Shown piece after piece: positions 1 through 64,000 of a DNA stretch of 64,000 nucleotides. The notes below the pieces were generated by a model that had not been told where the DNA came from, did no database searches, and was given only the letters and a program-made list of their open reading frames with translations. This DNA comes from Cyanophora paradoxa CCMP329 (taxonomy: Eukaryota; Plantae; Glaucophyta). The stretch's first letter is position 1. Every line of letters starts with the position of its first letter. The position numbers and the translations under genes are program-made. The stretch lies in contig QPMI01000130.1 in the NCBI GenBank assembly GCA_004431415.1, positions 1-64,000 of the forward strand, read 5' to 3'.

Positions 1-2
1 TT

Positions 3-583
3 TTAATGAGCGCCGCCACCAGGTCTCCGGTGCCGATGGTGGCGCGCTCGTGATGAGGTAGTTGGACATGTCGACGACGGGCACGGTCTTGCGCTTGCCC
101 GCCATCGTCTGGGTGCGGATGCGCATGTTGAGGTACTTGTAGAAGGCCTGGCCCGACTCCTTGTCGACCTTGATGCGCACACTGGGGGTCTGCAGCACCG
201 AGATCTGACCTTGGAGAGGGAGCGGCCGGGCGAGACCTTGAGCTTGGCCTGGTTCTGCTGCACGAACTCGCAGAATTTCGCGTCCAGGGCCTCCAGCAGC
301 TTGAGGAACTCGTCCGCGCTGGGTTTCGTCTGGCCGTCGACGGCGCTGAGATCGGTGAGGTCCAGCGTGTAAAATCCGCCGTTTCTTCCATGACGAAGGC
401 CTTCTTCTCGTCGCTCCACGCCTTGCCTTGCTCTGTGTTGATGCACGGGTTGATCGTGACCATGGGCGGCGCGTACATCATGAGGCCCTGCAGGCCGTCG
501 TACTTGGCCTTGATGCGGCGGTGGCGTCGATCTCGAAGGCGAGCTTGGCGGGTCGATCTCGTTGGCGTTGCGGACGTGGCCAT
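3..583 (-). CDS. Probable viral ssDNA-binding protein (OB-fold, NCLDV/T7 gp2.5-like); several frameshifts; probably truncated at window edge
   Basis: Stitching frames from ATG 583 gives ..VRNANEIDP..KLAFEID..RIKAKYDGLQGLMMYAPPMVTINPC..GFYTLDLTD..EFLKLLEALDAKFCEFVQQNQAKL..QTPSVRIKVDKESGQAFYKYLNMRIRT..VPVVDMSN. This resembles the layout of viral SSBs, recognised by eye. Confidence 0.5.
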   Translation of the reverse strand, partial: MATSATPTRSTRQARLRDRRHRRIKAKYDGLQGLMMYAPPMVTINPCINTEQGKAWSDEKKAFVMEETADFTRWTSPISAPSTARRNPARTSSSSCWRPWTRNSASSCSRTRPSSRSRPAAPSPRSDLGAADPQCAHQGRQGVGPGLLQVPQHAHPHPDDGGQAQDRARRRHVQLPHHERATIGTGDLVAALI

Positions 584-693
584 GTTTGCGTTAGCTTAGA
601 GTGTGCTCAGCCTAGCGCTAGAAATATTTAAGGGCGCCCCACCGACTTCAGCTGACCTCGGGTGAGCGCTCAGGTGATTCAGTAAAACACGTT

Positions 694-958
694 TCAATTC
701 ACCATCAGATCCTCTACGACGGCTACACGAATCGAGCTAATCTTGACCTGCCTACAATGCACTTCTCTCTCCACAGTACGATCTCGTTCTTGAGGGGAGC
801 AGTTGAATCCAATCATACTCATCGCCCTTGCGGTGCTCCGACGAAATGTCGCGAAGGAGCTTGCAGAAGTAGAACGTGTTTCGGTCGAACTCATCGTCGT
901 ATATGACGTATGCGAAGATGCGAAGGTGAGACAGCAGGTGAAGTACGTGGGGATGCAC
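694..958 (-). CDS. Small hypothetical viral protein (likely frameshifted near 3' end)
   Basis: ORF 752-958 MHPHVLHLLSHLRIFAYVIYDDEFDRNTFYFCK has protein-like composition and sits in the gene-dense segment. Confidence 0.4.
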
Positions 959-1084
959 ATTCTTGATTTCTCTTGGCTTTGAAGTGTGAGGAGAGGGCGC
1001 GGCGGGGCTGCGGTTTTGAGGCCGTTCAGGTGAGGGTCAGGTGAGCGCTCAGCTGAGTTTCAGGTGAGGGCAACTTGAAAATTC

Positions 1085-1137
1085 GGCGTCATTTACGTCC
1101 GCGTCATTTACGTCAGCGTCATTTACGTCACGGAGTG
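1085..1137 (+). repeat. 3 tandem copies of the 15-bp unit GCGTCATTTACGTC(A/C)
   Basis: Directly visible. The same unit recurs at ~1953-1985 and inverted at ~2283-2316 and ~2493-2525. Confidence 0.9.
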
Positions 1138-1218
1138 GGACTCGCCCTGGCCCCCGGCCCAGGCTCGCCCGTAAAAAGGACTTGGACTTGGCGCCATTTT
1201 CTAAAGCTCTGCTGTACC

Positions 1219-1602
1219 ATGGAGCCCGCTATCTCCCAGCTAGTCTCTCAGGGCGCCAAGCTCGACAAGGCCCTGAACATCTACCTTCAGCTGATCGAGC
1301 TGGCCTGGCCCGAGCCAATGATAGCTCAGGCCTGCAAATCGCTCCACGTGGCGTTCGATGCGCCGTTCTCAGGTGACCCGGATCAGGTGACATCCTGGAC
1401 CAAGGAGGAGATAAAGGCCGACTTCGAGGCGCTTTTCTCATTTATGAGCAAGAAGTATGCCGAAATCGAAGCAGCTAAGGCCTCAGCAGCCGAAGGCGGT
1501 GAAGCCCCAGCCGAAGGCCCTGCCGGCGACCAAGGCACCGAAGTTCAAGGCGCTGGGCCCCTTGCAGAGGGCGAAGGCCAAGGCGGACCTGCGACCGCGT
1601 AG
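1219..1602 (+). CDS. Hypothetical viral protein (may continue via frameshift to ~1873)
   Basis: ATG 1219 (MEPAISQLVSQGAKLDKALNIYLQLIELAWPEP...) is preceded by TTTTCTAAAG at 1197. Confidence 0.55.
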   Translation: MEPAISQLVSQGAKLDKALNIYLQLIELAWPEPMIAQACKSLHVAFDAPFSGDPDQVTSWTKEEIKADFEALFSFMSKKYAEIEAAKASAAEGGEAPAEGPAGDQGTEVQGAGPLAEGEGQGGPATA

Positions 1603-1864
1603 GCCCAAGGACATAGCCAAGGAGGCAAGCGGCCACAGGCCGGACTGGCCGGCGCCGGCGCCCTACCGCTACCTCAAGCTGGACAAGAGCAACGATACCG
1701 GCTTCACCAGGAGGAGGTGGCCTGAGCCCCTCAGGTGGCTGGAGCAAGGGAGATCAAGTCCGGAGGCGTATCGAGCTAGCGCTAGCGCTGGGCGGCGGCG
1801 GCGGTGCAGACTTGGAGGAGCAGGCCCTGCTAGATACCATCAACTTGGGCAAGGTAGAGGCTGT

Positions 1865-2530
1865 GATATCTAGCTAGCTAGCGCTTGCTTAATTAACTCA
1901 ACTGAAGTTACCTGACATTTACCTGAAGGGTTGCGGAGGTTACCGAAGGGTCGCGTCATTTACGTCAGCGTCATTTACGTCACGGAGTTTGCCGGCGACT
2001 CGGGACTCGGGCCCAACTTCTCCCGTAAGTTCGAGACTTGGAAAAATAGGGTATCCCTATTACTTATCGTTATTATTATTACTATTATCGTTATTCACAT
2101 TGAATGAATGCTTAAATCTATAAAAGCTGTACCAGTATCGGTGGCTACTAGTACTAAGCTAGTAGTACTAAGTAGTACCAAGTAGTACTAAGTAGTACTA
2201 CGTAGTACTAGCGGTACTAGTAGCTACTGGTCGTGACGAACTTACCGGGAGAAGTTGGGCCGAGTCCGAGTCGCCGGCAACTCCGTGACGTAAATGACGC
2301 TGACGTAAATGACGCGACCCTTCAGGTTAATTAATTAAGCAAGCGCTAGCGCTAGCTAGCTAGATATCGATACCACCTAGCTAGTAGCACTAGGACACTA
2401 GGACACTAGGACACCGGGGGTACCCCCGCCGAGTTCAAGTCTCGAACTTACCGGGAGAAGTTGGGCCCGAGTCCCGAGTCGCCGGCAAACTCCGTGACGT
2501 AAATGACGCGGACGTAAATGACGCAAATCC
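1865..2530. repeat. Large imperfect inverted repeat (~1865-2033 vs ~2237-2368) around an AT-rich spacer, plus a further inverted arm copy at ~2436-2525
   Basis: Arm GGGTCGCGTCATTTACGTCAGCGTCATTTACGTCACGGAGTTTGCCGGCGACTCGG..CCCAACTTCTCCC..TAAGTTCG and its reverse complement. The spacer has TTA runs and ~10-bp TAGTACTAAG tandem units. Confidence 0.9.
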
Positions 2531-2592
2531 CATTGGAGCTACGTTCGCACACTCCGGACGCCTCCCACAATTTTCCAAGGTACCCAGCAAGC

Positions 2593-2880
2593 ATGGACTT
2601 CACCGATTGCGCAGGTATCAAGCAGGAGCCTGAGGACCTTCTCACCGCCGCCGCCTCGGCGCCCAAGCAGCGCCGCCGCCGCGGGCCCAAGTCCCTCTGC
2701 TCCGAGCCCGAGATCCTGGCGGCTCCGGCGCGCGGGCCGGAGACCGTGGACCTGACCCTGGAGGAGCCGGCGCGCGGCCCGCCGCGCCTTCTGATCCTTG
2801 CGGCGGCGGCGGCCGCGCTCTACTACGCCGCCCGGCGCCTGGCCCGCAGCTCTCGGGCCTGGTCCGGAACCTTTTCTAAG
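2593..2880 (+). CDS. Small hypothetical protein with C-terminal hydrophobic segment (true stop uncertain, likely frameshift)
   Basis: MDFTDCAGIKQEPEDLL...LLILAAAAAALYYAARR, preceded by AATTTTCCAAG. Confidence 0.45.
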
Positions 2881-2890
2881 TCCCTCCTCA

Positions 2891-3232
2891 ATGGAGGCCC
2901 TGCTAGATCTCATGGCCTTTGCGCTGCCCATCTTCTTCCTGGTGGGCCTCAGCCGCATGGAGCGCGAGGCGCGCCAGCCCGAGCGCGTCGAGCGCGGCCT
3001 CACCCCCGCAGAGCAGCGCAACCTCACCGAGTGGGACCTGGCGCTCATGGCCGGCCGCATGCTCGACGGCAACCGGCTCGAGCCGGGCCACCGCCTCAAG
3101 CTAGAGGACGGCGGCACGGCCCTCTGGGACGGCGAGGCCTGGAAGCACGATTCGACGGGCGAGCCGATGAAGCTGCTCGCCTCCGGCAACAAGTACTGGC
3201 GCGGCGACTCGATGGAGTTCCGGCGCCCGTGA
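2891..3232 (+). CDS. Hypothetical viral protein with N-terminal TM/signal anchor (113 aa)
   Basis: MEALLDLMAFALPIFFLVGLSR...; upstream TTTTCTAAG; clean ORF. Confidence 0.65.
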   Translation: MEALLDLMAFALPIFFLVGLSRMEREARQPERVERGLTPAEQRNLTEWDLALMAGRMLDGNRLEPGHRLKLEDGGTALWDGEAWKHDSTGEPMKLLASGNKYWRGDSMEFRRP

Positions 3233-3280
3233 TTGCTAGTGATTTTCTGGTCCCTCTTCTAACCCTTCTACCAGCAAAGA

Positions 3281-3565
3281 ATGCCCGACCCCTCGCCCGA
3301 CCCCGCCGCAGGTGCCGAGAGCGCGGGCAGCTCGGACGAGTACTCCGAGCTCACGGATCCCGACCCCGACGAGCCCGGCGACGCCTTCGCGACGGAGAAC
3401 GAGCGCTCCCTCATGCGCGTCTACGAGGCGCTGCGCGAGGCGATCTACTGGGAGGATCCCCGCCTGGGAACCCTGATGAACTTTGCAAAGTTCGCCGAGT
3501 TCATGTTCGCTATGACCGTGCCCTTCACCCGAGTCGTGCTCTGGGATAGGAACAGGAACTGGTAA
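3281..3565 (+). CDS. Small acidic hypothetical viral protein (94 aa)
   Basis: Acidic N-terminus followed by ENERSLMRVYEALREAIYWEDPRLGTLMNFAKFAEFMF, reminiscent of small conserved algal-virus proteins (by eye only). Confidence 0.65.
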   Translation: MPDPSPDPAAGAESAGSSDEYSELTDPDPDEPGDAFATENERSLMRVYEALREAIYWEDPRLGTLMNFAKFAEFMFAMTVPFTRVVLWDRNRNW

Positions 3566-3592
3566 AGGCATTGAATACAACAGTACAGAGCC

Positions 3593-3967
3593 CTACGAGC
3601 TAGAGCTGCTATCGCCCGAGTCCAGGCGCGCCTTCTTGGCCTTGGAGCGGCGGAGGCGGGAGACGTACTGCAGGCGCAGGTTGCGCACTAGGAGCTCGCC
3701 GGCCGTGGTGCCCGGCAGCCCGGGAACCGAGTCCGTGGGCAGCAGCTGTCCCTCGCGTATCGCCTTGTACGTCTTGCGCTTGTTGAATGCAACCTTCTCC
3801 GTATCCTCCGCGACCGGGACTTCCAGCGCCAGCGTGCGCTTGGCCTTCTTGACGGAGACTGCGTTCGCACGCTCCAGCTTCACTCCGGGCTCCAGGGGGG
3901 TAGGGGCGACTGCGTTCGCCACCGGGTTCTCAGCGAAGGAAACACGGGGGGAAGAGCCGCCGCGCAT
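3593..3967 (-). CDS. Basic hypothetical viral protein (124 aa)
   Basis: Clean K/R-rich ORF with upstream TATTTTCTAAAG on the minus strand. Confidence 0.6.
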   Translation of the reverse strand: MRGGSSPRVSFAENPVANAVAPTPLEPGVKLERANAVSVKKAKRTLALEVPVAEDTEKVAFNKRKTYKAIREGQLLPTDSVPGLPGTTAGELLVRNLRLQYVSRLRRSKAKKARLDSGDSSSSS

Positions 3968-3979
3968 GGTTCGCTCGCT

Positions 3980-4381
3980 TTACCTAGCCTTTAGAAAATA
4001 GTCGAGCTGGGCGCTCTGCAGGCGCGCGCCCTGGTAGGCGCCGCGCAGCTGCCACGCGAGCCAGATCGCAAGGAGCACCGCGGCGACGCCGGCGGCGATC
4101 TTGGCGTAGTGCCAGCCCTTCATCGCAAGCTCCGGCACGGCCGCAACCGCCTGCCCGACCTTCACGCCCGCGGCGCCCGTCCGATCGATTCCCGTCAGCG
4201 TGCTGCCGAGTGCGCCCGCGGCCACGTCGGCCCAGGGAAGCTTGCCGTCGTTCTTTAGGATGAGCTCGTTGTTCTTGCGCTCGATCGTCGTGCTGATCGC
4301 CGCGGCCAGGTTGAAGCTCGGCGGCGGCTGCGCGCTCTTCGGTCCGAAGACCTTGGTCAGCACGGCGTCCACCCAGCCCAT
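3980..4381 (-). CDS. Hypothetical membrane protein (133 aa, MG start, C-terminal TM)
   Basis: MGWVDAVLTKVFGPK...IAAGVAAVLLAIWLAWQLR; upstream TTTTTCGAAG. Confidence 0.65.
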   Translation of the reverse strand: MGWVDAVLTKVFGPKSAQPPPSFNLAAAISTTIERKNNELILKNDGKLPWADVAAGALGSTLTGIDRTGAAGVKVGQAVAAVPELAMKGWHYAKIAAGVAAVLLAIWLAWQLRGAYQGARLQSAQLDYFLKAR

Positions 4382-4407
4382 CTTTGACCTAGACTTCGAA
4401 AAACTAT

Positions 4408-4886
4408 CTAAATGACCAGGCCGCGCAGGTACCAGACCATCAGGAGCGAGCCGCCCAGCGCCACCAGCAGCGGCAGGTGCCCGTCCACGGCGCGCCGCAT
4501 GCGGTTGTCGCACAGCTCCTGGCAGCTCAGCCGGTTGGCCTCGTCGAAGTAGGCGCTCACGGCGTAGGGGCGGTCGGCCGGCGGGTGCAGCCCCCGGCCC
4601 AGGCACGGGTAGGCCTCCGCCTGGCGCCGCGCGGCCAGCGCCGCCGTCGCCGCGTGCGCCGCCTCCCTCTGCCCCGGCGCGATCGCCACGAGGGGCAGCG
4701 CCCCCACGCTCCTGCCCTTGCCCGCCCCCTTGATCGTTTTCAGCGACGGCGGCGCGGGATCCGCCGCCTTCACCCTGGCCCCTCCGCCGCCGCCCCGCCC
4801 TTAGCCCTCGCCGCCTCGCCGATCTTGCTGCATCGCGAATCCGATTTGAACACGGTGCACAGCAGCTTCTCTACCGCGCTCGACAT
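4408..4886 (-). CDS. Hypothetical Cys-containing protein with C-terminal TM (one frameshift)
   Basis: MSSAVEKLLCTVFKSDSRC... joins ORF 4408-4773 ending SCQELCDNRMRRAVDGHLPLLVALGGSLLMVWYLRGLVI. The 479-nt span implies a 1-nt indel. Confidence 0.55.
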
Positions 4887-4981
4887 CTTCGAACGTGTAA
4901 CGAGAATGAAGAAAATTTAAAAGGGAACGCCAACGGACTCGGAACTCGGAAAAGGGGGAGGGGAGAATGAACTTTGAAAAG

Positions 4982-5170
4982 TTAGCGCCCGGCGGGGCGC
5001 ATGCCGGCCGCCGCCTGCGAGGCGCCGCCGGGGGCGTAGAGGGACTTGGCGGCGTAGCCGAAGCCCACGCCTATGACCGCCGAGGCCGTGGGGGTGCCGC
5101 CGAGGAGCCAGGTGAGGGTCGCGGCCAGCGCTCCTAGCGAGTAGTGGGCAGGATAAGCTTCGAAGGCCAT
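4982..5170 (-). CDS. Small hydrophobic membrane protein (62 aa)
   Basis: MAFEAYPAHYSLGALAATLTWLLGGTPTASAVIGVGFGYAAKSLY; upstream TTTTTTCTCAA. Confidence 0.6.
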   Translation of the reverse strand: MAFEAYPAHYSLGALAATLTWLLGGTPTASAVIGVGFGYAAKSLYAPGGASQAAAGMRPAGR

Positions 5171-5219
5171 CGCGGGACCGAATTGAGGGAGGGTTGAGAA
5201 AAAATACCGCCTCGGGGCC

Positions 5220-6480
5220 TCAGTGGTGCAGGTGCCGGAAGCGCGCGTTGTCCTCGGCCTCCTCGCGCGCCGCCTGCTCCTCCGCCGCGTCGATCTCCGC
5301 CCGCGAGGCCTCCCGCGCCGCGGCCGACGCGTAGTCCTTGAGCACGGGCACGCGCCGGTAGCTGTAGCCGAGGCCCTTCGCCAGCCCGCCGACTCCGCCT
5401 CGAACGCCCGCCAGCGCTCCGAGGCCTCCGCCCCGGCGATCTGGCCGGCGCGGAAGCCGGAGTCCAGCTCGGCGCGGAAGGCGATGGTGGCCTGCAGGCG
5501 CTGGGCCCAGAGGGCCTGGCGCCGCTCCTCCGCCTCGCGCGCCTGGCGCGCCGCCAGCGCCCGCCGCTCGGCCTCCTGCTGGGCCCCGAAGCCCTGGATC
5601 GCGGTGAGGACGGCGCCGGGCCGGGGAGGGGCTGGGGCCGTCGGCGCTCGCGGAGGAGGCCGAGCTCCCGTAGCCGCTCGGGCCCGCGCCGCCGTTCGTC
5701 GGGTACCCTGCCCTTGGATCAGGAGGGGGGCGGGGGAGGGGGGTACGGGAGGGAAGGCGGGGGTACGCGGGCCGGACCTGGCGCGGCAGCATCTCGTCGA
5801 TGCGCTGCTGGCCGGGCGCTGCTGGGGGGCCGTGGCGGGGGGCTGGGCGGGAGGAAGGCCGGCGCCGAGTTGCGGGTGCGCTTGCCCTTGCCCTTGGTGT
5901 GGGGCTTGACGAGGAAGGGCCCGACGTCGGGCGCCGGGTCCTTGAACTGGGCGACGGGGATCGCGATCGCCTCCAGCGCCGGCTGGCTCTCGCCGAGGGA
6001 GAGCGGGGCCTTGGGACGATGCCGCGGATGTAGGTCTGCCAGACGCCGCCGAGCTTGTAGGAGTAGGGCGGCACCAGGAGCCGAAGCCGGCGAGGGTCTC
6101 GTCCAGCCGGCCGTTCTCGATGTCGGCGCCGACGGCGGCGGAGGTGTCGGGGCCCTCCGTGCGCGCGATGTACTCGACGATGCCCGCGACGCTCGTCATG
6201 TAGCCCTCCGTGTTCGGGGCGGCGACGTAGGTGGTGGGGTCGACGGCGCAGTGGGCGATGATGAAGCGGGTGAGGGGACAGGAGGCCGTCTCCTGCCAGA
6301 AGCCGAGGCGCTTCTCCCGCAGCCACACCGGCTCGAAGGCCTGGATGCAGGAGGCCTGGCGGCCACCTGCGGCGCGGGCGACGTTAGCGCGTACGACGTC
6401 GGGACGGGCGGGGAAGGTGCGCGGCTTCGAATCCAGCGGCTCCCCGCGAAGCTGCCTGCGGCCCAGTGAGCGTGCTGCGA
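5220..6480 (-). CDS. Hypothetical viral protein with C-terminal coiled coil; multiple frameshifts; start uncertain
   Basis: Protein-like segments alternate between minus frames: WLREKRLGFWQETASCPLTRFIIAHCAVDP.., YSYKLGGVWQTYIRG.., AQQEAERRALAARQAREAEERRQ.., ARFRHLHH*. Confidence 0.5.
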
Positions 6481-7510
6481 GCGGGAGGTGGGAGGGATTG
6501 GGCGGGCGGGCCTGCGTCCAGCGCTGAAACGTAGCTCCACTGATGCTATCCGCGATGCGCGTAGCCCGCGACTGGCCGCGGACAAGGGAGGGCTTAGCTA
6601 GGACAAGAACGGGTGTGGGGCGCGGGGCTGGAGGCGCGGGGAGGCGAGCCGGAGCCGCCGAATCGATGCGCGGGCTTGAGAACGAGATCTAGAAGCGTGC
6701 GCAAGTCGCCGCGAACGTCGGCTCGAGTTGCGGAAGGCGCGGCGGCCAATCTCGGCACCTGCTCAGAGACCAAATGTCAGCGGACGCGGGCGAATCGAGC
6801 GCGAGGTTGCGGGGCATGTTCTAGGTGCTAAATGCAAGGGATAGAGCGGCAAGAGAGCGAGCTGGCACCTGCGGGATGCGGCGGAGTGCTCCGGCTCGGG
6901 CGCCATCGAGCTTTCGAAGGTCCGCGGCCGGCGCGAGCGACCCTGCGCGTGGCGGCGTGAGTGCGGCGTCGAGAGAGCTTTCCAGCGCCCAAAATCTGAG
7001 GTCCGGAGCTAGCCGTGGTGCGGAGAAAGAGGTTGCGAAGTGAGGCGCACCTCCGAATCGAAAGGAGCGAGGCGGCGGCTCTCCGGGCTGAGCGGAATGC
7101 AAGCTAGTGCCTCTGGCAAGTGCTGCAAGGAGCGCTGGGCCCGGGCGCTGCGAGATGCGCTGCCCGGGCGCTTTTTTTCGGGTTGGGTACTGTGTTTTGA
7201 GTCGAAACACGTGGAGCAACCGCGTGAGCCCAAAACTTTCTGAGCTTAGGAGCAAAGGCGGTCGAGCGCTCGGCCGCGCAAGCTAGCTCCGGCGCGCTCT
7301 GCCTTCTCTCTACACGTGTCGCATTCACGTGCGCTCAAAACTTTCTAAGCTTCGGTCAAGCAAGGGGCTAGCGCTTCCGAAGTTCTACGCGCGCGCCTCC
7401 CCGTCCGCCGGGCCGACGGTCTGCGCGTCACATCGTCCGCTGCGCCAAGAAGGAGAGATCAAGACGGTGTCAACCGGGTCTAGTTGAGCGCTTAAGGTCG
7501 GACCAAAGCC

Positions 7511-7560
7511 TGTCCCGACCCTCCCAGATCTTTAAATTAATATCTCAGAAGGTCGAGACA
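7511..7560 (+). repeat. 50-bp imperfect palindrome (copy 1), upstream of helicase
   Basis: TGTCCCGACCCTCCCAGATCTTTAAATTAATATCTCAGAAGGTCGAGACA. Confidence 0.95.
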
Positions 7561-7650
7561 GCAGTCCAGACGTCGACTATAGCTAGCCAACAGACGTTGA
7601 CTAGCCTAGTAGATCTAGAATTTTCCAAGCCTAGCTATAGAGAGACGACC

Positions 7651-10600
7651 ATGGCAACCGGACGCGTGTCTCTCGACGTCGACGCCTTCCTGGCCCGTAT
7701 GCCCGGGCCCGGGTACAGCAGATAGATCTGAGCGAGCAGGAGTGCAGCTTTTTCGTTCGATTCCCTCTCGTCGAAGTCCAGAAGGCCTGCAGCCCGACCC
7801 TGGGGACGGCTTTCTGCGTCTTCCACCCGCCCTGCATCACCCCAGCCACTTCTCGGGTGCCGAGGATGAGACGAGCACCGCGGCAGCCTGCGCCTTTGCA
7901 ACCAAGTTCGGAGGCTTCACTTTCTCTCGCCCCTTGGATAATGGATTCAAGGCTGCCTACGTCCTACAGAGCCCGGAGGCTTGCGATCTCATGGCATGGT
8001 TCTTTGGGAGCTCGAGCGGCCTGGAGCTCGGTGTGGATGGCACGGGGGCTACGTTCTGCGGGGGCCGGCGCCCGGGCCGCGAGCGGAGCTCCTCCCCACT
8101 CCATCCAGAAGCTCGGCGCCCCGCGCTAAGCCCATCCCGGAGCCGGGCGCTCTCCTGGATTCGAGCCCAAGCCTGCCGGCCTTGGAGCGGCTCCTGGACC
8201 GCCTACGCAAGAACAAGGCGGTGAGGGACGAGATCTGGAAGGCGGGGCAGAGCTGCGCGCGGACCTTGGCCTGCACGACGCCCGCCGCGTTCAGCACCTT
8301 GGAGTCGAGCCCGACGGGTCCATCACCCTCGTCCTGGGCGGGAGTCAGCCGGGGGCGCCGGCGGCTCGAATCTCCATCCAGGCGCACGGTATTGAAGTCG
8401 AGCTCGAGGGGAGGGACCGGAGGGAGTCGGGCAGCGTGGCACAGACCCGCTATGTGACCGATCCCTCGCAGCCTGTCGCCTTCGACATTGCCCTCCCTCC
8501 CTCCTGATCGCGCTCGAGTCGACGGGCCTGGAGGCTTGCGTCAATGCAGTGGATGAACGCCACCTCTCGTGCAAGATCCTTACCTCCGCATTCGGGGCGC
8601 TGGAGCAGAACCCGAGATCCGCTCAGCCGCAGGTCGACGTCATCTGCTCGGGACTCAACACGGGGAAGACGCAGGCGCTGATCGATGCGTACCTGGACCC
8701 GGCCCTCGCAGGCGGCTGGCGAGTGATCCTCGTGACTTGCCGCCGGGCCTTCTCCCGCGACCTCAAGCGTCGCATTGATGCTGCGGAGTTGTCAAAGGAC
8801 GCCGTGCTTTACATGGACATCAAGAAGCCACCGGAGAGCTCAAAGGGATCGCATGGCAAGTGGGGCTTCCGCCATGAGGAGTGCAGGTGCGTCGTCATCA
8901 CATGGGACTCGCTGCACAAGGTGCTCGAGGACTGGGAGGGCTGGTCGACGGCGCCGCTACTGGTCGTGCTGGACGAGCTCTCCTCCCTCACGAAGCACCT
9001 CACCTCGAGCGGCACCCTCGAGCCCACCGGCCTGCACCTAGGTATGCGGTCAGTGCCTCGAAACGCGCGCTGCGTGGGCCTATGGCGCGGCGTGATGAAG
9101 CATCGCGCATCGTGGCGATGGACGGCTTCGTTCGGTCGGTCGATCTCGCGTACCTGGCAGAGTCGGCGCAGGAGGTCGGGGCGCGCCTGGGGCTCCTGTA
9201 CAACTCGCATCGCACCTGCGACTGGAAGATGCGCGTGTCAGACAGCCCGGCGCACGTCGAGGCGGACATCATGGTGCAGTGCCGACCTGGGCGCTCGCGG
9301 GCCATGATCATCGCGGAGACGCCGGCCAAGGCGATCGAGCTGCAGGAGAAGATTGCGAAGCAGGCGCTGGAGCAGCTCAGCCTGGGCGGCGCTCAGTACG
9401 TGACTCAGCTCGAGGCAGGGCCCGAGGACGGCAGCGGCGCACCGTTCACGATCGGGCTCATCGTTGGGCAGGCCAAGGAGAAGAGCGTGCGCTTCACGAA
9501 CGAGGGCCCAGTGCGCATCGTGTCGATCGATGTGTCTGAGGAGGGCGCGTACAAGGCCTGCGACGTGCTCATCGCAACTTCCGCGCTCGGGGCAGGCGTG
9601 GACTTTTCGGACGCGCACTTTGACAAGGTCTACGGCGTGTTCCAGGCGGAGCCCGCGCAGCTGGAGGCGGACGACATCGTGCAGCTGCTGTTTCGAGTCA
9701 GAAGGCTGCGCAAACGCAGCACGCCCGACGGGGAGCACCTGCTCGTCGCCGTGCGCAAGAACCGGACGCCCTCGGTTGCGGTCGGCGCGGCGGCTGCGCA
9801 CTGGCGTGAGAGCGACGACGACGAGAGCTCGGACGACATGCAGCGCTACCTGGACCTGAAGGCTAGCCACCGCGGGAGCCGCCGCGCCGGCATGCCCACT
9901 CGGCGCCTCGCAGTGGCAGCGCGCCTGCGGCTGATGTCGACCTGCGCGCTGATGAACGTGCAAGTCACGGAGGATCAAAACCCGAGCGGACCGAAGCAGG
10001 AGAAGGAGCAGCGGCTGCGCGAGATCAGGAGCGTGCTGGAGGCGGGCGCGCTGGAGCCCGTCGATCTGTGGAGCACGGTGCTGGCCTGGAGGCAGTCCCG
10101 CGAGTCTCTCGCTAAGCTGGACATCGAGAAGGTTGCTTCGCTTGCTCGCACGTCGATCGCCGCGTTCCTGGCCAAGGATCCGAGCGAGCTGACCGAAGGA
10201 GACGTCGCCTGGATGTGGGATTCGTTCTACTCCATCCCGCTCACTGCCGTGGTCACGCTGGTGCTGAAGCATGGCGCGGACGTTGCCGAGATCGTGCCTA
10301 CTGCTGAGCGCCTCAAGGTATCGAAGGTCGTCGCGCTGTTCAAGAAACTCTTCGGCTGGCGGGGGTATGGAAAGCTCGCGGGGCGTGCTCTGTGGTCGGA
10401 CGAAGCCTACGCGGCCCTGGCGTCGCCGGAGGGTCGGGAGGCGTACGCGGCTCTGCAGAGTCTGGACGAGCGCGCGCCCCGCTTCGATGCAGCGGACGGT
10501 GAGAAGAAGCGGCTCTCGCAGCAGTCTTGGCAAGTCATCAAGTACCTGCTGGAGAAGTACCTCGGAGTGAGACGCGCTTTCTCCGACGCGGACGGAGGGC

Positions 10601-10764
10601 AAATGGGCAGCCGAAAGCGACGCTACATCACGTGGGAGGAAGACATGCTCGACGACGCAGTAGAGCGCCAGGCTAAGCAGGCAAGGGCAGGCATGGCGCC
10701 AAGCTTCCCAGAGGTTTACAACGTTTTCTCCGACTGCTATGCTCTCATTCACAGGCGCGTGTGA
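7651..10764 (+). CDS. UL9/origin-binding-protein-like SF2 helicase with long N-terminal extension; frameshifted in 5' half
   Basis: Walker A VICSGLNTGKT, VILVTCRRAFS, ITWDSLHKV, Walker B LVVLDELSS, IVAMDGF, VLIATSALGAGVDF..HFDKVY and VQLLFRVRRL. This motif series is typical of the Herpes_ori_bp-like family. Split between ORFs 8549-9307 and 8881-10764. ATG 7651 follows AATTTTCCAAG. Confidence 0.85.
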
Positions 10765-10865
10765 TTGTCGGATGTCACAGTGTGGACTTCGCGAACGGGA
10801 TGCGCGTGCCAGTGTGTAAATACGAACGTGCGAATTCAAGTGACGTCATGCATATGATCAATGAA

Positions 10866-10915
10866 TGTCTCGACTTTTTGAGATATTAATTTAAAGATCT
10901 GGGAGGGTCGGGACA
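10866..10915 (-). repeat. 50-bp imperfect palindrome (copy 2), inverted relative to copy 1
   Basis: Reverse complement matches 7511-7560 at 48/50 positions. An additional half-site TGTCCCGACC lies at 10956. Confidence 0.95.
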
Positions 10916-11193
10916 TTGCGAGGGCGGACGAGAGTGAGGGCATGCACTCTCTATGTGTCCCGACCTTTTCTGAACAACTCATGATTGCCGTATCATCGAT
11001 CTGCATTTACTCACTTCGTTCTCTGTCGCTTGCACATGCGCGGTGTGGGATTACTAATTAGATCTAGTCTCCCTAGCCCTCTGCGGCCGCCTTCCTGCCC
11101 CCCTGCAAAGAGCAGCTCAACCAAATCCTGTGGGTCTGATTCATTGCAGACTCGCCTTCCCCGCCTGGGCCTGAGCTACACCAAGCTACGGTG

Positions 11194-11459
11194 AGTCCGA
11201 CCAAGAGACGTGTCCGGACCCTCCCTACTTTCTTTATAGATTATTGGAAAGGTCCGGACACTAGAGGAGGGAGGGCGTACATAAGTAGTCTGACCAAGAG
11301 ACGTGTCCCGACCCTCCCAGATCTTTAAATTAATATCTGAGAGGGTCGAGACACTAGAGGAGGGCGTACATAAGTAGTCTGACCAAGAGACGTGTCCCGA
11401 CCCTCCCAGATCTTTAAATTAATATCTGAGAGGGTCGAGACACTAGAGGAGGGCGTACA
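11194..11459 (+). repeat. Three tandem ~89-93 bp units, each containing the 50-bp palindrome (11211-11260 divergent, 11304-11353, 11393-11442)
   Basis: Unit GTCTGACCAAGAGACG-[palindrome]-CTAGAGGAGGGCGTACATAAGTA, directly visible. Confidence 0.95.
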
Positions 11460-12108
11460 ACTTAAACTCGCGCAGCGCCGCCTGCTCCTCGCTGAGGTTC
11501 TCTGACTTCATTCGATCGCTGTAGGGCTCGGGCGGAGTTCCAGCCTTCACGTGCGACCAAAATAGATGTAAGCACCGCCGCATGAGCTGAATGTACCTCT
11601 CGTCCCGTCTGACGTACCACGTTCGCACGCGCAGAGGCGTGAAGCAAAAAAGTTCGGCCCACTCGCGGCCCGTTATGTCTAAAAGTCCTTGCAGCTGCGT
11701 CATGTAATAGGTAGGAACCTTGTCGTAGAGTTCTTGTTTGTACGGACATTTTATTTCGAGTATGCGATCGTTTCCGATTAGCCCGTCCGGGCTCCCCGCC
11801 AGGAAGGGCAGTTCCTTATGTTCGTGCAATCCAGTATGTTGCACGTCCACGTTATTGTTCAACGTTTTGTAGAGAGAGACCGCGAAGGGCTCATAGTCAT
11901 GCCCGTAGGTTAGGGCAGGGTTGTCAAAGTTGTTTTCCTCCGCTATCCCGCTTAGCTCCGCCCACAGGCGGGCCCTGGATTTCCAGGGGTTTATACCGCA
12001 CGCAGCCGCAAAATTAGATGCAGTTAGTTTTTCACGGCGCGCCGCGTGCCACGCCGCGCTCCCCTGTTGTAAGTTCTCGCAAGTCTCGCAATCTGTATCG
12101 GTATGCAT
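11443..12108 (-). CDS. YqaJ-like viral recombinase / lambda-type alkaline exonuclease (221 aa, intact)
   Basis: QGSAAWHAARREKLTASNFAAACG, YGHDYEP, GSPDG, LEIKCP and YYMTQLQGLL are the canonical YqaJ PD-(D/E)xK motifs. Confidence 0.93.
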   Translation of the reverse strand: MHTDTDCETCENLQQGSAAWHAARREKLTASNFAAACGINPWKSRARLWAELSGIAEENNFDNPALTYGHDYEPFAVSLYKTLNNNVDVQHTGLHEHKELPFLAGSPDGLIGNDRILEIKCPYKQELYDKVPTYYMTQLQGLLDITGREWAELFCFTPLRVRTWYVRRDERYIQLMRRCLHLFWSHVKAGTPPEPYSDRMKSENLSEEQAALREFKLYALL

Positions 12109-12158
12109 AGCTTAGCCTCGCAGTAGCGTTTAGAATTTCTTGATGTGTGCGAATGCAT

Positions 12159-12888
12159 ATGTCTGATAATCAGACTACCCTCCCACCGCTATCGGGGTAC
12201 ATCCGAGATTACACTAAGCAGGTAAACGGGCTGATCGGCTGGGTGAAAGAAGAGATCCCCAATACAATGCGAGACGGGGGCATGGCTGCGACGTATTTGC
12301 GCGATGTGGCACGCAGAGGCCTCGGGTCCAGGGTAGACATCCGAACGTATGAGCCGCCGGTGTACGAAATCGAACACAGGGACGACATGGGCAGGGTTCG
12401 CGATGAACTTCGCAAGCTCTGGTGGGCGTTCGGCTCGCGCAAGAGCCCCATGACCTACCTGCCCAAGACGTTCAGAGAGTTATACTGGATCTCTTCCTGA
12501 ATGCGGGCACTCGCACGGAGATCATCAATCGCCCGCTCAATATTTTGAAGCACTACTTCCAAGGCTTCGTTCACCACGCCAAAAACAAGGAAGATGAATG
12601 GGTGGTACCCTATGTCCCCCATCGGATTTGATCCCTGAAGGATGGGACGAAGAACAAGACAATATGGAAGAACGGTTCAAGAGATACAAGTATAGAAAAC
12701 TGACGCCTGCCGGCCCACCGTACGGCCCACCGGCGCCCACGGCGGAGCAGCGCCAAGAGATACTGCGGGAGGGTCAGATTCGCAGGTGGATGGAGTACAG
12801 CAATGATCCGACGAGCTGGTCGCCAGACGAGGCCGAGCTGCGGAAGCGCGCGAGGCTGCCAGGCCCTCGATACCCCGACCGCGAGTAG
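12159..12888 (+). CDS. Hypothetical viral protein, paralog A (two frameshifts)
   Basis: Three overlapping ORFs (12147-12500, 12422-12631, 12598-12888) stitch into one protein containing LRKLWWAFGSRKSPMTYLPxDVQRVILDLFL. Confidence 0.55.
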
Positions 12889-12922
12889 GGGTACAGGTAT
12901 AAATTCTCACCGAGCCGCGAGC

Positions 12923-13488
12923 ATGGCGCGAACACGCGAGTCCGACGTGCTGTACAACAACGGCGACCTGGACGGGGAGATTCGACAGCGGAACGTGGAC
13001 TTGGAGGATGCGAACGCAGTGCTGGAGGGGAGGCGCACGTCCTCAGGGGGCGGCTCGCCGGCGGAGAACTTCATGGAGCGCGTGCTCTACCTTGTGCGCT
13101 GGATTAGAGACGAATTCCACGACGAGCGAGAGCTCCCGGACAGGGAGATGATCAGGGCCGCGGGCTTGATGGTATGACAGAGAACCCGAGATCGTACCTG
13201 AGGCGCGAACGCAGGGATCTGAACGGCGATTGGGCCGACCTGCAAGCGCTGTGGACGGCCTTTGCGAACCGCAAGAGCCAGATCCTTGCCCTGCCCGCGC
13301 AGGTACAGCAGCGTATCATTGATTTCGTAGCCCCCTGGCGCGACGAGTCCCTCCAGCAGCCATTCATGCAACCACGCTTCCTCTCCGGGCTCAGGAGCGC
13401 GTTCTTCCACTTGGCCGTGAGCAGCGACCGGTATTTCACACCGCAGAGGATCGTTCACGGCGAATTCGGCATACCCCCGAGTGGCTGA
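12923..13488 (+). CDS. Hypothetical viral protein, paralog B (frameshift or ATGA-coupled pair at 13174-13177)
   Basis: MARTRESDVLYNN... plus ...LQALWTAFANRKSQILALPAQVQQRIIDFV; upstream AAATTCTCAC. Confidence 0.55.
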
Positions 13489-14247
13489 ATTTTGCCACCG
13501 TACCCCCTTCCCCACCCCGCCTCGAAGGCCCCCCCTCCCCTACCCCCGAGCAGCGTGAGTCACTCAAGCGTCAGAGGGAGGTACGCGAATGGATGGACGA
13601 CACCAGCCACTGGGTACAGGGCGAGGCCGAATTACGCAAGTTCGGAAGGTTCGGGCAGTAACAGCGGGGGGTACAGCATTCAGTTAGAGCCTGAGCATCG
13701 TTAGAGGCCGGGAGGCCCCCCGAGGGGTACACCGGCTGTTACTCCCCGCGTCGGTTAGTGCTAGCCCCCCTGTTAGTGCAGCGTGTACCTGATCGCAATA
13801 TAACACCCAAACCTCCGCGACGCGTGACTCATGCAACCTCCGAGGGTTAACAATGCATTGACAGCGAAGGGGCAAGCTCGAGAGCTCAACGCTTCACAAA
13901 GGCCCACATATATATGCGTATGATCATGATCCCCAAATTTTCGAAGTTGCCGGGATGCGCAAGGGTACCCCAGCTGGCGGTAAACGTACATGCGCATGCG
14001 GCCGTCTCTGTTCGTAGCCGCTCTCTCGCCGGCGCATTCGCAGCCCCGCTTTCTCTCCTCGGCATTTGGCAGCAGCAGCCTCGGCGTTTGTCCAGCGCGT
14101 CGTGTTGCGTCGTCTTCGACGTCGACGCTTCCTGTCAACAAATCCAACTTCTTCTGTCAATCCGCGCGGCGGCGTTTTGGCGGCGCGCGATCTGCGGCAA
14201 AAGTTGCCGATTGCAAGTTGGACGCGCGGCAAAAGTTGCCGATTGCA

Positions 14248-15552
14248 ATGGCAGCAGCGGAGATCAGGCTGATTCCCATGTTCGAGGTAAGTAGTGAAGC
14301 TTGCCGAAAGGGGCGGCTTGGGTCGATCTGCTGACTGTTCTGTGCAGGACAATTACGCGTACCTCATTACCGTGATTTCTTTTGCTCGATGTCACATCTA
14401 TGAACAGCGCGACTCACGTTGGTGGGGCAGTGTGCAGTAACGAACGAGGCGGCCCTCGTTGACCCCGCGCAGCCGAAGGCGGTCCTCGAGGTGCTGAAGG
14501 CGGAGACGCGTCCAGTGCGCCTGACGACCCTCCTCACGACGCACAAGCACTGGGATCACGCGGGCGGCAACGAGGAGATGGCCCGCGCGATCCCAGGCCT
14601 CCGTGTGGTCGGGGGCGAGATGGAGGACACCCCCATCCCCGCGTGCACCCTCGGCGTCAAGGCGCGCCGCTCGGCCCTGCACCCCGCACTGCGCTGAGTC
14701 GGCCGCAGGAGGGCGACGTCGTCACCGTCGGCGCGCTTCGCTTCAGAGTGCGGCCCCCTGGCCCAGCCCGCGGCCGGACCGCGCCAAACAACGGCATAAG
14801 GCTCAACAACACTTGCAGGTTCTGTTCACGCCCTGCCACACGCGGGGCCACGTCCTATACTTCCTCGAGAACTGCTCCCCGCCGGCCCTCTTCTCGTGCG
14901 CCCCGCCGGCGGCGCGGCGCCTGCTCGGGCTGAGCGGGCAGCAGCGGTGACACGCTCTTCCTGGCCGGCTGCGGGCGCTTCTTCGAGGGGGACGCCGCCG
15001 ACATGCACCGCGCCATGTACGAGGCGCGCCGCCCCTCCCCGCCCTCGCCGCTCTCGCAGACCCCCCGCTCCCCAGGTCATCGGCCGCCTCCCGCCCGAGA
15101 CGGAGGTGTACTGCGGGTGCGCCCGGCGGGGCCGGCGGGACGGCGGGGCGCGCGGCGAGCGGGCGGGGGCGCAGGCACGAGTACTCGGTGAACAACCTGC
15201 GCTTCGCGGTGCACGTGGAGCCCGGGAACGCGGCGGCCGCGGAGAAGCTCGAGTGGGCCAAGCAGCAGCGGGCGGCGGGGCGGCCCACCATCCCCTCCAC
15301 CCTCGCCGAGGAGAAGGTCCGCCCGCCCGCCCCGCCCGCTCGCCCCGCGGCCGCGCGCTGCAGCAGCGGCCGCGCGCAGAGGTACAACCCGTTCATGCGC
15401 GTGCACGAGGAGTCCCTCGCCCGCGCAGTGAGGTGCGCGCCTCCCCGCCCGGCCCCGGGGCGCACGGGGGCGGGGCTGAGGCATGTGCCAGGGCGGAGGG
15501 GCCTGTCGCTGTCATGCGCGCCGTGCGCGCCGCCAAGGATGCCTTCAAGTAG
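14248..15552 (+). CDS. GLO2: Hydroxyacylglutathione hydrolase (glyoxalase II), ~10 exons
   Basis: Spliced [60 protein letters not shown] and KDAFK*. Confidence 0.93.
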
Positions 15553-15797
15553 GACCCGGCCCCGTGCTCCCTCGCCCCACCCCCTCCCCGCCCCACGCTA
15601 GCGGCCGTGTGCGGGCATCGGAGGGTCGATTGGGGGGGACGGGAGACTGCGCGCGGGGTGGGGGCGACGGGAGGCGGGGGCGGGGGCGGCGGGGCGGTGC
15701 GGTAGAGGAAGCTGTGCTGCAGCTGGGATGGCACTTGGGGGGCGAGGCGGGGACGGGGCCGGAGGGGGCGGGGCTGGGCAGGGCGGGGTAGGGCCGG

Positions 15798-16850
15798 TCA
15801 CATGCGCTCCTTCATGCGGCTGGCGATGGTGCGGAGCTTGCTGTAGACCTTGCCCGGCGGGCTCCCTGCCGGCACCCGTCGGCGGCGCGGGGCGAGCGGG
15901 GCGGCGCGCCGACAGGCAGGCGGACCGAGGATGAGGGAGACGACGGCGTCTCGGGCCGTCTTGATGTTGTTGAAGGAGCCGAGGATGTGAATGTGCCTGC
16001 CCCGCCGGCTCGCCGCGAGCGCAGGGGGCGTGGCGACGCGGCGCGCACGAGTCGGCGAGCACGATGCGCGTCTTCGTCGTGTTCTCGATGGCAAACTTCG
16101 TCTTGCCGCCTTTCCCCGCGATGCGCCCAATCGCCCGCGAGAGGTGGTCCCCCTGCAGGTTCTTCACTGCGCCCCGCCCCACTTCAGCGCCGGCGCCGCC
16201 GCGGGAGCGCCGGCAGGGCCGCACCGTCCTTAATCTCAAACGTGTCTATGAAAAGATCGTCCAGCCGCAGCAGCGCCACCGCGTCCTTCGTGGCCCCGCC
16301 CGTCAGTGGCGCGCCGACCCGCCGCCGGGCGCCGGCGCACGTCGAGATCGAAGCCGAGGAGGAACGCCTTCACAAAGTCCGCGCTCTTTTGCAGCGCCCC
16401 CGGGTCCGTTGTGTGCTCCGAGGTCTGGCGCAGACCCCGCGTCGTCCGCAGCTCCCGGCCGAGCACGGCGCCGCGGGCCCCGCACCTTCAGCTCCACCGC
16501 GCGACTCTTGAGGTTCATGCGGATCTGCAGCTTCATGTGTTCCACGACCGGTGTATATATCTTTAACCAGTTCTCTTTCAGCGGCGTGTAGCGGTGCGCA
16601 GGCACGGGGACTCTCCGGAACTCGGACTTGCCGCCCTGCGGATTCGCGTGAGTGGGGCGGGCAGAGAGCTGGGGCGCGTATTCCCGATCTAAAGCTGGGG
16701 GCTGCCAACGGGAGTGCGCACCCGCATTTGCTTGGCCGTGAGCGCTGGGAACTTCGCGACATCGCGGCCCTCGCCAGACCCAGACGCCTCCTGCTGCTCG
16801 GCGGCCTCCTCAACCTCGTCAGCTTCGATAATCTCCTCGTCCTTGCTCAT
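15798..16850 (-). CDS. PNO1: Pre-rRNA processing KH-domain protein PNO1/DIM2, multi-exon
   Basis: PAHRYTPLKENWLKIYTPVVEHMKLQIRMNLK, ALQKSADFVKAFLLGF, GDHLSRAIGRIAGKGGKTKFAIEN and GSPPGKVYSKLR. Confidence 0.95.
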
Positions 16851-16902
16851 GACTACGCTGCGTGGCGAACTTGGCGATCGGGCCGGATCGGCGGACGGGG
16901 GG

Positions 16903-19257
16903 ATGAACAAGTTTTTTTGGATCCGGGATACAGCAAACAGACCCGCCTCTCCTTCCCGCTCCAAGCAAGCGCAGAGGCCAGCAGCGCAGGCACTTCCCAG
17001 CAGCCATTTTCCAGCGCTGAACTGCTGCACCTCGTGCGACCCGGGCGACGTGCGGCTTCCCCCTCCTGCGCCCGCTCTCCGCCGGCCCCGACCGCTGGCG
17101 GGTCGCGCAGGAGGGCGTGCTGTGCGGCCTGCTCAACGCGCGCCCCGACCTCCGCCCGTCGGCCTACTTCAAGGTCCGTTCGCCCCCCCATGGCACCGCC
17201 AGCCCAGCCGCGCGCCCAGCCCGCCCCGCCAGCGCCCCTTCACTTCTCTCCCCATCGCCCCTTCCTTTTCCTCTTGTGATCCCCGGCCGCGGGGTCGATG
17301 GCGCAGAGCACCATCGTGGCGTTGAGCCGGGCCATTGAAGACGAAATCCTGGCTCTCTCGTCGAAGGAGGAGGAGTGGATGGTGATCGGCAAGTTCGGGT
17401 CGAGCGGGAACTTCCACCTGCGCGGGCGCGGGGGCATGCCGAAGGCGGCCAAGCTCGTCGACCGCCTCTACCTGCTGGAGGGGGAGGACATCGCGCGCGC
17501 CCCGAACGAGGCTGCGGCCGCCAAGGCCGGCTTCCACCACATCCCGTACTCGGCGGGCCAGATCCTGCCCCGCGAGTGGTTCTTCGTCGTCGTCTCGCCG
17601 AGCTTCACGGCCTGCGTGGTGGCCACGAAGCGGCGCGAGGACCCCATCGACCTTACCAAGCGCTTCGACGGCGTCTGGAGCCGCGAGCCGTCGGTGTGCG
17701 CGCAGGCGGCGCTCGTGGCGTTCGAGCGCCTGCGGGCGTACCGCCCGGACCTCTCCCGCCAGCTCGACGAGGACGAGGCCCGCTTCAAGCTCCGCGCCCG
17801 CGCCCGCCTCAGCCGCCGGACCAGCGCGGCCGAGTCGCGGCGGAGGCGGCAGGGGGACAGCACGGCGTTCGCGGAGCGGCTGGTGCAGAACATGACGGCG
17901 AGCAACTACAAGCTGGTGAAGCTGCTGCGGGTGCAGCAGGCGATGGCGAAGGAGCTCGACCGCTTGAACCAGGCCCGCACCAACTCCATGAAGATCATCG
18001 CCCACGAGCTCCGCACCGTCCGCCCCGCCCCGCCCCGCCCCGCCCCGGCCCGCGCGGCGGGGGCATGACGGGCCGGGCAGCCGCTGTCGACGATCCGGGT
18101 GTGCATCGAGAGCGCGGCGACGGAGGACCTGTCGAGCGGGGTGCAGGCGGCGATGGCGCGGACGGCGCTGGAGGACCTGGACCGCCTCTGCAAGCTCATC
18201 GACGACTTCTTCTTCCTCGACCAGCTCGAGCGCGGCGAGGTCGAGTGGCTCGTCGAGGTCCCCGCCCCGCCCCCCGCCGCCCCCGCCCCCGCCCCGCCCT
18301 CACGCCGCGCTGCGCAGCCGGTGTCGGTGCAGGAGTGCGTGCAGGAGGCGGTGGCGGGGGTGTACCGGCGGCGCGGCGCGGAGCGGGCGCTGCCGAAGAT
18401 CACGACCTCGCTGGACCTCGCGTGGCCCGTCGTGCGCGCCGATGGCCAGGGCCTCTCCCGCGTCCTCCACTCCCTCCTCGACAACGCCGTCCGCGCGCGC
18501 CCTCCCCCGGTCCCGCCGGCCCCGGCGACGGGGGCGGGGGCGGGGCGCAGATCAAGTTCGCGCCGGAGGCGGGCGGGGTGATCCGCGTGGCCTCGCAGAT
18601 GCGGGGGCGCGAGGTCGAGCTCGTCGTCTCCGACAACGGCTGCGGCATCGAGCCCGAGCTCCTCGACCGCGTCTTCGGTGCCCCGCCCCTCGGCCCCGCC
18701 CCCCCCCCCCCCCCCCCGCCCCCCCCGGCCCCCCGGCCCCCCGCCCCGCTCGCCGCCTGACGCGCCGGCGGCAGACCTGTACTGGCAGGAGGACGCGTAC
18801 CTGCGGCGGGCGGCGGGGGGCGTGGGGCGGGGCCTGCCGATCGCGCGGCGCATCGTGGAGTCGTTCGGGGGGCGCATCTGGGTGGAGTCGCAGGGGCGCG
18901 GCATGGGGACCTCGGTCCACTTCACGTGCGAAGGGCCCCTCCCGCCGCAGAGCAGCCGCTCACGCCGCCGCCGCCGCGCAGCTGCCCCTCGACATCACCC
19001 TCTCCATCCAGGAGGGCATCCGCGCCGCCGCCAAGGCCGCCGCCTCCCTCTCCGCCCCCGCCGCCCCGCCCAGGCCTCCCCGGCCCTCCACGAGGCCCCC
19101 GCGGCCACCGCGCGCCGGCCCAGGCGAGCGCCCCTGGACCCCGCCGTCGCCGCCCCGCGAACCCGGCGCTCCCGCGCGGCCCCGGCGCCCGCGGAGCTCC
19201 CCGAGGCCCCCCGCCGCCCCCGCCCGCCGCGGCCGCCGCAAGCAGGGCGTCGCCTGA
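16903..19257 (+). CDS. DICT-sensor histidine kinase of cyanobacterial type, multi-exon
   Basis: Exons 16903-17049, 17111-17173, 17307-18017 and on give VLCGLLNARPDLRPSAYFK|STIVALSRAIEDEIL..EWFFVVVSPSFTACVV..FDGVWSREP (DICT). H-box AHELRTPLSTI, N-box LLDNAIKF, G1 VSDNGCGI, G2 GVGRGLPIARRIVE. Confidence 0.85.
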
Positions 19258-19399
19258 GGCCGGCCCCGCCCCGCCCGCCCGCCCGCTCCGCCACTTGTAC
19301 CACTAGTCGCTCGATATTCTCGACAGCCGCCCCTCATTTGTTTCTCATCTTTGAAGCTCTCTGCCGTTCTCTCTGTATTAGGTCGTCATTTTCTGATTT

Positions 19400-21900
19400 T
19401 GGCATGGTCCGTTGGCCCCAGCCCGTTGGCCACGGTGGGGGAAAGTCTTTCGAGTTCTGGATTCAAGGGTCAGTGTCTGTGTCAAAGGCTAGTTGTGCTC
19501 TCAAAATCTACGGGCTCTAAGGAGCCCGGGTTGCGGGCATTGGATGGAGGAGTACTAAACGCACTGAATGAGAGCTTTAGAAGTGCAGTCGTCCGGACGC
19601 GCAGCTCCCCCGGGGGAGGGAAAGGGGTGGGGGGAGCAATCGGCATCAACACTACTGTAGTACATGTACAATCACGACCAGATTCAACTAAACCACAAGA
19701 CAGAGAATGCCAGCGTGGGCGGGATACAACTCAGTGCCTGGCAAAGCAGAAGACGAAATAAGAGGTGCACGTGGTGGCTCAGCACCAAGGACCTCTGGCC
19801 TGGCAGGCGAATTGTGGGAGGAAAAGTGTGGGAAGACCGACTCGGAGCTGTGGGCCTGAAGGAGAAGGCAACCCCAGCAAGATTTCTGACCTGGAATTCG
19901 AAGATACCCCCAGAATGGGTTTTTTTTGTTGTTGATCTAGCGCTGTGATCTGGCCAGAACTTGGCATATGCATGCACCAGGCACACTGCCATTGTCAGGA
20001 TTGACCCTCTTGCTGCACACGGAAGAAAAATTACAATGCCTCTTCTGTTCGCAGCAAGACAGTGGATCTCTTTAGAGCACGATGATTAGCTGCAAGGATG
20101 AGAGGCGTTTTGTTCGGCTTGAATGTTGATTTCGGTTTCTCAGTTGACTTCTTTGTGTGTTGAGTAGTAAAACACCAGCCTGACGAGGTCCTTAAACACA
20201 ACACAATTGCAGCGCAGGAGGGGCAACATGATGCACCTTTGAGTAGAACTTCTCTGCCAGGGTGCAAAACTTCAGCAGCCCAGCACAACCTGCAAACTCA
20301 AAAGCACCCCGTAAGGACATTCTCAAGATAAAAACTATTGCATACAACTTCGCAAATCTGCTGAGTTGTGCGAGAGACGGGCGTGACTTGATCTCTCCAA
20401 TGAGGACCTCGACCAATTCATCATTCGTGAATACCACACGCCCTCTCACATCCAGCTGAACCTATTGGACATCATGATCAAACAATAGACCAGCAACATT
20501 GTGAAGGAACCTCATTTTGAGTTTTTCCAAAGCAGTACACTGTTACAAACGCCATTGCTGTCCGACAGTCGTGATTTTAGAAGACATTTGTACATGCATA
20601 TGCAGAAAAATGCACCAAGATCGTTGTTGCGAAAGAGAAGCTGTATTCTTTCCCGGTCAAGATCTTCCTGTGACCGTCCATGGTACTGCATGTCTGTTGA
20701 GCACTGCATCCACATCTGCAGTTGTGTCCACAGCACTTTCACATGAGTTGCAGAGTACTACGTGGAAAAGCGGAAGTCATGGTCAACAACAGCAAACGGT
20801 CTGAAAAAAAACAGCTTACTTTACCAGGTGCCTTCCTCCTTTTGAAGAGGCAAGCTTGATTGATGGTTTCCTTTTTTGCATGCTTCAGAAGTTGAGCAGG
20901 ATCTTGACCTCTATGAGATGCGATATGCAAGTGCCATTCCTGCATCGCTATTAAAGAGATCTAGAAGGAGTATGCAGGTGGCATTAAAAAGCACATCTGA
21001 GAACATATCAAGTTGATTGAGAATGAAATGAATGATCTTTTCAACCAGAAGACGCTGCTCCAGAAATCCAAAATTAGGCGGAATGCCAACATACATTCAA
21101 ACTCATAATCATGAAAGCAGACCTCAGATTTGAGTAATTCGACAGCCAGCAGCTCCGCATCAGCGAAAGGGTTGCTGGCCTGGAAGAAGCCGGCCAAATC
21201 TAGCAGTGACGTGATCTGATTCGATTTTGAAGGGATCAGGCGATCGGATATCTCATAAACACAATCACCACTAAGACTCACCGTCAAGGGTCGAGGGTCC
21301 AGAAACCATTTCTCTTTTATGTTCTCTCTGACCGATTGCTCCGTGAAAAAACCCATCTTGCTCTGCAGTGAGTTCACGGAGGTCTGCAGTGAGCCCGCTG
21401 TGAAAAGGATAACTGAAAGAAGAATAGGAAGTTTATCTCGAGACCTGGATTTCTGCGACATCACTGGCGATGACTTGTAATTTCTCCCAGATAGCCGGAA
21501 GAATATCGTCCTTCTCAGGAACATTGCTCTGACCATCGTGAGTACTACTGCAGAGGATACTTGTGCTCTTGCAGAAATCTGTTTTCTGTCAGCTATCGCA
21601 GAGAAGCGAAAGGGATAAAACGAACCAAATACGGTCATGGAACGCCTCCAAAACGGGAAGACCTCTGCAGCTGCCTGGGAGTATCTCCACTCCGAATTAA
21701 GCTCATCAACACGCCGCTTCGTGGTTTGCCAAACGCAGAGCGTTGGAATTGCATACGCAATTAACGAACATTGCACAGCGCTCCTCGGAGTGCCAGCGGG
21801 CCCTTGGCCGACGAAAATCGCGCTCATGGCCACACGTAAGTGCAGAAATCGAAGATTTGCTGCCTGTTGAAGATCGAAGATCTGCGATCTGCGATTTGCG
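19400..21900 (-). mobile_element. Lower-GC insert with broken ORFs; possibly a decayed Crypton-like (tyrosine recombinase) element
   Basis: Composition is clearly less GC-rich than the flanks. Minus-strand fragments FTNDELVEVL..LRMSLRGAFE..AEKFYSKVHH..CLVHAYAKF loosely follow Crypton motif order. Catalytic HxxR/Y not found. Confidence 0.3.
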
Positions 21901-22195
21901 AACTAAAATCCGGCGCGCCCGTATACTTATCGCAAGAAATCGCGCGCAACCGCGGAGCTCGCCCGCAAACACGGCGCGCCCAGTCAACGTCTACGCCTAC
22001 GATACGTCTACGTTATATTCTACGTCTACCGATGTGAGCAAAGGGCCGCAAGAGCTCACGAGGGCTGCGAAGAAAGGCTGAGTGAGCGAGAGAGAGAGAC
22101 AGTCATTCGTGTACCCGCCCGGCCCGACGCGCGACGCTCGGTCGGCGTGCGGTTGTTTTCTCGCTTTCAGCACAGCTTTTCGGCCTCTAGTAGCA

Positions 22196-23860
22196 TGTCT
22201 CACAACACCCGTTCCAAAATCGCCGGCCTCGCTGCTCAGGGCAGCAATCCGGTCCTCGCGGATGGCTCGCTCATCGACCAGGGCGGCCGGCGCCAGGCCC
22301 AGCAGCGTGGAATCGGTTCCAACGGGCCGTCAGCGACCGTAAATGCGGTCGCAACGCCCTCGCGGGCAGCGCGCGGGGCCCGCGGCGCCAGCCGCGGTCC
22401 CGGCCTCGGGGCCCCTCCGAGCCCCCAGCCGCCTCGCAGCCCCGCGCGCAGCCCCGCAATGCACGTGCCGGAGGCCATGGCGGCGGAGCATCCCTCCCCG
22501 CCCGCTCGCCTCCCTGCCCCGCAGTCTCCGCCCCCGGCCCCGCAGCGGCCGCGGCCGCGCCGTCCCCGCGGGCCCCCAGCCCCGGGCGGCCGCGCGGCGC
22601 GGCGCGCAGCCTGCGGCGGCGTCGGCCATCGAAGTCCGCACCCTCACCGAGTGCATCCGCTCCCTCCAGGCGCAGCTCAACCGTCAGGAAGCGCGCACCG
22701 AGAGCCTCGAGCGCGAGCTGCTCTCCGGCCTCGGCGACGTCATCAACCGCGTCGACACGCTGCAGCAGTCCTCCCCGGCCGCACAGCTCAGCGACACCAT
22801 CCGCGCCGAGGTCGAGCGGGCGCAGCAGGCCGTGCGGGCCCTCCACGTCTCCCAGAGCCGTCAGTCCAACGTGCCCCAGCACGTCATCTCGGAGGCCGCG
22901 GGCTCCAAGCTCCCCGCTCGGCTCCGCGATGGTAAGCCCATCGACCTTTACAAGACCTATAAAGAGACGCTCCGCTTCCTCCCCGCCGCCGCCACCGGGC
23001 CCTCCCGCATCCCCATAGGCGATAAGGGCATCCTCTATGTGCCTAGCGGGGCTGGGGCCCTCGAGGACGACCCGTTCGGCCTCTCTGCGGACGCCCTCGA
23101 GGCGGGCACGGACGGCGCCGGCGTCCTCCCCCCTGTCGACTACGCCAACGTCGTCTTCACCATCATTATCACGGTGCTGTCGGACCCCGAGCTCTCCCCC
23201 GAGCAGCGCGTCCGCCTCGCAACCGCCTGGGCCTCGCAGGGGCACGAGATCACTCGCCTGGCCCACTGCGCCGCCTGGCGCCAGGTCTGGCGCTGGCTCC
23301 AGCACTGGCAGGCGGAGGTCCTCGTCGCCCCCCCGGGGGAGGCGAAGATCCTCGCCCTCCAGGGCTACAACGCCAACGCCCTGACGACCTACCTGACCTC
23401 CCTCACGGCCCCGCGGGCCCCCTCGGACGTCCGCTCCTTTCTCGGCGGCGCCAGCACGGAGCCGGCCGACGGGGGCCCCGCGCGCGGGTCCGCTCCCCGC
23501 CCTGCGACGCGCGCCGCCGCCGCCGCCGGGGGGGTGGGGTCCCCCGACCGCGCAGCGACCATCGCGGCCCTCAAGGGCGCCGGCGTCCTCCCCCACAAGG
23601 AGGACGCGCGCTACGCGCAGGCGGCCGCCGCCAAGGACGCCGTCTGCTGGAGCTACAACGTCGGGCTCCACTGTGACCGCCTCAAGGACGGCCGGTGCCG
23701 CTACGGGCAGCACCGCTGCATCCACTGCGGCTCGCGTGACCCATCTTGCATGCGGCCGCCCTGTGACTTCCGCGCAGCCAGACGCAACCAACGTTCTCAG
23801 CGTGTTAGCTTGGCTGGAATCACACCTTGCCGCGTCGACGTCCCCGGGCGAGCCGTGTGA
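22196..23860 (+). mobile_element. Gag-like ORF of a DIRS/Ngaro (tyrosine-recombinase) retrotransposon; RT/YR absent
   Basis: Intronless ~500-aa ORF with a coiled coil and a C-terminal CWSYNVGLHC..CRYGQHRCIHCG zinc finger typical of DIRS/Ngaro gag. Probable frameshift from ATG 22196. Confidence 0.65.
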
Positions 23861-24938
23861 GCATCGGACCGTCGGCAGGCGACGAGCACCTTCGGCCGCC
23901 GGCGGGGCCGGCCGGCCGCCTCGTAGCGGTCCAGCCGCATCCTTAGCGGAGATCGCTTGATGACAGTCAGTGAGCTAGTGAGAGCTAGTGAGTTTCTGGG
24001 CGACGGGCTGGCCCCAGCGGCCCGCTCTTTGAGCCACAATCATTATCACATGTAGTTATATCACTGCTCCAAGATACAGGGTGATCCGAAGTGTTTCTGG
24101 GCCCGACCGGTATTTCGAGCCTCAAAAGTGCGCTGAGCGGGATGCGCTAAGCAGTTGGAGAAAATGGTATATTGGGCGTTCTGCCCCACAATACCATATA
24201 TCGTCTCATACTATGATATCTTATAGAATTTCATAAATCCTTACCATAACCGATTTTTCGATTCATTTCACACGATAATATACGGAATTTCTCGATTGTC
24301 GTACTTTGATACTCCTCGATTGTCGTACTTTAATCGACGAAATCCACAAAACCAACACCACACCAACAACACACCAATACCAAACCAACACCACTGTTAG
24401 GGCCCTTGGTGTGCACCCCCCCTAGGAGCATTTGCTTCAATTCCCGGAGGGATTGTTGTATATGGTCATGGTGCAAGGCAGGGGGCGGCGAGCGGGGCGC
24501 TCCTTGGTGGAACAAATACGTAGGCACATGCACCAGGCATGGCAGCGGCCAGGCAGGCAGTCCCTGGCAGCCGATCCTGGCATAGCGAACAGGAGCCCGG
24601 GGCGCGGCGCCGGCGAGCTAGTAGCGTAAGAGGTCTTTGTATCATACATACAAGTGGTTCGTGTGGCCGGGCGGGCTGCGCGCGCGCTGCCCTGGACGCG
24701 CGCCCGTCGAGCGCGCGGGCGCCAGCTCGGGCACTCAGATGCATGCCGGTAGCGCTCAAACCTACCACAGATGCGATGCTAGGTCGCTGAAGACGCTGCG
24801 CGTGCCCGTCGCGGCCCAGCACTTGGTTTTGACGACAGCGTCAAGGGAGGGGGGGTGCAGTGAATTTTTCGACCGCAGGAACAGCCGGCGGCAGACCGCC
24901 GGAGAGCCGCCCCAGCCGGCCAAAACAGCGGTAGCCTA

Positions 24939-25310
24939 GTGCACGGAGCTGCGGGCGCTCATTGCGGGTCGCCTCGCAATGAGCGGCTTCGAGATTTCAT
25001 CGACCCGGAGATTCTGGAGGAGTATGTGGCTCAGAAGAGAAAGGCGAGGGAGATCGTGGCTCTGCTGCACGAGGAGCACCAAATCCAGATTTCGATGCGC
25101 GCCCTGCGCTACAAGCTCAGCGACCTCGACCTCTCAACGGACTACTCTCTCTCAAAGGAGGCAGTTTACGATGTCGTACAAGAAGCGGCGACTTTGTGCG
25201 GCGAAGGATACGGCTACGACGCGATCTGCGGGGCGCTCAGGGCCGGAAGCAACGAGCCGAGGATCGCGACGCACTCGGTGCGGAACTCTTCCCGAGGATC
25301 GCGAGCATGT
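24939..25310 (+). pseudogene. N-terminal fragment of an integrase-core (IS3/IS481-like eukaryotic) transposase with Clr5-like HTH
   Basis: EIVALLHEEHQIQISMRALRYKLSDLDL..LSKEAVYDVVQE..GEGYGYDAICGALR..SVR matches the N-terminal pattern of this family. The DDE core is missing. Confidence 0.55.
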
Positions 25311-28300
25311 CGTGGAGAGGCTTCCAGGCCGAGTCCGCGCCCGGGGCGTAGGTCGCGAATGAGAAGGCGTGCAGCTTGACTGCCTCGATTCCCTTTCCGC
25401 TCTTTACCGCGGCACCCGCCGCAGCCATGAGCTTCTCTTTCTGAGTGACCGCGGCCGCGGCGGCCTAGGCACGAGCCGCCGTCGTCACCTGGGCGCGAGG
25501 GGCCACCTTGCCGAGGGGGTCGAACCCCTCCGTCTGCGCGTATAGCGTGAGGAGGGTCGCATGGCGACGCGAGGATGCGGGCTTGACCGATTTGCATTAG
25601 CACATCCATACAACTAATGAAGTTGTCTACGTCGACCACAATCTCACTGAAAGCACTATCCAGGAAGAGAAAGTGAGGACTCTCGTGTGCTGTGCTCACA
25701 ATCTACATACTGGAGAAAGGGGACAACACTCTCCTATTAAACACTGCAAACAGAGAGCCGAAGCTAAGGCCAAGCTACCACTACCTCCCTAAGGACGCAG
25801 GAACTGAGCCTACGTATAGCAAGGGTGAAGTCGAAGCGGCCGAGCCTAAACTGTAGCCCTCCTCTGAGCAGTGCCCTAGAAAAGCGAAGACTCCAAAAAA
25901 CTCCAGGGAAGGGCCGGAAACCGGAGCCCGTGAGGGCCCGGGTAAAAACCGGCGGGCGCACAGCGTCGCCAGCCGAAACCAGCAAGCTGTGCTCCTCGGC
26001 ACCGGAAGATACCGCCTCCAGCTGGGCACACGCGCCTGCCCGAAGTCCGCTGCGGCGGGGGTTGGGAGGCCCCGGGCCGCCCGAGTGCTCAGAAGCACAT
26101 CGCCTCGCCAGGAGTCCGAGTTTCTGTGCGACGACGACGCCCGCAGCCGCTGCGTAGGCGTGCAATCACGCCACCGACGATTGCCTGCAGGGGCGCACGC
26201 AAGCCGTCGGCATGACGCGAGCGGCCGCTCGGCGCCGCAGAGAAGACATCGGGCTGAGCGAGATTTTTTTTTTGAAAGTCTGCTGCATTCGTACACACTT
26301 GACAACAGTCCCCCGCTCCGGCGGCTCCACGCCTACCGGATACTGAGATGCTGACTGCAAGAGGAGATAGATAACAAGAGTGCTACAGCTAGTAGTCGTG
26401 TCGAGCTAGTGCCTTAGCTGTAGTCTACCGAGTCGTCTCCAGAACATAATATGCGCCGGTCCTCTAGCAGTGAGCGCGGCAGAAAGATGTAGGCCCAGAA
26501 AACCGGAGCCCCGTTAGTTAGGGCCCGGATGAAAAACTGGTGGTCGCGCAGCAAGAGCCGCGCTCCTCAGCCGCCTCCACGGCGAGCGCTGAGTCCAGAG
26601 TCGCCGCCAGCCGCCGAGCTGCAGCGCCGCGCAGCGAGCCGCGCGTCAACATCGCGGGCAGCTGCAGCTGGGCGCGGCATCGCCAATGCCCGGCGGGAAC
26701 CCAGGCTGGTCGGCGGGAGCCGAGCAGCACGCCATCTCCTCCAGAGCCCGAGCACCGCGCCCTTCTCTGCGTCGCTCCTCCTACTGCCGCGGCCAGCTTG
26801 GTCCGCCCTCGCTAGATTTGCGCCTAGACATGCTGGAACGCGCGGGCGCTGTTGCGCAGAGCGGCGCCGACGCAGAGAAGCCCGAACTAGAGGCAATGAG
26901 CACTGCTGAGACCGCTGATCTGACCTGGGGGCCGCACGCCCAACCGCGCCCGCCGACGAACGAATCGCCTAACGGACACTGCGGCTAAGCGGCTAGAAGC
27001 GCTTCTAGACCTTACTGAGGCGACCTGTGCCCTCCGGGCGCGCGCCCGGCGGGCGCTTCTCCCGCCCCGCCGACCTACGTTGCGCGCCCTTCCCGGGGTA
27101 CAGAATCACATCGGGCTGAGCGAGAGAGCAGTTGCTGAAGCCACCGCTGGTGGCCGCTGGAGTGGCTCGCCGAACCGACCCGCGCGGAGCGGATTCCCAA
27201 CGGGCGCGCGGCTGATCAGCTAAAAGTGGGCTTGAAGTGCGGCCGAGGCGATTCGCGACCGTCGGACAGCCGGAGAGGCGCCCAGCGGGCAGGAGCCCGC
27301 TACCTACCTTCTCTCCAGGTCGGGGTACGCGAATCGACGCGAGGATGCGGGCGCACGATATCGATCGTGGGCCCGCCCGAGCCTGTGCGCGTGGCGCCAA
27401 AATTTGAATGCCAGTTGGGCGCCAAAATTTGAATCGACATGGCGGCGATTGCGAGCGCACCGCGCCCCGAGCTCGCGACCGCGTCCGCAAGGCCCTGACT
27501 GGAGCGGCCGCTAAACCGGACCCCGAAGGTGGCCGTCCGTTGGGCGGGCTCGGCCGGCGCGGCGACCTCGGGCTGGTCGTCTGCGCGCCGAGCGGTTATA
27601 ATTCATGATTAGCGCGGGCGGCGGTTAGCGTGAGCACGCGCACTCATTGCCGTGTAGTAGACGCCCTGCTTGCCCGTCTTCCAGCCCGAGGTGGAGCACA
27701 GGAGGCTGATGTCCTCGACCTCCTCCGACGTGCCGTCGTGGCGCATCTCGAGCACGAATTCCATGTTCTCGGCGTCCAGATTCTGAAACACAGTCGCCTT
27801 GAGCAGCCGCGCGCAGGACAACGTCAACCGTTGAACGGGGCGGGCGTTGAGCATCTCCGGATCCGGCTTGAAATACACAGGCGGCGCATCCGGGCTGCCC
27901 TTCCTGTGGATCACGACACGTTCGATTTCTCCCGCGGGCACGGAGCCGTAACAGTCCGGCGCCCGGGGAAAAAACGTATGGTGGGCACGCCCACCGTAGA
28001 TCTTTAAAAAAAAAAAAAACGTATGGTAGACTTTTAAAAAAACCGGCCGATCCGGGGTGGGCCGGACTCGAACCCTAGCTAGCTAGCTAGCTGGCTATGT
28101 TCGAATGTTAGCAAGCGCGCCGCGCGCGTCTTGCGCCGGGGCGCACTCGGGAAACAAAGAGAACACACCGCCGGGTCAGATCCAGCAGCTGACTGCGCCG
28201 TCCCTGAGCGCGGTCTTCGAGAAGCTAGCTGGTCGGGTGCCCGAGCAGGCAGCTCCCCGCGCTGATGCGCTTCCGAAAGCTAGTGCCGGTGCGTAGAGAT

Positions 28301-28740
28301 CGCGCCGGCTCGCGCGCCCGGGAGAGCTAGCTAGCTGACAGGATCGCCGCGCGTCAGGTCCGCGGTGCCTGCCCTTGGTCACGCCCGGGCGGCTGCCCGC
28401 CAGCAGCGACGGCGCTGCGCCGCAGCCGATCGACATCAGGGCATCGAGTAGCGTCGCAGAGACTCGTTGCGCACGCCCCCCAAGCGTGGAAACGCCTCCG
28501 CGTCCGTCTGACTTGCGTACACGCACGTACGCGCGCGCCTCGGTGCACAGCGCGCCCTGGCGGCGGCTCCGCGAGATGCGAGGCGGACTTCTTCACACTT
28601 CTGAGCCCGAGTGCGCGCTGGCTCCCCGCCGCGCCCCCGCCCCGCGCCCCCGCCCCGCGCCCCGCGCCACAGGCTCTCACATAGCTCCTCTTTGAACAGC
28701 TGGAGGCGGCGCAGCAAAACAGAACGAGGGCGGGGCGCTC

Positions 28741-29751
28741 GTGCCCGCCGCGGCTCCGGCTCCAGCCAGCAGCGCCCCGGCTCCGGCTCCAGCCAGCAGC
28801 GCCCTGGCGTGCGCCAGGTCCAGCGGGCAGCTCGTCGTAACAGGTCCCGCGCCAGCGTCGTGCGGCGTCTTCCAGAATGGCGTCGTGCCGGCGAGCTGTC
28901 CCCTCGCCCTGCCGCCCGATCTCGTCAGAATGATAAGGGGAGCCGCGGACGTGATGAAGATGCACCCGGAGTACAGGTCCTCCAACGACAGCTTGTACAA
29001 CCTGAAAATCTCCAGGCTCAGCTTGCCTGGCTACGAGAAGCTGCAGCGCGAGTTAGGGCACGACGTCTCGATGAAGAGAGCAGCGGAGGTGGCACCTGCT
29101 CTTGTGTACCAGCTGCTCGCGGAGCTCCAGAGCGAGAGGGCCAACAGCAGCTACCTGCTGGAAGAAATCAGCCGCCGCGACGCCGCCCTGGAACAGCTGA
29201 AGACCCAGCTTCAGCACGCAGGGCCACGCCCGCCCCTACCCCTCTTCGCACCCGTACCCCAGACCATGCAGCCGGCTCAGCCCGTCCAGATGATGACGGC
29301 TCCGCCCGTTGAGCTCCGAGGAACGAAGCGGGACCGCGAGGATGGAGACGTCCGAGGCGGCTCCAAGAGGGGCCGCGGGTGGGGAGGCCGGCGAGGCCGC
29401 GGGAGCGGCCGGGGGGGGGGCGCCGGCGGCCGCGGCGGGCGCGGAGGCGGCGACGTTGGCGGCGGCGGCGGCCGCGGCGGGCGGGAGGCGGCGGCCGTGG
29501 CCGCGGCTTGCGCAGAGGAGGCGGCGGCGGCCGCGGCGGGCGGGGAGGCGGCGAGGGTGGAGGCGGAGGCGGCGGAGACGGCGACGGCGACGGAGGCGGA
29601 GGCGGAGGCGGTGGAGACGGCGGCGGCGGCGGTGGGGCGGCGGCGGTGGGGCCGGCGGCGGCGGCGGCGGCGGCGGTGGGGGCGGCGGCGGCGACATCGT
29701 AGTCGACCAGGTATGTCACAGCAAGAATCAGCTCGGGTTGAGCTCGAGTAA
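28741..29751 (+). CDS. Hypothetical cargo protein (coiled coil followed by RGG/Gly-rich tail); boundaries uncertain
   Basis: Protein-like stretch LVRMIRGAADVMKMHPEY..LLEEISRRDAALEQLKTQLQ..GGSKRGRGWGGRRGRG inside the TIR element. Confidence 0.45.
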   Translation: MPAAAPAPASSAPAPAPASSALACARSSGQLVVTGPAPASCGVFQNGVVPASCPLALPPDLVRMIRGAADVMKMHPEYRSSNDSLYNLKISRLSLPGYEKLQRELGHDVSMKRAAEVAPALVYQLLAELQSERANSSYLLEEISRRDAALEQLKTQLQHAGPRPPLPLFAPVPQTMQPAQPVQMMTAPPVELRGTKRDREDGDVRGGSKRGRGWGGRRGRGSGRGGGAGGRGGRGGGDVGGGGGRGGREAAAVAAACAEEAAAAAAGGEAARVEAEAAETATATEAEAEAVETAAAAVGRRRWGRRRRRRRRWGRRRRHRSRPGMSQQESARVELE

Positions 29752-30769
29752 AACCCGAGATAGCATCTTTGCGAAAGTCCAATGCAAGAATGAGCCCGAA
29801 ATACCATTTAAGCTCATCTCGGCAGGCATCTAAGCTTATTTAAGCTTATCTCGCAGGCCTGTGACCGGAGCACCCGTGCGCCCGCCCCGCGCGCCCACCA
29901 GCGAGCAGCCAATCTCGATTGCACCCACTCTCTAGCTAGCTAGCTAGCTATCAGATGCCTATGGTCTCGCTAGCTAGCTAGCTACAGCTACATCGCGCCT
30001 CGTTGACCAACTCTTAGCTAGCTCGCAGCGCCATCCGCGCAGCGCCATCGCCCACTTGTCCCAGCCGCCGGCGCCGCTCCATGTGCTCCACCACATCCGC
30101 GGCGCCTCGTTGCGCGTGCCGCGGTGCCGCCAGGCGCCTGCACGCGCGAAGTCAAGGCAAGGCGCGGCGCCTAAAGCTCAGCGCGGGACGGGAAGCTATA
30201 GGATGGACCGGCCTGGCGCGCTTGCTAGCAAGCATTGCTAGCTAACGTGGCGCAGCCTGGGGCGCGCGCGTACCTGGTGCCAGAGGGACCGCGGAACGCG
30301 GAACGCAGGGAGACCACCGAGGGCTCCTGCACGGAGTAGTCAGATCACTTAGCAAATCCGATGGCAGGACGGTTTCTTGGGCACTTGTTCGAACCTGCCA
30401 TCGCGTCTCGGTCCAGAGCGTCGGAATTCGCGTCTCGGTGCTCGGAAGGGTTGCTGTCCGCCCTCAAGAGCTAGTTAGCCAGCGTGGCACCAAGTGGACG
30501 GCGGGAGACCGACCGCGGCGGGTGTCCGTTGAAGCCGATGAACGGAAGCCGATGAACAAGGACCTGCGCGTGAAGAGGACAAGAATGCGCTACGAGTCGC
30601 GGTTCAATGCTGTTGCTCGGGCGGCGGCCAGCGAGGCCTGCGGGACGAAGACGTTGACGAAGGCTTTTTGGATGTGTACCCTGTCCAATTGCGTACTGTC
30701 GACATTCGAGGAATGGGAAATGTCGACATTCGAGGAGATAATGAGGATAATGTCAAAACCGGGGCCCCG

Positions 30770-31085
30770 GCTCATCTCACCAGAATTTCGCCAGAATCTT
30801 CGTGATTCTCGAGATTGTGCGCGAATTTCGGGGGAAATGTCAAAACCGGAAACCGGCGTGGCCCGAATTCTCGCCAGAATCTCACCAGAATTTCGCCAGA
30901 ATATCCGTGATTCTCGAGATTGTGCGAGAATTTCGGGGGAAATGTCAAAACTGGAAACCGGCGTGGCCCCGAATTCTCGCCGGAATCTCACCAGAATTCG
31001 AATTTCGCCAGCAGCAGAATATTCGTGATTCTCGAGATTGTGCGCGAACTTCGGAATTCGGGGGAAAATGTCAAAATCGGCAAAC
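30770..31085 (+). repeat. Three copies of a ~105-118 bp lower-GC tandem repeat
   Basis: CGTGATTCTCGAGATTGTGCG..GGGGAAATGTCAAAA at ~30801, 30906 and 31024. Confidence 0.9.
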
Positions 31086-31247
31086 GCTTTGGCCCGTCCC
31101 CGAGTTCCAATTCTCTCCCAAAATTTTATCGCCGGCCTCGCCGAGTCGCTCGTCGCGATTTTTCGCTCTCGCTCTTCTGTATTTTCTGTACATGTATTTC
31201 TGTAGTGTATGTGCTCGAGTGTGGTTTTCAAGAAGGACAGGGATGCA

Positions 31248-32430
31248 AGGCGGGGCGCGCCGCGGCGGGGCGGGGCGGGCAGGGGCCGGCGCGGGGCGCG
31301 ATCCGGCCTGTGCGCGGGCGTCAGCGCGGCTCGCGGCGGGCGGGGAGGCGGCGGGGGCGGCGCGGACCTGGCCTCAGCCCCGTCGGCGAGGCGGGGCGCG
31401 CCGCGGCGGGGCGGGGCGGGCAAGGGCCGGCGCGGGGCGCGATCCGGCCTGCGCGCGGGCGTCAGCGCGGCTCGCGGCGGGCGGGGAGGCGGCGGGGGCG
31501 GCGCGGACCTGGCCTCAGCCCCGTCGGCGAGGCGGGGCGCGCCGCGGCGGGGCGGGGCGGGCAGGGGCCGGCGCGGGGCGCGATCCGGCCTGCGCGCGGG
31601 CGTCAGCGCGGCTCGCGGCGGGCGGGGAGGCGGCGGGGGCGGCGCGGACCTGGCCTCAGCCCCGTCGGCGAGGCGGGGCGCGCCGCGGCGGGGCGGGGCG
31701 GGCAGGGGCCGGCGCGGGGCGCGATCCGGCCTGCGCGCGGGCGTCAGCGCGGCTCGCGGCGGGCGGGGAGGCGGCGGGGGCGGCGCGGACCTGGCCTCAG
31801 CCCCGTCGGCGAGGCGGGGCGCGCAGCGGCAGGGCGGGGCGGGCAGGGCCGGCGCGGGGCGCGATCCGGCCTGTGCGCGGGCGTCAGCGCGGCTCGCGGC
31901 GGGCGGGGAGGCGGCGGGGGCGGCGCGGACCTGGCCTCAGCCCCGTCGGCGAGGCGGGGCGCGCCGCGGCGGGGCGGGGCGGGCAGGGGCCGGCGCGGGG
32001 CGCGATCCGGCCTGTGCGCATGCGTCAGCGCGGCTCGCGGGGAGGCGGCGGGGCGGCGCGGACCTGGCCCGGCGGCCGGCGCCTCAGCCCCGTCGGCGAG
32101 GCGCGCGGGGCGCGCCGCGGCGGGGCGGGGCGGGCAGGGGCCGGCGCGGGGCGCGATCCGGCCTGTGCGCATGCGTCAGCGCGGCTCGCGGGGAGGCGGC
32201 GGGGCGGCGCGGACCTGGCCGGCGCCTCAGCCCAGTCGGCGAGGCGCGCGGGGCGCGCCGCGGCGGGGCGGGGCGGGCAGGGGCCGGCGCGGGGCGCGAT
32301 CCGGCCTGTGCGGGGGCGTCAGCGCGGCTCGCGGCGGGCGGGGAGGCGGCGAGGGCGGCGCGGACCTGGCCTTAGCCCCGTCGGCGCGCGCGAGGCGGGG
32401 CGCGCAGCGGCAGGGCGGGGCGGGCGGGGC
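31248..32430 (+). repeat. GC-rich minisatellite, ~141-bp unit, ~8 copies
   Basis: Anchor GATCCGGCCTG recurs at ~31300, 31441, 31582, 31723, 31863 and on. Confidence 0.93.
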
Positions 32431-35029
32431 ATGATGTGCCTAGATAGCGCGCTATACAGCTGCAGCTGTAGGCCATCGGCTCCAGTGAGCAACTACCGCA
32501 GTATCACGAGCGCGCGCGGCTAGGCTAGGACGAAAGCACTTCTCCGAAGCTTTTGCATGTCTTCTGACGGGCTAGCTTGCGCGGAGCGACACGTTGTAGG
32601 GCGATCGTACTCGCGCCACTGCTGCCGGTGCGCGAGGGCACAGACAACGTTGAAACTGCTTCCAGAACATAGCTGTCGCTACGCCTCGCCTCCTACGTCT
32701 CCGCTTCTATGTCCGACGGCGCCTGCTATCTGGAGCTGATTTCGGCGGGGGATAGCTCATTTCGGCATTCGCCGAAATCGTACCCGAAATGATTCTCGCT
32801 GTGTGTGCCTCCGACCTCGGCGATGCGCAGCTGCTCTCCCTCGCCGAACTGCGCCTTCAGGACGCCGCCCGACGGGACCCTGGTGCGGCTAAAGTTGATA
32901 CGCTTCTCGCCAAGGCGTGCTAGCCACGCTTCGAGGTCTTCCTCTGGCCCGATGAAGGGCATGCTGCGGCGGCAACGGCTAGCTAGCGTATCCCCAACGG
33001 TGCTCTCCCCCGGTCATGCAAACCCAGTTCCTGGGATTTGAACCCTTGCTGTTAGGGTGGAAAACGTCTAATTTCCAGTTTCCCCACCATACGTTTTTTC
33101 CCCGGGCGCCGGACTGTTACGAGCCCGCCGCGGGTGCCGCCGGTGCCGCCATGTTCAAAAATTTGCCGCCGAGTTTGAATTGACGTATACCGGGGGGGGG
33201 GGGGGGGGGGTTGCACACGTTAGTCCCTGATACCCGGGCCCCATATATATATATACTGCCGCAGAAGTGTGCGCACGTACGCGTGAAAAGTAGAACCTCG
33301 GGTTGTTTCCCTCGCTCCGCTCGGGTCGACCTGAGGCTGATCATGACGTCGACCGTGGCCGTACCCTTGAAATGTCCCGACCTCCCAAATGTCCCGCATG
33401 CGCAGGTCTACCATCACTAGTACTACGCCCACTGACGACCTCACTCTCAACCTATCACCTACGGCCGCTCGCCGGGCCCTCGCGCCCGCCGCCGACCCGC
33501 CGTCGCCTGCGCGACCTGCGCCTCCGATCCACACCTCTCTCGCTACCGCCGACACGCTCGCCTCCCGCCGCCACCGCTGCTCTTGCCCCCCCTGCCCTCT
33601 CTCGCCCGTTGCCCCAGTCGCCCTTCCCCACGGCCCCACCCCCCACCCCCTCCGCCCTCACCGTTCTGCTGATCTCCCGCTACCCCAGGGAGGGGACGGT
33701 GGTGCGAGCTGCCAGGTGGAAGGTCGTCGGTCGGCCGCTGAACCCACCGGCGCCTGCCCCGGCCACGCGCCAGGCCGGGACGGTCGGACCGCCGCGGAGG
33801 GGGCTCGTCATTGCCCGCGGCGGGGGGGAGGCGGTCGGCGGGCGGCTGGAAGCCCGGCGGAACGCGCCACTGGAGCCTCCCTCCTCCCGACCGCGGCTGC
33901 CCGACCCGGTCCTCCCCTGTCCTGTCCCACCGCCCAACGTCGCCCCATGCCGTGCCCTCCTCCCTGCCCCCGTCCCCCTTACCCCCGACCAACCTTCCCG
34001 GATGCCCTGAGCCCGGCGGCTCCACCAGGCTTGCTCTCGGACGAGCGAGCCCCCGACCCGACCCGCCGTGCCGACGACACGGCGGGCCGTACTCTAGCGT
34101 GTACAGAGAGGTTTAGATTATAGTGCGCCTTCTCGGAGGCCCTAGCTTACTAGGCATAGCGCTAGCTACAGCTGCAGCTCACTTCGCTGCCCACCTCTGG
34201 TTTCTATTCTCGTCCCTGGGTAGTCACTCCCTTTCCCGCGTAGGATCTTTCCTGTGCTGCAGCTCTAGACTTAGTCCCCGGGGTAGCATCGCCAGTTACT
34301 TCGAATTCCACATCCGAGCTCCACCCGGTCCGATGTCCGAAAGGCTTAGTCCCGTAGGCTCATCTCTCGACTTGACACAGATGGACACCTCAGTTACATC
34401 TCTAGCCATTTGTCTCGGTGTGTGCGAATTCATTTATTCGCGCAGGTCTACAGGCCTGCGAGTTTGGTGCCAACTTGGCAATCCGATGATCGTGTTGCAG
34501 TACCCGTGCTTCGAGCCGGCAAGCTAGTCGACAGGCTCTCGGCTAGCCCTGCGCATGCATGCTGGGCGACGTCGACAGGCTCCGACAGCGCAGCATGGCG
34601 CCGGCCCGCGGCCATATACGCATGGCCTGGGCCCCCCGAGCTGCCTTGCGACTGCTCGCATCCTTGCTACTGCATACTTGCTGCTGCTTGAAGCACATCA
34701 CTCGGCTGCTCCGGTGCGACTGCTCGCTGTTGCTGCTCCGGTGCCGCCGACGGTAATGACTGTCCCGCGCCCGCTCGAGCTCGGCGATTGCAATCCCAGT
34801 CAAACATGCCACCGTGGCATGCGCACACTCTTCAAGCTTGCGAGACAAGGTGCGCTCGCGCGCCGCCCGACAATCCGGTCCCGCGCCGGCCGCGGCCGCG
34901 GCCGCTGACTTGGCCGCTCGGGTGCAGATCTCGCCATGTCGTCGAACAGCTCCTTTTGCGCTTCTTCTTCTTCTTCTTCTCAGCCGCATAGTGCACAACT
35001 AGATTCGATGTGTGCCGCACTCCGCAGCA

Positions 35030-35620
35030 GACGGCGAGTCGCGGCGCGGCTCGACGGGCGGGGCGGAGGCGCAGCGGGTGCACGTGGCGGCGCGGCGCGC
35101 CGGGTGGGGCAGAGGCGCAGCGGGTGGCGGCGTGGCGCGCCGGCGGGGTGGAGGCGCGGCGGACGGCGGCGCGGCTCGCCGGGCGGCCGGGGAGCTCGGC
35201 GGGCGGCGGCGCAGCTCGCCGCACGGGGCAGCGGCGCGGCGGGCGGCAGCGCGGCTCGTCGGCGGGCAGACGCGCGGTGAGTGGCGGCGCGGCTTGCCGG
35301 GCCGCCCGGGCGGGGCGGAGGCGCGGCGGGCGGCGGCGCGGCTCGCCAGGCGGGGCGGAGGCGCGGCGGGCGGGGCGCGGCGCGCGGGGCGGGCGCAGGC
35401 GCGGCGGGCGGCGGCGCGGCGCGCCCCGGCGGGGCGGAGGCGCGGCGGGCGGGGCGGAGGCGCGGCGGGCGGCGGCGCGGCTCGCCGGGCGGGGCGCAGG
35501 CGCGGTGGGCGGCGGCGTGGCTCGCCGGGCGGGCGGAGGCGCGGCGGGCGGCGGCGTGGCGCCTGGGGCGTGGCGGGGGCGCGGCGGGCGGCGGCGCGGC
35601 TCGCCAGGCGGAGCGGATTC
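35030..35620 (+). repeat. Degenerate G-rich low-complexity repeat (GGCGCGGCGGGCGGCGGCGCGGCTCGCC-like units)
   Basis: Directly visible; produces spurious ORFs in all frames. Confidence 0.8.
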
Positions 35621-36222
35621 GGGAGGCACGTCAACGCCTAGCAAGCAATAGCTGCAGCGTGCAGATGCTGTCGTTGTTGTACATCCCGAGACGCCGTGAC
35701 GACCAAGGGGCGGGGGCGAGTCTTAGTAACCTAACTGATTGACCTGCAAGCCTTCTTCCGGCCCCAAGAGCTCAGCTCCTCGATATCAGTATCAGCGGCT
35801 GCAGGCTCTACAGAGTGTAGATCTCTTTCTTCCCCTCGTTAGAGGTCCTTCCCCTCCAACAGGGGCAGTGCAGCTGCAGTGTCCCTGTTCCGTTCATTCA
35901 CCAGGGGCCCGGGGCGGGCACGTGCACGCTGTGACGTGGCAGGGCATGCCTGGGCGGGACCACTGCGATAGTTTGCTAAGCTGCAAGTTGAAACCTGAAA
36001 CAGTTTTGAAACAGCGAGCTCGAGGCCATGAGGTAGGGCTACCGCTCTTCGGCGTACGCGAAAAAAAATCAGTGTAGGGGCGTCACACGGTCAGCCAGAC
36101 AGGACGGCGCATGCGCATGGCTCCTGCAGCTGGCCATGGCCGGGTAGGGCGAGGGGGGCCCCCAAGGTAGCCTCCGGCCCACCCCGAGGCGCACGGCCGC
36201 CCCACGGGGCTTGTACGATTCG

Positions 36223-36571
36223 CCCCGCGGCCGGGGATCACAAGAGGAAAAGGATGGGGCGATGGGGAGAGAAGTGAAGGGGCGCTGGCGGGGTGGGCTG
36301 GGCGCGCGGCTGGGCTGGCGGTGCCGTGGGGGGGCGACGGGCGGAGGTCGGGGCGCGCGTTGAGCAGGCCGCACAGCACGCCCTCCTGCGCGACCCGCCA
36401 GCGGTCGGGGCCGGCGGAGAGCGGGCGCAGGAGGGGGAGGCCGCACGTCGCCCGGGTCGCACGAGGTGCAGCGCTTGCGGTTCAGCGCTGGAAAATGGCT
36501 GCTGGGAAGTGCCTGCGCTGCTGGCCTCTGCGACTGCTTGGAGCGGGAAGGAGAGGCGGGTCTGTTTGCTG
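36223..36571 (-). repeat. Inverted partial duplicate of the histidine kinase 5' region (16931-17294), introns included
   Basis: Near-identical reverse complement. Lacks ~21 bp covering the exon-2 end and splice donor (GCCTACTTCAAGGTCCGTTC). Confidence 0.92.
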
Positions 36572-36947
36572 CATTCTCGCGGCGCGCAGGTACTCCTCCG
36601 TACGCGTGTGCGCCAGCAGGAGCTCCTCATCGCTGGCGCGGCGGTGGCACTCAACGAACCCCCGCCCGCGGTGCAGGTCGGCTCGCGCCCGCAGCAGCGC
36701 CACCACTTCGCGCAGATTCTGGCACGAGGTGGCTAAGTCGGTAAAGCGCACGTTGTACCGCTCGCTCAACCACCGGCATGCTAGCTAGCGCTGCAGAGCT
36801 GAGCGCGGGGGCATCGCCCGGGCTGCAGCTGAAGGCTGCGACGTCGGCTGTCTCTCTCTTCGAGTCCACTTCGACCAGCCCATTGGCGGCCCGCCTGGCG
36901 CGCTTCGCGGGCGGCGGCGCGGCGCGTTCGGGGTCCTCGGCCGCCAT
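36572..36947 (-). pseudogene. 5' fragment of a histone deacetylase-family-like gene, truncated by the kinase-derived duplicate
   Basis: MAAEDPERAAPPPAKRARR (NLS-like) then LREVVALLRAR..RRASDEELLLAHTRTEEYL, resembling the HDAC 'R.AT.EEL..VH..EY' motif. Confidence 0.45.
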
Positions 36948-37210
36948 CCGACGTGGCGCTCGTATGTGCTGTCCGCAAATCAACTACGTAAGACTTGCAG
37001 ATCGTGCACACTGCGAGCGGCGCGCCAAGAGCTTCGGCGCACCTGGTCAACAAGCCTGCTCGCGCGGCTCCACGGACTAGGCCTGGGGGTTTATGGCCGA
37101 AAGATAGCAGCTGCAGAGGCGCTGTTCGACTTGCGTGCTTGCCAAAGAAGTTGACAATAGCCGGGCTCTGATGGCCCGGGGGTTGCGAACGAAGTGACGG
37201 GCGAATGCCT

Positions 37211-39257
37211 CATGAAGGTGCCTCGAGTTCAGGCTCAAGCCTTTCCTAGCGGTGCGCGCGAGCTCACGGCGTGCTCTCGCAGCGCGCAGCCCACTTGGCG
37301 GAAGAGTTCTGGTGCACAACGCTTACGGTCGTGGCCTCGTACGCCTCACGCGCGGCCGTACGTGGCCTCTATCTCGCACGCAGGTCTCGGATTTCGCAGG
37401 GGACTGCACTCTACGCGTCGAAAGCAGCGATGAGCGGCGCGGAGCCCATATGGATGTTCGGGAGCTGCTACACACCGGAAGGCCCGCTGTCCACTGCGCG
37501 AGAGACCACTTCCTGCTGAAGCGCGCGCAGGCCCGCGCCGGGAGGTGGAGGATGACTCGGCGGGGGAGGAAGCGCAGCGGACGCCCCCACGCGGAGAAGC
37601 GGGGCGGGTCAATGCCACGGACGAGGAGCGCGCATATGAAGCGTTCCTGCGCGACTTCAGCATCCTCCCGTGGATGACGTATAGAAAGGTGCGGCGGCGG
37701 AGCTTGCGCGCGCCGCCGCGCGGCCCTCGTCTGACGGCGGCGGCATTCGGCGGGGGGCAGGGGTTCACAGGGATCGGCGGGGGGTCGCTAACGTCAGACG
37801 TGGGGTGGGGCTGCATGCTGCGCTCGGCCCAGATGATGCTCGCCACCGCACTCCTCCGCCTCCGCCTCGGCCGCGGTCCGCCCCCGCCGGTCCCCGCCCG
37901 CCCCGGCCGCCGAGCGCGGCGCCAGACTTCGACGTCGACGCCGACCCAGCGGCCTGCGCGCGCTTCGCCGAGGTGTGCCGCTGCGCCCGCGCGCGGCGCG
38001 GCGCGGTGCCGACGGGGCGCGGGGGGCAGGTGGTGCGGGAGTTCGCGGACTGCGACTGCGAGCGGGCGCCGCTCTCGCTGCACGCGATGGTCGCCACGGG
38101 CGCCGCCGGCGGCCTCAAGCGCGCCGGCGAGTGGTACGGGCCGTCCAGCGCCTGCCTGGTCCTCCGGTGCGCGCCGCGCCGCGGGGCGGGGCGGGGGCCG
38201 GAGTGCGGGGCGGGGCGCGGCGGGTGCCGAGGTGGACGTGCGGGCAGGGAGCTGGTGGAGCGGGCGCGCCCCGGCGGCCTCCGCGTCCTCCTCTCCGACG
38301 ACGGCTGCATCTACCGCGACCAGGCGCCCCGCCCCGCCCCCCGCGCCCCCGCCCCGCCGCCCCGCGACGCCCCTCGCAGCTCCTCCCCTCCGCCGCCGCC
38401 TCTTCCTCCTCGGGGCCGGCCGCCTTCGACCCCGTCCTCATCCTCGTCCCCGCCCGCCTCGGTGCCGCCCCCGCCGCGGCGCCGCCGCCGGGCCGGCTGA
38501 CTCGGGGCAGGGCTCGAGGGCCTGAACCCCGTCTACGTGCCGGCGCTGCAGGCCCTCTACCGGCGCGCCTTGGGAGGCCCCTCGGCGCGCCCCTCGCCTG
38601 ACGCCGCCGCGCAGCGTGCCCGAGTTCGTGGGGGTGCTTGGCGGCCGGCCCCGCTCCTCCCTCTACTTCGTCGCCTGCCAGGGTGCGGCCGGCCGCGGGG
38701 CGGCGGGGGCGGGCGGGGCAGGCCCTCAGGCGGGGGCGGCAGGGGGGAGGCGCTGTACCTCGACCCCCACACCACCCGCCCCGCCGTCCCCTGCCCCCAC
38801 ACCCCGCACCCGCCCCGCGCCCCGCCTTCCCCACGAGGCCCGCCCCGCCCGCCCCCGCCCCCCGCCGCCCCCGACGCCCCCGCAGAGCTACCGCTGCCGC
38901 ACGCCGCGCCGCATGCCGCTCGCCGAGGCGCGCCGCCGTTCCCCGGGCGGGCCGCGCGGGGCGGGGCCGGGGCGACGGGGCGGGGGCGCAGCTGGACCCG
39001 TCGCTGGCGCTCGGCTTCCTCTGCTGCTCGCCCCGCGAGTTCGACGCCCTCTGCGCCCGCCTCCGCCAGGCCCGCCCCCTGCCTCCGCCCCGCCCCGCCC
39101 CACCGGGCCGGCGCGAGGCGGGGCGCAGCTGGCGGGGGCGCACGGGTGGTGAGCGTGGCAGAGGCGACGCCGGGGTACAAGCGGGGGCGGGCGCCGGGCG
39201 GGCGCCGGGGACTTCTGGGACGAGCGCGCCCTCGCCGAGGACGGCGACGACTTCTAG
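37211..39257 (+). CDS. ATG4: Autophagy cysteine protease ATG4 (peptidase C54), multi-exon; start approximate
   Basis: PIWMFGSCY, WMTYRKGF, SDVGWGCMLRSAQMMLA, GEWYGPS, LVPARLG..LNPVY, GGRPRSSLYF, YLDPH, LDPSLALGF; acidic DDF C-terminus. Confidence 0.93.
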
Positions 39258-39285
39258 GCCCGCCCCCGGGGCCCCCTCCACGCCC

Positions 39286-39325
<40 letters not shown>

Positions 39326-39408
39326 CCCGGCCCCCGCAGCCGCCGCCTCGCACACCCGCGTGCACTTTGTGCGTGTGCGTCGCGCGGCCGGCCGCGTCTG
39401 TACAGTCA

Positions 39409-41140
39409 TCATCGAGGTCGAGGGGCGTGGGCGGGGCCCGTCAAGGGCGGGGGCGGGGGCGGGGCGGGGCGGGGCCGGCGAGGAAGTCGCGCTGGTACTC
39501 GCCAACGCCCGTCGCGTCGCAGATCGCGTCGTGCAGCCGCCTGCGCCCCCGCCCCCTCGCCCCCGCCCTCGCCGGCCCCGCGGGGCGGCGAGGGAACGCG
39601 CCCGAGGCCGAGGGAGACGCGCAGGAAGGTGCCCAGCGGCGCGATCGCCACCGCCGCGGGGAGGCACAGCGTGGTGCCGCCCTGTGGGGCGTGAGGGGTG
39701 CGGGGCGGGGCCGCGGCGGGGCGGGGGCGGGGCGGACGGCGGGAAGAGAGCGGGCGACGGCGCGGGCGATGTCGGGCGCCTCGGAGACGGGCAGCGCGAA
39801 GAAGCGCTGCCTGATCCCCTGCCCCCGCGTCGGCCCCCGAGGCGCGCCCCGCCCCGCCACGCACGCGCACCGGGAAGAGGGCTGTGCGCACGAAGAAGGG
39901 ACAGACGGTGGTGCACTCGACGCCTGCGGGCCGCTCGCACGCGGGGCGGGGCGGGGCGGGGCGGCGGGTGCGGGCCGTGGGCGCCGGCGGCGCGGAGCTC
40001 GAGGCGGAGGGCCTCCATGAGGCCCACCGCCGCGAACTTGGACGCGCAGTAGTCCACCATCCCTGCCCCCAGGCCCCCGTCAGCCGTCAGCCCTTCAGAT
40101 CGGCCCCCAGCGCGAGAATCCCCCATGCCCCCCCCGCTGCCCCGCTCGCCCCCGGCCCCGGGGCGGCACCAGGGACCCCGATGAGGCCAGCTGCGGAGGC
40201 GATGGAGACGATGTGGCCTGACGCTCGGCGGAGCATCTCCGGCAGGCAGCACTTGACTGTCCAGAAGTGCGCCGTCGCATTCACGGCCATCGTCCTGCGC
40301 CCCGCCCCTCGCGCCCCGCGGCGCCGGCCGGTGGGCAACCGCGGCGCACCGCTCGATCGACTCGTCGGGCGTGTCGAGAAGGGACGCGTGGCTCGCCACC
40401 CTGTGCCGGCGCGCCGCGGCCAGCTCGCATCAGCCACTGCGGATCGGCAAGGTCTGGGGGGGGGGGCGCGCGCGCGCGTATGCGCAAGCGCACCCCGCGT
40501 TGTTCACCAGGATCGTAACGCCCTCGCCGTGGAAGCCCTGCCGCATGCGCATTCGAAGCAGCTCGCTGCAACAGCTGCTGAGCGGCGCACGAAGCAAGCG
40601 ACAAATCACCTGCACGATTTTCTCGTGTGCCCGCCGCACCTGCGCGCATGCCCCGGACCCGCTCAACCCGGCCCGCCGACGCGCGCGTACGGCAGCTGTG
40701 CGGACGCGGCGCACGGCGGCGCGGTTTGTGACGTCGCAAACGTACGCGTTGATGAGCGCCTTGGGATACTTCGCTCGCATCTGGGACCCGCCGCGCGCTG
40801 TCAAGCGATGTAGACGTCGCGAGCCGCTACGTACGCATCACAAGTGCACCTCAGTCACGCTGTCTGTCAGCTCGGGCTCAGAGATGTCGGTTATCGCGAC
40901 GGATGCACCACGCGACGCCATCTGCCGCAGCGCAAGGTCAGCGCCCCTCGAGCTCACCTCCTCAGCGATCGCTCGGCCGATGCCGCGCGCTGCACCCGTG
41001 ACCCATACGCGCTGACCTTGATAGTAGTTGCGCTGCTTTTCGCGTTGCGCGGCCCTGTACCTCGCCAGGCCGGCGACAGCGAGCGTTGCGGCGGCGCCGG
41101 CGCCTGCCAATGTCCATGGAGAGCGCAGGATCCCGTCCAT
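39409..41140 (-). CDS. Short-chain dehydrogenase/reductase (SDR16C / retinol dehydrogenase-like), multi-exon
   Basis: N-terminal TM, VTGAARGIG, CDVT, ILVNNAG, GHIVSIASAAG and YCASKFA. Confidence 0.9.
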
Positions 41141-41498
41141 GGCGAGCGCAGGTCTAGGGTCTCACTCGCTATCCAGTGCGAAGCGGGAGCCGTCCGCCGA
41201 GTTTCCGGGGTTACGAGCCCGTACCCCCACAACGCGTCAGAGTCGGTCAGATCTAGACGCCGTCAGTCTCACCGGTCTCGCCGCCCTCGAAACTCGAAAG
41301 CGAGCCAAACGTGAAGCTCGCCAGCAGCGAGCTTACGTAATCGCGTGCTCCAGGCGGAACTAGCGATCGAAAGCGAGCGAGGAGCGCTTGCGCCTGACCT
41401 TGTTGTCTACACCGGTACGAGCGCGCTGCAGCGAGCGGGACCCTGCGCATGCGCGCGGTAGCAACCATGCAGACCCTAGGCCTGGCCCCCGCGTGAAG

Positions 41499-42594
41499 AT
41501 GTCCGAGGAGGAGCTGGCGCCGGCGGACAATCGCGAGTACGCTCGCAAGGAATATTGGGAAGGCGCGTCGTGATCGCCGTGAACGCGAGCCGCATGCGCA
41601 GCGCGGTGACTGCTAACGCTGATCCGAGCCGCATATATACGCAGCGCGGTACCAGAAGCAGATGATCGGAGAGGACGCGGGCGCGCAGCTCTATGAGTGG
41701 TTCGGGAGTCTCAAGTTTGATGACTTCAGGGAGATAGTCGAAAAGCACCTCCGCCCGTACGGCGCTGCCGCTCGCATCCTCCACCTGGGGTAAGCTTGAG
41801 CGGCGGCGCCGCCCCCCGCCGTGCGGCGGCGGGGCGCACCTGCGTTCGATCGCGGCGGCGGGTTTGCGAAGGTGCGGGAATAGCGCGCTTGGAGACCAGC
41901 TCTACGAGGCCGGCTACAAGAGCGTCGTGAACCTGGACTTCAGCGAGGCGCCCTCGGGCCTCTTCCGTGAACTCGCCTGCTCGGCCCGGCCCTCACGCAC
42001 CGGGGCCCGCAGGTGTGCATCGAGCGCATGGCGCGGCTCTACGCGCACCGCCCCGAGATGACCTGGGGTGCGCATGCACGATCGCGCTCGCCCCCCTGCC
42101 TTTACATCGCCGTCAGCCCGAGCGCCGCGCGCAAACGCAGTGGTAGGCGATGTGCTCGACCTGCGGGGCTTCGCGGACGGCTCCTTTGACTTCGCCATCG
42201 AGAAGGGTGCGCCCCGCCCCGCCCCGCGCGGCGGCCCCGCCGCCTCGGCCCTAGCTTCGCGCGGTCGCTCGAGCCCCCGGGCGCCGCAGGGACTATGGAC
42301 GCGCTGATCACGGAGGAGGGCGAGAAGTGGAGTCCCTCGGAGCACGTCGCGGCGACGGCGCAGCGGATGGCGTCCGAGGCAGCCCGCGTCCTGCGTCCCG
42401 GCGGCGCCTACATGATGATCACCTTCTCCCAGGCCCGCCGCCGCGCCCTGGCGCTGCCCAGTAGCCTCGAGCTCCCCTGACACCTCCCGCAGCCCCACTT
42501 TCGAAAGCGCTTTCTGGAGCCGTCCTTCGCGAAGGTCGAGACGGTCAAGCTCGGCAGCGGCTTCCACTACTACATCTACATCTGCACGAAGTAG
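41499..42594 (+). CDS. EEF1AKMT4/METTL13-N-like SAM-dependent lysine methyltransferase, 7 exons
   Basis: YARKEYWEARY, YEWF, ILHLGCGNS, NLDFSEVCI, FDFAIEKGTMDAL, RVLRPGG, ITFSQPHFRK and FHYYIY. Confidence 0.9.
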
Positions 42595-42935
42595 CCCTAG
42601 TAGCTATAGCGAGCTCGAGTGCGCGCGCGCGTGCATGTCATGATCAACAACGTTAGCAGCTACAGCTAATTAAACTATAACAGCCATGTCTGGTGCTGTT
42701 CAAGTGATCTGAATGGTGGTGGAGAAAACGTTTACTGTGCGATCAAATTCAGCCGAGCTCGAGTGTGCATACGTAAATCGTACTACGGTAATTTAAGTGT
42801 ACAGCCTGGCTTCGAGCAACCTTCGTTCGCAGAAGACAAGAAGGAGCGACGTCGACCCGCGACCGAAACGTGGCAAACAGGCAGCAAAGAGAGCTTCAAA
42901 TTGAGCACAGGAATCGGCAGGAGAGAAATAAGCTC

Positions 42936-43711
42936 ATGGCACAGCCGTCAGAGTCGCCGCCGCCCGTGCCAATCCCAGCGGGTCACGTGGAGCTCCGCTT
43001 CTTGATACCGGACTCGAGCAAGACCATCCACCACATCTTGCCAAAAAGCAGCACTGTCCAGGCCGTCAAGGTGCGCGGGCGGTCACTGTCGCCCTCAAGC
43101 GCCCACGCCGCGCCTGCTGAACGTATACACGGGACGCAGACGAAGATTGTTGGCGAGGTATGCCCCGCGCCGCCCCCGCGCGGGCCCGGGGTCGAACCTG
43201 TTTCGCATGCCCGCGCTGATCCCTGCCCACAGTGGCCCGACACGCTCAGCCCCTTGCCCTCGAGGAGTCCCGATGTTTGTGCGTGCATGCGCGATCCTCG
43301 GCGATGCCGCGCGCCCGTCGTCGCGATGCACCGCTCCAAGAGCTAACCCCGGAACAGTGAAGCTGATCCACGCGGGCAAGCTGCTAGACGCTGGTGCGCT
43401 GCCCGATTGCGCGGTTTACTCGCCCTCTTTGACGATGCCTGGCGCAGCGCGCACCCTCGAAGAATGCGGTGTGAAGGAGGTGTGCCCCCCTCTTCGCGCG
43501 CCGCGCTCGCGGCTCACCGAGTATCCTCTTCGCCCCCCCAGGGAGAGCGAGTATCAGTGCGCCCCTCTTCGCCCGCCGCGCTTGCGGCTCACCAGGGCCC
43601 CAGATGCATCTCGTGGTGAAGCCGTCGGCACAAGGAGCGCCTCCGAAAGCTGCTCCCGGGGCGCCGCCGAAAGCCGCAGCCAACTCACGGTGCTCCTGCA
43701 TCGTGTCTTAG
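42936..43711 (+). CDS. Membrane-anchored ubiquitin-fold protein (MUB/UBL3)
   Basis: VELRFL, STVQAVK..WP, VKLIHAGKLL, TLEECG, MHLVV; C-terminal CSCIVS* (CaaX-like). Confidence 0.85.
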
Positions 43712-43956
43712 AAACACGAGGGCCGCCGTCCTTCCCCTTCTCCTTCCAGACCCTTTCCCCGCTGCTTCTTTCGTTTCCTCTCCTTTCTCGGTCCTTTTCC
43801 GCCCAGTTAGCCCCCGCCCCGGCCCTTCGTTCCCGGCCCGCCCCGCCCTTCCCGTCCTGGCACCCGCGTTCCTCCTCTGTTCGCCTCGGCGGCCTCGGCA
43901 GCGCGCCAGGCCGTCCGTGTAACAAAAGCGACCGCGGCGACAAGAGAGAGGGCTTT

Positions 43957-45870
43957 TCAGGAGCGCTCGAGGGAGTAGGCGTCGCCGGGCGGGCCCCGGG
44001 CCTTGTCCAGCACCTGCCGGCCCCCGACCCCTTCAGCGGGGCGCGGCGCGGGGGGCGGGGCGGCGGGGGCGGGCCTTGCGGAGGGCGGCCCAGTCGTCGG
44101 GGGTGAGCTGGAGGCGGAGGGCGGCGGCGTTGGCGTCGGCGTGCGCGCTGCTGCGGATGCCGACGATGGGGTAGCAGACGCCCTCGCCGGAGCCGCCGGC
44201 GTCGAGGACGTAGCGGAGGGCGACGGCCGGCACGGAGCTCCCGTGCCGCTCCGCCACCGCCTTCATCGCCATCAGCAGCTCCTGCGCCCCGCGGCCGCTC
44301 GCCCCCCGCCGCGCCCCCCGCGCCGCCCCCAGCCGGGCGGCGCGGCGCGGCGCGGCGCGGGGCGGGCCTGGAACCAGGGCCAGCCGCCGGCGCTCTGGAG
44401 GATGGAGAAGTACATCCTCAGCGATGCCGTGTCGAGGAGGCGCCGGTCGGGGGCCGGCAGGCCGATCCAGCGCTCCGAGAGGAGCCCGCCGGCCACCGGC
44501 CTGGCCCCCCGCGGTCAGCGCCGGCCTGCGCGGGGGGGCGGGGGGGGGGGCCACCCGTAGCAGAGGAGGCGGATGGCCTTCTCGCGGGCGTAGGGGATGA
44601 GGGCCCCCTCGGGGCGCCGGTCCAGGATGCTGCGCCCCGGCGCCCCCCTCAGCGCCGCCCCCGGCCCCGTCTCGCCGAGCGCGCGCCGGCGTCGGCCTCG
44701 CGGGCACCTGTACTGGACCTGTGGGGGCGTTGGGGGCGGGCGGGGCGGGGGCGGGGCGGGCGGGGGCACCTGGTTGGCGACGACGGGCACGCCGGCCTCG
44801 ACGATCTCCTGCGCCGCGCTCGCGCCCGGGGCGCGCGGGGGGGCGGGGGGCCGGGCGGCGCGCCCGCAGGTGCTTCGTGTCCATGTTCGTAGTTGCAACG
44901 GCCTTCAGCACGCCCCTCGCCCGGTAGCCCTCGAGCTGGCGGGGGCGTGAGCCAGGCGGGCGGGGGCGTCCAGGCCGCGGCGGCGCGCCATCCTCGCGAC
45001 TTCGACCATGCCAGGTACCGAGTAGTCCCACCTGGCGGAGGCGGCTCGGGGCGGCGGGGCGGGGGCGCGGGGGCGGGGCGGGGCGGGCCAGTGGAGCTGG
45101 ACCATGTCGAGGGCCTCGAGCCCGAGGGCGGCGAGGCTGCGCCGCAGCGTCCGCTCCACCACCGCCGCCGTCGGCTGCTCCCGGAAGATGTTCGGCACGA
45201 GCTTCGTGAAGACCTGCACCCGCCCCGCCGCCTCCGCCCCCCGCTCCTTCCGGTACCTGCGCAGCCGCCGCGCTCGGCCCCGAGTGCGCAGGCCGAGAGC
45301 ACTAACGGACGCAGCGCGTTCAGGGGCTAGCTAGCGCTGTGAGCCGTGAGCAGCCCGACCGGGGCGCCGGCGGCGCGGGCACGCGGGCCGGGCCGCGATG
45401 AGCGCTAGCGTAGATTTCAAGCTCGGGCCCGCGGGGCGCCGCACCGTCGGAGGAACTCGCCGATGACACTCTCGCTCGGACCGTAAATGTCTGCCGTATC
45501 GAACGTCGTATATCCTAGATCAGCGAGCTGCATCATGTCCTGCGCGTACGTCCGCGTCGGCGTAAGTGCTGCTGCGCGTGTACTAGCGCATTCAACGTGT
45601 AGTCAATCTCGCCATGTCCTGCACGTCCAGTGGCCCCGAGGACGCGCGCCCTAGGCCTGCGCCGGCGAACCTTAATAATTTTCTCAGGGTCAATCGGGCC
45701 GTGGCCGCCAGCCAGCTGCCAGCAGCCGCATATTATCGAAGCGTGCGAAAGGCCTGCGCAAAGGGATTTACGAAGCGTATGACACAAAGTTTTACGGATG
45801 CACGTGCTCGCTGCGGCCGGGCTTGGTACGAACCCAGCGGGCTTTCCGCGCTGCGAGGAATCAAAGCCAT
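43957..45870 (-). CDS. Aldo/keto reductase family protein, multi-exon; start uncertain
   Basis: GCWQLAGGHG, GYTTFDTADIYGPSE, FTK, LDMVQLHWWDY, NQVQYSILDRRPE, GGLLSERW and GDAYSLER*. Confidence 0.88.
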
Positions 45871-46244
45871 GCTCTCTTTCTCTCACGCGCGCTGCGCGCG
45901 CACAGCGGCTCGGTGAAACCGGGTGAATGCCGTGGGGGGTAGGCGAATCTGGTGCCGCAGGGGTATAACTGCCGGCTCCAGCTCTCGGGGTCTAGCCTAG
46001 TAGACGAACTGCCACGGTTAGATGGCGGGACGGGGTGTTTACTCCGTCTCTCCGGCGGCGAGCGTACAGTTTGCGCAGCCGAGGATCATACTTCCCCGGT
46101 TCGAATTCGCGGCTGTACGCAGTACGCCCGGCCTAAGCTGACGGACTAGCAGCGTCTGGAGCCCGGCCGTGGCCGACAGTCTCGCGCAGCTGACGATGAG
46201 CCTGAAAGCCAGTACAGACCGACCTTTTCCCTTCCTTCCACGTA

Positions 46245-49200
46245 ATGGCGACGAAGTGCGTTTCTTTCTTTCCTTCTTTCCGCTTCTTTCCGGGCGCTTC
46301 CCGCTAGACCGCTAGTTCAACTGCCGCCCACCGCCGGCCTCCCTCGGCGGCCGGCGTACGTAGCTAAGCTCCGCCGAGCGCCGACGGCCGACGGATGAGC
46401 TCGCCGCGTCGGTCTCGCATAAGTGTCACGCTGACCCGCCGCTTGTGTAGTTCGAGCGCATCTTGAACGACCTCATCTGGCGAGCCCCCTGAGCCCAGCC
46501 CACGCCGCGCCGCTGACGCCATGCGCAGGAAACAGAAGGCATGCGGGGTGGGCGCTGCCGCCGGGGTGCGCGCCGGCTGAGCGGGGGGCGCAGATTGTGG
46601 TGTCGCTGGAGTCACTGCACGAGGACGTGCAGCGGCGGCTGGAGCAGCAGCCGTTGAAGGTCGTCGGGGTGTCGGCGGGCGGGCCCACGCCGGAGGCCTC
46701 CCCGCAGAAGAGCGCCCGGAGCGCCCGGAGCGCCCGGAGCGCGTGGGATGAGGAGGAGGGGCACCAGCGGCGCCTCTCCACGCACGCCCACGAGCTGCTC
46801 CTCGAGCAGAACCGCGCCATCCAGGACAGCATGAACGGCCTCAAGGAGGAGCAGCTCGCCCAGATCGACGCCCTCGTCATGATGTGCGCCCGCCCGCACG
46901 GCCCCGCGGCGCGGCGCGGCGCGGCGGGGCCGAGGGGCGGGGGCGGCAGGTACAAGCGGGAGCGGGATGCGGTGCGGGGCAGCCGCCTCTCGGTCACGCA
47001 GCCTGTCGAGCTGCCGCACGGTCCGGTGCGCAGCGCCCCGGCGGCCCCGTGCGGCGCCGGGCGAGGGGCGGCAGGGAGGGGAGGCGGGGCCCGGGCTGGG
47101 GGCGGTGCGGGAGGCGGAGGCGACGCCGCGGCTGCCCGACGCCGGCGGCCTGGGCTCGCCGCGCCTCACGAGCGCCCTCAAGCGCGCCGAGGAGTTCAGG
47201 GCCCTCGCCGCCGCCGCCCGCACGGGCCTCCAGCCGGCGCGCCCGCCCCGGGGCCTGCGCGGGGCGGGCGGGGCTGACGGGCGGGCAGCACGTGGAGCGC
47301 GACGAGGCGGTCCGGCGGTGCATCCGGCGCGCCGAGGCGGAGATCTCCGAGCTCCTCGAGCAGGCGCGCCCCCCCGGCGTCGATCCCGTCCTCTCCTTTC
47401 CCTTCCTTTCCCCTCCTTTTCTGAGGGCGGGGCAGGTCATCGAGGGCAAGAAGCAGCGCCGCGCCCTCGCCCAGAAGTGCGTCGCCCGCCCCGCCCGCCT
47501 CGCCTGTCCCGAGCGCCCCGCGCAGGCTCGAGGAGAAGGGCAGGGCGGAGCGGCGCGCGGAGGAGGAGGAGCTGCGGCGGGCGCGCGAGGAGGCGGAGGA
47601 GGAGGCGCGGCGGGCGCGCGAGGAGGCGGCGGAGGCGGGGGAGGAGGCGGCGGGGCTGCGGGGGGAGCTGGACGCGGCTCGGCAGGAGGCGGACGGGGCG
47701 CGCGAGGAGCGGGACGAGCTGCAGGCCGCCCTCCACGCCGCCCGCAACCAGGCCCGCCCGCCCCGCCCGCGCGCCCGACCGCCCCCGAGCCCCGCCCACG
47801 CGCGCCCCGCGCCCCTTCAGATCCGGAGCCTCTCGACGCGGCTGCCGGTGCTGCAGGAGGAGAACGAGAACCACTCCCTCGAGCGCGCCGCCGCCGCCGA
47901 CCAGCGTCCGCCGCCCCGGCCCCGCCCCGCGCCGCGCCGGCGACGCCGACGGCGGAGGCAGAGAAGCGGCTGGCAGGCCGCCTGCGGGCGCTCGAGGAGG
48001 AGAACCGTTCCCTGCAGGCCCAGGCGCGCCCCGCCGGCCCCCGCGCGCCCTCGCCGGCGGCGCGCGTGAGGCGGGCCCAGGTGTCGGCCCTCTCGCAGCA
48101 GAGCCAGAGCCTCCTCGAGCAGAACAAGCGCCTCCTCTCGCACGTGCGCCCGCCGGCCCGGGCGGGGGCGGGGGCGGGGCGGGGCGGGCGGGGCGTGAGG
48201 GCGGGGGCGGCAGGGCCAGACGCTGGCGGAGCAGAACCAGCTGCTGGGGCTGGAGGCGAAGACGCTGCGGGTTCTGCTGGCGGAGCGGGAGGAGGGGGAG
48301 GAGGAGGGCGGGGCGGCCTCGGCCCTCGGGGGCGAGGCCGCCGCCAGCCCCGCCGAGGACGACCTCCCCGACGCCGTCCGCCCCGCCCCACACGCCCCCC
48401 CCCCGCCCCGCCCACACCCCGATGCGCCCGCCAGTCGGGCGCCTCGAGCGCGTCGGCGAGCCCGCAGCGGCGGGGCGGGCGGGCGCTGCCGCGGGCGGCG
48501 GCGGCGGAGACGCAGACGAGCGCGGCGACGCTCGCCGGCATGCGCGACTCGGTCAACCGCTCGCAGGCGCGCTGCCGGCCGGGGGCACGCGGGGCGGCGT
48601 GGGCGAGGGGGCGGGGGCGCAGGTCTTCGCGGAGACGCGGCGCCTGCTCGAGGAGGAGGCCGCCGCCAAGCGCTCCGCCGCCGCCGCCGCCGAGCACTAC
48701 CGGCCCGCCCCCGCCCGCCCGCCCCCGCCCGCCCCGCCGGGGAGAGGGCGAGCGGGGCGGGGGCGCAGGTGCGAGGCGGAGGCGCTGCGGGAGGCGGCGC
48801 GGACGGCGGAGGCCAAGGCGGAGGCGGCGCGCACGCAGCTCGCCAAGGCCTCCCGCGACCTCGCCGCCGCCCGCGCCGTCCGCCCCGCCCCGCCCCGCCC
48901 CGCGCGCCCCGGGGCGGGTGCGGGGGCCGACGGGGCGGGCAGCGGGAGGAGGGCCTGCGGGAGCAGCTGCTCGAGGCGAACGCGGCGCTGGCGGACGAGC
49001 TCGCCAAGGGGCGCCGGGGCGGGGAGGCGGCGGAGCGGGAGGCCGGGGAGCGGGCGGCTGGGCGGCGGCAGTACGCGGAGGAGGTGGCGGCGGTGCGGGG
49101 GGCGCTGCGGGAGGTGACGGTGCAGCTCGAGTGGTGCGAGGGCGAGCTCGCGCGCGTCAAGGCCGACGCCCAGCGCCTCCGCACCGAGCGCGACCTCTAC

Positions 49201-50352
49201 CGCGCCCAGGCCCGCCCCGCCCCCCCGCCCCGCCCCGCCCCGCCCCGCCCTCGCGCCGACACGGGGCAGGCCGACTCGCACCGGCGCGAGCTCGAGACGT
49301 ACCGGGTGGACCTCCGCAAGGCGCGCCCCGGGGCGGGCGGGGGCGGCGGGGCGCCCCTCTGAGGCGCCGCCCCGCGCGCAGGTCAAGGCCCAGGTCCACG
49401 ACATCCTCACCGCTCGCACCGCCGCCGCCGCCGCCTCCTCCGCCCCGCCCTCCCCCGCCGCCCCGCCCCCGCCCCGCCCCCGCTGCCGGCTGGACCGCCC
49501 CGGGCTCCCCAGCCCCTCCGGCCCCGCCCGCTCCCCGCCCGCCCGCGCCCCCGCGCCTCCGCCGCTTCCGCCGCCGCGCCAGAGCCGCCGCGCGGGGCGT
49601 ACCCGCCCCGCCCCCGCCGCCGGCGTCGGGCGGGGAGCTGATCACGGCCGTCTCGAACCTGCCGCCGCGCTCGGCGCTGCCCTCGGCCGCGTACGGCGCG
49701 GCGGCGGCGGCCTCGCCGGGGCGGGGGGCGGCGGGAGTGGGCGCGGGCGGCCCTCGGGCTCGGGCTCCGAGGCGGCCGTGTCGCCCACTTCCCTCCCCCT
49801 CGCGGCCTCCGCCCGCGGCCCCACGCCCGCCCCTCCTCCGCCCAGCCGCGCCCCTCCGCCGGCCCCGCCTCGGTGCCCCCGCCGCCCGCCCCGAGCGCCC
49901 CTCGCGGCGGCGGCGGCGCTGAGTGATGGCGGCAGCGGGGCGCGGCGCCGCAGAGCCCCGGGGAGCGACACCCCATCTACGGCCTGCGGGAGGAGCGGGA
50001 GGGCGGGGCCCCGGGGCGGCGCTCCGACCCCCGCACCCCTACGCCTCGCCGGCGCCCCACGTCCAGGCGGCCGCGCCCCCGGCGCCGGGCGTCGCCGCCG
50101 GCTCGGCGGCGGCGACGGCGGCTGCGATCGCGGTCCGTGGGGGCGGGGCGCGGGGCGGGCGGGGGTGACGGGCGGGCGGGCAGGCGCTGCAGGCGGTGGA
50201 CCGGGAGCGGGAGGCGCGGGAGCGGGCCCCCGTCTGGGAGCGCCTCTACAGCGACCGCGCCAAGCACGCCGCCCCCCGCGGCCCCCGCCCCTTCTAGCCT
50301 CGCCCCTCCCCAGCCGCCCTCCCCCGCACGGCTGCAGCCCTCCGCGCGGTGA
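46245..50352 (+). CDS. Large coiled-coil protein of unknown function, many exons; ends approximate
   Basis: E/R/A-rich heptad exons (ELLLEQNRAIQDSMNGLKEEQ, RLRALEEENRSLQAQ, LREQLLEANAALADEL) separated by typical short introns. Confidence 0.6.
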
Positions 50353-50869
50353 AGGCGCCCCTTGAGCGCACACGTGCACCGACCTCTTCCTGCGCCGGCC
50401 TGTGCGCACGATGAATATTGTTCAGGATCGGACGGGCTGGGGACTTGAGATGCGGCAGAGCTCCAGAATACCCTCGATCTCGGCTGCTCCGAAATTAAAT
50501 GCACTTCTCATAGTCTGGCCAGCTAGCGCTCAGTTTCGTGATCGCTGCCAGGCTGGCCCAGTGGTTTTCACTAATCATGAGAATCTGTTTCAAAAATGTT
50601 CTATCCCATCGCATGTGCACTCGTGCGCCCGGGGCCCGGGGCCTGACGATTATCATAGTATCGGACCCTCCGAGGCTTCCCACGACGCACAATTGCAAGC
50701 CTTGAAGCGATTCCATGCCATGATGATCATGACCGTCGGACTCATGATCATGAACGCGATCAGTGTTCGCTGACTCAGGCTGAGTCATCGGCCGCGATGT
50801 CACTGAGTCACTGAGTCATCATGGCATCGGATCCGATGATCATCGATATCGGATGTCACTGAGTCAAGT

Positions 50870-51367
50870 TAGGTTCAACGGTTGGCGTTGAATTTAATTT
50901 CTCGCCTTGCACGAGTACTGCGGCACCGTGGCCCAGTGGCGCATGCGCAGTAACTGAGTACAACTGGCCCACTGGCCCAGTGGGGCCAGTGGCAGAGACT
51001 TCGAAGCCTTTAAAGCTCCGGGACCCTCAAGTCTGAGGCCTGACCCCGAGGGGCGGGAGGGGTACTTGCCAAGTTGGTCACATTCGCCTCAGAGTCTAAT
51101 AGTCTATTTCCTTATTCAATGATTCTATGGTACCGGTACGTACTACGGTATCAAGTATCGAGAAAAAGACTCTGCGATCTTCAGATAAAACAGCTCTAGC
51201 AGACCTACAGCTATAGCTATAGCTAAATTGCTAGACTCTAAAGAGCTTCACCGTGAATAAAATAATCTACCAAATAAAAAACCAAAGTGTGAATTACAAA
51301 TAATCGGACGGCCCCGGGCCGCCGGGCAAAGCCATGAATACATGCAAACGTTAACCGTTGAACCCTA
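50870..51367. mobile_element. Possible hAT-like MITE (~500 bp)
   Basis: TAGGTTCAACGGTTGGCGTT ... AACGTTAACCGTTGAACCCTA are imperfect inverted ends. No clear TSD. Confidence 0.35.
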
Positions 51368-52131
51368 TAGCTATCTAATCAACGCTGTGCTTGATGAAGC
51401 AAGCTCACGGAGTCACGCGCAAACTGGCAGGGCGCACTGCGGCAACAACTGAATGTTTACGCATATACTATGTTATACATGGGCGAATCGAAAAAGATAA
51501 CACCAAGATTCATATAAGCTCTTGAGGCTCGCTTCAGAAAGAAACTGGTTTGACGAAAGCGTTGTCTCGGTTTCGATGTCGACGATAGCGACTGTTGATA
51601 AAACGAGGGTACTATGCATTGCAATTACAAAAAAGTTGGGCGCGAGCGGGGGCAGCGAATTCGAATGGGATGAAGGGGCGCCAGTCGCGCTGTGCAAGAT
51701 GCGCAACGAGAGCTGCAGGGGAGCCGCTCCTCGCGCCCCCGCCTATCTACGGTAGTAATCTCAGACTAGGGGCTCGCAGCTGAAAAAGAAACAACCGTCC
51801 CGATCGAAAAAAAGGGGGGCGCAAGGGGCGCTGGGGCGGGGCGGAAGGGGTGGCGGGGGAGGGGGGGGAAGGGGGGGGATGGGGGGATCAGAGGGCGGGG
51901 GCGGGGCGGCGAAGAGGGCGTCGTGCGGGCCCCGACGAAGAGATCCCGGAAGATCGGCAGCCGCGGGCCCGCCCCTCCGCGGCCGCCGCGTCGGCCCCTG
52001 TGGGCGGGCCTCGGCGGGGGCGGCGGCCTCGGCGGGGCCGGGGGCGGGGCCGGCGCGGGAGGCGGCCTCCGCGGCCGCGGCCGCGGCGGCGCCGACGGCC
52101 CCCGGCGAGTTCCTCCCCCGCTCCGCTGAGG

Positions 52132-53087
52132 TCACAGCCCCGTGCGAGAAGCGGCAGCGCGTCCCGTAGGCGCAGGTTCCTGCACGGCGGCCTCGTCGGC
52201 GCGGGGCCGCCCGGGGGCGGGGGCCCGCTCACCGTAGGTCCAGAACTGAATGCAGGGCGAGCTCTTGTACTTGGGGTGCCTGCGAGTGGCGCTCAGCGGG
52301 GCGGGGCGGCGGGAGCGGGGGCGGGGCGCTCGGACCGGGGCAGGGGCCGCATCTCGGCGAGGCCGTGGGCGAACTGGCACTTGGAGCCGTAGCGGCACGC
52401 CCCCTTCTCCTCGAAGTTCTTGCACAGCTCCGTCTGCGCGCCCCGCCCTCAGACCCCCGCCCCCACGCCCCGCCCCGCCCCGCCCCCGCTCGCACGCGCC
52501 TTGTAAAGGTGCGTCCTCCCCGCGCGGGGGTCGTGGGCGCCGGGGGAGGGCGGGAGCGCGGCGCCGGCGGCGGCGGCGATCGGGGAGCTCTGGGGCGGGG
52601 AGGAGCAGAGGGAGGGGGGCGAGGAGGCGGCGGAGGGGGGCGAGAAGAGGGGCGCGGCGGCGTCGGCGGACTCGCACGAGGAGAGAGAGCACGTGGGCGA
52701 GGCGGCACGCGGGCCGTCGCCCGCCCGCCCCCCCGCCCCGCGCCCCGCCCCGCCCTGCGACACCTCCAAGGGCAGGGGGGCGGGGAGGGTGCTCGCGGGG
52801 CGGGCGGGGCCGAGGCCGGCCTTGGCGGCGAGCTCGACGATCTGCTGCTGGAGGGCTGCCTGCTGGAGCTGCAGCACGAGCTGCTGCTGCGCCGACGCGT
52901 ACGAGGCCGCCAGCGCCCTCAGGTCGCTGCCGGGCGCCCATGGCCGGTCCATGGCGCCGGCAGCCGGGTGCGGGATCCGCGCAGACTGCCCCTGCAGGTA
53001 GTTGAGCTGGTAAGCCACGGCGGCGAGCTCCGGGTTGCGCTGGAACTCGGCGAGCCCGGCCGTGAGGCTGCTCAGCGCGCTCTGCAT
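52132..53087 (-). CDS. Tandem CCCH zinc-finger RNA-binding protein (tristetraprolin/ZFP36 family); start uncertain
   Basis: LYK|[24 protein letters not shown] and [16 protein letters not shown]|[12 protein letters not shown]. Confidence 0.9.
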
Positions 53088-56000
53088 CTCCGCGCTCGCG
53101 CGGCGCTCGAGGCACCCGTTGCTCGCGCGCACTGTGAGAAATGCGTCTGTGCACGTGAGATCGGGCAGACTTCGACAAGGTTTACTTCGGCAAATTCTTA
53201 CCGTCACCACCGCGCGTCTGCCAAGGCTGATGCGAATCTCGGCGAGCTCGCCAGCTGCAGCAGATCCAGTGACCGCGGCCGTCGGACGTGTCTGACCTGA
53301 CTCGGCGAGGCTTTGAGGGCGGTGCCACTGGGCCACCGTGGCAGCTGCAGCCTGCAGGTCGATCCGATAATAAGCTGGCCGACGTACAAGCTCGAGGGTA
53401 GTAGTAGTCGTGATCGATGATACGTACAGTTGCACCGTGGCACGTTAAACGTATATTTCAAGTTTCGGTAAAGTAGTACTCGCCGAGTCGCACAGCGCGC
53501 AGCTTCGAATTCAAGGGTGTATGCGTACGTATACGTATACGTACTACGGTATCGATTTCGATCCGATGATCGCGATATCGATATCGCGTTATCGATACAC
53601 GTATATATATACGCGTACGCCCGGCTAATGCGACTTAACTGCGAGTACGTGTATATATATATATATAACGCGTGCAGCTAATATACTATGATTCGCATTT
53701 GCGAATACGTATACGTGTACTAGTACTGCTGGTATACGTACTAGCTATATAGATCTAGACTGCGAATACTGTATTAATACGGATCCGGATACGTATATGT
53801 GAACGTAATTCAACGTATACGTAAACGTTTACGCATAAACGTAAACGTACTACGGTACCCGGTATACGTACGCGTGTGCGGACTAGCTGCGCAATACTAG
53901 TCGACGTCCGATTTGCAATCACCGCAGTGACGTCGACGTCCGACGGTCGACTCATGAGTCATGATCAGCCTGGCAGTCCGAGGTAGGGCTGGGCACAGTC
54001 CGACTTTTCCCCCACCGGGTCGGTGGGCCCGCTGACTGTTACCCACCGGTGGCGGTCGGTGGAGGTGGGGGTACGTGCTACAGTGCGTGAAAATTGACAG
54101 GAAATTTAAATACGCTAAATTCTGCACATTTGTTTTTTGGTGAATTACGTATATACTGGCCACAGTCTCTAGACACCGGCCAGCACTGCGGGGGCTGCCC
54201 AGGGGGCATAAAGACAAAAAAGCAAAATAACTAAGACAAGACCACGAAGAAAGATAAGACAAAGAGCCAGAATCGACAATAAAAAAGGAAAGACACAGAG
54301 CTCGAGACAGATCGATAGCGAGAAGAGACGATAAATCGAGCAGATCTAGGGACAGAGGATAACTGACACGAATTCGAAGAAGAGCCAGAGCTAGACAGCT
54401 TCAAGGCGCTACGTATATACGCGCCTACTCTGTTCCCAACTGTCTAAAGCAAGTGCTTTGGGGCGAGTTCAAGCCAGTTGTGGGGGAGGCCGGGGTGGTT
54501 GATGCATATGCTCAGAATTCGAAGGGGTACGTACATGGGATATCGCGATCGATGGCGTATGTATACCGCCCCACAACTACCGCCCCATACAAGTACCCCG
54601 ATACAGTACCCCCCACAACTACCGCCCCATACAAGCCTAGGCCTCAAGTTTTTTAAAACGCGGTAATTTGGTACCGCGGTACTACGGTATTTTGACCACC
54701 CCCGGGCCGGAGTTTTTAACGCGGTAATTTATGCCGCGGTAATTTAGTGCCACACGGTAGATTGTGGGTGCGTAGCGCCTTCAGCTTGCAATTAATATTG
54801 AAGCTGTACACAATGCACTACTACACATGTGCAGAATTTAGCGTATTTCTTGTCAATTTTCACGTGCACGCACTGCATGTCTACGCACGGTACTACGGTA
54901 GCACGTACTCCCCCCGACCGCCGCGCCACCGGTGGGTAACAGTCAGCAATATTTTCCGCAAAACGGTACCGGTAAATTATCAAGGAATCGAAATGATCGG
55001 ATTGGCAATCTCAATTACGATAGTATCTATAAGTTATGATCATGAATCATGATTAGGGTTGACCGTCGGACCGTCATGATCACCAGTGATCATGACTACA
55101 CTGAGTGGCCCAGTGGCAGTGACTCACCACAGCTCGGTTTTTTTACCGGTCGACCCGACAGGGCCGACACGGCCGAATATCCGGTTTCGTTAAATTCCCC
55201 TCGGGTATTCAGAATTCCCCGGCGCAAGCTATCATCGTATAGCTAGTGCATTCTACCCGGTAGCTTGACGGCTACAACGTCCTGCAGCGCGACTAGCCGG
55301 CGTGCATCGGGTGAAAAGTTATCGCGATCGCCGGCTACCCTTGCCCATATCCGGGCCGTGTTGGGTCGATTAGGAAACAAAACGAGCTGTGCACGTGGTG
55401 GCACCGCCGGCCGAGCGCGCCGCGCGGGCCGCGCGCAGGGTTCCGGCCGAAAACTTTTTCGAAAAATGAAACAAAATTTTTTGTAAAATGTTTTGCAAAA
55501 TGTTTTGCAAACTTTTTTGGTCTCGGCTGGACGCTCAAAAAAGTTTGCACGAGAAAATATTCGGGGGGCCCTTTTCTCGTGCAGAACACGTCGTAATAAA
55601 CTTCCTATACGTATCTCTTGCATATGCGATAGGGGCACTCTGCACGTCGATAAGGTTCAGACCTCACTGTACCCCTGGCGAGCCCTAGGAAATTCATGAG
55701 TGTGCCTTCGCCCAAATGGGCTCGAAATAAAACTTCTGACCACTTCCCATGCTACAAGAATGTTAAGAGGACCTTAAGAGCACGTTTAGAGCGCGTTTGC
55801 GCGCCTCTGGAACGTGCCTTCTCGTTTGTATGGCAAAAGTTTTTGGGAAATCTTTCAAAAATGTTTAAAATAGTTTTAAATTTTTTTGGGGGTCTCCTGG
55901 GCCCACAAAAAATTTTGGAACTCTGGCCGCGCGGCGAGCTGCAGGCTGCAGCTGTGCGCATGCACGTGCGCATGCATGCGCATGCGCACGGTTGACGTCG

Positions 56001-57045
56001 ACCGTCACGCGCGCCGCGGCGCGTGTCCGACGGTCGGACCGTCGAGTCCCTGAGATGCCATCATATTTAAGAACTAGCCTAGTAGTAGTACTTTAAGAAC
56101 GGCCCGGCGGAAACTCCGCGACTCCGCGACTCCGCCATAGGCGGGTCAGCCGCTAGTACCCTTCTCCATACAAAAATCCCGTTAAAGAGTATCAAATATT
56201 CGTCAAAGTGCACTGGCAGGTCTGACGAATATAGACAAAATAAAGACGCTGTCGAAGATTCCTACGTACTGTATACGTTTACAGTACCGTAGAGCAGGAA
56301 AATACTGGGCTCCAGTACTAGTATTTCCCTGCTGCTAAGCTGCCCCATACAGTACCCCCTAAAATTATCGCCCCATACAAGCCTGACAAGATTTTGGTCC
56401 ACTAATTTCGGGCTCCAGTATTTTGCCGAAGGGAGGGCCAAGTTCTCTAGTCCACTAATTTCCGGCCCACTATTTTCCTGCTCTACGGTAGTAGACTCGC
56501 CGTCGGACTCCCTCATCGTCCACGATTCGTCCATCGTCCTTCGCATCGTCCATCGTCCATCGTCCATCGTCGATCGTACGCGTCCGGATCCATTCGTTGA
56601 CACATGGAAAAACAACAAAAATCCTCCGAAAATTAAACGAAAAAAACACGGACAGTCTTCGATTCGAGATATCCCCAGTGATTCCCCACTCCCGAGTCCT
56701 GCAAACTTTGAAAGCTTCAAGGCCAAAACAAGCTTAAGACTCTGATATATCGATCATGAGACATGTACATATATAACGCGTGCAAACTTTAAGTCTTATC
56801 GAATTCAATCAAGCGGAGATGGCATGGAGGCAGCAGCCTCCACATGTACATGCGGCAGCGAGCCTGCAGCAGATGTACTGGTAGATGCGGTGCAGGCCTA
56901 GGGCCAGATGCTGCGGGCACGATGGTGGCTCTCGTCCTGCCCCTCCCCAAGGGGCGCCCCCTCGAACGAGATGCGCCCGTAGAGCTCCCGGCAGTGCTCG
57001 TCACACGCCAGCAGCCTGCCGCAGTGCGCCGGCACGCGCCCATGA

Positions 57046-58441
57046 TCAGCAAAGGCATCCATCGCGAGCTCGAGCTCGGACGTCGACGCCTCCCTTCAGC
57101 TTTCGCACGCACTCCGGTACAAGCAGCGCTTGCGGCTCCGGGGGGAGGGCCAGCCTCGAGAGCCCGCAGTAGCTGCGCGACGCCGATGTCGCCTCAGGAC
57201 GGCACTGGGGGAGAGCACAAGCATGCGCGAGGGAGGGGGGGGAGGGGGGAGGGAGGGAAAAGGTGGGGGGTGGGGGGGGGGTGGGGGGGGTGGGGGTGGG
57301 GGGGGTGGGGGGGTGGGGGGGGGTGGGGGGGGGGGCGCGAACGGGGTGTGGACCTGCACCGAAGAAGAGGGGAATGAGGGTGCGGGGGCGCGGGGGCAGG
57401 GGGAAGGCGGGGGCGGACGTGGACGGCGGGGCCGGCGAGGTGCTGGACGACCGCCTGCATGCCCGCCGCGTGCACTGCCAGCAGCGCGCGCCGCCCCGCC
57501 CCCCGCACCCGCTCCTCCACCAGCCGCCGCGCCGCCGCCCCGCAACGCCTGCCGCCCACCACTCAGAGGGGCCCCACGGGCGCCCAGGGGCCCGCGCCCA
57601 GAGGGGCGCCCAGCGGCCCGGTGCGCTGGCCGTGCGGAACTGGAAGCAGGCCTCCTTCGCCTCGGGGTACACGGCCCGGAAGGCGCTCCTGGGTCGCGGA
57701 AAGGAGCAGGTCGCGCGGGCTCGGCGGTCCGGCGGCGCGCGGCGCGCGCACTCATACTCGAAGTCGAGCTGAGGGAAGCGGCGGAGGGCCTCCTCCCGCG
57801 GCGCTGCCCGAGGCGTGAGGCGCGAGACAGGAGGCACGCGGGGCCGGGCCGGCGCGCTCTCGTCGAGCCAGATGCGGGGCTGGTCCGAGCCCGTGCGCTT
57901 TCTCTCCTCGGCATAGTGGGGGTCGTGCTCGGGCAGCCACTCGCTCAAGCCCCGCTCGATCTGCGCGAGCGTGGGCGGGACCGATGGCCGAGATCGCTGC
58001 GTCCGCACGGGCCTTGATCTTGATGTTCAGAGCAGCGCTGTCGACCGCGACCATCAGCGCGCGGATGCGCAATGAAATGGCGCGGCCGGGCGGGGCGGAC
58101 GCGAGGGGCGCCACGGTTTGGATGACGCGATAGAAAGGTGAAGAATAGATCTCTTGGATGCCACTGTCTTTCAGGCGTTTGGCTAGCTCCAAAGCCTGGA
58201 GCTCGCCACGGGCGCTCTGCGGGGCAGGTGCAGTGAGCGGCAGCAAGAAACGCGCGACGAAACCGAACCAAAGGCGGGTCCAAGGCGCGCGCGGGCTTCG
58301 AGCTCATCCACGCTCCTCCATCCACCTGGTGCAATGCGCATGCGCACCTGAGCAATGCACATTCATGCACAGCACAATGCGTACCTGATCAATACGCTCT
58401 CCGTGGCGGACGATGTGCACGACGAGGCCTTCTCCAGGCAT
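57046..58441 (-). CDS. Histidine phosphatase / phosphoglycerate mutase family protein, multi-exon; 3' end approximate
   Basis: IVRHGERID, DPPL..RGELQA, IYSSPFYRVIQT, IERGLSEW, LLAVHAAG and YCGLSRL. Confidence 0.85.
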
Positions 58442-58647
58442 CTCAACGTCGACGTCGTCCTCTGGTGCAAGCCAGCGCTCGGCAATGACAAGCCGGAGTT
58501 TGCCAAGTAATATTCAATGATTAGCGCTCGCTCACGGCGGCCGACGCGGCCGTGGATAGATACAGTGCCCGGCTCTTGGCCTTCTGCTAGTTTCTACGAC
58601 GACGACGACGAACGTCGATGCCGGGGTACAGAAGCATCGAGCGCAAG

Positions 58648-59103
58648 ATGGTACGTCCGCGCCCTCGCCGTCGTGCTCTGGGCTGCGCCGAAGGCGCCAC
58701 GGGACGTGTAGCTCGCTTTCTGTCCGTATGAGACCGGTCTTTGACTAGCGCTCGTGCTCAGGCGGGCGAAGGCGTTCCTTTCTCGAGCCCGGTGTCGATG
58801 GCGCTCTATCCGACACTGGCGACGCTTTTCATGGGAGTCGGGCTGCTTCTGCTCGCCTCCTTCTTCGTGTGCGTTCGAGCCGCGCATCTGGAGCTCTCCG
58901 ACGCTGACCGACAGCACACAGGTACGAGGTCACCAGCAACAAGTACACCCGGAAGATCGAGCGGGAAGGCGCCATCGCCGCGGGCGCTTCCGTGTTCCTG
59001 GGTGCGCCCCGATGGGCAGTGTGTTCTCGTCCTCGCTCACCCTCGCCGGCGCTCAGGCTTCGGCATCGTCTTCTTGTTGAACTCCCAGAATGTGTTCGTA
59101 TAG
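58648..59103 (+). CDS. TMEM258: TMEM258/OST5 oligosaccharyltransferase small subunit
   Basis: FSSPVSMALYPTLATLFMGVGL..FFV|YEVTSNKYTR..ASVFL|GFGIVFLLNSQNVFV*. Confidence 0.88.
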
Positions 59104-59714
59104 CCTTCTGCGCTCCCTCGTCCCCGTAGTTAGGCAGGTGTAGTCAAACAGGGCCATTCCATCCTCGCCGCCTGCCCGGCAATCGGGCAGCGGCACCACG
59201 GGGCCGCAGGGCGTCATTGGTCCATCTTTTTGATCCGCAGACTGTGTACCGCCTGTGTGGTACCTGCTGCAGCACGCTCCGCGACCGCGGCAGGTCGCGC
59301 GCCGGAGACCGGAGATCTGGATTCCCAATTAGAAGCAAAGAGAGACTACTTTCTCTCGTCACTGATTTTCTTTTGCTTTCTTTTATATGCATGCCGTACT
59401 GTGCGTGAGGAAGGCCTTCAATTCTGCAGCAGCGCCGCCACCTCGGATCAAATGTGGTTCTCGAAGCGGGCGAGGCCTAGCTATAGGTGGCGTGGCGGAT
59501 TGCCGCCGCCCTAAGTTCATCGATCCGGGTCCCTGCTAGGCTTCCTACCCGTAACTGCCGCGAGATTCAATTGCAACGATTTACCCCTAACCGCCGCCGC
59601 GGGAAAGCGAGGGTCTAGGTAGGTGCACGTGCACGTGCAGCCTAGGCCTTGTGTACCGTTTACGAAGTTGTAGGCTTGAGAAGCGGTAGCCGGCGCGCTG
59701 GAGCGGCCGCGGCC

Positions 59715-61650
59715 ATGGCATCGAACTCGTCGCTCTCGCGCGAGCTACTGGTCGCCGCGCGAACGGCGGACCGCGTGTTGCTGTTGAGCGCCCTCGAGCG
59801 AGGCGTGGCGCTCGACGCGACCGACGAGGAGGGCAGGTATGCAGTTACTCATCCGCGCCCCCCGCCGTGCGCTCATCCGCCCCGACGCCAGAACTGCGCT
59901 GCATCTCGCGGCGCTTGCGGGCTCGCAGGACGGCGTCTCCTTACTCCTGTCGAAGAAGGCGCCGGTCGACGCCCTGGACGACGAGCTGCGAACGCCTCTC
60001 TTCCTCGCAGCCTCGCGCGGCAACGTCGACTGCGCGCGCCTTCTCCTCGACGCCGGTGCCTCGCCGAACGCCGCCACCCGCGGCGGCGCCGTGCCCCTCC
60101 ACGCCGCCGCCGCCCTCGGCAGCGCCGGCACGCCCGTCGCATCGTGCGCGCCCGCCCGCCCGCGCCGGCGCCGCGGCCGCCGCCGACGGGGCCTGCACGC
60201 AGCGTTCTCCTCGGCAAGTCGGCGAACCCGCTGCTGGCGGACGGGGAAAAGCGGCTGCCGCTCCATGTCGCCTGCCAGGCGGGCGCCTCCGACCTCGTCC
60301 GGTGCGTGCCGCCCCGCGCGCCGGGGGCCGGCCGCACGCGCCGCCCGGCGAGGCCGGCGCAGGCTGCTCTCGGACCCGTCGCTGGTGAGCGCGGCGGACG
60401 GGGCGGGGCGGACGCCGCTGCACTGCGCGGCGGCGGCCGGCTGCACGGAGGCCGTCGCGATGCTTCTCGCGCGCGGCGCCGACCCGCGCGCCCGCGACGC
60501 CGCCACCCTCACCCCGCTCCTCGCCGTGCGCCCCGCCCCGGCCCCGCCCCGCCGCCCCCGACGGGCGCCGCGGGGGCGCAGGCGGCGGAGAAGGGCCACG
60601 CGGGGGCCTGCCGGGCCCTCCTCGAGGCAGGCGCCGACCCCCGCGCCCGCACCGGCGAGCGCGCCGGCAGCCGCCCGTGCGTGCGCCCCGCCCCCGCCCC
60701 GGCGCGGGAGGGCGAGGCGGGGCGGGCAGGGCGCTGCTGCTGGCTGCGGCGGCGGGCTCGCTGGCGGCGGTGCGGGCGCTGCTCGACGCCGGCGCCGCCC
60801 CCGACGACACCGACGCCCTCCGCCGCTCCGTCCGCCCCGCCCGCCCGCCCCGGCGCGGCGCGGGCGGGGTGAGGGCCGGGGCGGGGGGCAGGCGCTGCAC
60901 GCGGCGTGCGAGGGCGGGAGCGTGGAGGTCGTCCAGTTCCTCGTCGAGGCCCGCGCCGCCGACCCCCGCCTCCCCTGCCTCCAGGCCCGCCGCCCCCGCA
61001 GCCCCGCCGCGCCCCCGCGCGGGGCTGAGGGGCGGGGGCAGAAGCGGGTGGCGCTGCACTACGCGGCGGGCGGGGGCGGGGTGGGCGTGCTGGGGTACCT
61101 GCTCGCCGCCGGCGTCGACGTGCACGCCCGCGACAAGGACCAGCGCACAGCCCTCCACCACGCGGGTATCCCCCGCCCCCCGCCCCGCCGCGCCCCGCCC
61201 CTCACCCGAGGGCCCCTCTCCAGCCGACTGCGGGCACCGCGAGGCCGCCGCGTGCGCCCCTCCGCCCGCGGCTCTCGAGCCCGCGGCCGACAGGGCTGCA
61301 GGCTGCTGATCGAGAAGGGCGTCGACGTGAACGCGCCGGACGAGCAGCGGGCGACGCCGCTGCACCTCGCGGCGGCGTCGGGCCACGCGGGGGTGGCGCA
61401 GCTGCTGGTGGAGCGGGGGGCCCGCATCGGGGCCTTCGACGCGCTGCTGTGCAGCCCGCTCCACATGGCCGCCAAGCACGGCCACCTCGACCTCGCCAAG
61501 CGCGCCCCGCCCCGCCCCGCCCGCCCCCCCGCCCCGCCCCGCCCCGGCCCGAGCGCCCAGCAGGCTGCTCTGCTCGGCGGGGGCGAACGTAAACGCGTGC
61601 GGGGCTCCTCCGAGGGCCGCGCCAGCGCGCGGGGCGGCGGGGAGGAGGGC

Positions 61651-61681
<31 letters not shown>

Positions 61682-64000
61682 TCTCGGGGTGGGCGCTGGA
61701 GTACCCCCCGCTCTACCTCGCGGTCGTCCACAACCGCGCCGCCGTCGCCAGGCGCCCCGCCGCCCCCGCCGCCCCCGCCCGCGCCCCCGCCGCCGCCGCC
61801 GCTGACGTCGCGCCAGGTTCCTCATCTCCCGCGGCGCCGACGCCGGCTTCGTCGACCCCCAGGCCCGCCCCGCCGCGCGCCCCACGCCGCCCCTCCGAGC
61901 CCGCCCCGCCCCAGGGCCAGCCCCTCGTCCACCTCGCCGCCAAGGCCGGCCACTCCGGTCCCCGCCCCGCCCCGCCCGCCCCGCCCCGCCCCGCGCCCCT
62001 CACCCTCGCGCCCCGCAGACGTGCTTCGGTGCGCGCCGAATCGCCGCCTGCGGGGTGCGGGGCGCGGGCCTCAGCGGGGCGGGCGGGAGCAGGGCGCTGG
62101 TGGAGTGCGGGCGGACCTGGCGACCCTCAACGCCGCCAACCACACCCCGCTCCAGGTCCCCCGCCCCGCCCCGACCCTCCGCCCGGCCCCCGACGCCGCC
62201 GCCGCCCCGGCAGGCCGCGCTCCTCGCCGAGAAGCACGACTGCGCCGCGTGCGCCCGCCCCGCCCCGGCGCGCGGGCGGGCGGGCGGTGGTGAGGCGGGC
62301 GGGGCAGGCTGCTGCTGGCGGGGAAGGCGCCGGTGCGGAACTACTCGCCCGAGTGGCGCGAGGCGCCCGTCTTCCTCGCCCTCTCAGCGCGCGCCCCCGA
62401 CCTCTTCCGCGTCCGCCCGCCCCGGCCCCGCCCCGGCCCGGCGCGGGCGGGGCGAGCGGGCGGGGCCGGGGCAGACGGTGGTGGAGCGGGGCGGGCGGAC
62501 GCGCTGTCGGCGGAGGAGCAGGCGCTGCTGATCTACGGGGCGCTGGAGGCGGGGCCCAAGTTCGAGGCGGCGGCGTGCGGGCTCATCGGGCGGTGCGGGG
62601 AGGCCCTCGCCCTCTCCGGCCAGCTCTTCCTCCACCAGGCACCCCCGCCCCGCCCCGCCCCGCCCTGCCCCCGCGGGGCGGCTGAGGCGGGGGCAGGGGG
62701 CGCGCTTCGGGTGCCCGCGGGCGCTGGAGGCGCTCCTCGGGGCCGGCCACTGCGACCTCGACGCCCTCGACGCCGACGGCAAGCGCGCCGCCGAGGCCCG
62801 CCCGCCCCGCCCCGCCCCGCCTCGCCCCGCCCTGCCCCGCCCCGCGCTGACAGGGCGGCCGGCAGGTGGCGGCGGAGGCCGGGCACGAGCGGTGCCGGCG
62901 GCTGCTGAGCGAGGCGCAGCGCGCCGCGCGGCTCTACCGCGGCCGCTACCGCCTCGTCGGGCACCCGACGCCGGCCCCGCCCCGCCCCGCCGCCCCGGCC
63001 CCCGGCGGGCCGGCCTCGGAGAGGAAGGAGGGGCGGGGCGGCCCTCTTTGAAGCGCGCGAGCGACGCGGCGCGCGCCGCCGCGCGCCTCGCCGCCGCCGC
63101 CGCCCTCGCCCAGCAGACCGGCAGCCCGCGCCGCGTGCGCCCCGCCCCCGCACCCGGCCCCGCCCCCGCCCCGCCGCTGAGGGGCGGCAGGCCCCGCCGG
63201 ACTCGCACCGGAGCGGGGCGAGCGGGGCGAGCACGCCGGCGAGCCCGGCGCTGCGGAGCGTCTCCCTGGGCCCGCCCTCGGCCGCCTCCACAGCCCGCAC
63301 GGGCGCCGAGGGACCCGCCACAGGTCCGCCCCGCGCCCCCCCCCCGTCGCCCTGCCGGCGCCGAGCGGGCGGGGCGGGGCAGGGCGGGTGGCGGAGGTGG
63401 CGATTGGGGCGACAGACGTGCAGCGGGGGGCGCGGGTGACGCTGCGGCTCTTCTCGCGGCGGTCGGACTGGGAGGTGGAGAGCCTGGCGCTGGGCCTGCT
63501 GCGCGGCGAGCACGCCGCCGCCCTCCTCGACGCCTTCGAGGACCGCGACGCGTCCGCCCGCCCCGGCCCCGGCCCCGGCCCCCGCCCCGGCCGCCTCGGA
63601 CGGGGCGGGGCCGGGGGCAGGTTCCCCGGGAGCCCGTACGCGCTGGTGACGGAGGCGCCCGACGAGTGGCTCCCCGACTTCGCCGCCCGCCGCCGTCCGC
63701 CCCCGCCCGCCCCCCGCCGCGCCGCCGCCCGGGCGCGAGGGGCGGGCGTTTGCAGGGGGCGACGTGGCGCGCGGGGAGGCGGTGGCGATCGCCCTCGCCC
63801 TCGTCTCCACCCTCACCCGCCTCCGCCAGCAGGGCCCGCCCCGCCCTCGCGCCCCGCCCCGCCCGCCCCGCTCACGCCCCGCAGGCTTCGTCCACGGAGC
63901 GCTCTCCGCCGGCCAGTTCGGGCGGGCGCCCTGCGGCGTCTGGAAGATCTACCGCGTCTGCACGCCGGCGCCCCTCCGCAAGCGCGGCGAGGTCCCCGCC
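59715..64000 (+). CDS. Ankyrin-repeat protein with C-terminal protein-kinase-like domain; runs off window
   Basis: Many TALHLAA / TPLH.AA..G repeats over short exons. C-terminal VTLRLF..WEVESLAL..PYALVTE..GFVHGALSAGQF..WKI follows kinase subdomain order. Confidence 0.8.

Follow-up and report, generated by a model that had tools for sequence, protein, structure and literature searches.

A repeated element of Cyanophora paradoxa with SSB, UL9-type helicase and YqaJ exonuclease genes is probably an integrated small DNA virus related to mriyaviruses

The first 13,914 nucleotides of the 64,000-nucleotide stretch of Cyanophora paradoxa DNA analysed here (the window) are the right arm of a repeat family that continues to the left past the window edge. 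We propose, with a probability of roughly 60%, that the repeated element is an integrated small DNA virus related to mriyaviruses, with capsid and packaging genes predicted to the left of the window. The arm contains about 16 compact ORFs (the original prediction counted about 15), among them the SSB, UL9-like helicase and YqaJ exonuclease genes named in that prediction, all three of which were confirmed. We found no description of this repeat family, but the undescribed lineage that had been suggested must be qualified by what is coarsely known from this alga, namely 366 capsid genes in two unnamed clusters (PMC10120064), giant-virus-derived regions (PMC12344493) and Mriyaviricetes-related regions in a glaucophyte assembly (10.1101/2025.04.19.649669).

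Depth, contigs and flanks indicate that, far from being a lone insertion, the element in the window is one of what are likely dozens of near-identical copies in C. paradoxa. Read depth relative to host genes, which the original prediction had named as a check, was 20-70 times that of a single-copy host contig along the arm (1..13914, unstranded), and 44, 45, 47 and 69 times over the helicase region in four short-read runs from 2012 to 2024. Since depth differs between parts of the arm, copies are mosaic or partial. The order of the genes is repeated from contig to contig on many contigs. SSB was named on at least 33 contigs and the helicase on at least 25, the two lying within 4-11 gene models of each other on at least eight; helicase and YqaJ were consecutive on five of eight YqaJ contigs among the matches listed, and element genes were spread over at least 52 differently named contigs. 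Seven intact 260-aa SSB models are identical at 252-259 of 260 positions, while helicase relatives are 52-99% identical, all 12 named matches coming from a single proteome. The family is young and has likely spread recently to dozens of sites.

The right end of the element lies inside a short TA run (13900..13916, +), defined by the start of the single-copy contig and of the flanks of other copies. It was placed at about 13,914, 334 bp before the start of a glyoxalase II-like host gene, and not at 13,700, about 0.7 kb before it, as had been thought. This host gene (14248..15552, +; Pfam Lactamase_B, E = 9.5e-07) is single copy and spliced, with intron joints in RNA runs, and served as flank and depth control. 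The single-copy contig begins at 13887 in three of four DNA runs; flanks of other copies start after 13914 (three contigs, run X17) and after 13916 (one contig, run X19). Junction k-mers were found in three of four DNA runs, and the junction contig was at single-copy depth, the same in three DNA runs (2019 and 2024). The copies thus share one end but lie next to different sequences, as expected of an integrated mobile element of any kind, and the proposal of virus-derived DNA integrated next to host genes withstood this examination. The broken frames in the window are mostly errors of its assembly: short reads insert bases at five listed places in the SSB gene and add a net nine bases to the helicase frame, giving a multiple of three. 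A reading of the arm as decayed pseudogenes was rejected because short reads restore the frames.

The SSB gene (1..583, −), identified by profile, ESM Atlas and short-read bases, encodes 260 aa in intact copies; in this assembly it is frameshifted and its 3' part lies beyond the left edge. A profile built from 40 viral homologs matched it at E = 2.5e-24. The intact sister copy P0050, whose cluster has 22 members, aligned end to end, at 31-32% identity, with a gene that mriyavirus-type contigs carry between YqaJ and A32 ATPase. In the ESM Atlas it matched two Nucleocytoviricota clusters (0.97 and 0.95, with a recognition value below the tool's bar), the second consisting of 61% DUF5871. Neither Pfam nor PDB gave a match, even when queried with alignments of 5 and 28 rows; a viral SSB homolog found none among phages, and an AlphaFold model from the single sequence had a pLDDT of 34.6. 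The protein belongs with NCLDV/gamadvirus SSBs and not with ICP8; the herpes ICP8/UL12/UL9 recombination logic invoked at the outset would be no more than an analogy. Gamadvirus SSB has been described as T7 gp2.5-like (PMC11253617), and the SSB of "Gamadviridae" (PEV_26) has its counterpart here, the relatives being placed in that family by gene order only. One SSB copy, P0072, shares its contig with a double jelly-roll capsid gene listed in PMC10120064 Table S2, of which the best match is an ascovirus capsid; this linkage concerns one contig name of six and could arise by chance about one time in four. Directly upstream of SSB, a small ORF (694..960, −), frameshifted here, corresponds to a neighbour fused to SSB in gene models P0051, P0059 and P0077.

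The helicase gene (7651..10764, +; about 1040 aa counting short-read bases) was assigned by Pfam and motif alignment. Herpes_ori_bp matched at 8396-9304 (+) with E = 7.1e-07, above the curated cut-off, and the SF2 motifs align with those of relatives scoring E = 1e-13 to 1e-37 on this family. Its motifs indicate that the protein is of the mimivirus R8/ASFV F1055L/herpes UL9 type. The Yaraviridae SF2_hel, R8 and pF1055L primase-helicases have the same UL9-related SF2 motifs and about 1,050 aa but keep a primase domain, whereas none was detected in the N-terminal 300 aa of the element helicase by profile and hhalign (best E = 0.41; all seven leave-one-out controls scored E = 0.016 or better), and ESM Atlas gave no usable match for an N-terminal AEP primase. 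The intact AEP primase of the Yaraviridae SF2_hel/R8 type is therefore missing from what we could detect; UL9-related SF2 helicases are known in a subset of Yaraviridae. An SF2 domain behind a 300-aa N-terminal region agrees with Mriyaviricetes, where an SF3 or SF2 helicase forms the C-terminal part of a multidomain protein, and departs from the SF3_hel2 of "Gamadviridae". An AlphaFold model from 19 rows had a pLDDT of 43.5, and Foldseek returned a mixture of SF2 helicases, among them NCLDV and herpes origin-binding proteins but also RNA-virus helicases; for that reason the result was set aside as evidence. P0118 was rejected as a helicase relative, being a repeat-protein artefact, and weak helicase-profile matches near YqaJ in L072 and L088 turned out to be phage ResIII-type helicases.

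The YqaJ-like (lambda-type) exonuclease gene (11443..12108, −; Pfam E = 1.1e-29) is unbroken and encodes 221 aa. Its catalytic SPDG and ExKCP columns are invariant, the profile of viral relatives matched at E = 8.7e-51 and the Viral_alk_exo family at E = 0.041. The element thus has the PDDEXK (YqaJ-like) nuclease of Mriyaviricetes. The YqaJ phylogeny advised in the original prediction gave a divided answer: in a quick tree the protein was sister to the gamadvirus-like clade (SH-aLRT 88), whereas in a careful tree it fell outside, without a resolved sister, and in both it lay outside the 100/99 clade rather than nested in "Gamadviridae". The YqaJ search patterns were derived from an alignment including two gamadvirus-like clade members and NCLDV SSBs were left unsampled; the affinity therefore falls short of nearest-relative status.

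An SSB homolog was present in 41 of the 80 best YqaJ loci of IMG/VR (tblastn, to E = 1e-22), 40 of these 41 carrying A32 and VLTF3, and 17 showing an NCLDV capsid in the stretch retrieved; their gene order matches that of Pleurochrysis endemic virus 2 (PMC11253617 Table 1). Profiles of these relatives detected neither a capsid nor A32, VLTF3 or RuvC anywhere in the 64 kb window, where the element runs off the left edge, and no A32, VLTF3 or RuvC among 144 fetched proteins; 21 of 24 viral family profiles found nothing at E below 0.05 in the window. HUH, VLTF2 and integrase families did not appear when 28-29 frames of the window were scanned against Pfam and PHROG. As the original prediction had stated, no capsid, ATPase or integrase gene is thus visible here. 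No DNA or RNA polymerase was seen in the 13.9 kb; Mriyaviricetes, with genomes of 35-45 kb, lack both. Searches with SSB (viral contigs, metagenomes), the helicase and the hairpin pattern described below yielded no close relative with genomic context, and a search with P0108 gave phage-like loci without SSB.

Non-coding features of the arm include nested inverted repeats with TGACGTAAA arrays flanking an AT-rich core (1865..2524, unstranded), recognised by arm identity (99% for the 73-nt arms 1953-2025/2452-2524, 100% for 45-nt arms) and by an opposite-strand joint, 1859-2384, found in all four DNA runs. We infer that this block is a candidate origin or enhancer. Two hairpin repeats, copy 1 at 7510..7561 (−) and copy 2 at 10864..10917 (+), 100 nt past the helicase stop, are inverted to each other and so bracket the helicase; three 89-bp tandem units with a hairpin in each (11194..11459, −) directly follow the YqaJ stop. 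Hairpin mismatches turn into G-U pairs on one strand only, on which ground double-stranded UL9 dyads were rejected; they may still act as single-stranded DNA. The motif TTCT(A/G)A precedes 7 of 13 element starts, compared with 1.2% of random windows (a post hoc count), and also occurs, again against a random rate of 1.2%, in 17% of the 439 windows taken upstream of viral genes. In these viral contigs it clusters 18-28 nt before A32 (32/40) and capsid (12/18) genes. This putative promoter is common to the element and to mriyavirus-type contigs and, like the SSB, upholds the predicted affinity to small NCLDV relatives. The original prediction had not noticed this motif, nor the number of copies, the sharp end and the hairpins flanking the helicase.

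Most remaining ORFs are small. On the plus strand, a 127-aa ORF preceded by the shared motif (1219..1602) had no Pfam or PHROG match; the next (2593..2880) has a hydrophobic C-terminus and a start set from the promoter motif, the same as in P0095, P0097, P0103 and P0105; a 113-aa ORF with a hydrophobic N-terminus (2891..3232) belongs to a cluster of 15, 14 of them named, all from C. paradoxa. A 94-aa ORF (3281..3565; cluster of 11), perhaps PEV_34 by position, weakly matches a small family of mriyavirus-type contigs (E = 0.013 among 1,126 sequences, 0.0007-0.005 among 144). On the minus strand, a 124-aa basic ORF (3593..3967) forms a cluster of 13 together with a 133-aa ORF (3980..4381) whose MG- start and hydrophobic C-terminus suggest a likely membrane protein. 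They are followed by an ORF with a hydrophobic C-terminus and uncertain start (4408..4830), a hydrophobic ORF of 62 aa with the shared motif ahead of it (4982..5170) and a proline-rich, coiled-coil-like ORF (5220..6400), also of uncertain start, which is frameshifted here with short-read insertions at two listed places and matched no family in Pfam, PHROG or viral-relative profiles. No Rfam family or tRNA was found.

For an integrated mriyavirus relative, we suggest that the genome would be copied in the nucleus by the host polymerase, as proposed for polymerase-less mriyaviruses. The UL9-type helicase would open the DNA, perhaps at the inverted-repeat/AT-rich block at 1.9-2.5 kb, single strands would be coated by SSB, and the YqaJ exonuclease would resect ends, allowing strand annealing or invasion into circles or concatemers. 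Expression would be driven by a W-T-T-C-T-A-type promoter placed 19-32 nt ahead of the start, likely a late one because it precedes capsid and ATPase genes in viral relatives, and helicase and YqaJ transcripts would likely terminate in the hairpins.

Among the closest known systems are "Gamadviridae", or NCLDV-like dwarf viruses (Pleurochrysis endemic viruses, Phaglo-G; class Mriyaviricetes; PMC11253617; 10.1101/2022.07.28.501842), with which the element shares full-length SSB homology, the YqaJ-like PDDEXK nuclease, the weak 94-aa match and the TTCT(A/G)A motif, all compared with metagenomic contigs placed in this group on gene order; no DNA polymerase was seen in the element. The element differs in its SF2 instead of SF3 helicase, in a YqaJ outside their clade, in the 11 kb between SSB and YqaJ (two genes apart in Gamadviridae), in having dozens of integrated copies that end sharply and in repeated gene-end hairpins, found 0-1 times in six of seven gamadvirus-type loci. 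Herpesviruses have by analogy the same three activities (an origin-type SF2 helicase, single-strand binding, an alkaline exonuclease family), but the 260-aa SSB is of NCLDV/gamadvirus type, no herpes virion gene was seen and the repeats pair best on one strand, not as double-stranded dyads; herpesvirus or mirusvirus affinity was rejected for want of a supporting gene.

The lack of any virion core gene in 13.9 kb, the inverted 50-bp repeats bracketing the helicase and the uneven depth could also point to the main rival, a mobile element without capsid, assembled from replication genes of viruses (a transpoviron-like element or a large transposon of viral origin), spreading in the genome or riding helper viruses. 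The helicase, lying between inverted hairpins, may then form a mobile cassette of its own. A preprint describes replicase modules bracketed by repeats as well as transpoviron-like elements, one on an element that bears the prefix of the C. paradoxa assembly (10.64898/2026.10.13.758929). We consider this unlikely: several small ORFs resemble membrane or virion proteins and carry the motif found ahead of capsid and ATPase genes in relatives, SSB, helicase and YqaJ are kept together on many contigs, one SSB copy lies on a contig with a capsid gene, and the hairpins, which also follow YqaJ, pair better on one strand, like transcript ends. Rather improbable, too, is an endogenous element akin to Polinton-like viruses or virophages (of Preplasmiviricota type, or from an intermediate group such as Zoravirus/VC134/VC218) with acquired SSB and YqaJ and giant-virus-dependent transcription. 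Such elements also form many young, mostly intact copies in protist genomes (PMC10120064; EMALEs, PMC8547959), and the 366 capsid genes of C. paradoxa would suit them; a TCTA core in AT-rich context, shared by type 4 EMALEs and the element, corresponds to the late promoter of CroV, which mavirus uses (PMC8547959), Mimiviridae transcripts end at 3' hairpins (PMC4402537), and integrases are carried by mriyavirus-like groups of 20-30 kb whereas mriyaviruses are reported without integration genes. However, the same motif is enriched in mriyavirus-type contigs, spliced abundant RNA occurs in runs that, though lacking metadata on record, show no sign of an added helper, and the capsid on the shared contig best matches that of an ascovirus. 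The arm seen contains no pPolB, SF3 primase-helicase, retroviral integrase or tyrosine recombinase. A giant virus fragment captured once and multiplied passively by segmental duplication is very improbable: Nucleocytoviricota do possess all three families (SSB, YqaJ and UL9-type helicase) and giant-virus-derived regions are reported in this alga, but the copies, nearly identical and mostly intact, end within the same two to three bases and pass into unrelated sequence, and the host gene adjacent here is single copy. An episome or co-cultured virus misjoined to host DNA by chimeric assembly is hardly credible: although the junction contig has only about 28-30 element letters (under the 31-letter bridging bar), it recurs at single-copy depth in those three DNA runs, the depth ratio holds steady from year to year and the genes are spread over at least 52 differently named contigs.

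Mriyaviruses, almost all from metagenomes, have been proposed as the closest living relatives of the giant-virus ancestor, and their replication mode is guessed (PMC11253617). In a cultured alga, a family of this kind (young, intact and partly expressed) would open replication, the use of promoters, integration and induction to direct testing, and the shared upstream motif would offer a testable promoter for the gamadvirus-like group. We know of no isolated glaucophyte virus. More tentatively, and with some doubt, the family may represent a distinct branch among small relatives of Nucleocytoviricota that, in contrast to the mriyaviruses described so far, integrates and multiplies in a glaucophyte as transposons do. 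Its proviruses, intact, partly transcribed and numbering dozens, would replicate with a UL9-type helicase lacking a primase and an SSB-exonuclease pair, and would be inducible to particles, the first from a glaucophyte virus. Should the element turn out to lack a capsid, it would instead represent a mobile element of viral origin and large size, equipped with an unusual set of replication genes.

The right end of the arm carries ORFs R1 (12153..12900, +) and R2 (12923..13661, +), each about 245 aa when read through breaks with X. R1 is weakly similar to R2 (E = 0.002), its likely paralog by sequence, and to the start of P0025 (E = 2e-5). Some family copies appear to be transcribed: GT-AG intron joints were seen in two of three and three of three RNA-like runs (X15, X17 and X19, treated as RNA on the basis of spliced host introns, no matching run being recorded as RNA) and were absent from the DNA run. 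The ORFs look intronless, as predicted, with the exception of a minus-strand transcript running towards YqaJ, whose two introns (12457-12514 and 12856-12910, −; CT..AC joints) are antisense to R1.

Positions 1-13,914 of the window form the right arm of an element that is real, integrated, virus-derived and recently amplified. The window as a whole is eukaryotic DNA rich in GC, in which spliced genes begin at 14.2 kb. The SSB, UL9-like helicase and YqaJ exonuclease named in the original prediction were all recovered in the arm. In a Pfam scan Herpes_ori_bp matched a piece of the helicase (8396-9304, E = 7.1e-07) and YqaJ matched the exonuclease (minus strand, 11443-12108, E = 1.1e-29); the remaining 26 window frames scanned gave no match at the curated cut-off, and the SSB (minus strand, 1-583) had none in Pfam or PDB searches. 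In the ESM Atlas the intact sister copy of the SSB, P0050 (260 residues, cluster of 22), matched Nucleocytoviricota clusters with scores of 0.97 and 0.95; the cluster scoring 0.95 is 61% DUF5871, with a recognition value below the tool's bar. A basic 124-residue ORF (3593-3967) starts with R-V-S-F, matching the RVxF phosphatase-docking motif, possibly by chance.

Of 6,777 candidates, a search with the helicase core retained 13 proteins: one is the helicase of the window, and the other 12, at 52-99% identity, all come from one proteome labelled Cyanophora paradoxa. Among the members listed, and as lower bounds, the SSB is named on at least 33 contigs, the helicase on at least 25 and YqaJ on at least 8. 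On at least eight contigs 4-11 gene models separate SSB and helicase, and on five of the eight YqaJ contigs among the members listed helicase and YqaJ are neighbouring gene models. Of the 23 runs listed, 20, all from one organism, contained over half of the words of 7.5-14.5 kb. In four DNA runs helicase contigs reached 44, 45, 47 and 69 times the depth of the contig carrying the single-copy host gene glyoxalase II (plus strand, 14248-15552); the corresponding ratios in DNA runs were 67-70 for SSB contigs and 20-22 for 12.4-12.9 kb. Since the tool warns against equating contig depth with copy number, the ratios are read as dozens of copies differing in parts. Among seven full-length SSB models 252-259 of 260 residues are identical, and we read the element as a young repeat family. 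The same proteome holds at least two further helicase subfamilies (P0009, P0011, P0012, P0029 and P0013), at about 52% and 70% identity, so that several related element families probably coexist in C. paradoxa. Environmental relatives of the SSB (P0052, ENA contig of 3,422 bp, 88% identity) and of YqaJ (P0108, ENA contig of 1,912 bp, 65%) place the lineage outside the culture as well.

The broken frames of the arm are mostly assembly errors: of the 12 indels listed of 70 rows, 11 add a single base and one removes a base, and nearly all recur in four of four runs. Over the helicase the short-read contigs together carry nine bases more than the window, so that the length of 7651-10764 (plus strand) becomes divisible by three (1,041 codons); this frame is probably open, eight of the nine added-base positions lying outside the indel rows listed. 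Five added bases in the rightmost part of the arm were found in both the DNA run and the RNA runs, and when they are read as N the fragments there give two ORFs of about 245 residues, weakly similar to each other. In three of four DNA runs a single-copy contig starts at 13887 and spans the glyoxalase II gene, with only about 28-30 element letters, below the tool's bridging bar. Other contigs exit the element after 13914 (three, run X17) and 13916 (one, run X19) into unrelated sequence of at least 255 letters, the three from X17 agreeing at 61% among themselves. Exit at the same site into unrelated flanks indicates a common right end for the family, located in a short TA run 334 bp upstream of the host start codon; the left end falls outside the window. 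Nested inverted repeats with TGACGTAAA arrays surround an AT-rich core at 1859-2524, and these arrays resemble bZIP/as-1 sites. A joint between opposite strands (1859-2384) was present in four DNA runs at about 30 times single-copy depth, which suggests that the segment is flipped in many copies.

A YqaJ alignment searched against IMG/VR gave 489 confirmed loci, and the 80 best were retained. Among 99 loci, 41 encode a protein homologous to the Cyanophora SSB (tblastn, to E = 1e-22), all 41 belonging to the best 80 of 489. A32 ATPase and VLTF3 occur on 40 of these 41 and an NCLDV capsid on 17 within the fetched stretch, with a Pfam check of loci L024 and L039. Their gene order (RuvC, capsid, YqaJ, small gene, SSB, ATPase, VLTF3) matches the one listed for Pleurochrysis endemic virus 2 (PMC11253617, Table 1), and on this basis the loci are taken as gamadvirus-like, an assignment by gene order. 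One of them, L063, carries a long perfect palindromic hairpin near 2860 (stem >30 bp). The Cyanophora and gamadvirus-like SSBs align end to end at 31-32%. Three of 24 gamadvirus-like family profiles matched the element, those of SSB (P0050, E = 2.5e-24), YqaJ (8.7e-51) and, weakly, a 94-residue ORF at 3281 (0.013); the YqaJ search alignment included two members of the gamadvirus-like clade (P0111 and P0113), and the SSB comparison was made without NCLDV SSBs. Profiles of capsid, A32, VLTF3 and RuvC built from the same loci gave no match in the 64 kb window. A quick YqaJ tree of 91 rows placed Cyanophora weakly as sister to the gamadvirus-like clade (SH-aLRT 88); in a 52-row tree, with 13 long-branch rows dropped and 14 of 40 clade members kept, Cyanophora fell outside that clade with no resolved sister.

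The element is most likely a mriyavirus-related provirus and not a gamadvirus proper (probability roughly 0.6), formal membership awaiting linked virion genes. The accessible text of PMC10120064 puts the number of C. paradoxa capsid genes at 366, grouped into two unnamed clusters, and lists six examples, one of them at 8,432-9,370 on tig00020936 with an ascovirus capsid as best match. The same contig carries an SSB copy (gene model g16183), and it holds at most 33 gene models if numbering runs contig by contig (neighbours g16160 and g16194). With an assembly that we take to comprise ~700 contigs, such sharing for one of six listed capsids has a chance of about one in four, and is a weak indication of linkage.

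When 1.84 billion representatives were searched with a helicase profile, 19 matched. The SF2 motifs are conserved among the helicase and its relatives. Nine of 11 relatives scanned match Herpes_ori_bp or PriCT_2, one of them also AEP_C962R. A primase profile built from seven relatives did not detect this domain in the Cyanophora helicase (best E = 0.41), whereas in leave-one-out controls it recovered seven of seven at E = 0.016 or better. According to the available text of PMC11253617, UL9-type SF2 helicases with an intact primase occur in a subset of Yaraviridae and gamadviruses have SF3 helicases; the Cyanophora element, with its SF2 helicase and no primase detected, differs from both. Outside Cyanophora the closest helicase in the profile search was P0119 (Logan contig, 16.9 kb), which is frameshifted and spans motifs I-III.

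A 52-bp hairpin occurs five times, at 7510, 10864, 11210, 11303 and 11392. Folding as RNA favoured one strand in four of four variants, by 7-13 kcal/mol, owing to mismatches that become G-U pairs on that strand, and the more stable strand is the sense strand downstream of both the helicase and the YqaJ stops. By analogy with Mimiviridae, whose transcripts end at hairpins (PMC4402537, accessible part), these positions would fit transcript ends. This reading does not cover the copy at 7510, which faces away from the helicase. The pair 7510/10864 forms an inverted repeat bracketing the helicase, an arrangement resembling the mobile replicase modules bracketed by inverted repeats described in the accessible part of 10.64898/2026.10.13.758929.

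A promoter-like motif, W-W-T-T-C-Y-M-A, picked by eye from the 13 chosen starts, lies within 45 nt upstream of seven of these same starts (1.2% of random windows, 0 of 2,000 shuffles). The more independent checks are its position in the element, where eight of ten occurrences lie 19-32 nt upstream of an ORF start, one previously unlisted, and its enrichment upstream of 439 gamadvirus-like genes (17% versus 1.2% of random windows). In the gamadvirus-like loci W-T-T-C-T-R stands before ATPase genes in 32 of 40 cases and before capsid genes in 12 of 18, mostly at 18-28 nt, these related loci not being independent. In loci L020-L066 and L093, W-T-T-C-T-R-A stands 18-28 nt ahead of ATPase, capsid and several structural genes. 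The accessible text of PMC11253617 describes no promoter for this group; the CroV late promoter, which mavirus uses, is a TCTA core set in AT-rich sequence (PMC8547959).

Runs X15, X17 and X19 hold RNA, since host introns are skipped in them. Contig depth over YqaJ was 148, 3,635 and 3,260, respectively, versus 13.7, 21 and 17.5 for the host gene, contig depth being a poor gauge of expression level. The YqaJ RNA contigs mismatch the window at 1-9 letters per 112-176 and thus come from sister copies. CT..AC joints at 12456-12515 (two of three RNA-like runs) and 12855-12911 (three of three), with none in the DNA run, indicate a minus-strand spliced transcript heading towards YqaJ. Most copies may be silent, given the repressive methylation for which viral-derived C. 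paradoxa genes are reported to be enriched (PMC12344493, accessible text).

The recombination-dependent replication of the original prediction is plausible by analogy. From mriyavirus biology and family knowledge, a host polymerase would copy the element in the nucleus; the helicase would open DNA, perhaps where the nested inverted repeats surround an AT-rich core (1865-2524), the SSB would hold single strands, and the lambda-type exonuclease would resect ends for annealing or invasion. Unlike this model, mriyaviruses are proposed to replicate by HUH-initiated rolling circles.

In the literature covered, which leaves aside most subscription journals, we found no account of which genes this family carries, how many copies it has, or its promoter or hairpins. 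The accessible text of 10.1101/2025.04.19.649669 gives two sentences to Mriyaviricetes-related regions in a Glaucocystophyceae assembly, and its figures or supplements may show this family. Giant-virus-derived regions (PMC12344493) and PLV fibre proteins (PMC12220804) are reported for C. paradoxa in the parts available. NCLDV-like dwarf viruses were introduced in 10.1101/2022.07.28.501842 (accessible part); mriyavirus-like groups with integrases, which mriyaviruses themselves lack, are described in the available text of 10.64898/2026.06.19.733378, where Cyanophora is unmentioned. PMC6704402 reports 11.5% unknown repeats and, in its accessible text, never uses the word virus.

Elsewhere in the window, a histidine-kinase-like gene of the host, whose sensor domains are DICT and CHASE6_C, lies at 17000-19250, its first 370 bp repeated inverted at 36223-36574 (91% identity). 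Low-GC islands (45-54%) at 19900-21900 and 53000-57000, with no Pfam match in the frames scanned, are probably other repeats. At 27947-33121 a perfect 39-bp inverted pair flanks a 5.2-kb stretch containing 105-bp and 141-bp tandem arrays; this is likely a DNA transposon of the non-autonomous type.

Follow-up and report, generated by a model that had tools for sequence, protein, structure and literature searches.

Among the closest described counterparts of the locus analyzed here is the oriS origin of HSV-1 (herpes simplex virus 1) with its origin-binding superfamily-2 (SF2) helicase UL9 (OBP). In an oriS oligonucleotide from PMC12543377, Box 1 to Box 2 comes to 51 bp (counted by hand, on assumed box limits), and the same source assigns OBP residues 536–851 to DNA binding. 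The system described below, from the glaucophyte alga Cyanophora paradoxa, shares with it an SF2 helicase whose helical C-terminal domain is a weak match to the OBP DNA-binding domain in fold, an AT-rich center enclosed by a pair of inverted 10-bp boxes lying about 50 bp apart, a third weak box upstream, and a lambda-type exonuclease encoded in the same genome. It differs in that the box sequence is unrelated, the helicase lacks the RVKNL motif and has ~290 additional N-terminal residues, five sites are clustered at the helicase gene itself, partly in tandem, and the genome is that of an integrated, multi-copy, non-herpes element in an alga. The HSV-1 parallel of the exonuclease is presumably UL12. 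A further point of reference is the baculovirus hr, made up of tandem units of ~90 bp, each with an imperfect palindrome; these hrs are scattered over the whole genome and work together with other proteins. The element likewise has ~90-bp tandem units, each with an imperfect palindrome, but within the 13.9 kb seen they are confined to the flanks of one gene. To our knowledge, little has been described of how small protist DNA viruses, the Polinton-like ones included, start replication when they lack a protein-primed polymerase.

Among small or nucleus-dependent DNA viruses of protists, the mriyaviruses and ariadnaviruses encode UL9-like primase-helicases of the mimivirus R8/ASFV pF1055L type, which are comparable UL9-related SF2 helicases with an N-terminal extension, and the ariadnaviruses additionally possess a YqaJ-like nuclease (PMC11253617; 10.64898/2026.08.29.747986). 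The R8/pF1055L-type proteins display an intact AEP primase domain, whereas no Pfam or PHROG primase match was obtained in the N-terminal pieces of the element helicase or in models P0015 and P0004; the accessible parts of those two sources describe no cognate origin for the mriyavirus or ariadnavirus helicases. The Polinton-like viruses (PLVs) of glaucophytes, 156 of which are listed in PMC12220804, are multi-copy endogenous elements of the same host group, and replicases are presented there as interchangeable among PLVs. Supplementary Table S6 of that work records PF02399 in PLVs of Chlorophyta (2), Ochrophyta (3), Rhizaria (9), and Streptophyta (15), but in 0/156 glaucophyte elements, so either the helicase was missed there (weak match, frameshifts) or the present element is not among the 156. 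Its accessible parts describe neither a palindromic origin nor an antisense RNA in glaucophyte PLVs. Spliced or overlapping non-coding transcripts occur near herpesvirus origins and replication genes (PMC10541914), a likeness in placement to the transcript reported below; the endogenous element is distinct in that a multi-intron antisense RNA spans the entire initiator gene, on either side of which lies a candidate origin. We found no description of this site-helicase system in the largely open-access literature, and an earlier account is possible.

A multi-copy virus-like element

The window, i.e., the whole stretch of DNA that was analyzed, comprises 64,000 nucleotides of C. paradoxa CCMP329 (contig QPMI01000130.1), and its features are collected in Table 1. 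The preliminary description had placed them in a virus-like element of a protist, and domain searches, contig depth, and gene neighbors bear this out. The ORFs of the element are short and intronless with a common upstream motif, and the junction with host genes lies near 13890. Contig depth in the element greatly exceeds that of the host contig beginning at 13887, at roughly 40–70x host depth, pointing to multiple copies. Its genes recur on many host contigs with a conserved neighbor order on several of them, and helicase gene models are present on 21 named contigs. With this multi-copy chromosomal insertion and conserved gene order, as in Polinton-like viruses, the element is probably a Polinton-like endogenous virus of C. 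paradoxa, a class assigned from its 13.9-kb right-hand part. No capsid, packaging, HUH, or VLTF gene occurs within the 64-kb window, beyond whose left edge the element continues, and no integrase was found among the 26 ORF pieces scanned with Pfam, with one element end only lying inside the window. An ORF at 1–590, which presumably resembles a viral single-strand binding protein, obtained no support for that role from Pfam, PHROGs, or Atlas.

Most ATGs of the element have the motif TTTTCNAA, or a sequence close to it, upstream; the motif occurs 0.79 times per kb in the element and 0.14 times per kb in host DNA, and is here regarded as a putative core promoter; a bacterial promoter scan is uninformative for the Cyanophora host. 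The gene convergent with the helicase codes for a YqaJ exonuclease, with its stop codon at 11443–11445. None of the 81 loci bearing YqaJ (25–41% identity) that were fetched contains a helicase relative.

Table 1. Features of the element and of the helicase locus in the 64-kb window.
Feature	Positions	Strand	Description
Right-hand part of multi-copy virus-like element	1–13890		Runs past the left edge of the window
Mini-box GTCNGAC (7 bp)	7497–7503		Box-3-like position; 15 bases before the left palindrome
50-bp palindrome, left copy	7511–7560	+	10-bp box, 30-bp middle with AT-rich center, inverted 10-bp box
Spliced antisense RNA across the helicase	7518–10908	-	11 joints with CT..AC ends, run X17; extent does not give the true ends
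Upstream motif TTTTCNAA, element-wide	7621–7627	+	Precedes the helicase ATG by 30 bases; distinct from the palindrome; putative core promoter
UL9-like SF2 helicase gene	7652–10764	+	~1040 codons; about six frameshifts in the assembly
Antisense introns 1–6	8203–8264, 8334–8387, 8528–8583, 8644–8692, 8781–8831, 9038–9153	-	Run X17
Antisense introns 7–11	9382–9442, 9558–9618, 9688–9738, 9794–9849, 9942–9991	-	Run X17
50-bp palindrome, inverted copy	10866–10915	-	48/50 to left copy; 101 bases past the helicase stop
Half-site, single 10-bp box	10956–10965	+	Exact over its first 10 bases; 14 of 19 arm positions match
50-bp palindrome, diverged	11211–11260	+	32/50; mirrored changes in both boxes; different AT-rich center
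50-bp palindrome in 89-bp tandem unit	11304–11353	+	48/50
50-bp palindrome in 89-bp tandem unit	11393–11442	+	48/50; abuts the YqaJ stop codon
YqaJ/lambda-type exonuclease gene	11443–12108	-	Convergent with the helicase; Pfam YqaJ E 1e-29; PHROG RecE-like exonuclease E 8e-41

The UL9-like helicase

The protein combines an N-terminal domain of no known family with a helicase core and a helical C-terminal domain. Its gene does not form a single open frame in the window, being broken by about six -1 shifts; short-read contigs insert single letters (at least eight gaps in 7533–9003), and the frameshifts look like long-read errors. The Pfam Herpes_ori_bp profile (PF02399) matches with E 7e-7 (28.1 bits vs a cut-off of 20), and of five homologs three lie above the cut-off, one below it, and one is without a match. 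A search of PDB sequences places HSV OBP as the 4 best of 5 matches, weakly (E 0.04) and over motifs I/Ia and V/VI, and the ESM neighbors are the Herpes_ori_bp and CyRepA1 clusters (0.96–0.97).

When the last 308 residues, the C-terminal part, were folded by themselves (pLDDT 55) and compared with 48,161 chains, they retrieved HSV-1 OBP residues 583–807 at rank 1 (Z 5.3, rmsd 3.9), with 129 residues aligned, the longest alignment among the best 50 rows; this match is weak, with unrelated helical proteins within 1 Z unit. Of the named matches to viral models, the best (E 0.03–0.04) are to the origin-binding protein and helicase-primase of Bodo saltans virus. A sequence profile from the C-terminal alignment did not recover OBP, and in the full-length model, which is poor (pLDDT 40), OBP ranks 5th amid many SF2 helicases. 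The RVKNL recognition motif is seen in none of the four helicase types in the alignment, and a GVR[RK]..RKR[RK] stretch is conserved near their C-terminus. The weakness of the fold match, the failure of the profile to reach OBP, and the absence of RVKNL as such weigh against a role of the protein at origins. The UL9-likeness claimed at the outset thus stands for the core, and the modeled C-terminal domain resembles the OBP DNA-binding domain weakly.

No relative of the helicase was found in viral contigs or in phages, and among proteins clustered at 90% and 50% there is none outside the host bar P0011, an insect repeat protein judged to be a chance match. A plasmid search gave only three short, weak matches, to CyRepA1/DUF3854 proteins.

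Palindromic sites around the helicase gene

Copies of the site were located by a sliding match against the 50-bp element, and the counts in Table 1 are identities to the left copy. The palindrome reported before the helicase ATG (91 bases away), its inverted copy beyond the stop, and the half-site were all recovered; of the three further tandem copies proposed, those at 11304 and 11393 hold, whereas that at 11211 is a diverged variant. The 19-bp arms of the five full copies pair at 15, 13, 14, 17, and 17 of 19 positions, and short-read contigs have a C at 10875 that restores the box of the 10866 copy. The tandem array (11194–11459) has a period of 89 with 2.9 copies and start spacings of 93 and 89, its 89-bp unit also including the last codons of the YqaJ gene. 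On the other flank, a joint 7562 -> 7499 in 3/3 DNA runs indicates a tandem duplicate of the left site (unit ~86 bp) in part of the element copies.

The geometry is oriS-like, as had been suggested: all five full copies present two inverted 10-bp boxes at a fixed span of 50 bp (10+30+10), and 15 of the central 18 bases are A/T in each. The 11211 copy differs at 18/50 bases, yet retains the span, the AT content, and both boxes, the changes being mirrored. A mini-box GTCNGAC lies at -15 or -17 of every full copy (four exact, one with one mismatch), with none before the half-site, and is predicted to pair with box 1 in 2/5 copies. The end box TGTCYSGACY, a pattern derived from the very copies counted, occurs 12 times in 64 kb vs 0.69 ± 0.79 expected (0/100 shuffles reach 12), with 11 occurrences within 7511–11442 and one at 33373; the sites are not scattered across the window's host DNA.

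Since a stem of at least 19 pairs lies behind only 2/16 element ORF ends scanned, those of the helicase and YqaJ, and the helicase has the ordinary upstream motif, the sites are neither a general promoter nor a general terminator. The 50-mer had no match in metagenome contigs, viral contigs, or the fetched YqaJ loci. Set against the anatomy of protelomerase and tyrosine-recombinase sites, its center is not palindromic and its spacer is too long, and that identity was dropped.

Four helicase types in one backbone

Given that four helicase types, 44–80% identical, occur inside a backbone 91–99% identical, the gene appears to have been swapped as a module between lineages within one backbone, an exchange that we infer from this divergence. 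Over 6328–7536, to the left of the first site, contig depth is about that of the helicase gene (flank vs gene 2921 vs 3215, 3451 vs 3824, and 214 vs 224 in three DNA runs), so the exchanged module may extend past the sites. Wherever neighbors could be traced (11/22 loci), the helicase models lie beside the same backbone genes, with no solo copy lacking the backbone at these loci. Model P0016 continues into the YqaJ antisense strand, which is the orientation of the window; model P0008 fuses on one strand an upstream ORF and the helicase, which lie on opposite strands in the window, and therefore represents some rearranged copy or a misassembly.

A spliced antisense RNA

Among the joints listed for run X17, eleven with CT..AC ends correspond to GT-AG introns on the minus strand. 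None of the runs containing this sequence is recorded as RNA, and X17 is taken as RNA because of these joints; the antisense introns rest on this single run. No such joints are among those listed for the DNA runs X1, X11, and X14, and no sense-strand introns are among the joints listed. A twelfth skip (9222–9289) without CT..AC ends was excluded. Six presumed RNA runs from five studies contain 0.55–0.64 of the words, vs 0.87–0.89 in the other 14 runs containing the sequence, a share lying between the 0.73 estimated for unspliced RNA and the 0.51 estimated for fully spliced RNA; these word shares hint at antisense splicing in further presumed RNA runs. Contig depth is no basis for ranking expression. 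That the spliced antisense strand encodes a protein was rejected: its longest open stretch has 363 codons, where 2000 random intron sets give a median of 367 (P 0.54), and its longest ATG frame has 329 (P 0.10). The RNA is probably non-coding. Rfam yielded no match. Ends of X17 contigs at the palindromes are not read as RNA ends, since the DNA-run contigs also break there. One X17 contig exits the element at 10727 into non-window sequence, directly behind a minus-strand AG, and another passes through 10875 to ~10908, inside the right palindrome.

Candidate origins and alternative readings

We propose, with an even chance of being right and by analogy to HSV-1, that the palindromes are oriS-like replication origins read by the UL9-like helicase that they flank. 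Helicase dimers would bind the two inverted boxes via the C-terminal domain and strain the AT-rich center, and the weak third box just upstream may aid in forming an opened hairpin. The adjoining YqaJ exonuclease could support recombination-dependent copying, which would account both for sites having multiplied in tandem and for helicase types having been exchanged. When integrated, the helicase gene is transcribed antisense, with splicing by the host machinery, as one run shows, and this RNA might dampen the initiator. Binding, origin firing, module exchange, and repression are the parts of the proposal that we infer. It draws on the UL9-like protein (Herpes_ori_bp, PDB HSV OBP, ESM, and the rank-1 C-terminal fold), the oriS-like geometry with its span, center, and mini-box, the retention of these features by the diverged copy, the concentration of boxes around the helicase gene, and the tandem repetition of sites to the right of the gene and, in some element copies, also to its left. 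The HSV model is itself debated, as UL9 loops oriS only inefficiently (PMC13458718).

The main rival is that the palindromes act mainly in RNA, as hairpins ending or processing transcripts after the mimivirus hairpin rule; the helicase mRNA would then end at 10866 and that of YqaJ at the array, while 7511 would be the end of the antisense RNA. All six arm positions with a transition mismatch form G-U in the reverse orientation only, and every copy folds better as RNA on the G-U strand (-27.7 vs -15.6, -22.2 vs -9.6, -29.1 vs -22.3, and -33.3 vs -25.9 kcal/mol), a pattern that also speaks against origins. On that strand the helicase, YqaJ, and antisense transcripts would each meet a site at the 3' end, 101 bases past the helicase stop and 0 bases past that of YqaJ, and hairpin-directed polyadenylation is described in Mimiviridae (PMC4402537). 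However, 14/16 element ORF ends lack such a stem, where the hairpin rule would call for hairpins behind most genes; a terminator needs no fixed 50-bp span, third box, or tandem copies; and the contig ends at the sites recur in DNA runs. The same mismatches would arise if one arm were a conserved high-affinity box and the G-rich arm drifted from G to A, and we consider the hairpin function unlikely. Distinctly unlikely, too, is that the helicase binds the sites as operators and recombination handles rather than as origins, the sites autoregulating its gene and marking a module exchanged between virus lineages with the help of YqaJ. The four types within one backbone, the adjacency of YqaJ, a tandem duplication that takes in the YqaJ 3' end, and the tethering of two oriS molecules by UL9, perhaps for recombination (PMC13458718), are consistent with this, but the AT-rich center is kept even in the diverged copy, as would be expected for melting, and the depth left of the first site suggests that the exchanged module may reach beyond the sites.

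It is highly improbable that the pair at 7511 and 10866 bounds a helicase cassette able to invert or to move independently, as originally suggested, or constitutes the terminal repeats of a host transposon. The pair is inverted, with exactly one gene between its members, and P0008 joins ORFs from opposite strands, but the order in P0008 is inconsistent with a simple flip between the sites and P0016 keeps the orientation of the window. Furthermore, gene and left-flank depth are about equal in 3/3 DNA runs, the window sequence has no target duplication around 7511/10915, flank-independent copies are lacking where neighbors were traced, and profile scans (Pfam, PHROG) found no recombinase or transposase domain. 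The weaker form of the suggestion, exchange of the helicase between lineages within one backbone, fits. For the RNA only, a rival with somewhat less than an even chance takes the transcript as read-through from the host into a single copy that is rearranged or truncated, with no viral role, spliced because any long GC-rich transcript acquires short introns in this host. The exit at 10727, the reliance on a single presumed RNA run, and a host rich in short introns with compact, overlapping transcription units (PMC6704402) favor it, as against the contig that reaches the right palindrome and the lack of sense-strand introns among the joints listed.

Implications

The origin reading can be extended to an initiator lying between its own paired origins, in four exchangeable types that resemble incompatibility groups and perhaps have their own sites, and silenced when integrated by an origin-to-origin, host-spliced antisense RNA. 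We regard this fuller picture as doubtful; if true, it would represent a plasmid-style replication cassette in an endogenous eukaryotic virus and would give an algal Polinton-like virus a latency switch of herpes-like kind. With a candidate initiator and candidate sites side by side, in four natural variants and in an alga available in culture, the system makes it possible to test directly how specific the sites are and whether oriS-type origin recognition predates the herpesviruses. The spliced antisense RNA is a possible means, besides DNA methylation, of quieting dozens of intact viral copies.

A multi-copy element encoding a distant UL9-like helicase

Positions 1 to ~13890 of the window constitute an element of short intronless ORFs, including one for a YqaJ (lambda-type) exonuclease, with a common motif before most of the ATGs; intron-rich host genes begin after its end. 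The motif, TTTTCNAA, a candidate viral promoter, is found at 1197, 2571, 2872, 3998, 4402, and 7621 (the last being the helicase's own copy), in each case 19–31 bases ahead of an ORF ATG, and close variants precede other element ORFs. The depth of single helicase contigs relative to the adjacent host contig, a rough measure, was 42–45x, 45–47x, and 69–117x in the three DNA runs. The element is probably Polinton-like; its capsid genes would lie beyond the window. PMC12220804 (Supplementary Table S6) lists 156 Polinton-like elements from glaucophytes, whose replicases are mixed, and records PF02399 in 0/156 of these vs 29 elements of other hosts; methylated giant-virus-like insertions are also described in the host species, Cyanophora paradoxa (PMC12344493).

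The helicase reading (7652–10764) crosses about six -1 frame changes in the window. Short-read contigs of the DNA runs insert letters in this stretch (at least eight gaps in 7533–9003 among the gaps listed), suggesting that the frame breaks are probably long-read errors, with the correction seen for part of the gene. The helicase core matches Pfam Herpes_ori_bp (E 7e-7), and the Atlas groups it with Herpes_ori_bp and CyRepA1 clusters; an 11-sequence profile searched against PDB gives the HSV origin-binding protein (OBP) as the best four of five matches, at only E 0.04. The full-length structural model is poor, with the SF2 fold alone recognizable. When the C-terminal 308 residues were folded separately (pLDDT 55) and compared with 48,161 chains, the OBP DNA-binding region ranked first (Z 5.3, rmsd 3.9, 129 residues), with unrelated proteins less than 1 Z away; this fold also resembles giant-virus origin-binding proteins (E 0.03–0.04). 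A sequence search with the C-terminal domain alignment did not recover OBP, the RVKNL motif is absent from the helicase types compared, and no primase domain was detected in the helicase. The core matches and the weak C-terminal fold match, taken with the missing sequence match and RVKNL motif, mark the protein as a distant UL9-like helicase with a probable DNA-binding domain.

Elsewhere in the element, the frameshifted minus-strand ORF at 60–582 looks like a viral single-strand DNA-binding protein; database comparison gave no support for this identity. Small minus-strand ORFs at 3980–5220 have hydrophobic stretches and no clear family match; one starts with MG, a possible myristoylation signal, and another is cysteine-rich with a C-terminal anchor, and they are possibly virion membrane proteins. 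A second repeat hub (1080–1140 and 1860–2525) combines direct and inverted 15-bp units with a TGACGT-like core, a 73-bp inverted pair (1953–2025/2452–2524), and AT-rich 10-bp tandem repeats (2144–2228). Three DNA runs show a joint between 1859 and 2384 that connects opposite strands, and the hub could be another origin, enhancer, or invertible segment.

Palindromic sites around the helicase gene

A sliding comparison recovered all the repeat positions of the preliminary description.

Copies of the 50-bp palindromic site recovered by sliding comparison
Feature	Position	Match
Left site	7511	reference copy
Inverted site	10866	48/50
Half-site	10956	
Diverged site	11211	32/50
Site	11304	48/50
Site	11393	48/50

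The 64-kb window holds 12 instances of the 10-bp end box (0.69 expected), 11 of these falling between 7511 and 11442. All five full copies span exactly 50 bp, have A or T at 15 of 18 central bases, and are preceded 15–17 bases upstream by a 7-bp mini-box, GTCNGAC (one with a mismatch). The diverged copy shows mirror-image changes in both boxes and a centre unlike that of the others. The copies thus share two boxes in inverted orientation, the distance between these, and a centre that melts easily. All three DNA runs contain a joint from 7562 back to 7499, which indicates a tandem doubling of the left site in some of the element copies. The tandem array (11194–11459) has a period of 89; its unit repeats the final five codons plus stop of YqaJ (within 11260–11300 and 11353–11392), and the array probably expanded through duplication spanning this gene end.

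According to PMC12543377, HSV-1 OBP uses its C-terminal domain to bind a pair of inverted boxes separated by an AT-rich spacer, and upon opening a hairpin forms from a third box; in the oriS oligo printed there, the stretch from Box 1 through Box 2 measures 51 bp, with the start of Box 3 lying 15 bases ahead of Box 1 (hand counts with assumed box limits). The Cyanophora sites share this layout, namely two inverted boxes, an AT-rich centre, and an upstream mini-box as a candidate third box. They are restricted to the surroundings of the UL9-like gene, and comparable stems lie behind only 2/16 element ORF ends; given also the helicase's own upstream motif, the sites are neither a general promoter nor a general terminator of the element. 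By analogy with oriS, we give even chances to the palindromes acting as origins. That they instead form RNA hairpin terminators of transcripts (PMC4402537) appears unlikely. It has in its favour, and against origin function, that each of the six arm positions carrying a transition mismatch gives a G-U pair on the same strand; each copy also folds better as RNA on this strand, which comes after the helicase and YqaJ stops, as such terminators would. Drift of one weaker box yields the identical mismatch pattern. The swapped helicase types, and the tethering activity described in PMC13458718, would also fit sites bound without origin function, as an operator or recombination handle, which we consider quite unlikely.

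The earlier proposal of an invertible or separately mobile helicase cassette is not supported and appears very unlikely: depth is about equal in the left flank and the gene, no target duplication borders the 7511/10866 pair, and P0016, a helicase model from another Cyanophora locus, keeps the window's orientation. A further such model, P0008, implies rearrangement or misassembly of one copy, but not a flip between the two sites. Because short contigs break at the palindromic repeats, inversion retains a low probability.

Spliced antisense RNA

In X17, a run taken as RNA from its GT-AG joints, at least 11 joints with CT..AC ends (~1.5% per joint by chance) lie between 8201 and 9989, and none occurs among the joints listed for the three DNA runs. 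On the minus strand these joints correspond to GT-AG introns, 49–62 bases long except for one of 116, and donors such as GTGCGC and GTCCGC are also present in the adjacent host gene. No frame in the spliced product is longer than those from random intron sets, and the RNA is thus probably non-coding; herpesviruses have non-coding RNAs close to their origins (PMC10541914). The X17 contigs extend over 7518 to ~10908 (one study, the contigs marking neither RNA ends nor levels). One exits the element at 10727, directly behind a minus-strand AG, and runs on into sequence that the window lacks; a single rearranged copy may therefore supply part of the RNA, and the exit would reflect either a first exon outside the element or truncation of a copy elsewhere in the genome.

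Host part of the window

Beside the element end (14270–16830) lie what we take to be a glyoxalase II-like gene (plus strand) and a PNO1/KRR1-like gene (minus strand). Long inverted repeats of 96–99% identity, 19 kb apart (16928–17294 and 36223–36574), enclose low-GC stretches and other ORFs; they may be the termini of a large transposon, or else a gene fragment that was duplicated. GC-rich tandem arrays occur at 31104–32524 (period 141, 8.3 copies) and 35041–35617 (period ~40, 12.6 copies). A 50% GC stretch at 53000–57000 with several AT-rich imperfect palindromes (55450–55960, 56290) is possibly another mobile element.

Helicase types and their probable exchange

UL9-like helicases are already known in some Polinton-like viruses, and are described in mriyaviruses (PMC11253617) and ariadnaviruses (10.64898/2026.08.29.747986). 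In the literature covered, neither oriS-like sites nor helicase types nor antisense splicing are described for an element of this kind. The palindrome/helicase feature itself is real. The 28 helicase models, from 21 named contigs, represent four types (14, 4, 4, and 6 models), with 88–100% identity inside types vs about 44–80% across them over long stretches. In at least 11 of 22 loci, genes of the backbone, i.e., the rest of the element, are found eight accession numbers or fewer from a helicase model (seven via contig name, four via number only). The 67% type has as neighbours a YqaJ that shares 97% identity with a YqaJ next to the window's type, and an ORF with 128/129 identity to the window's (three contigs); the single traced loci of the 75–80% and 50% types have neighbours 98% and 92% identical, respectively. 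A loose end at 11088 in the DNA run X11 suggests that some copies differ to the left of ~11088, a possible right boundary of an exchanged helicase module. The simplest reading of the type and neighbour identities is that the helicase gene would have been exchanged within one backbone.
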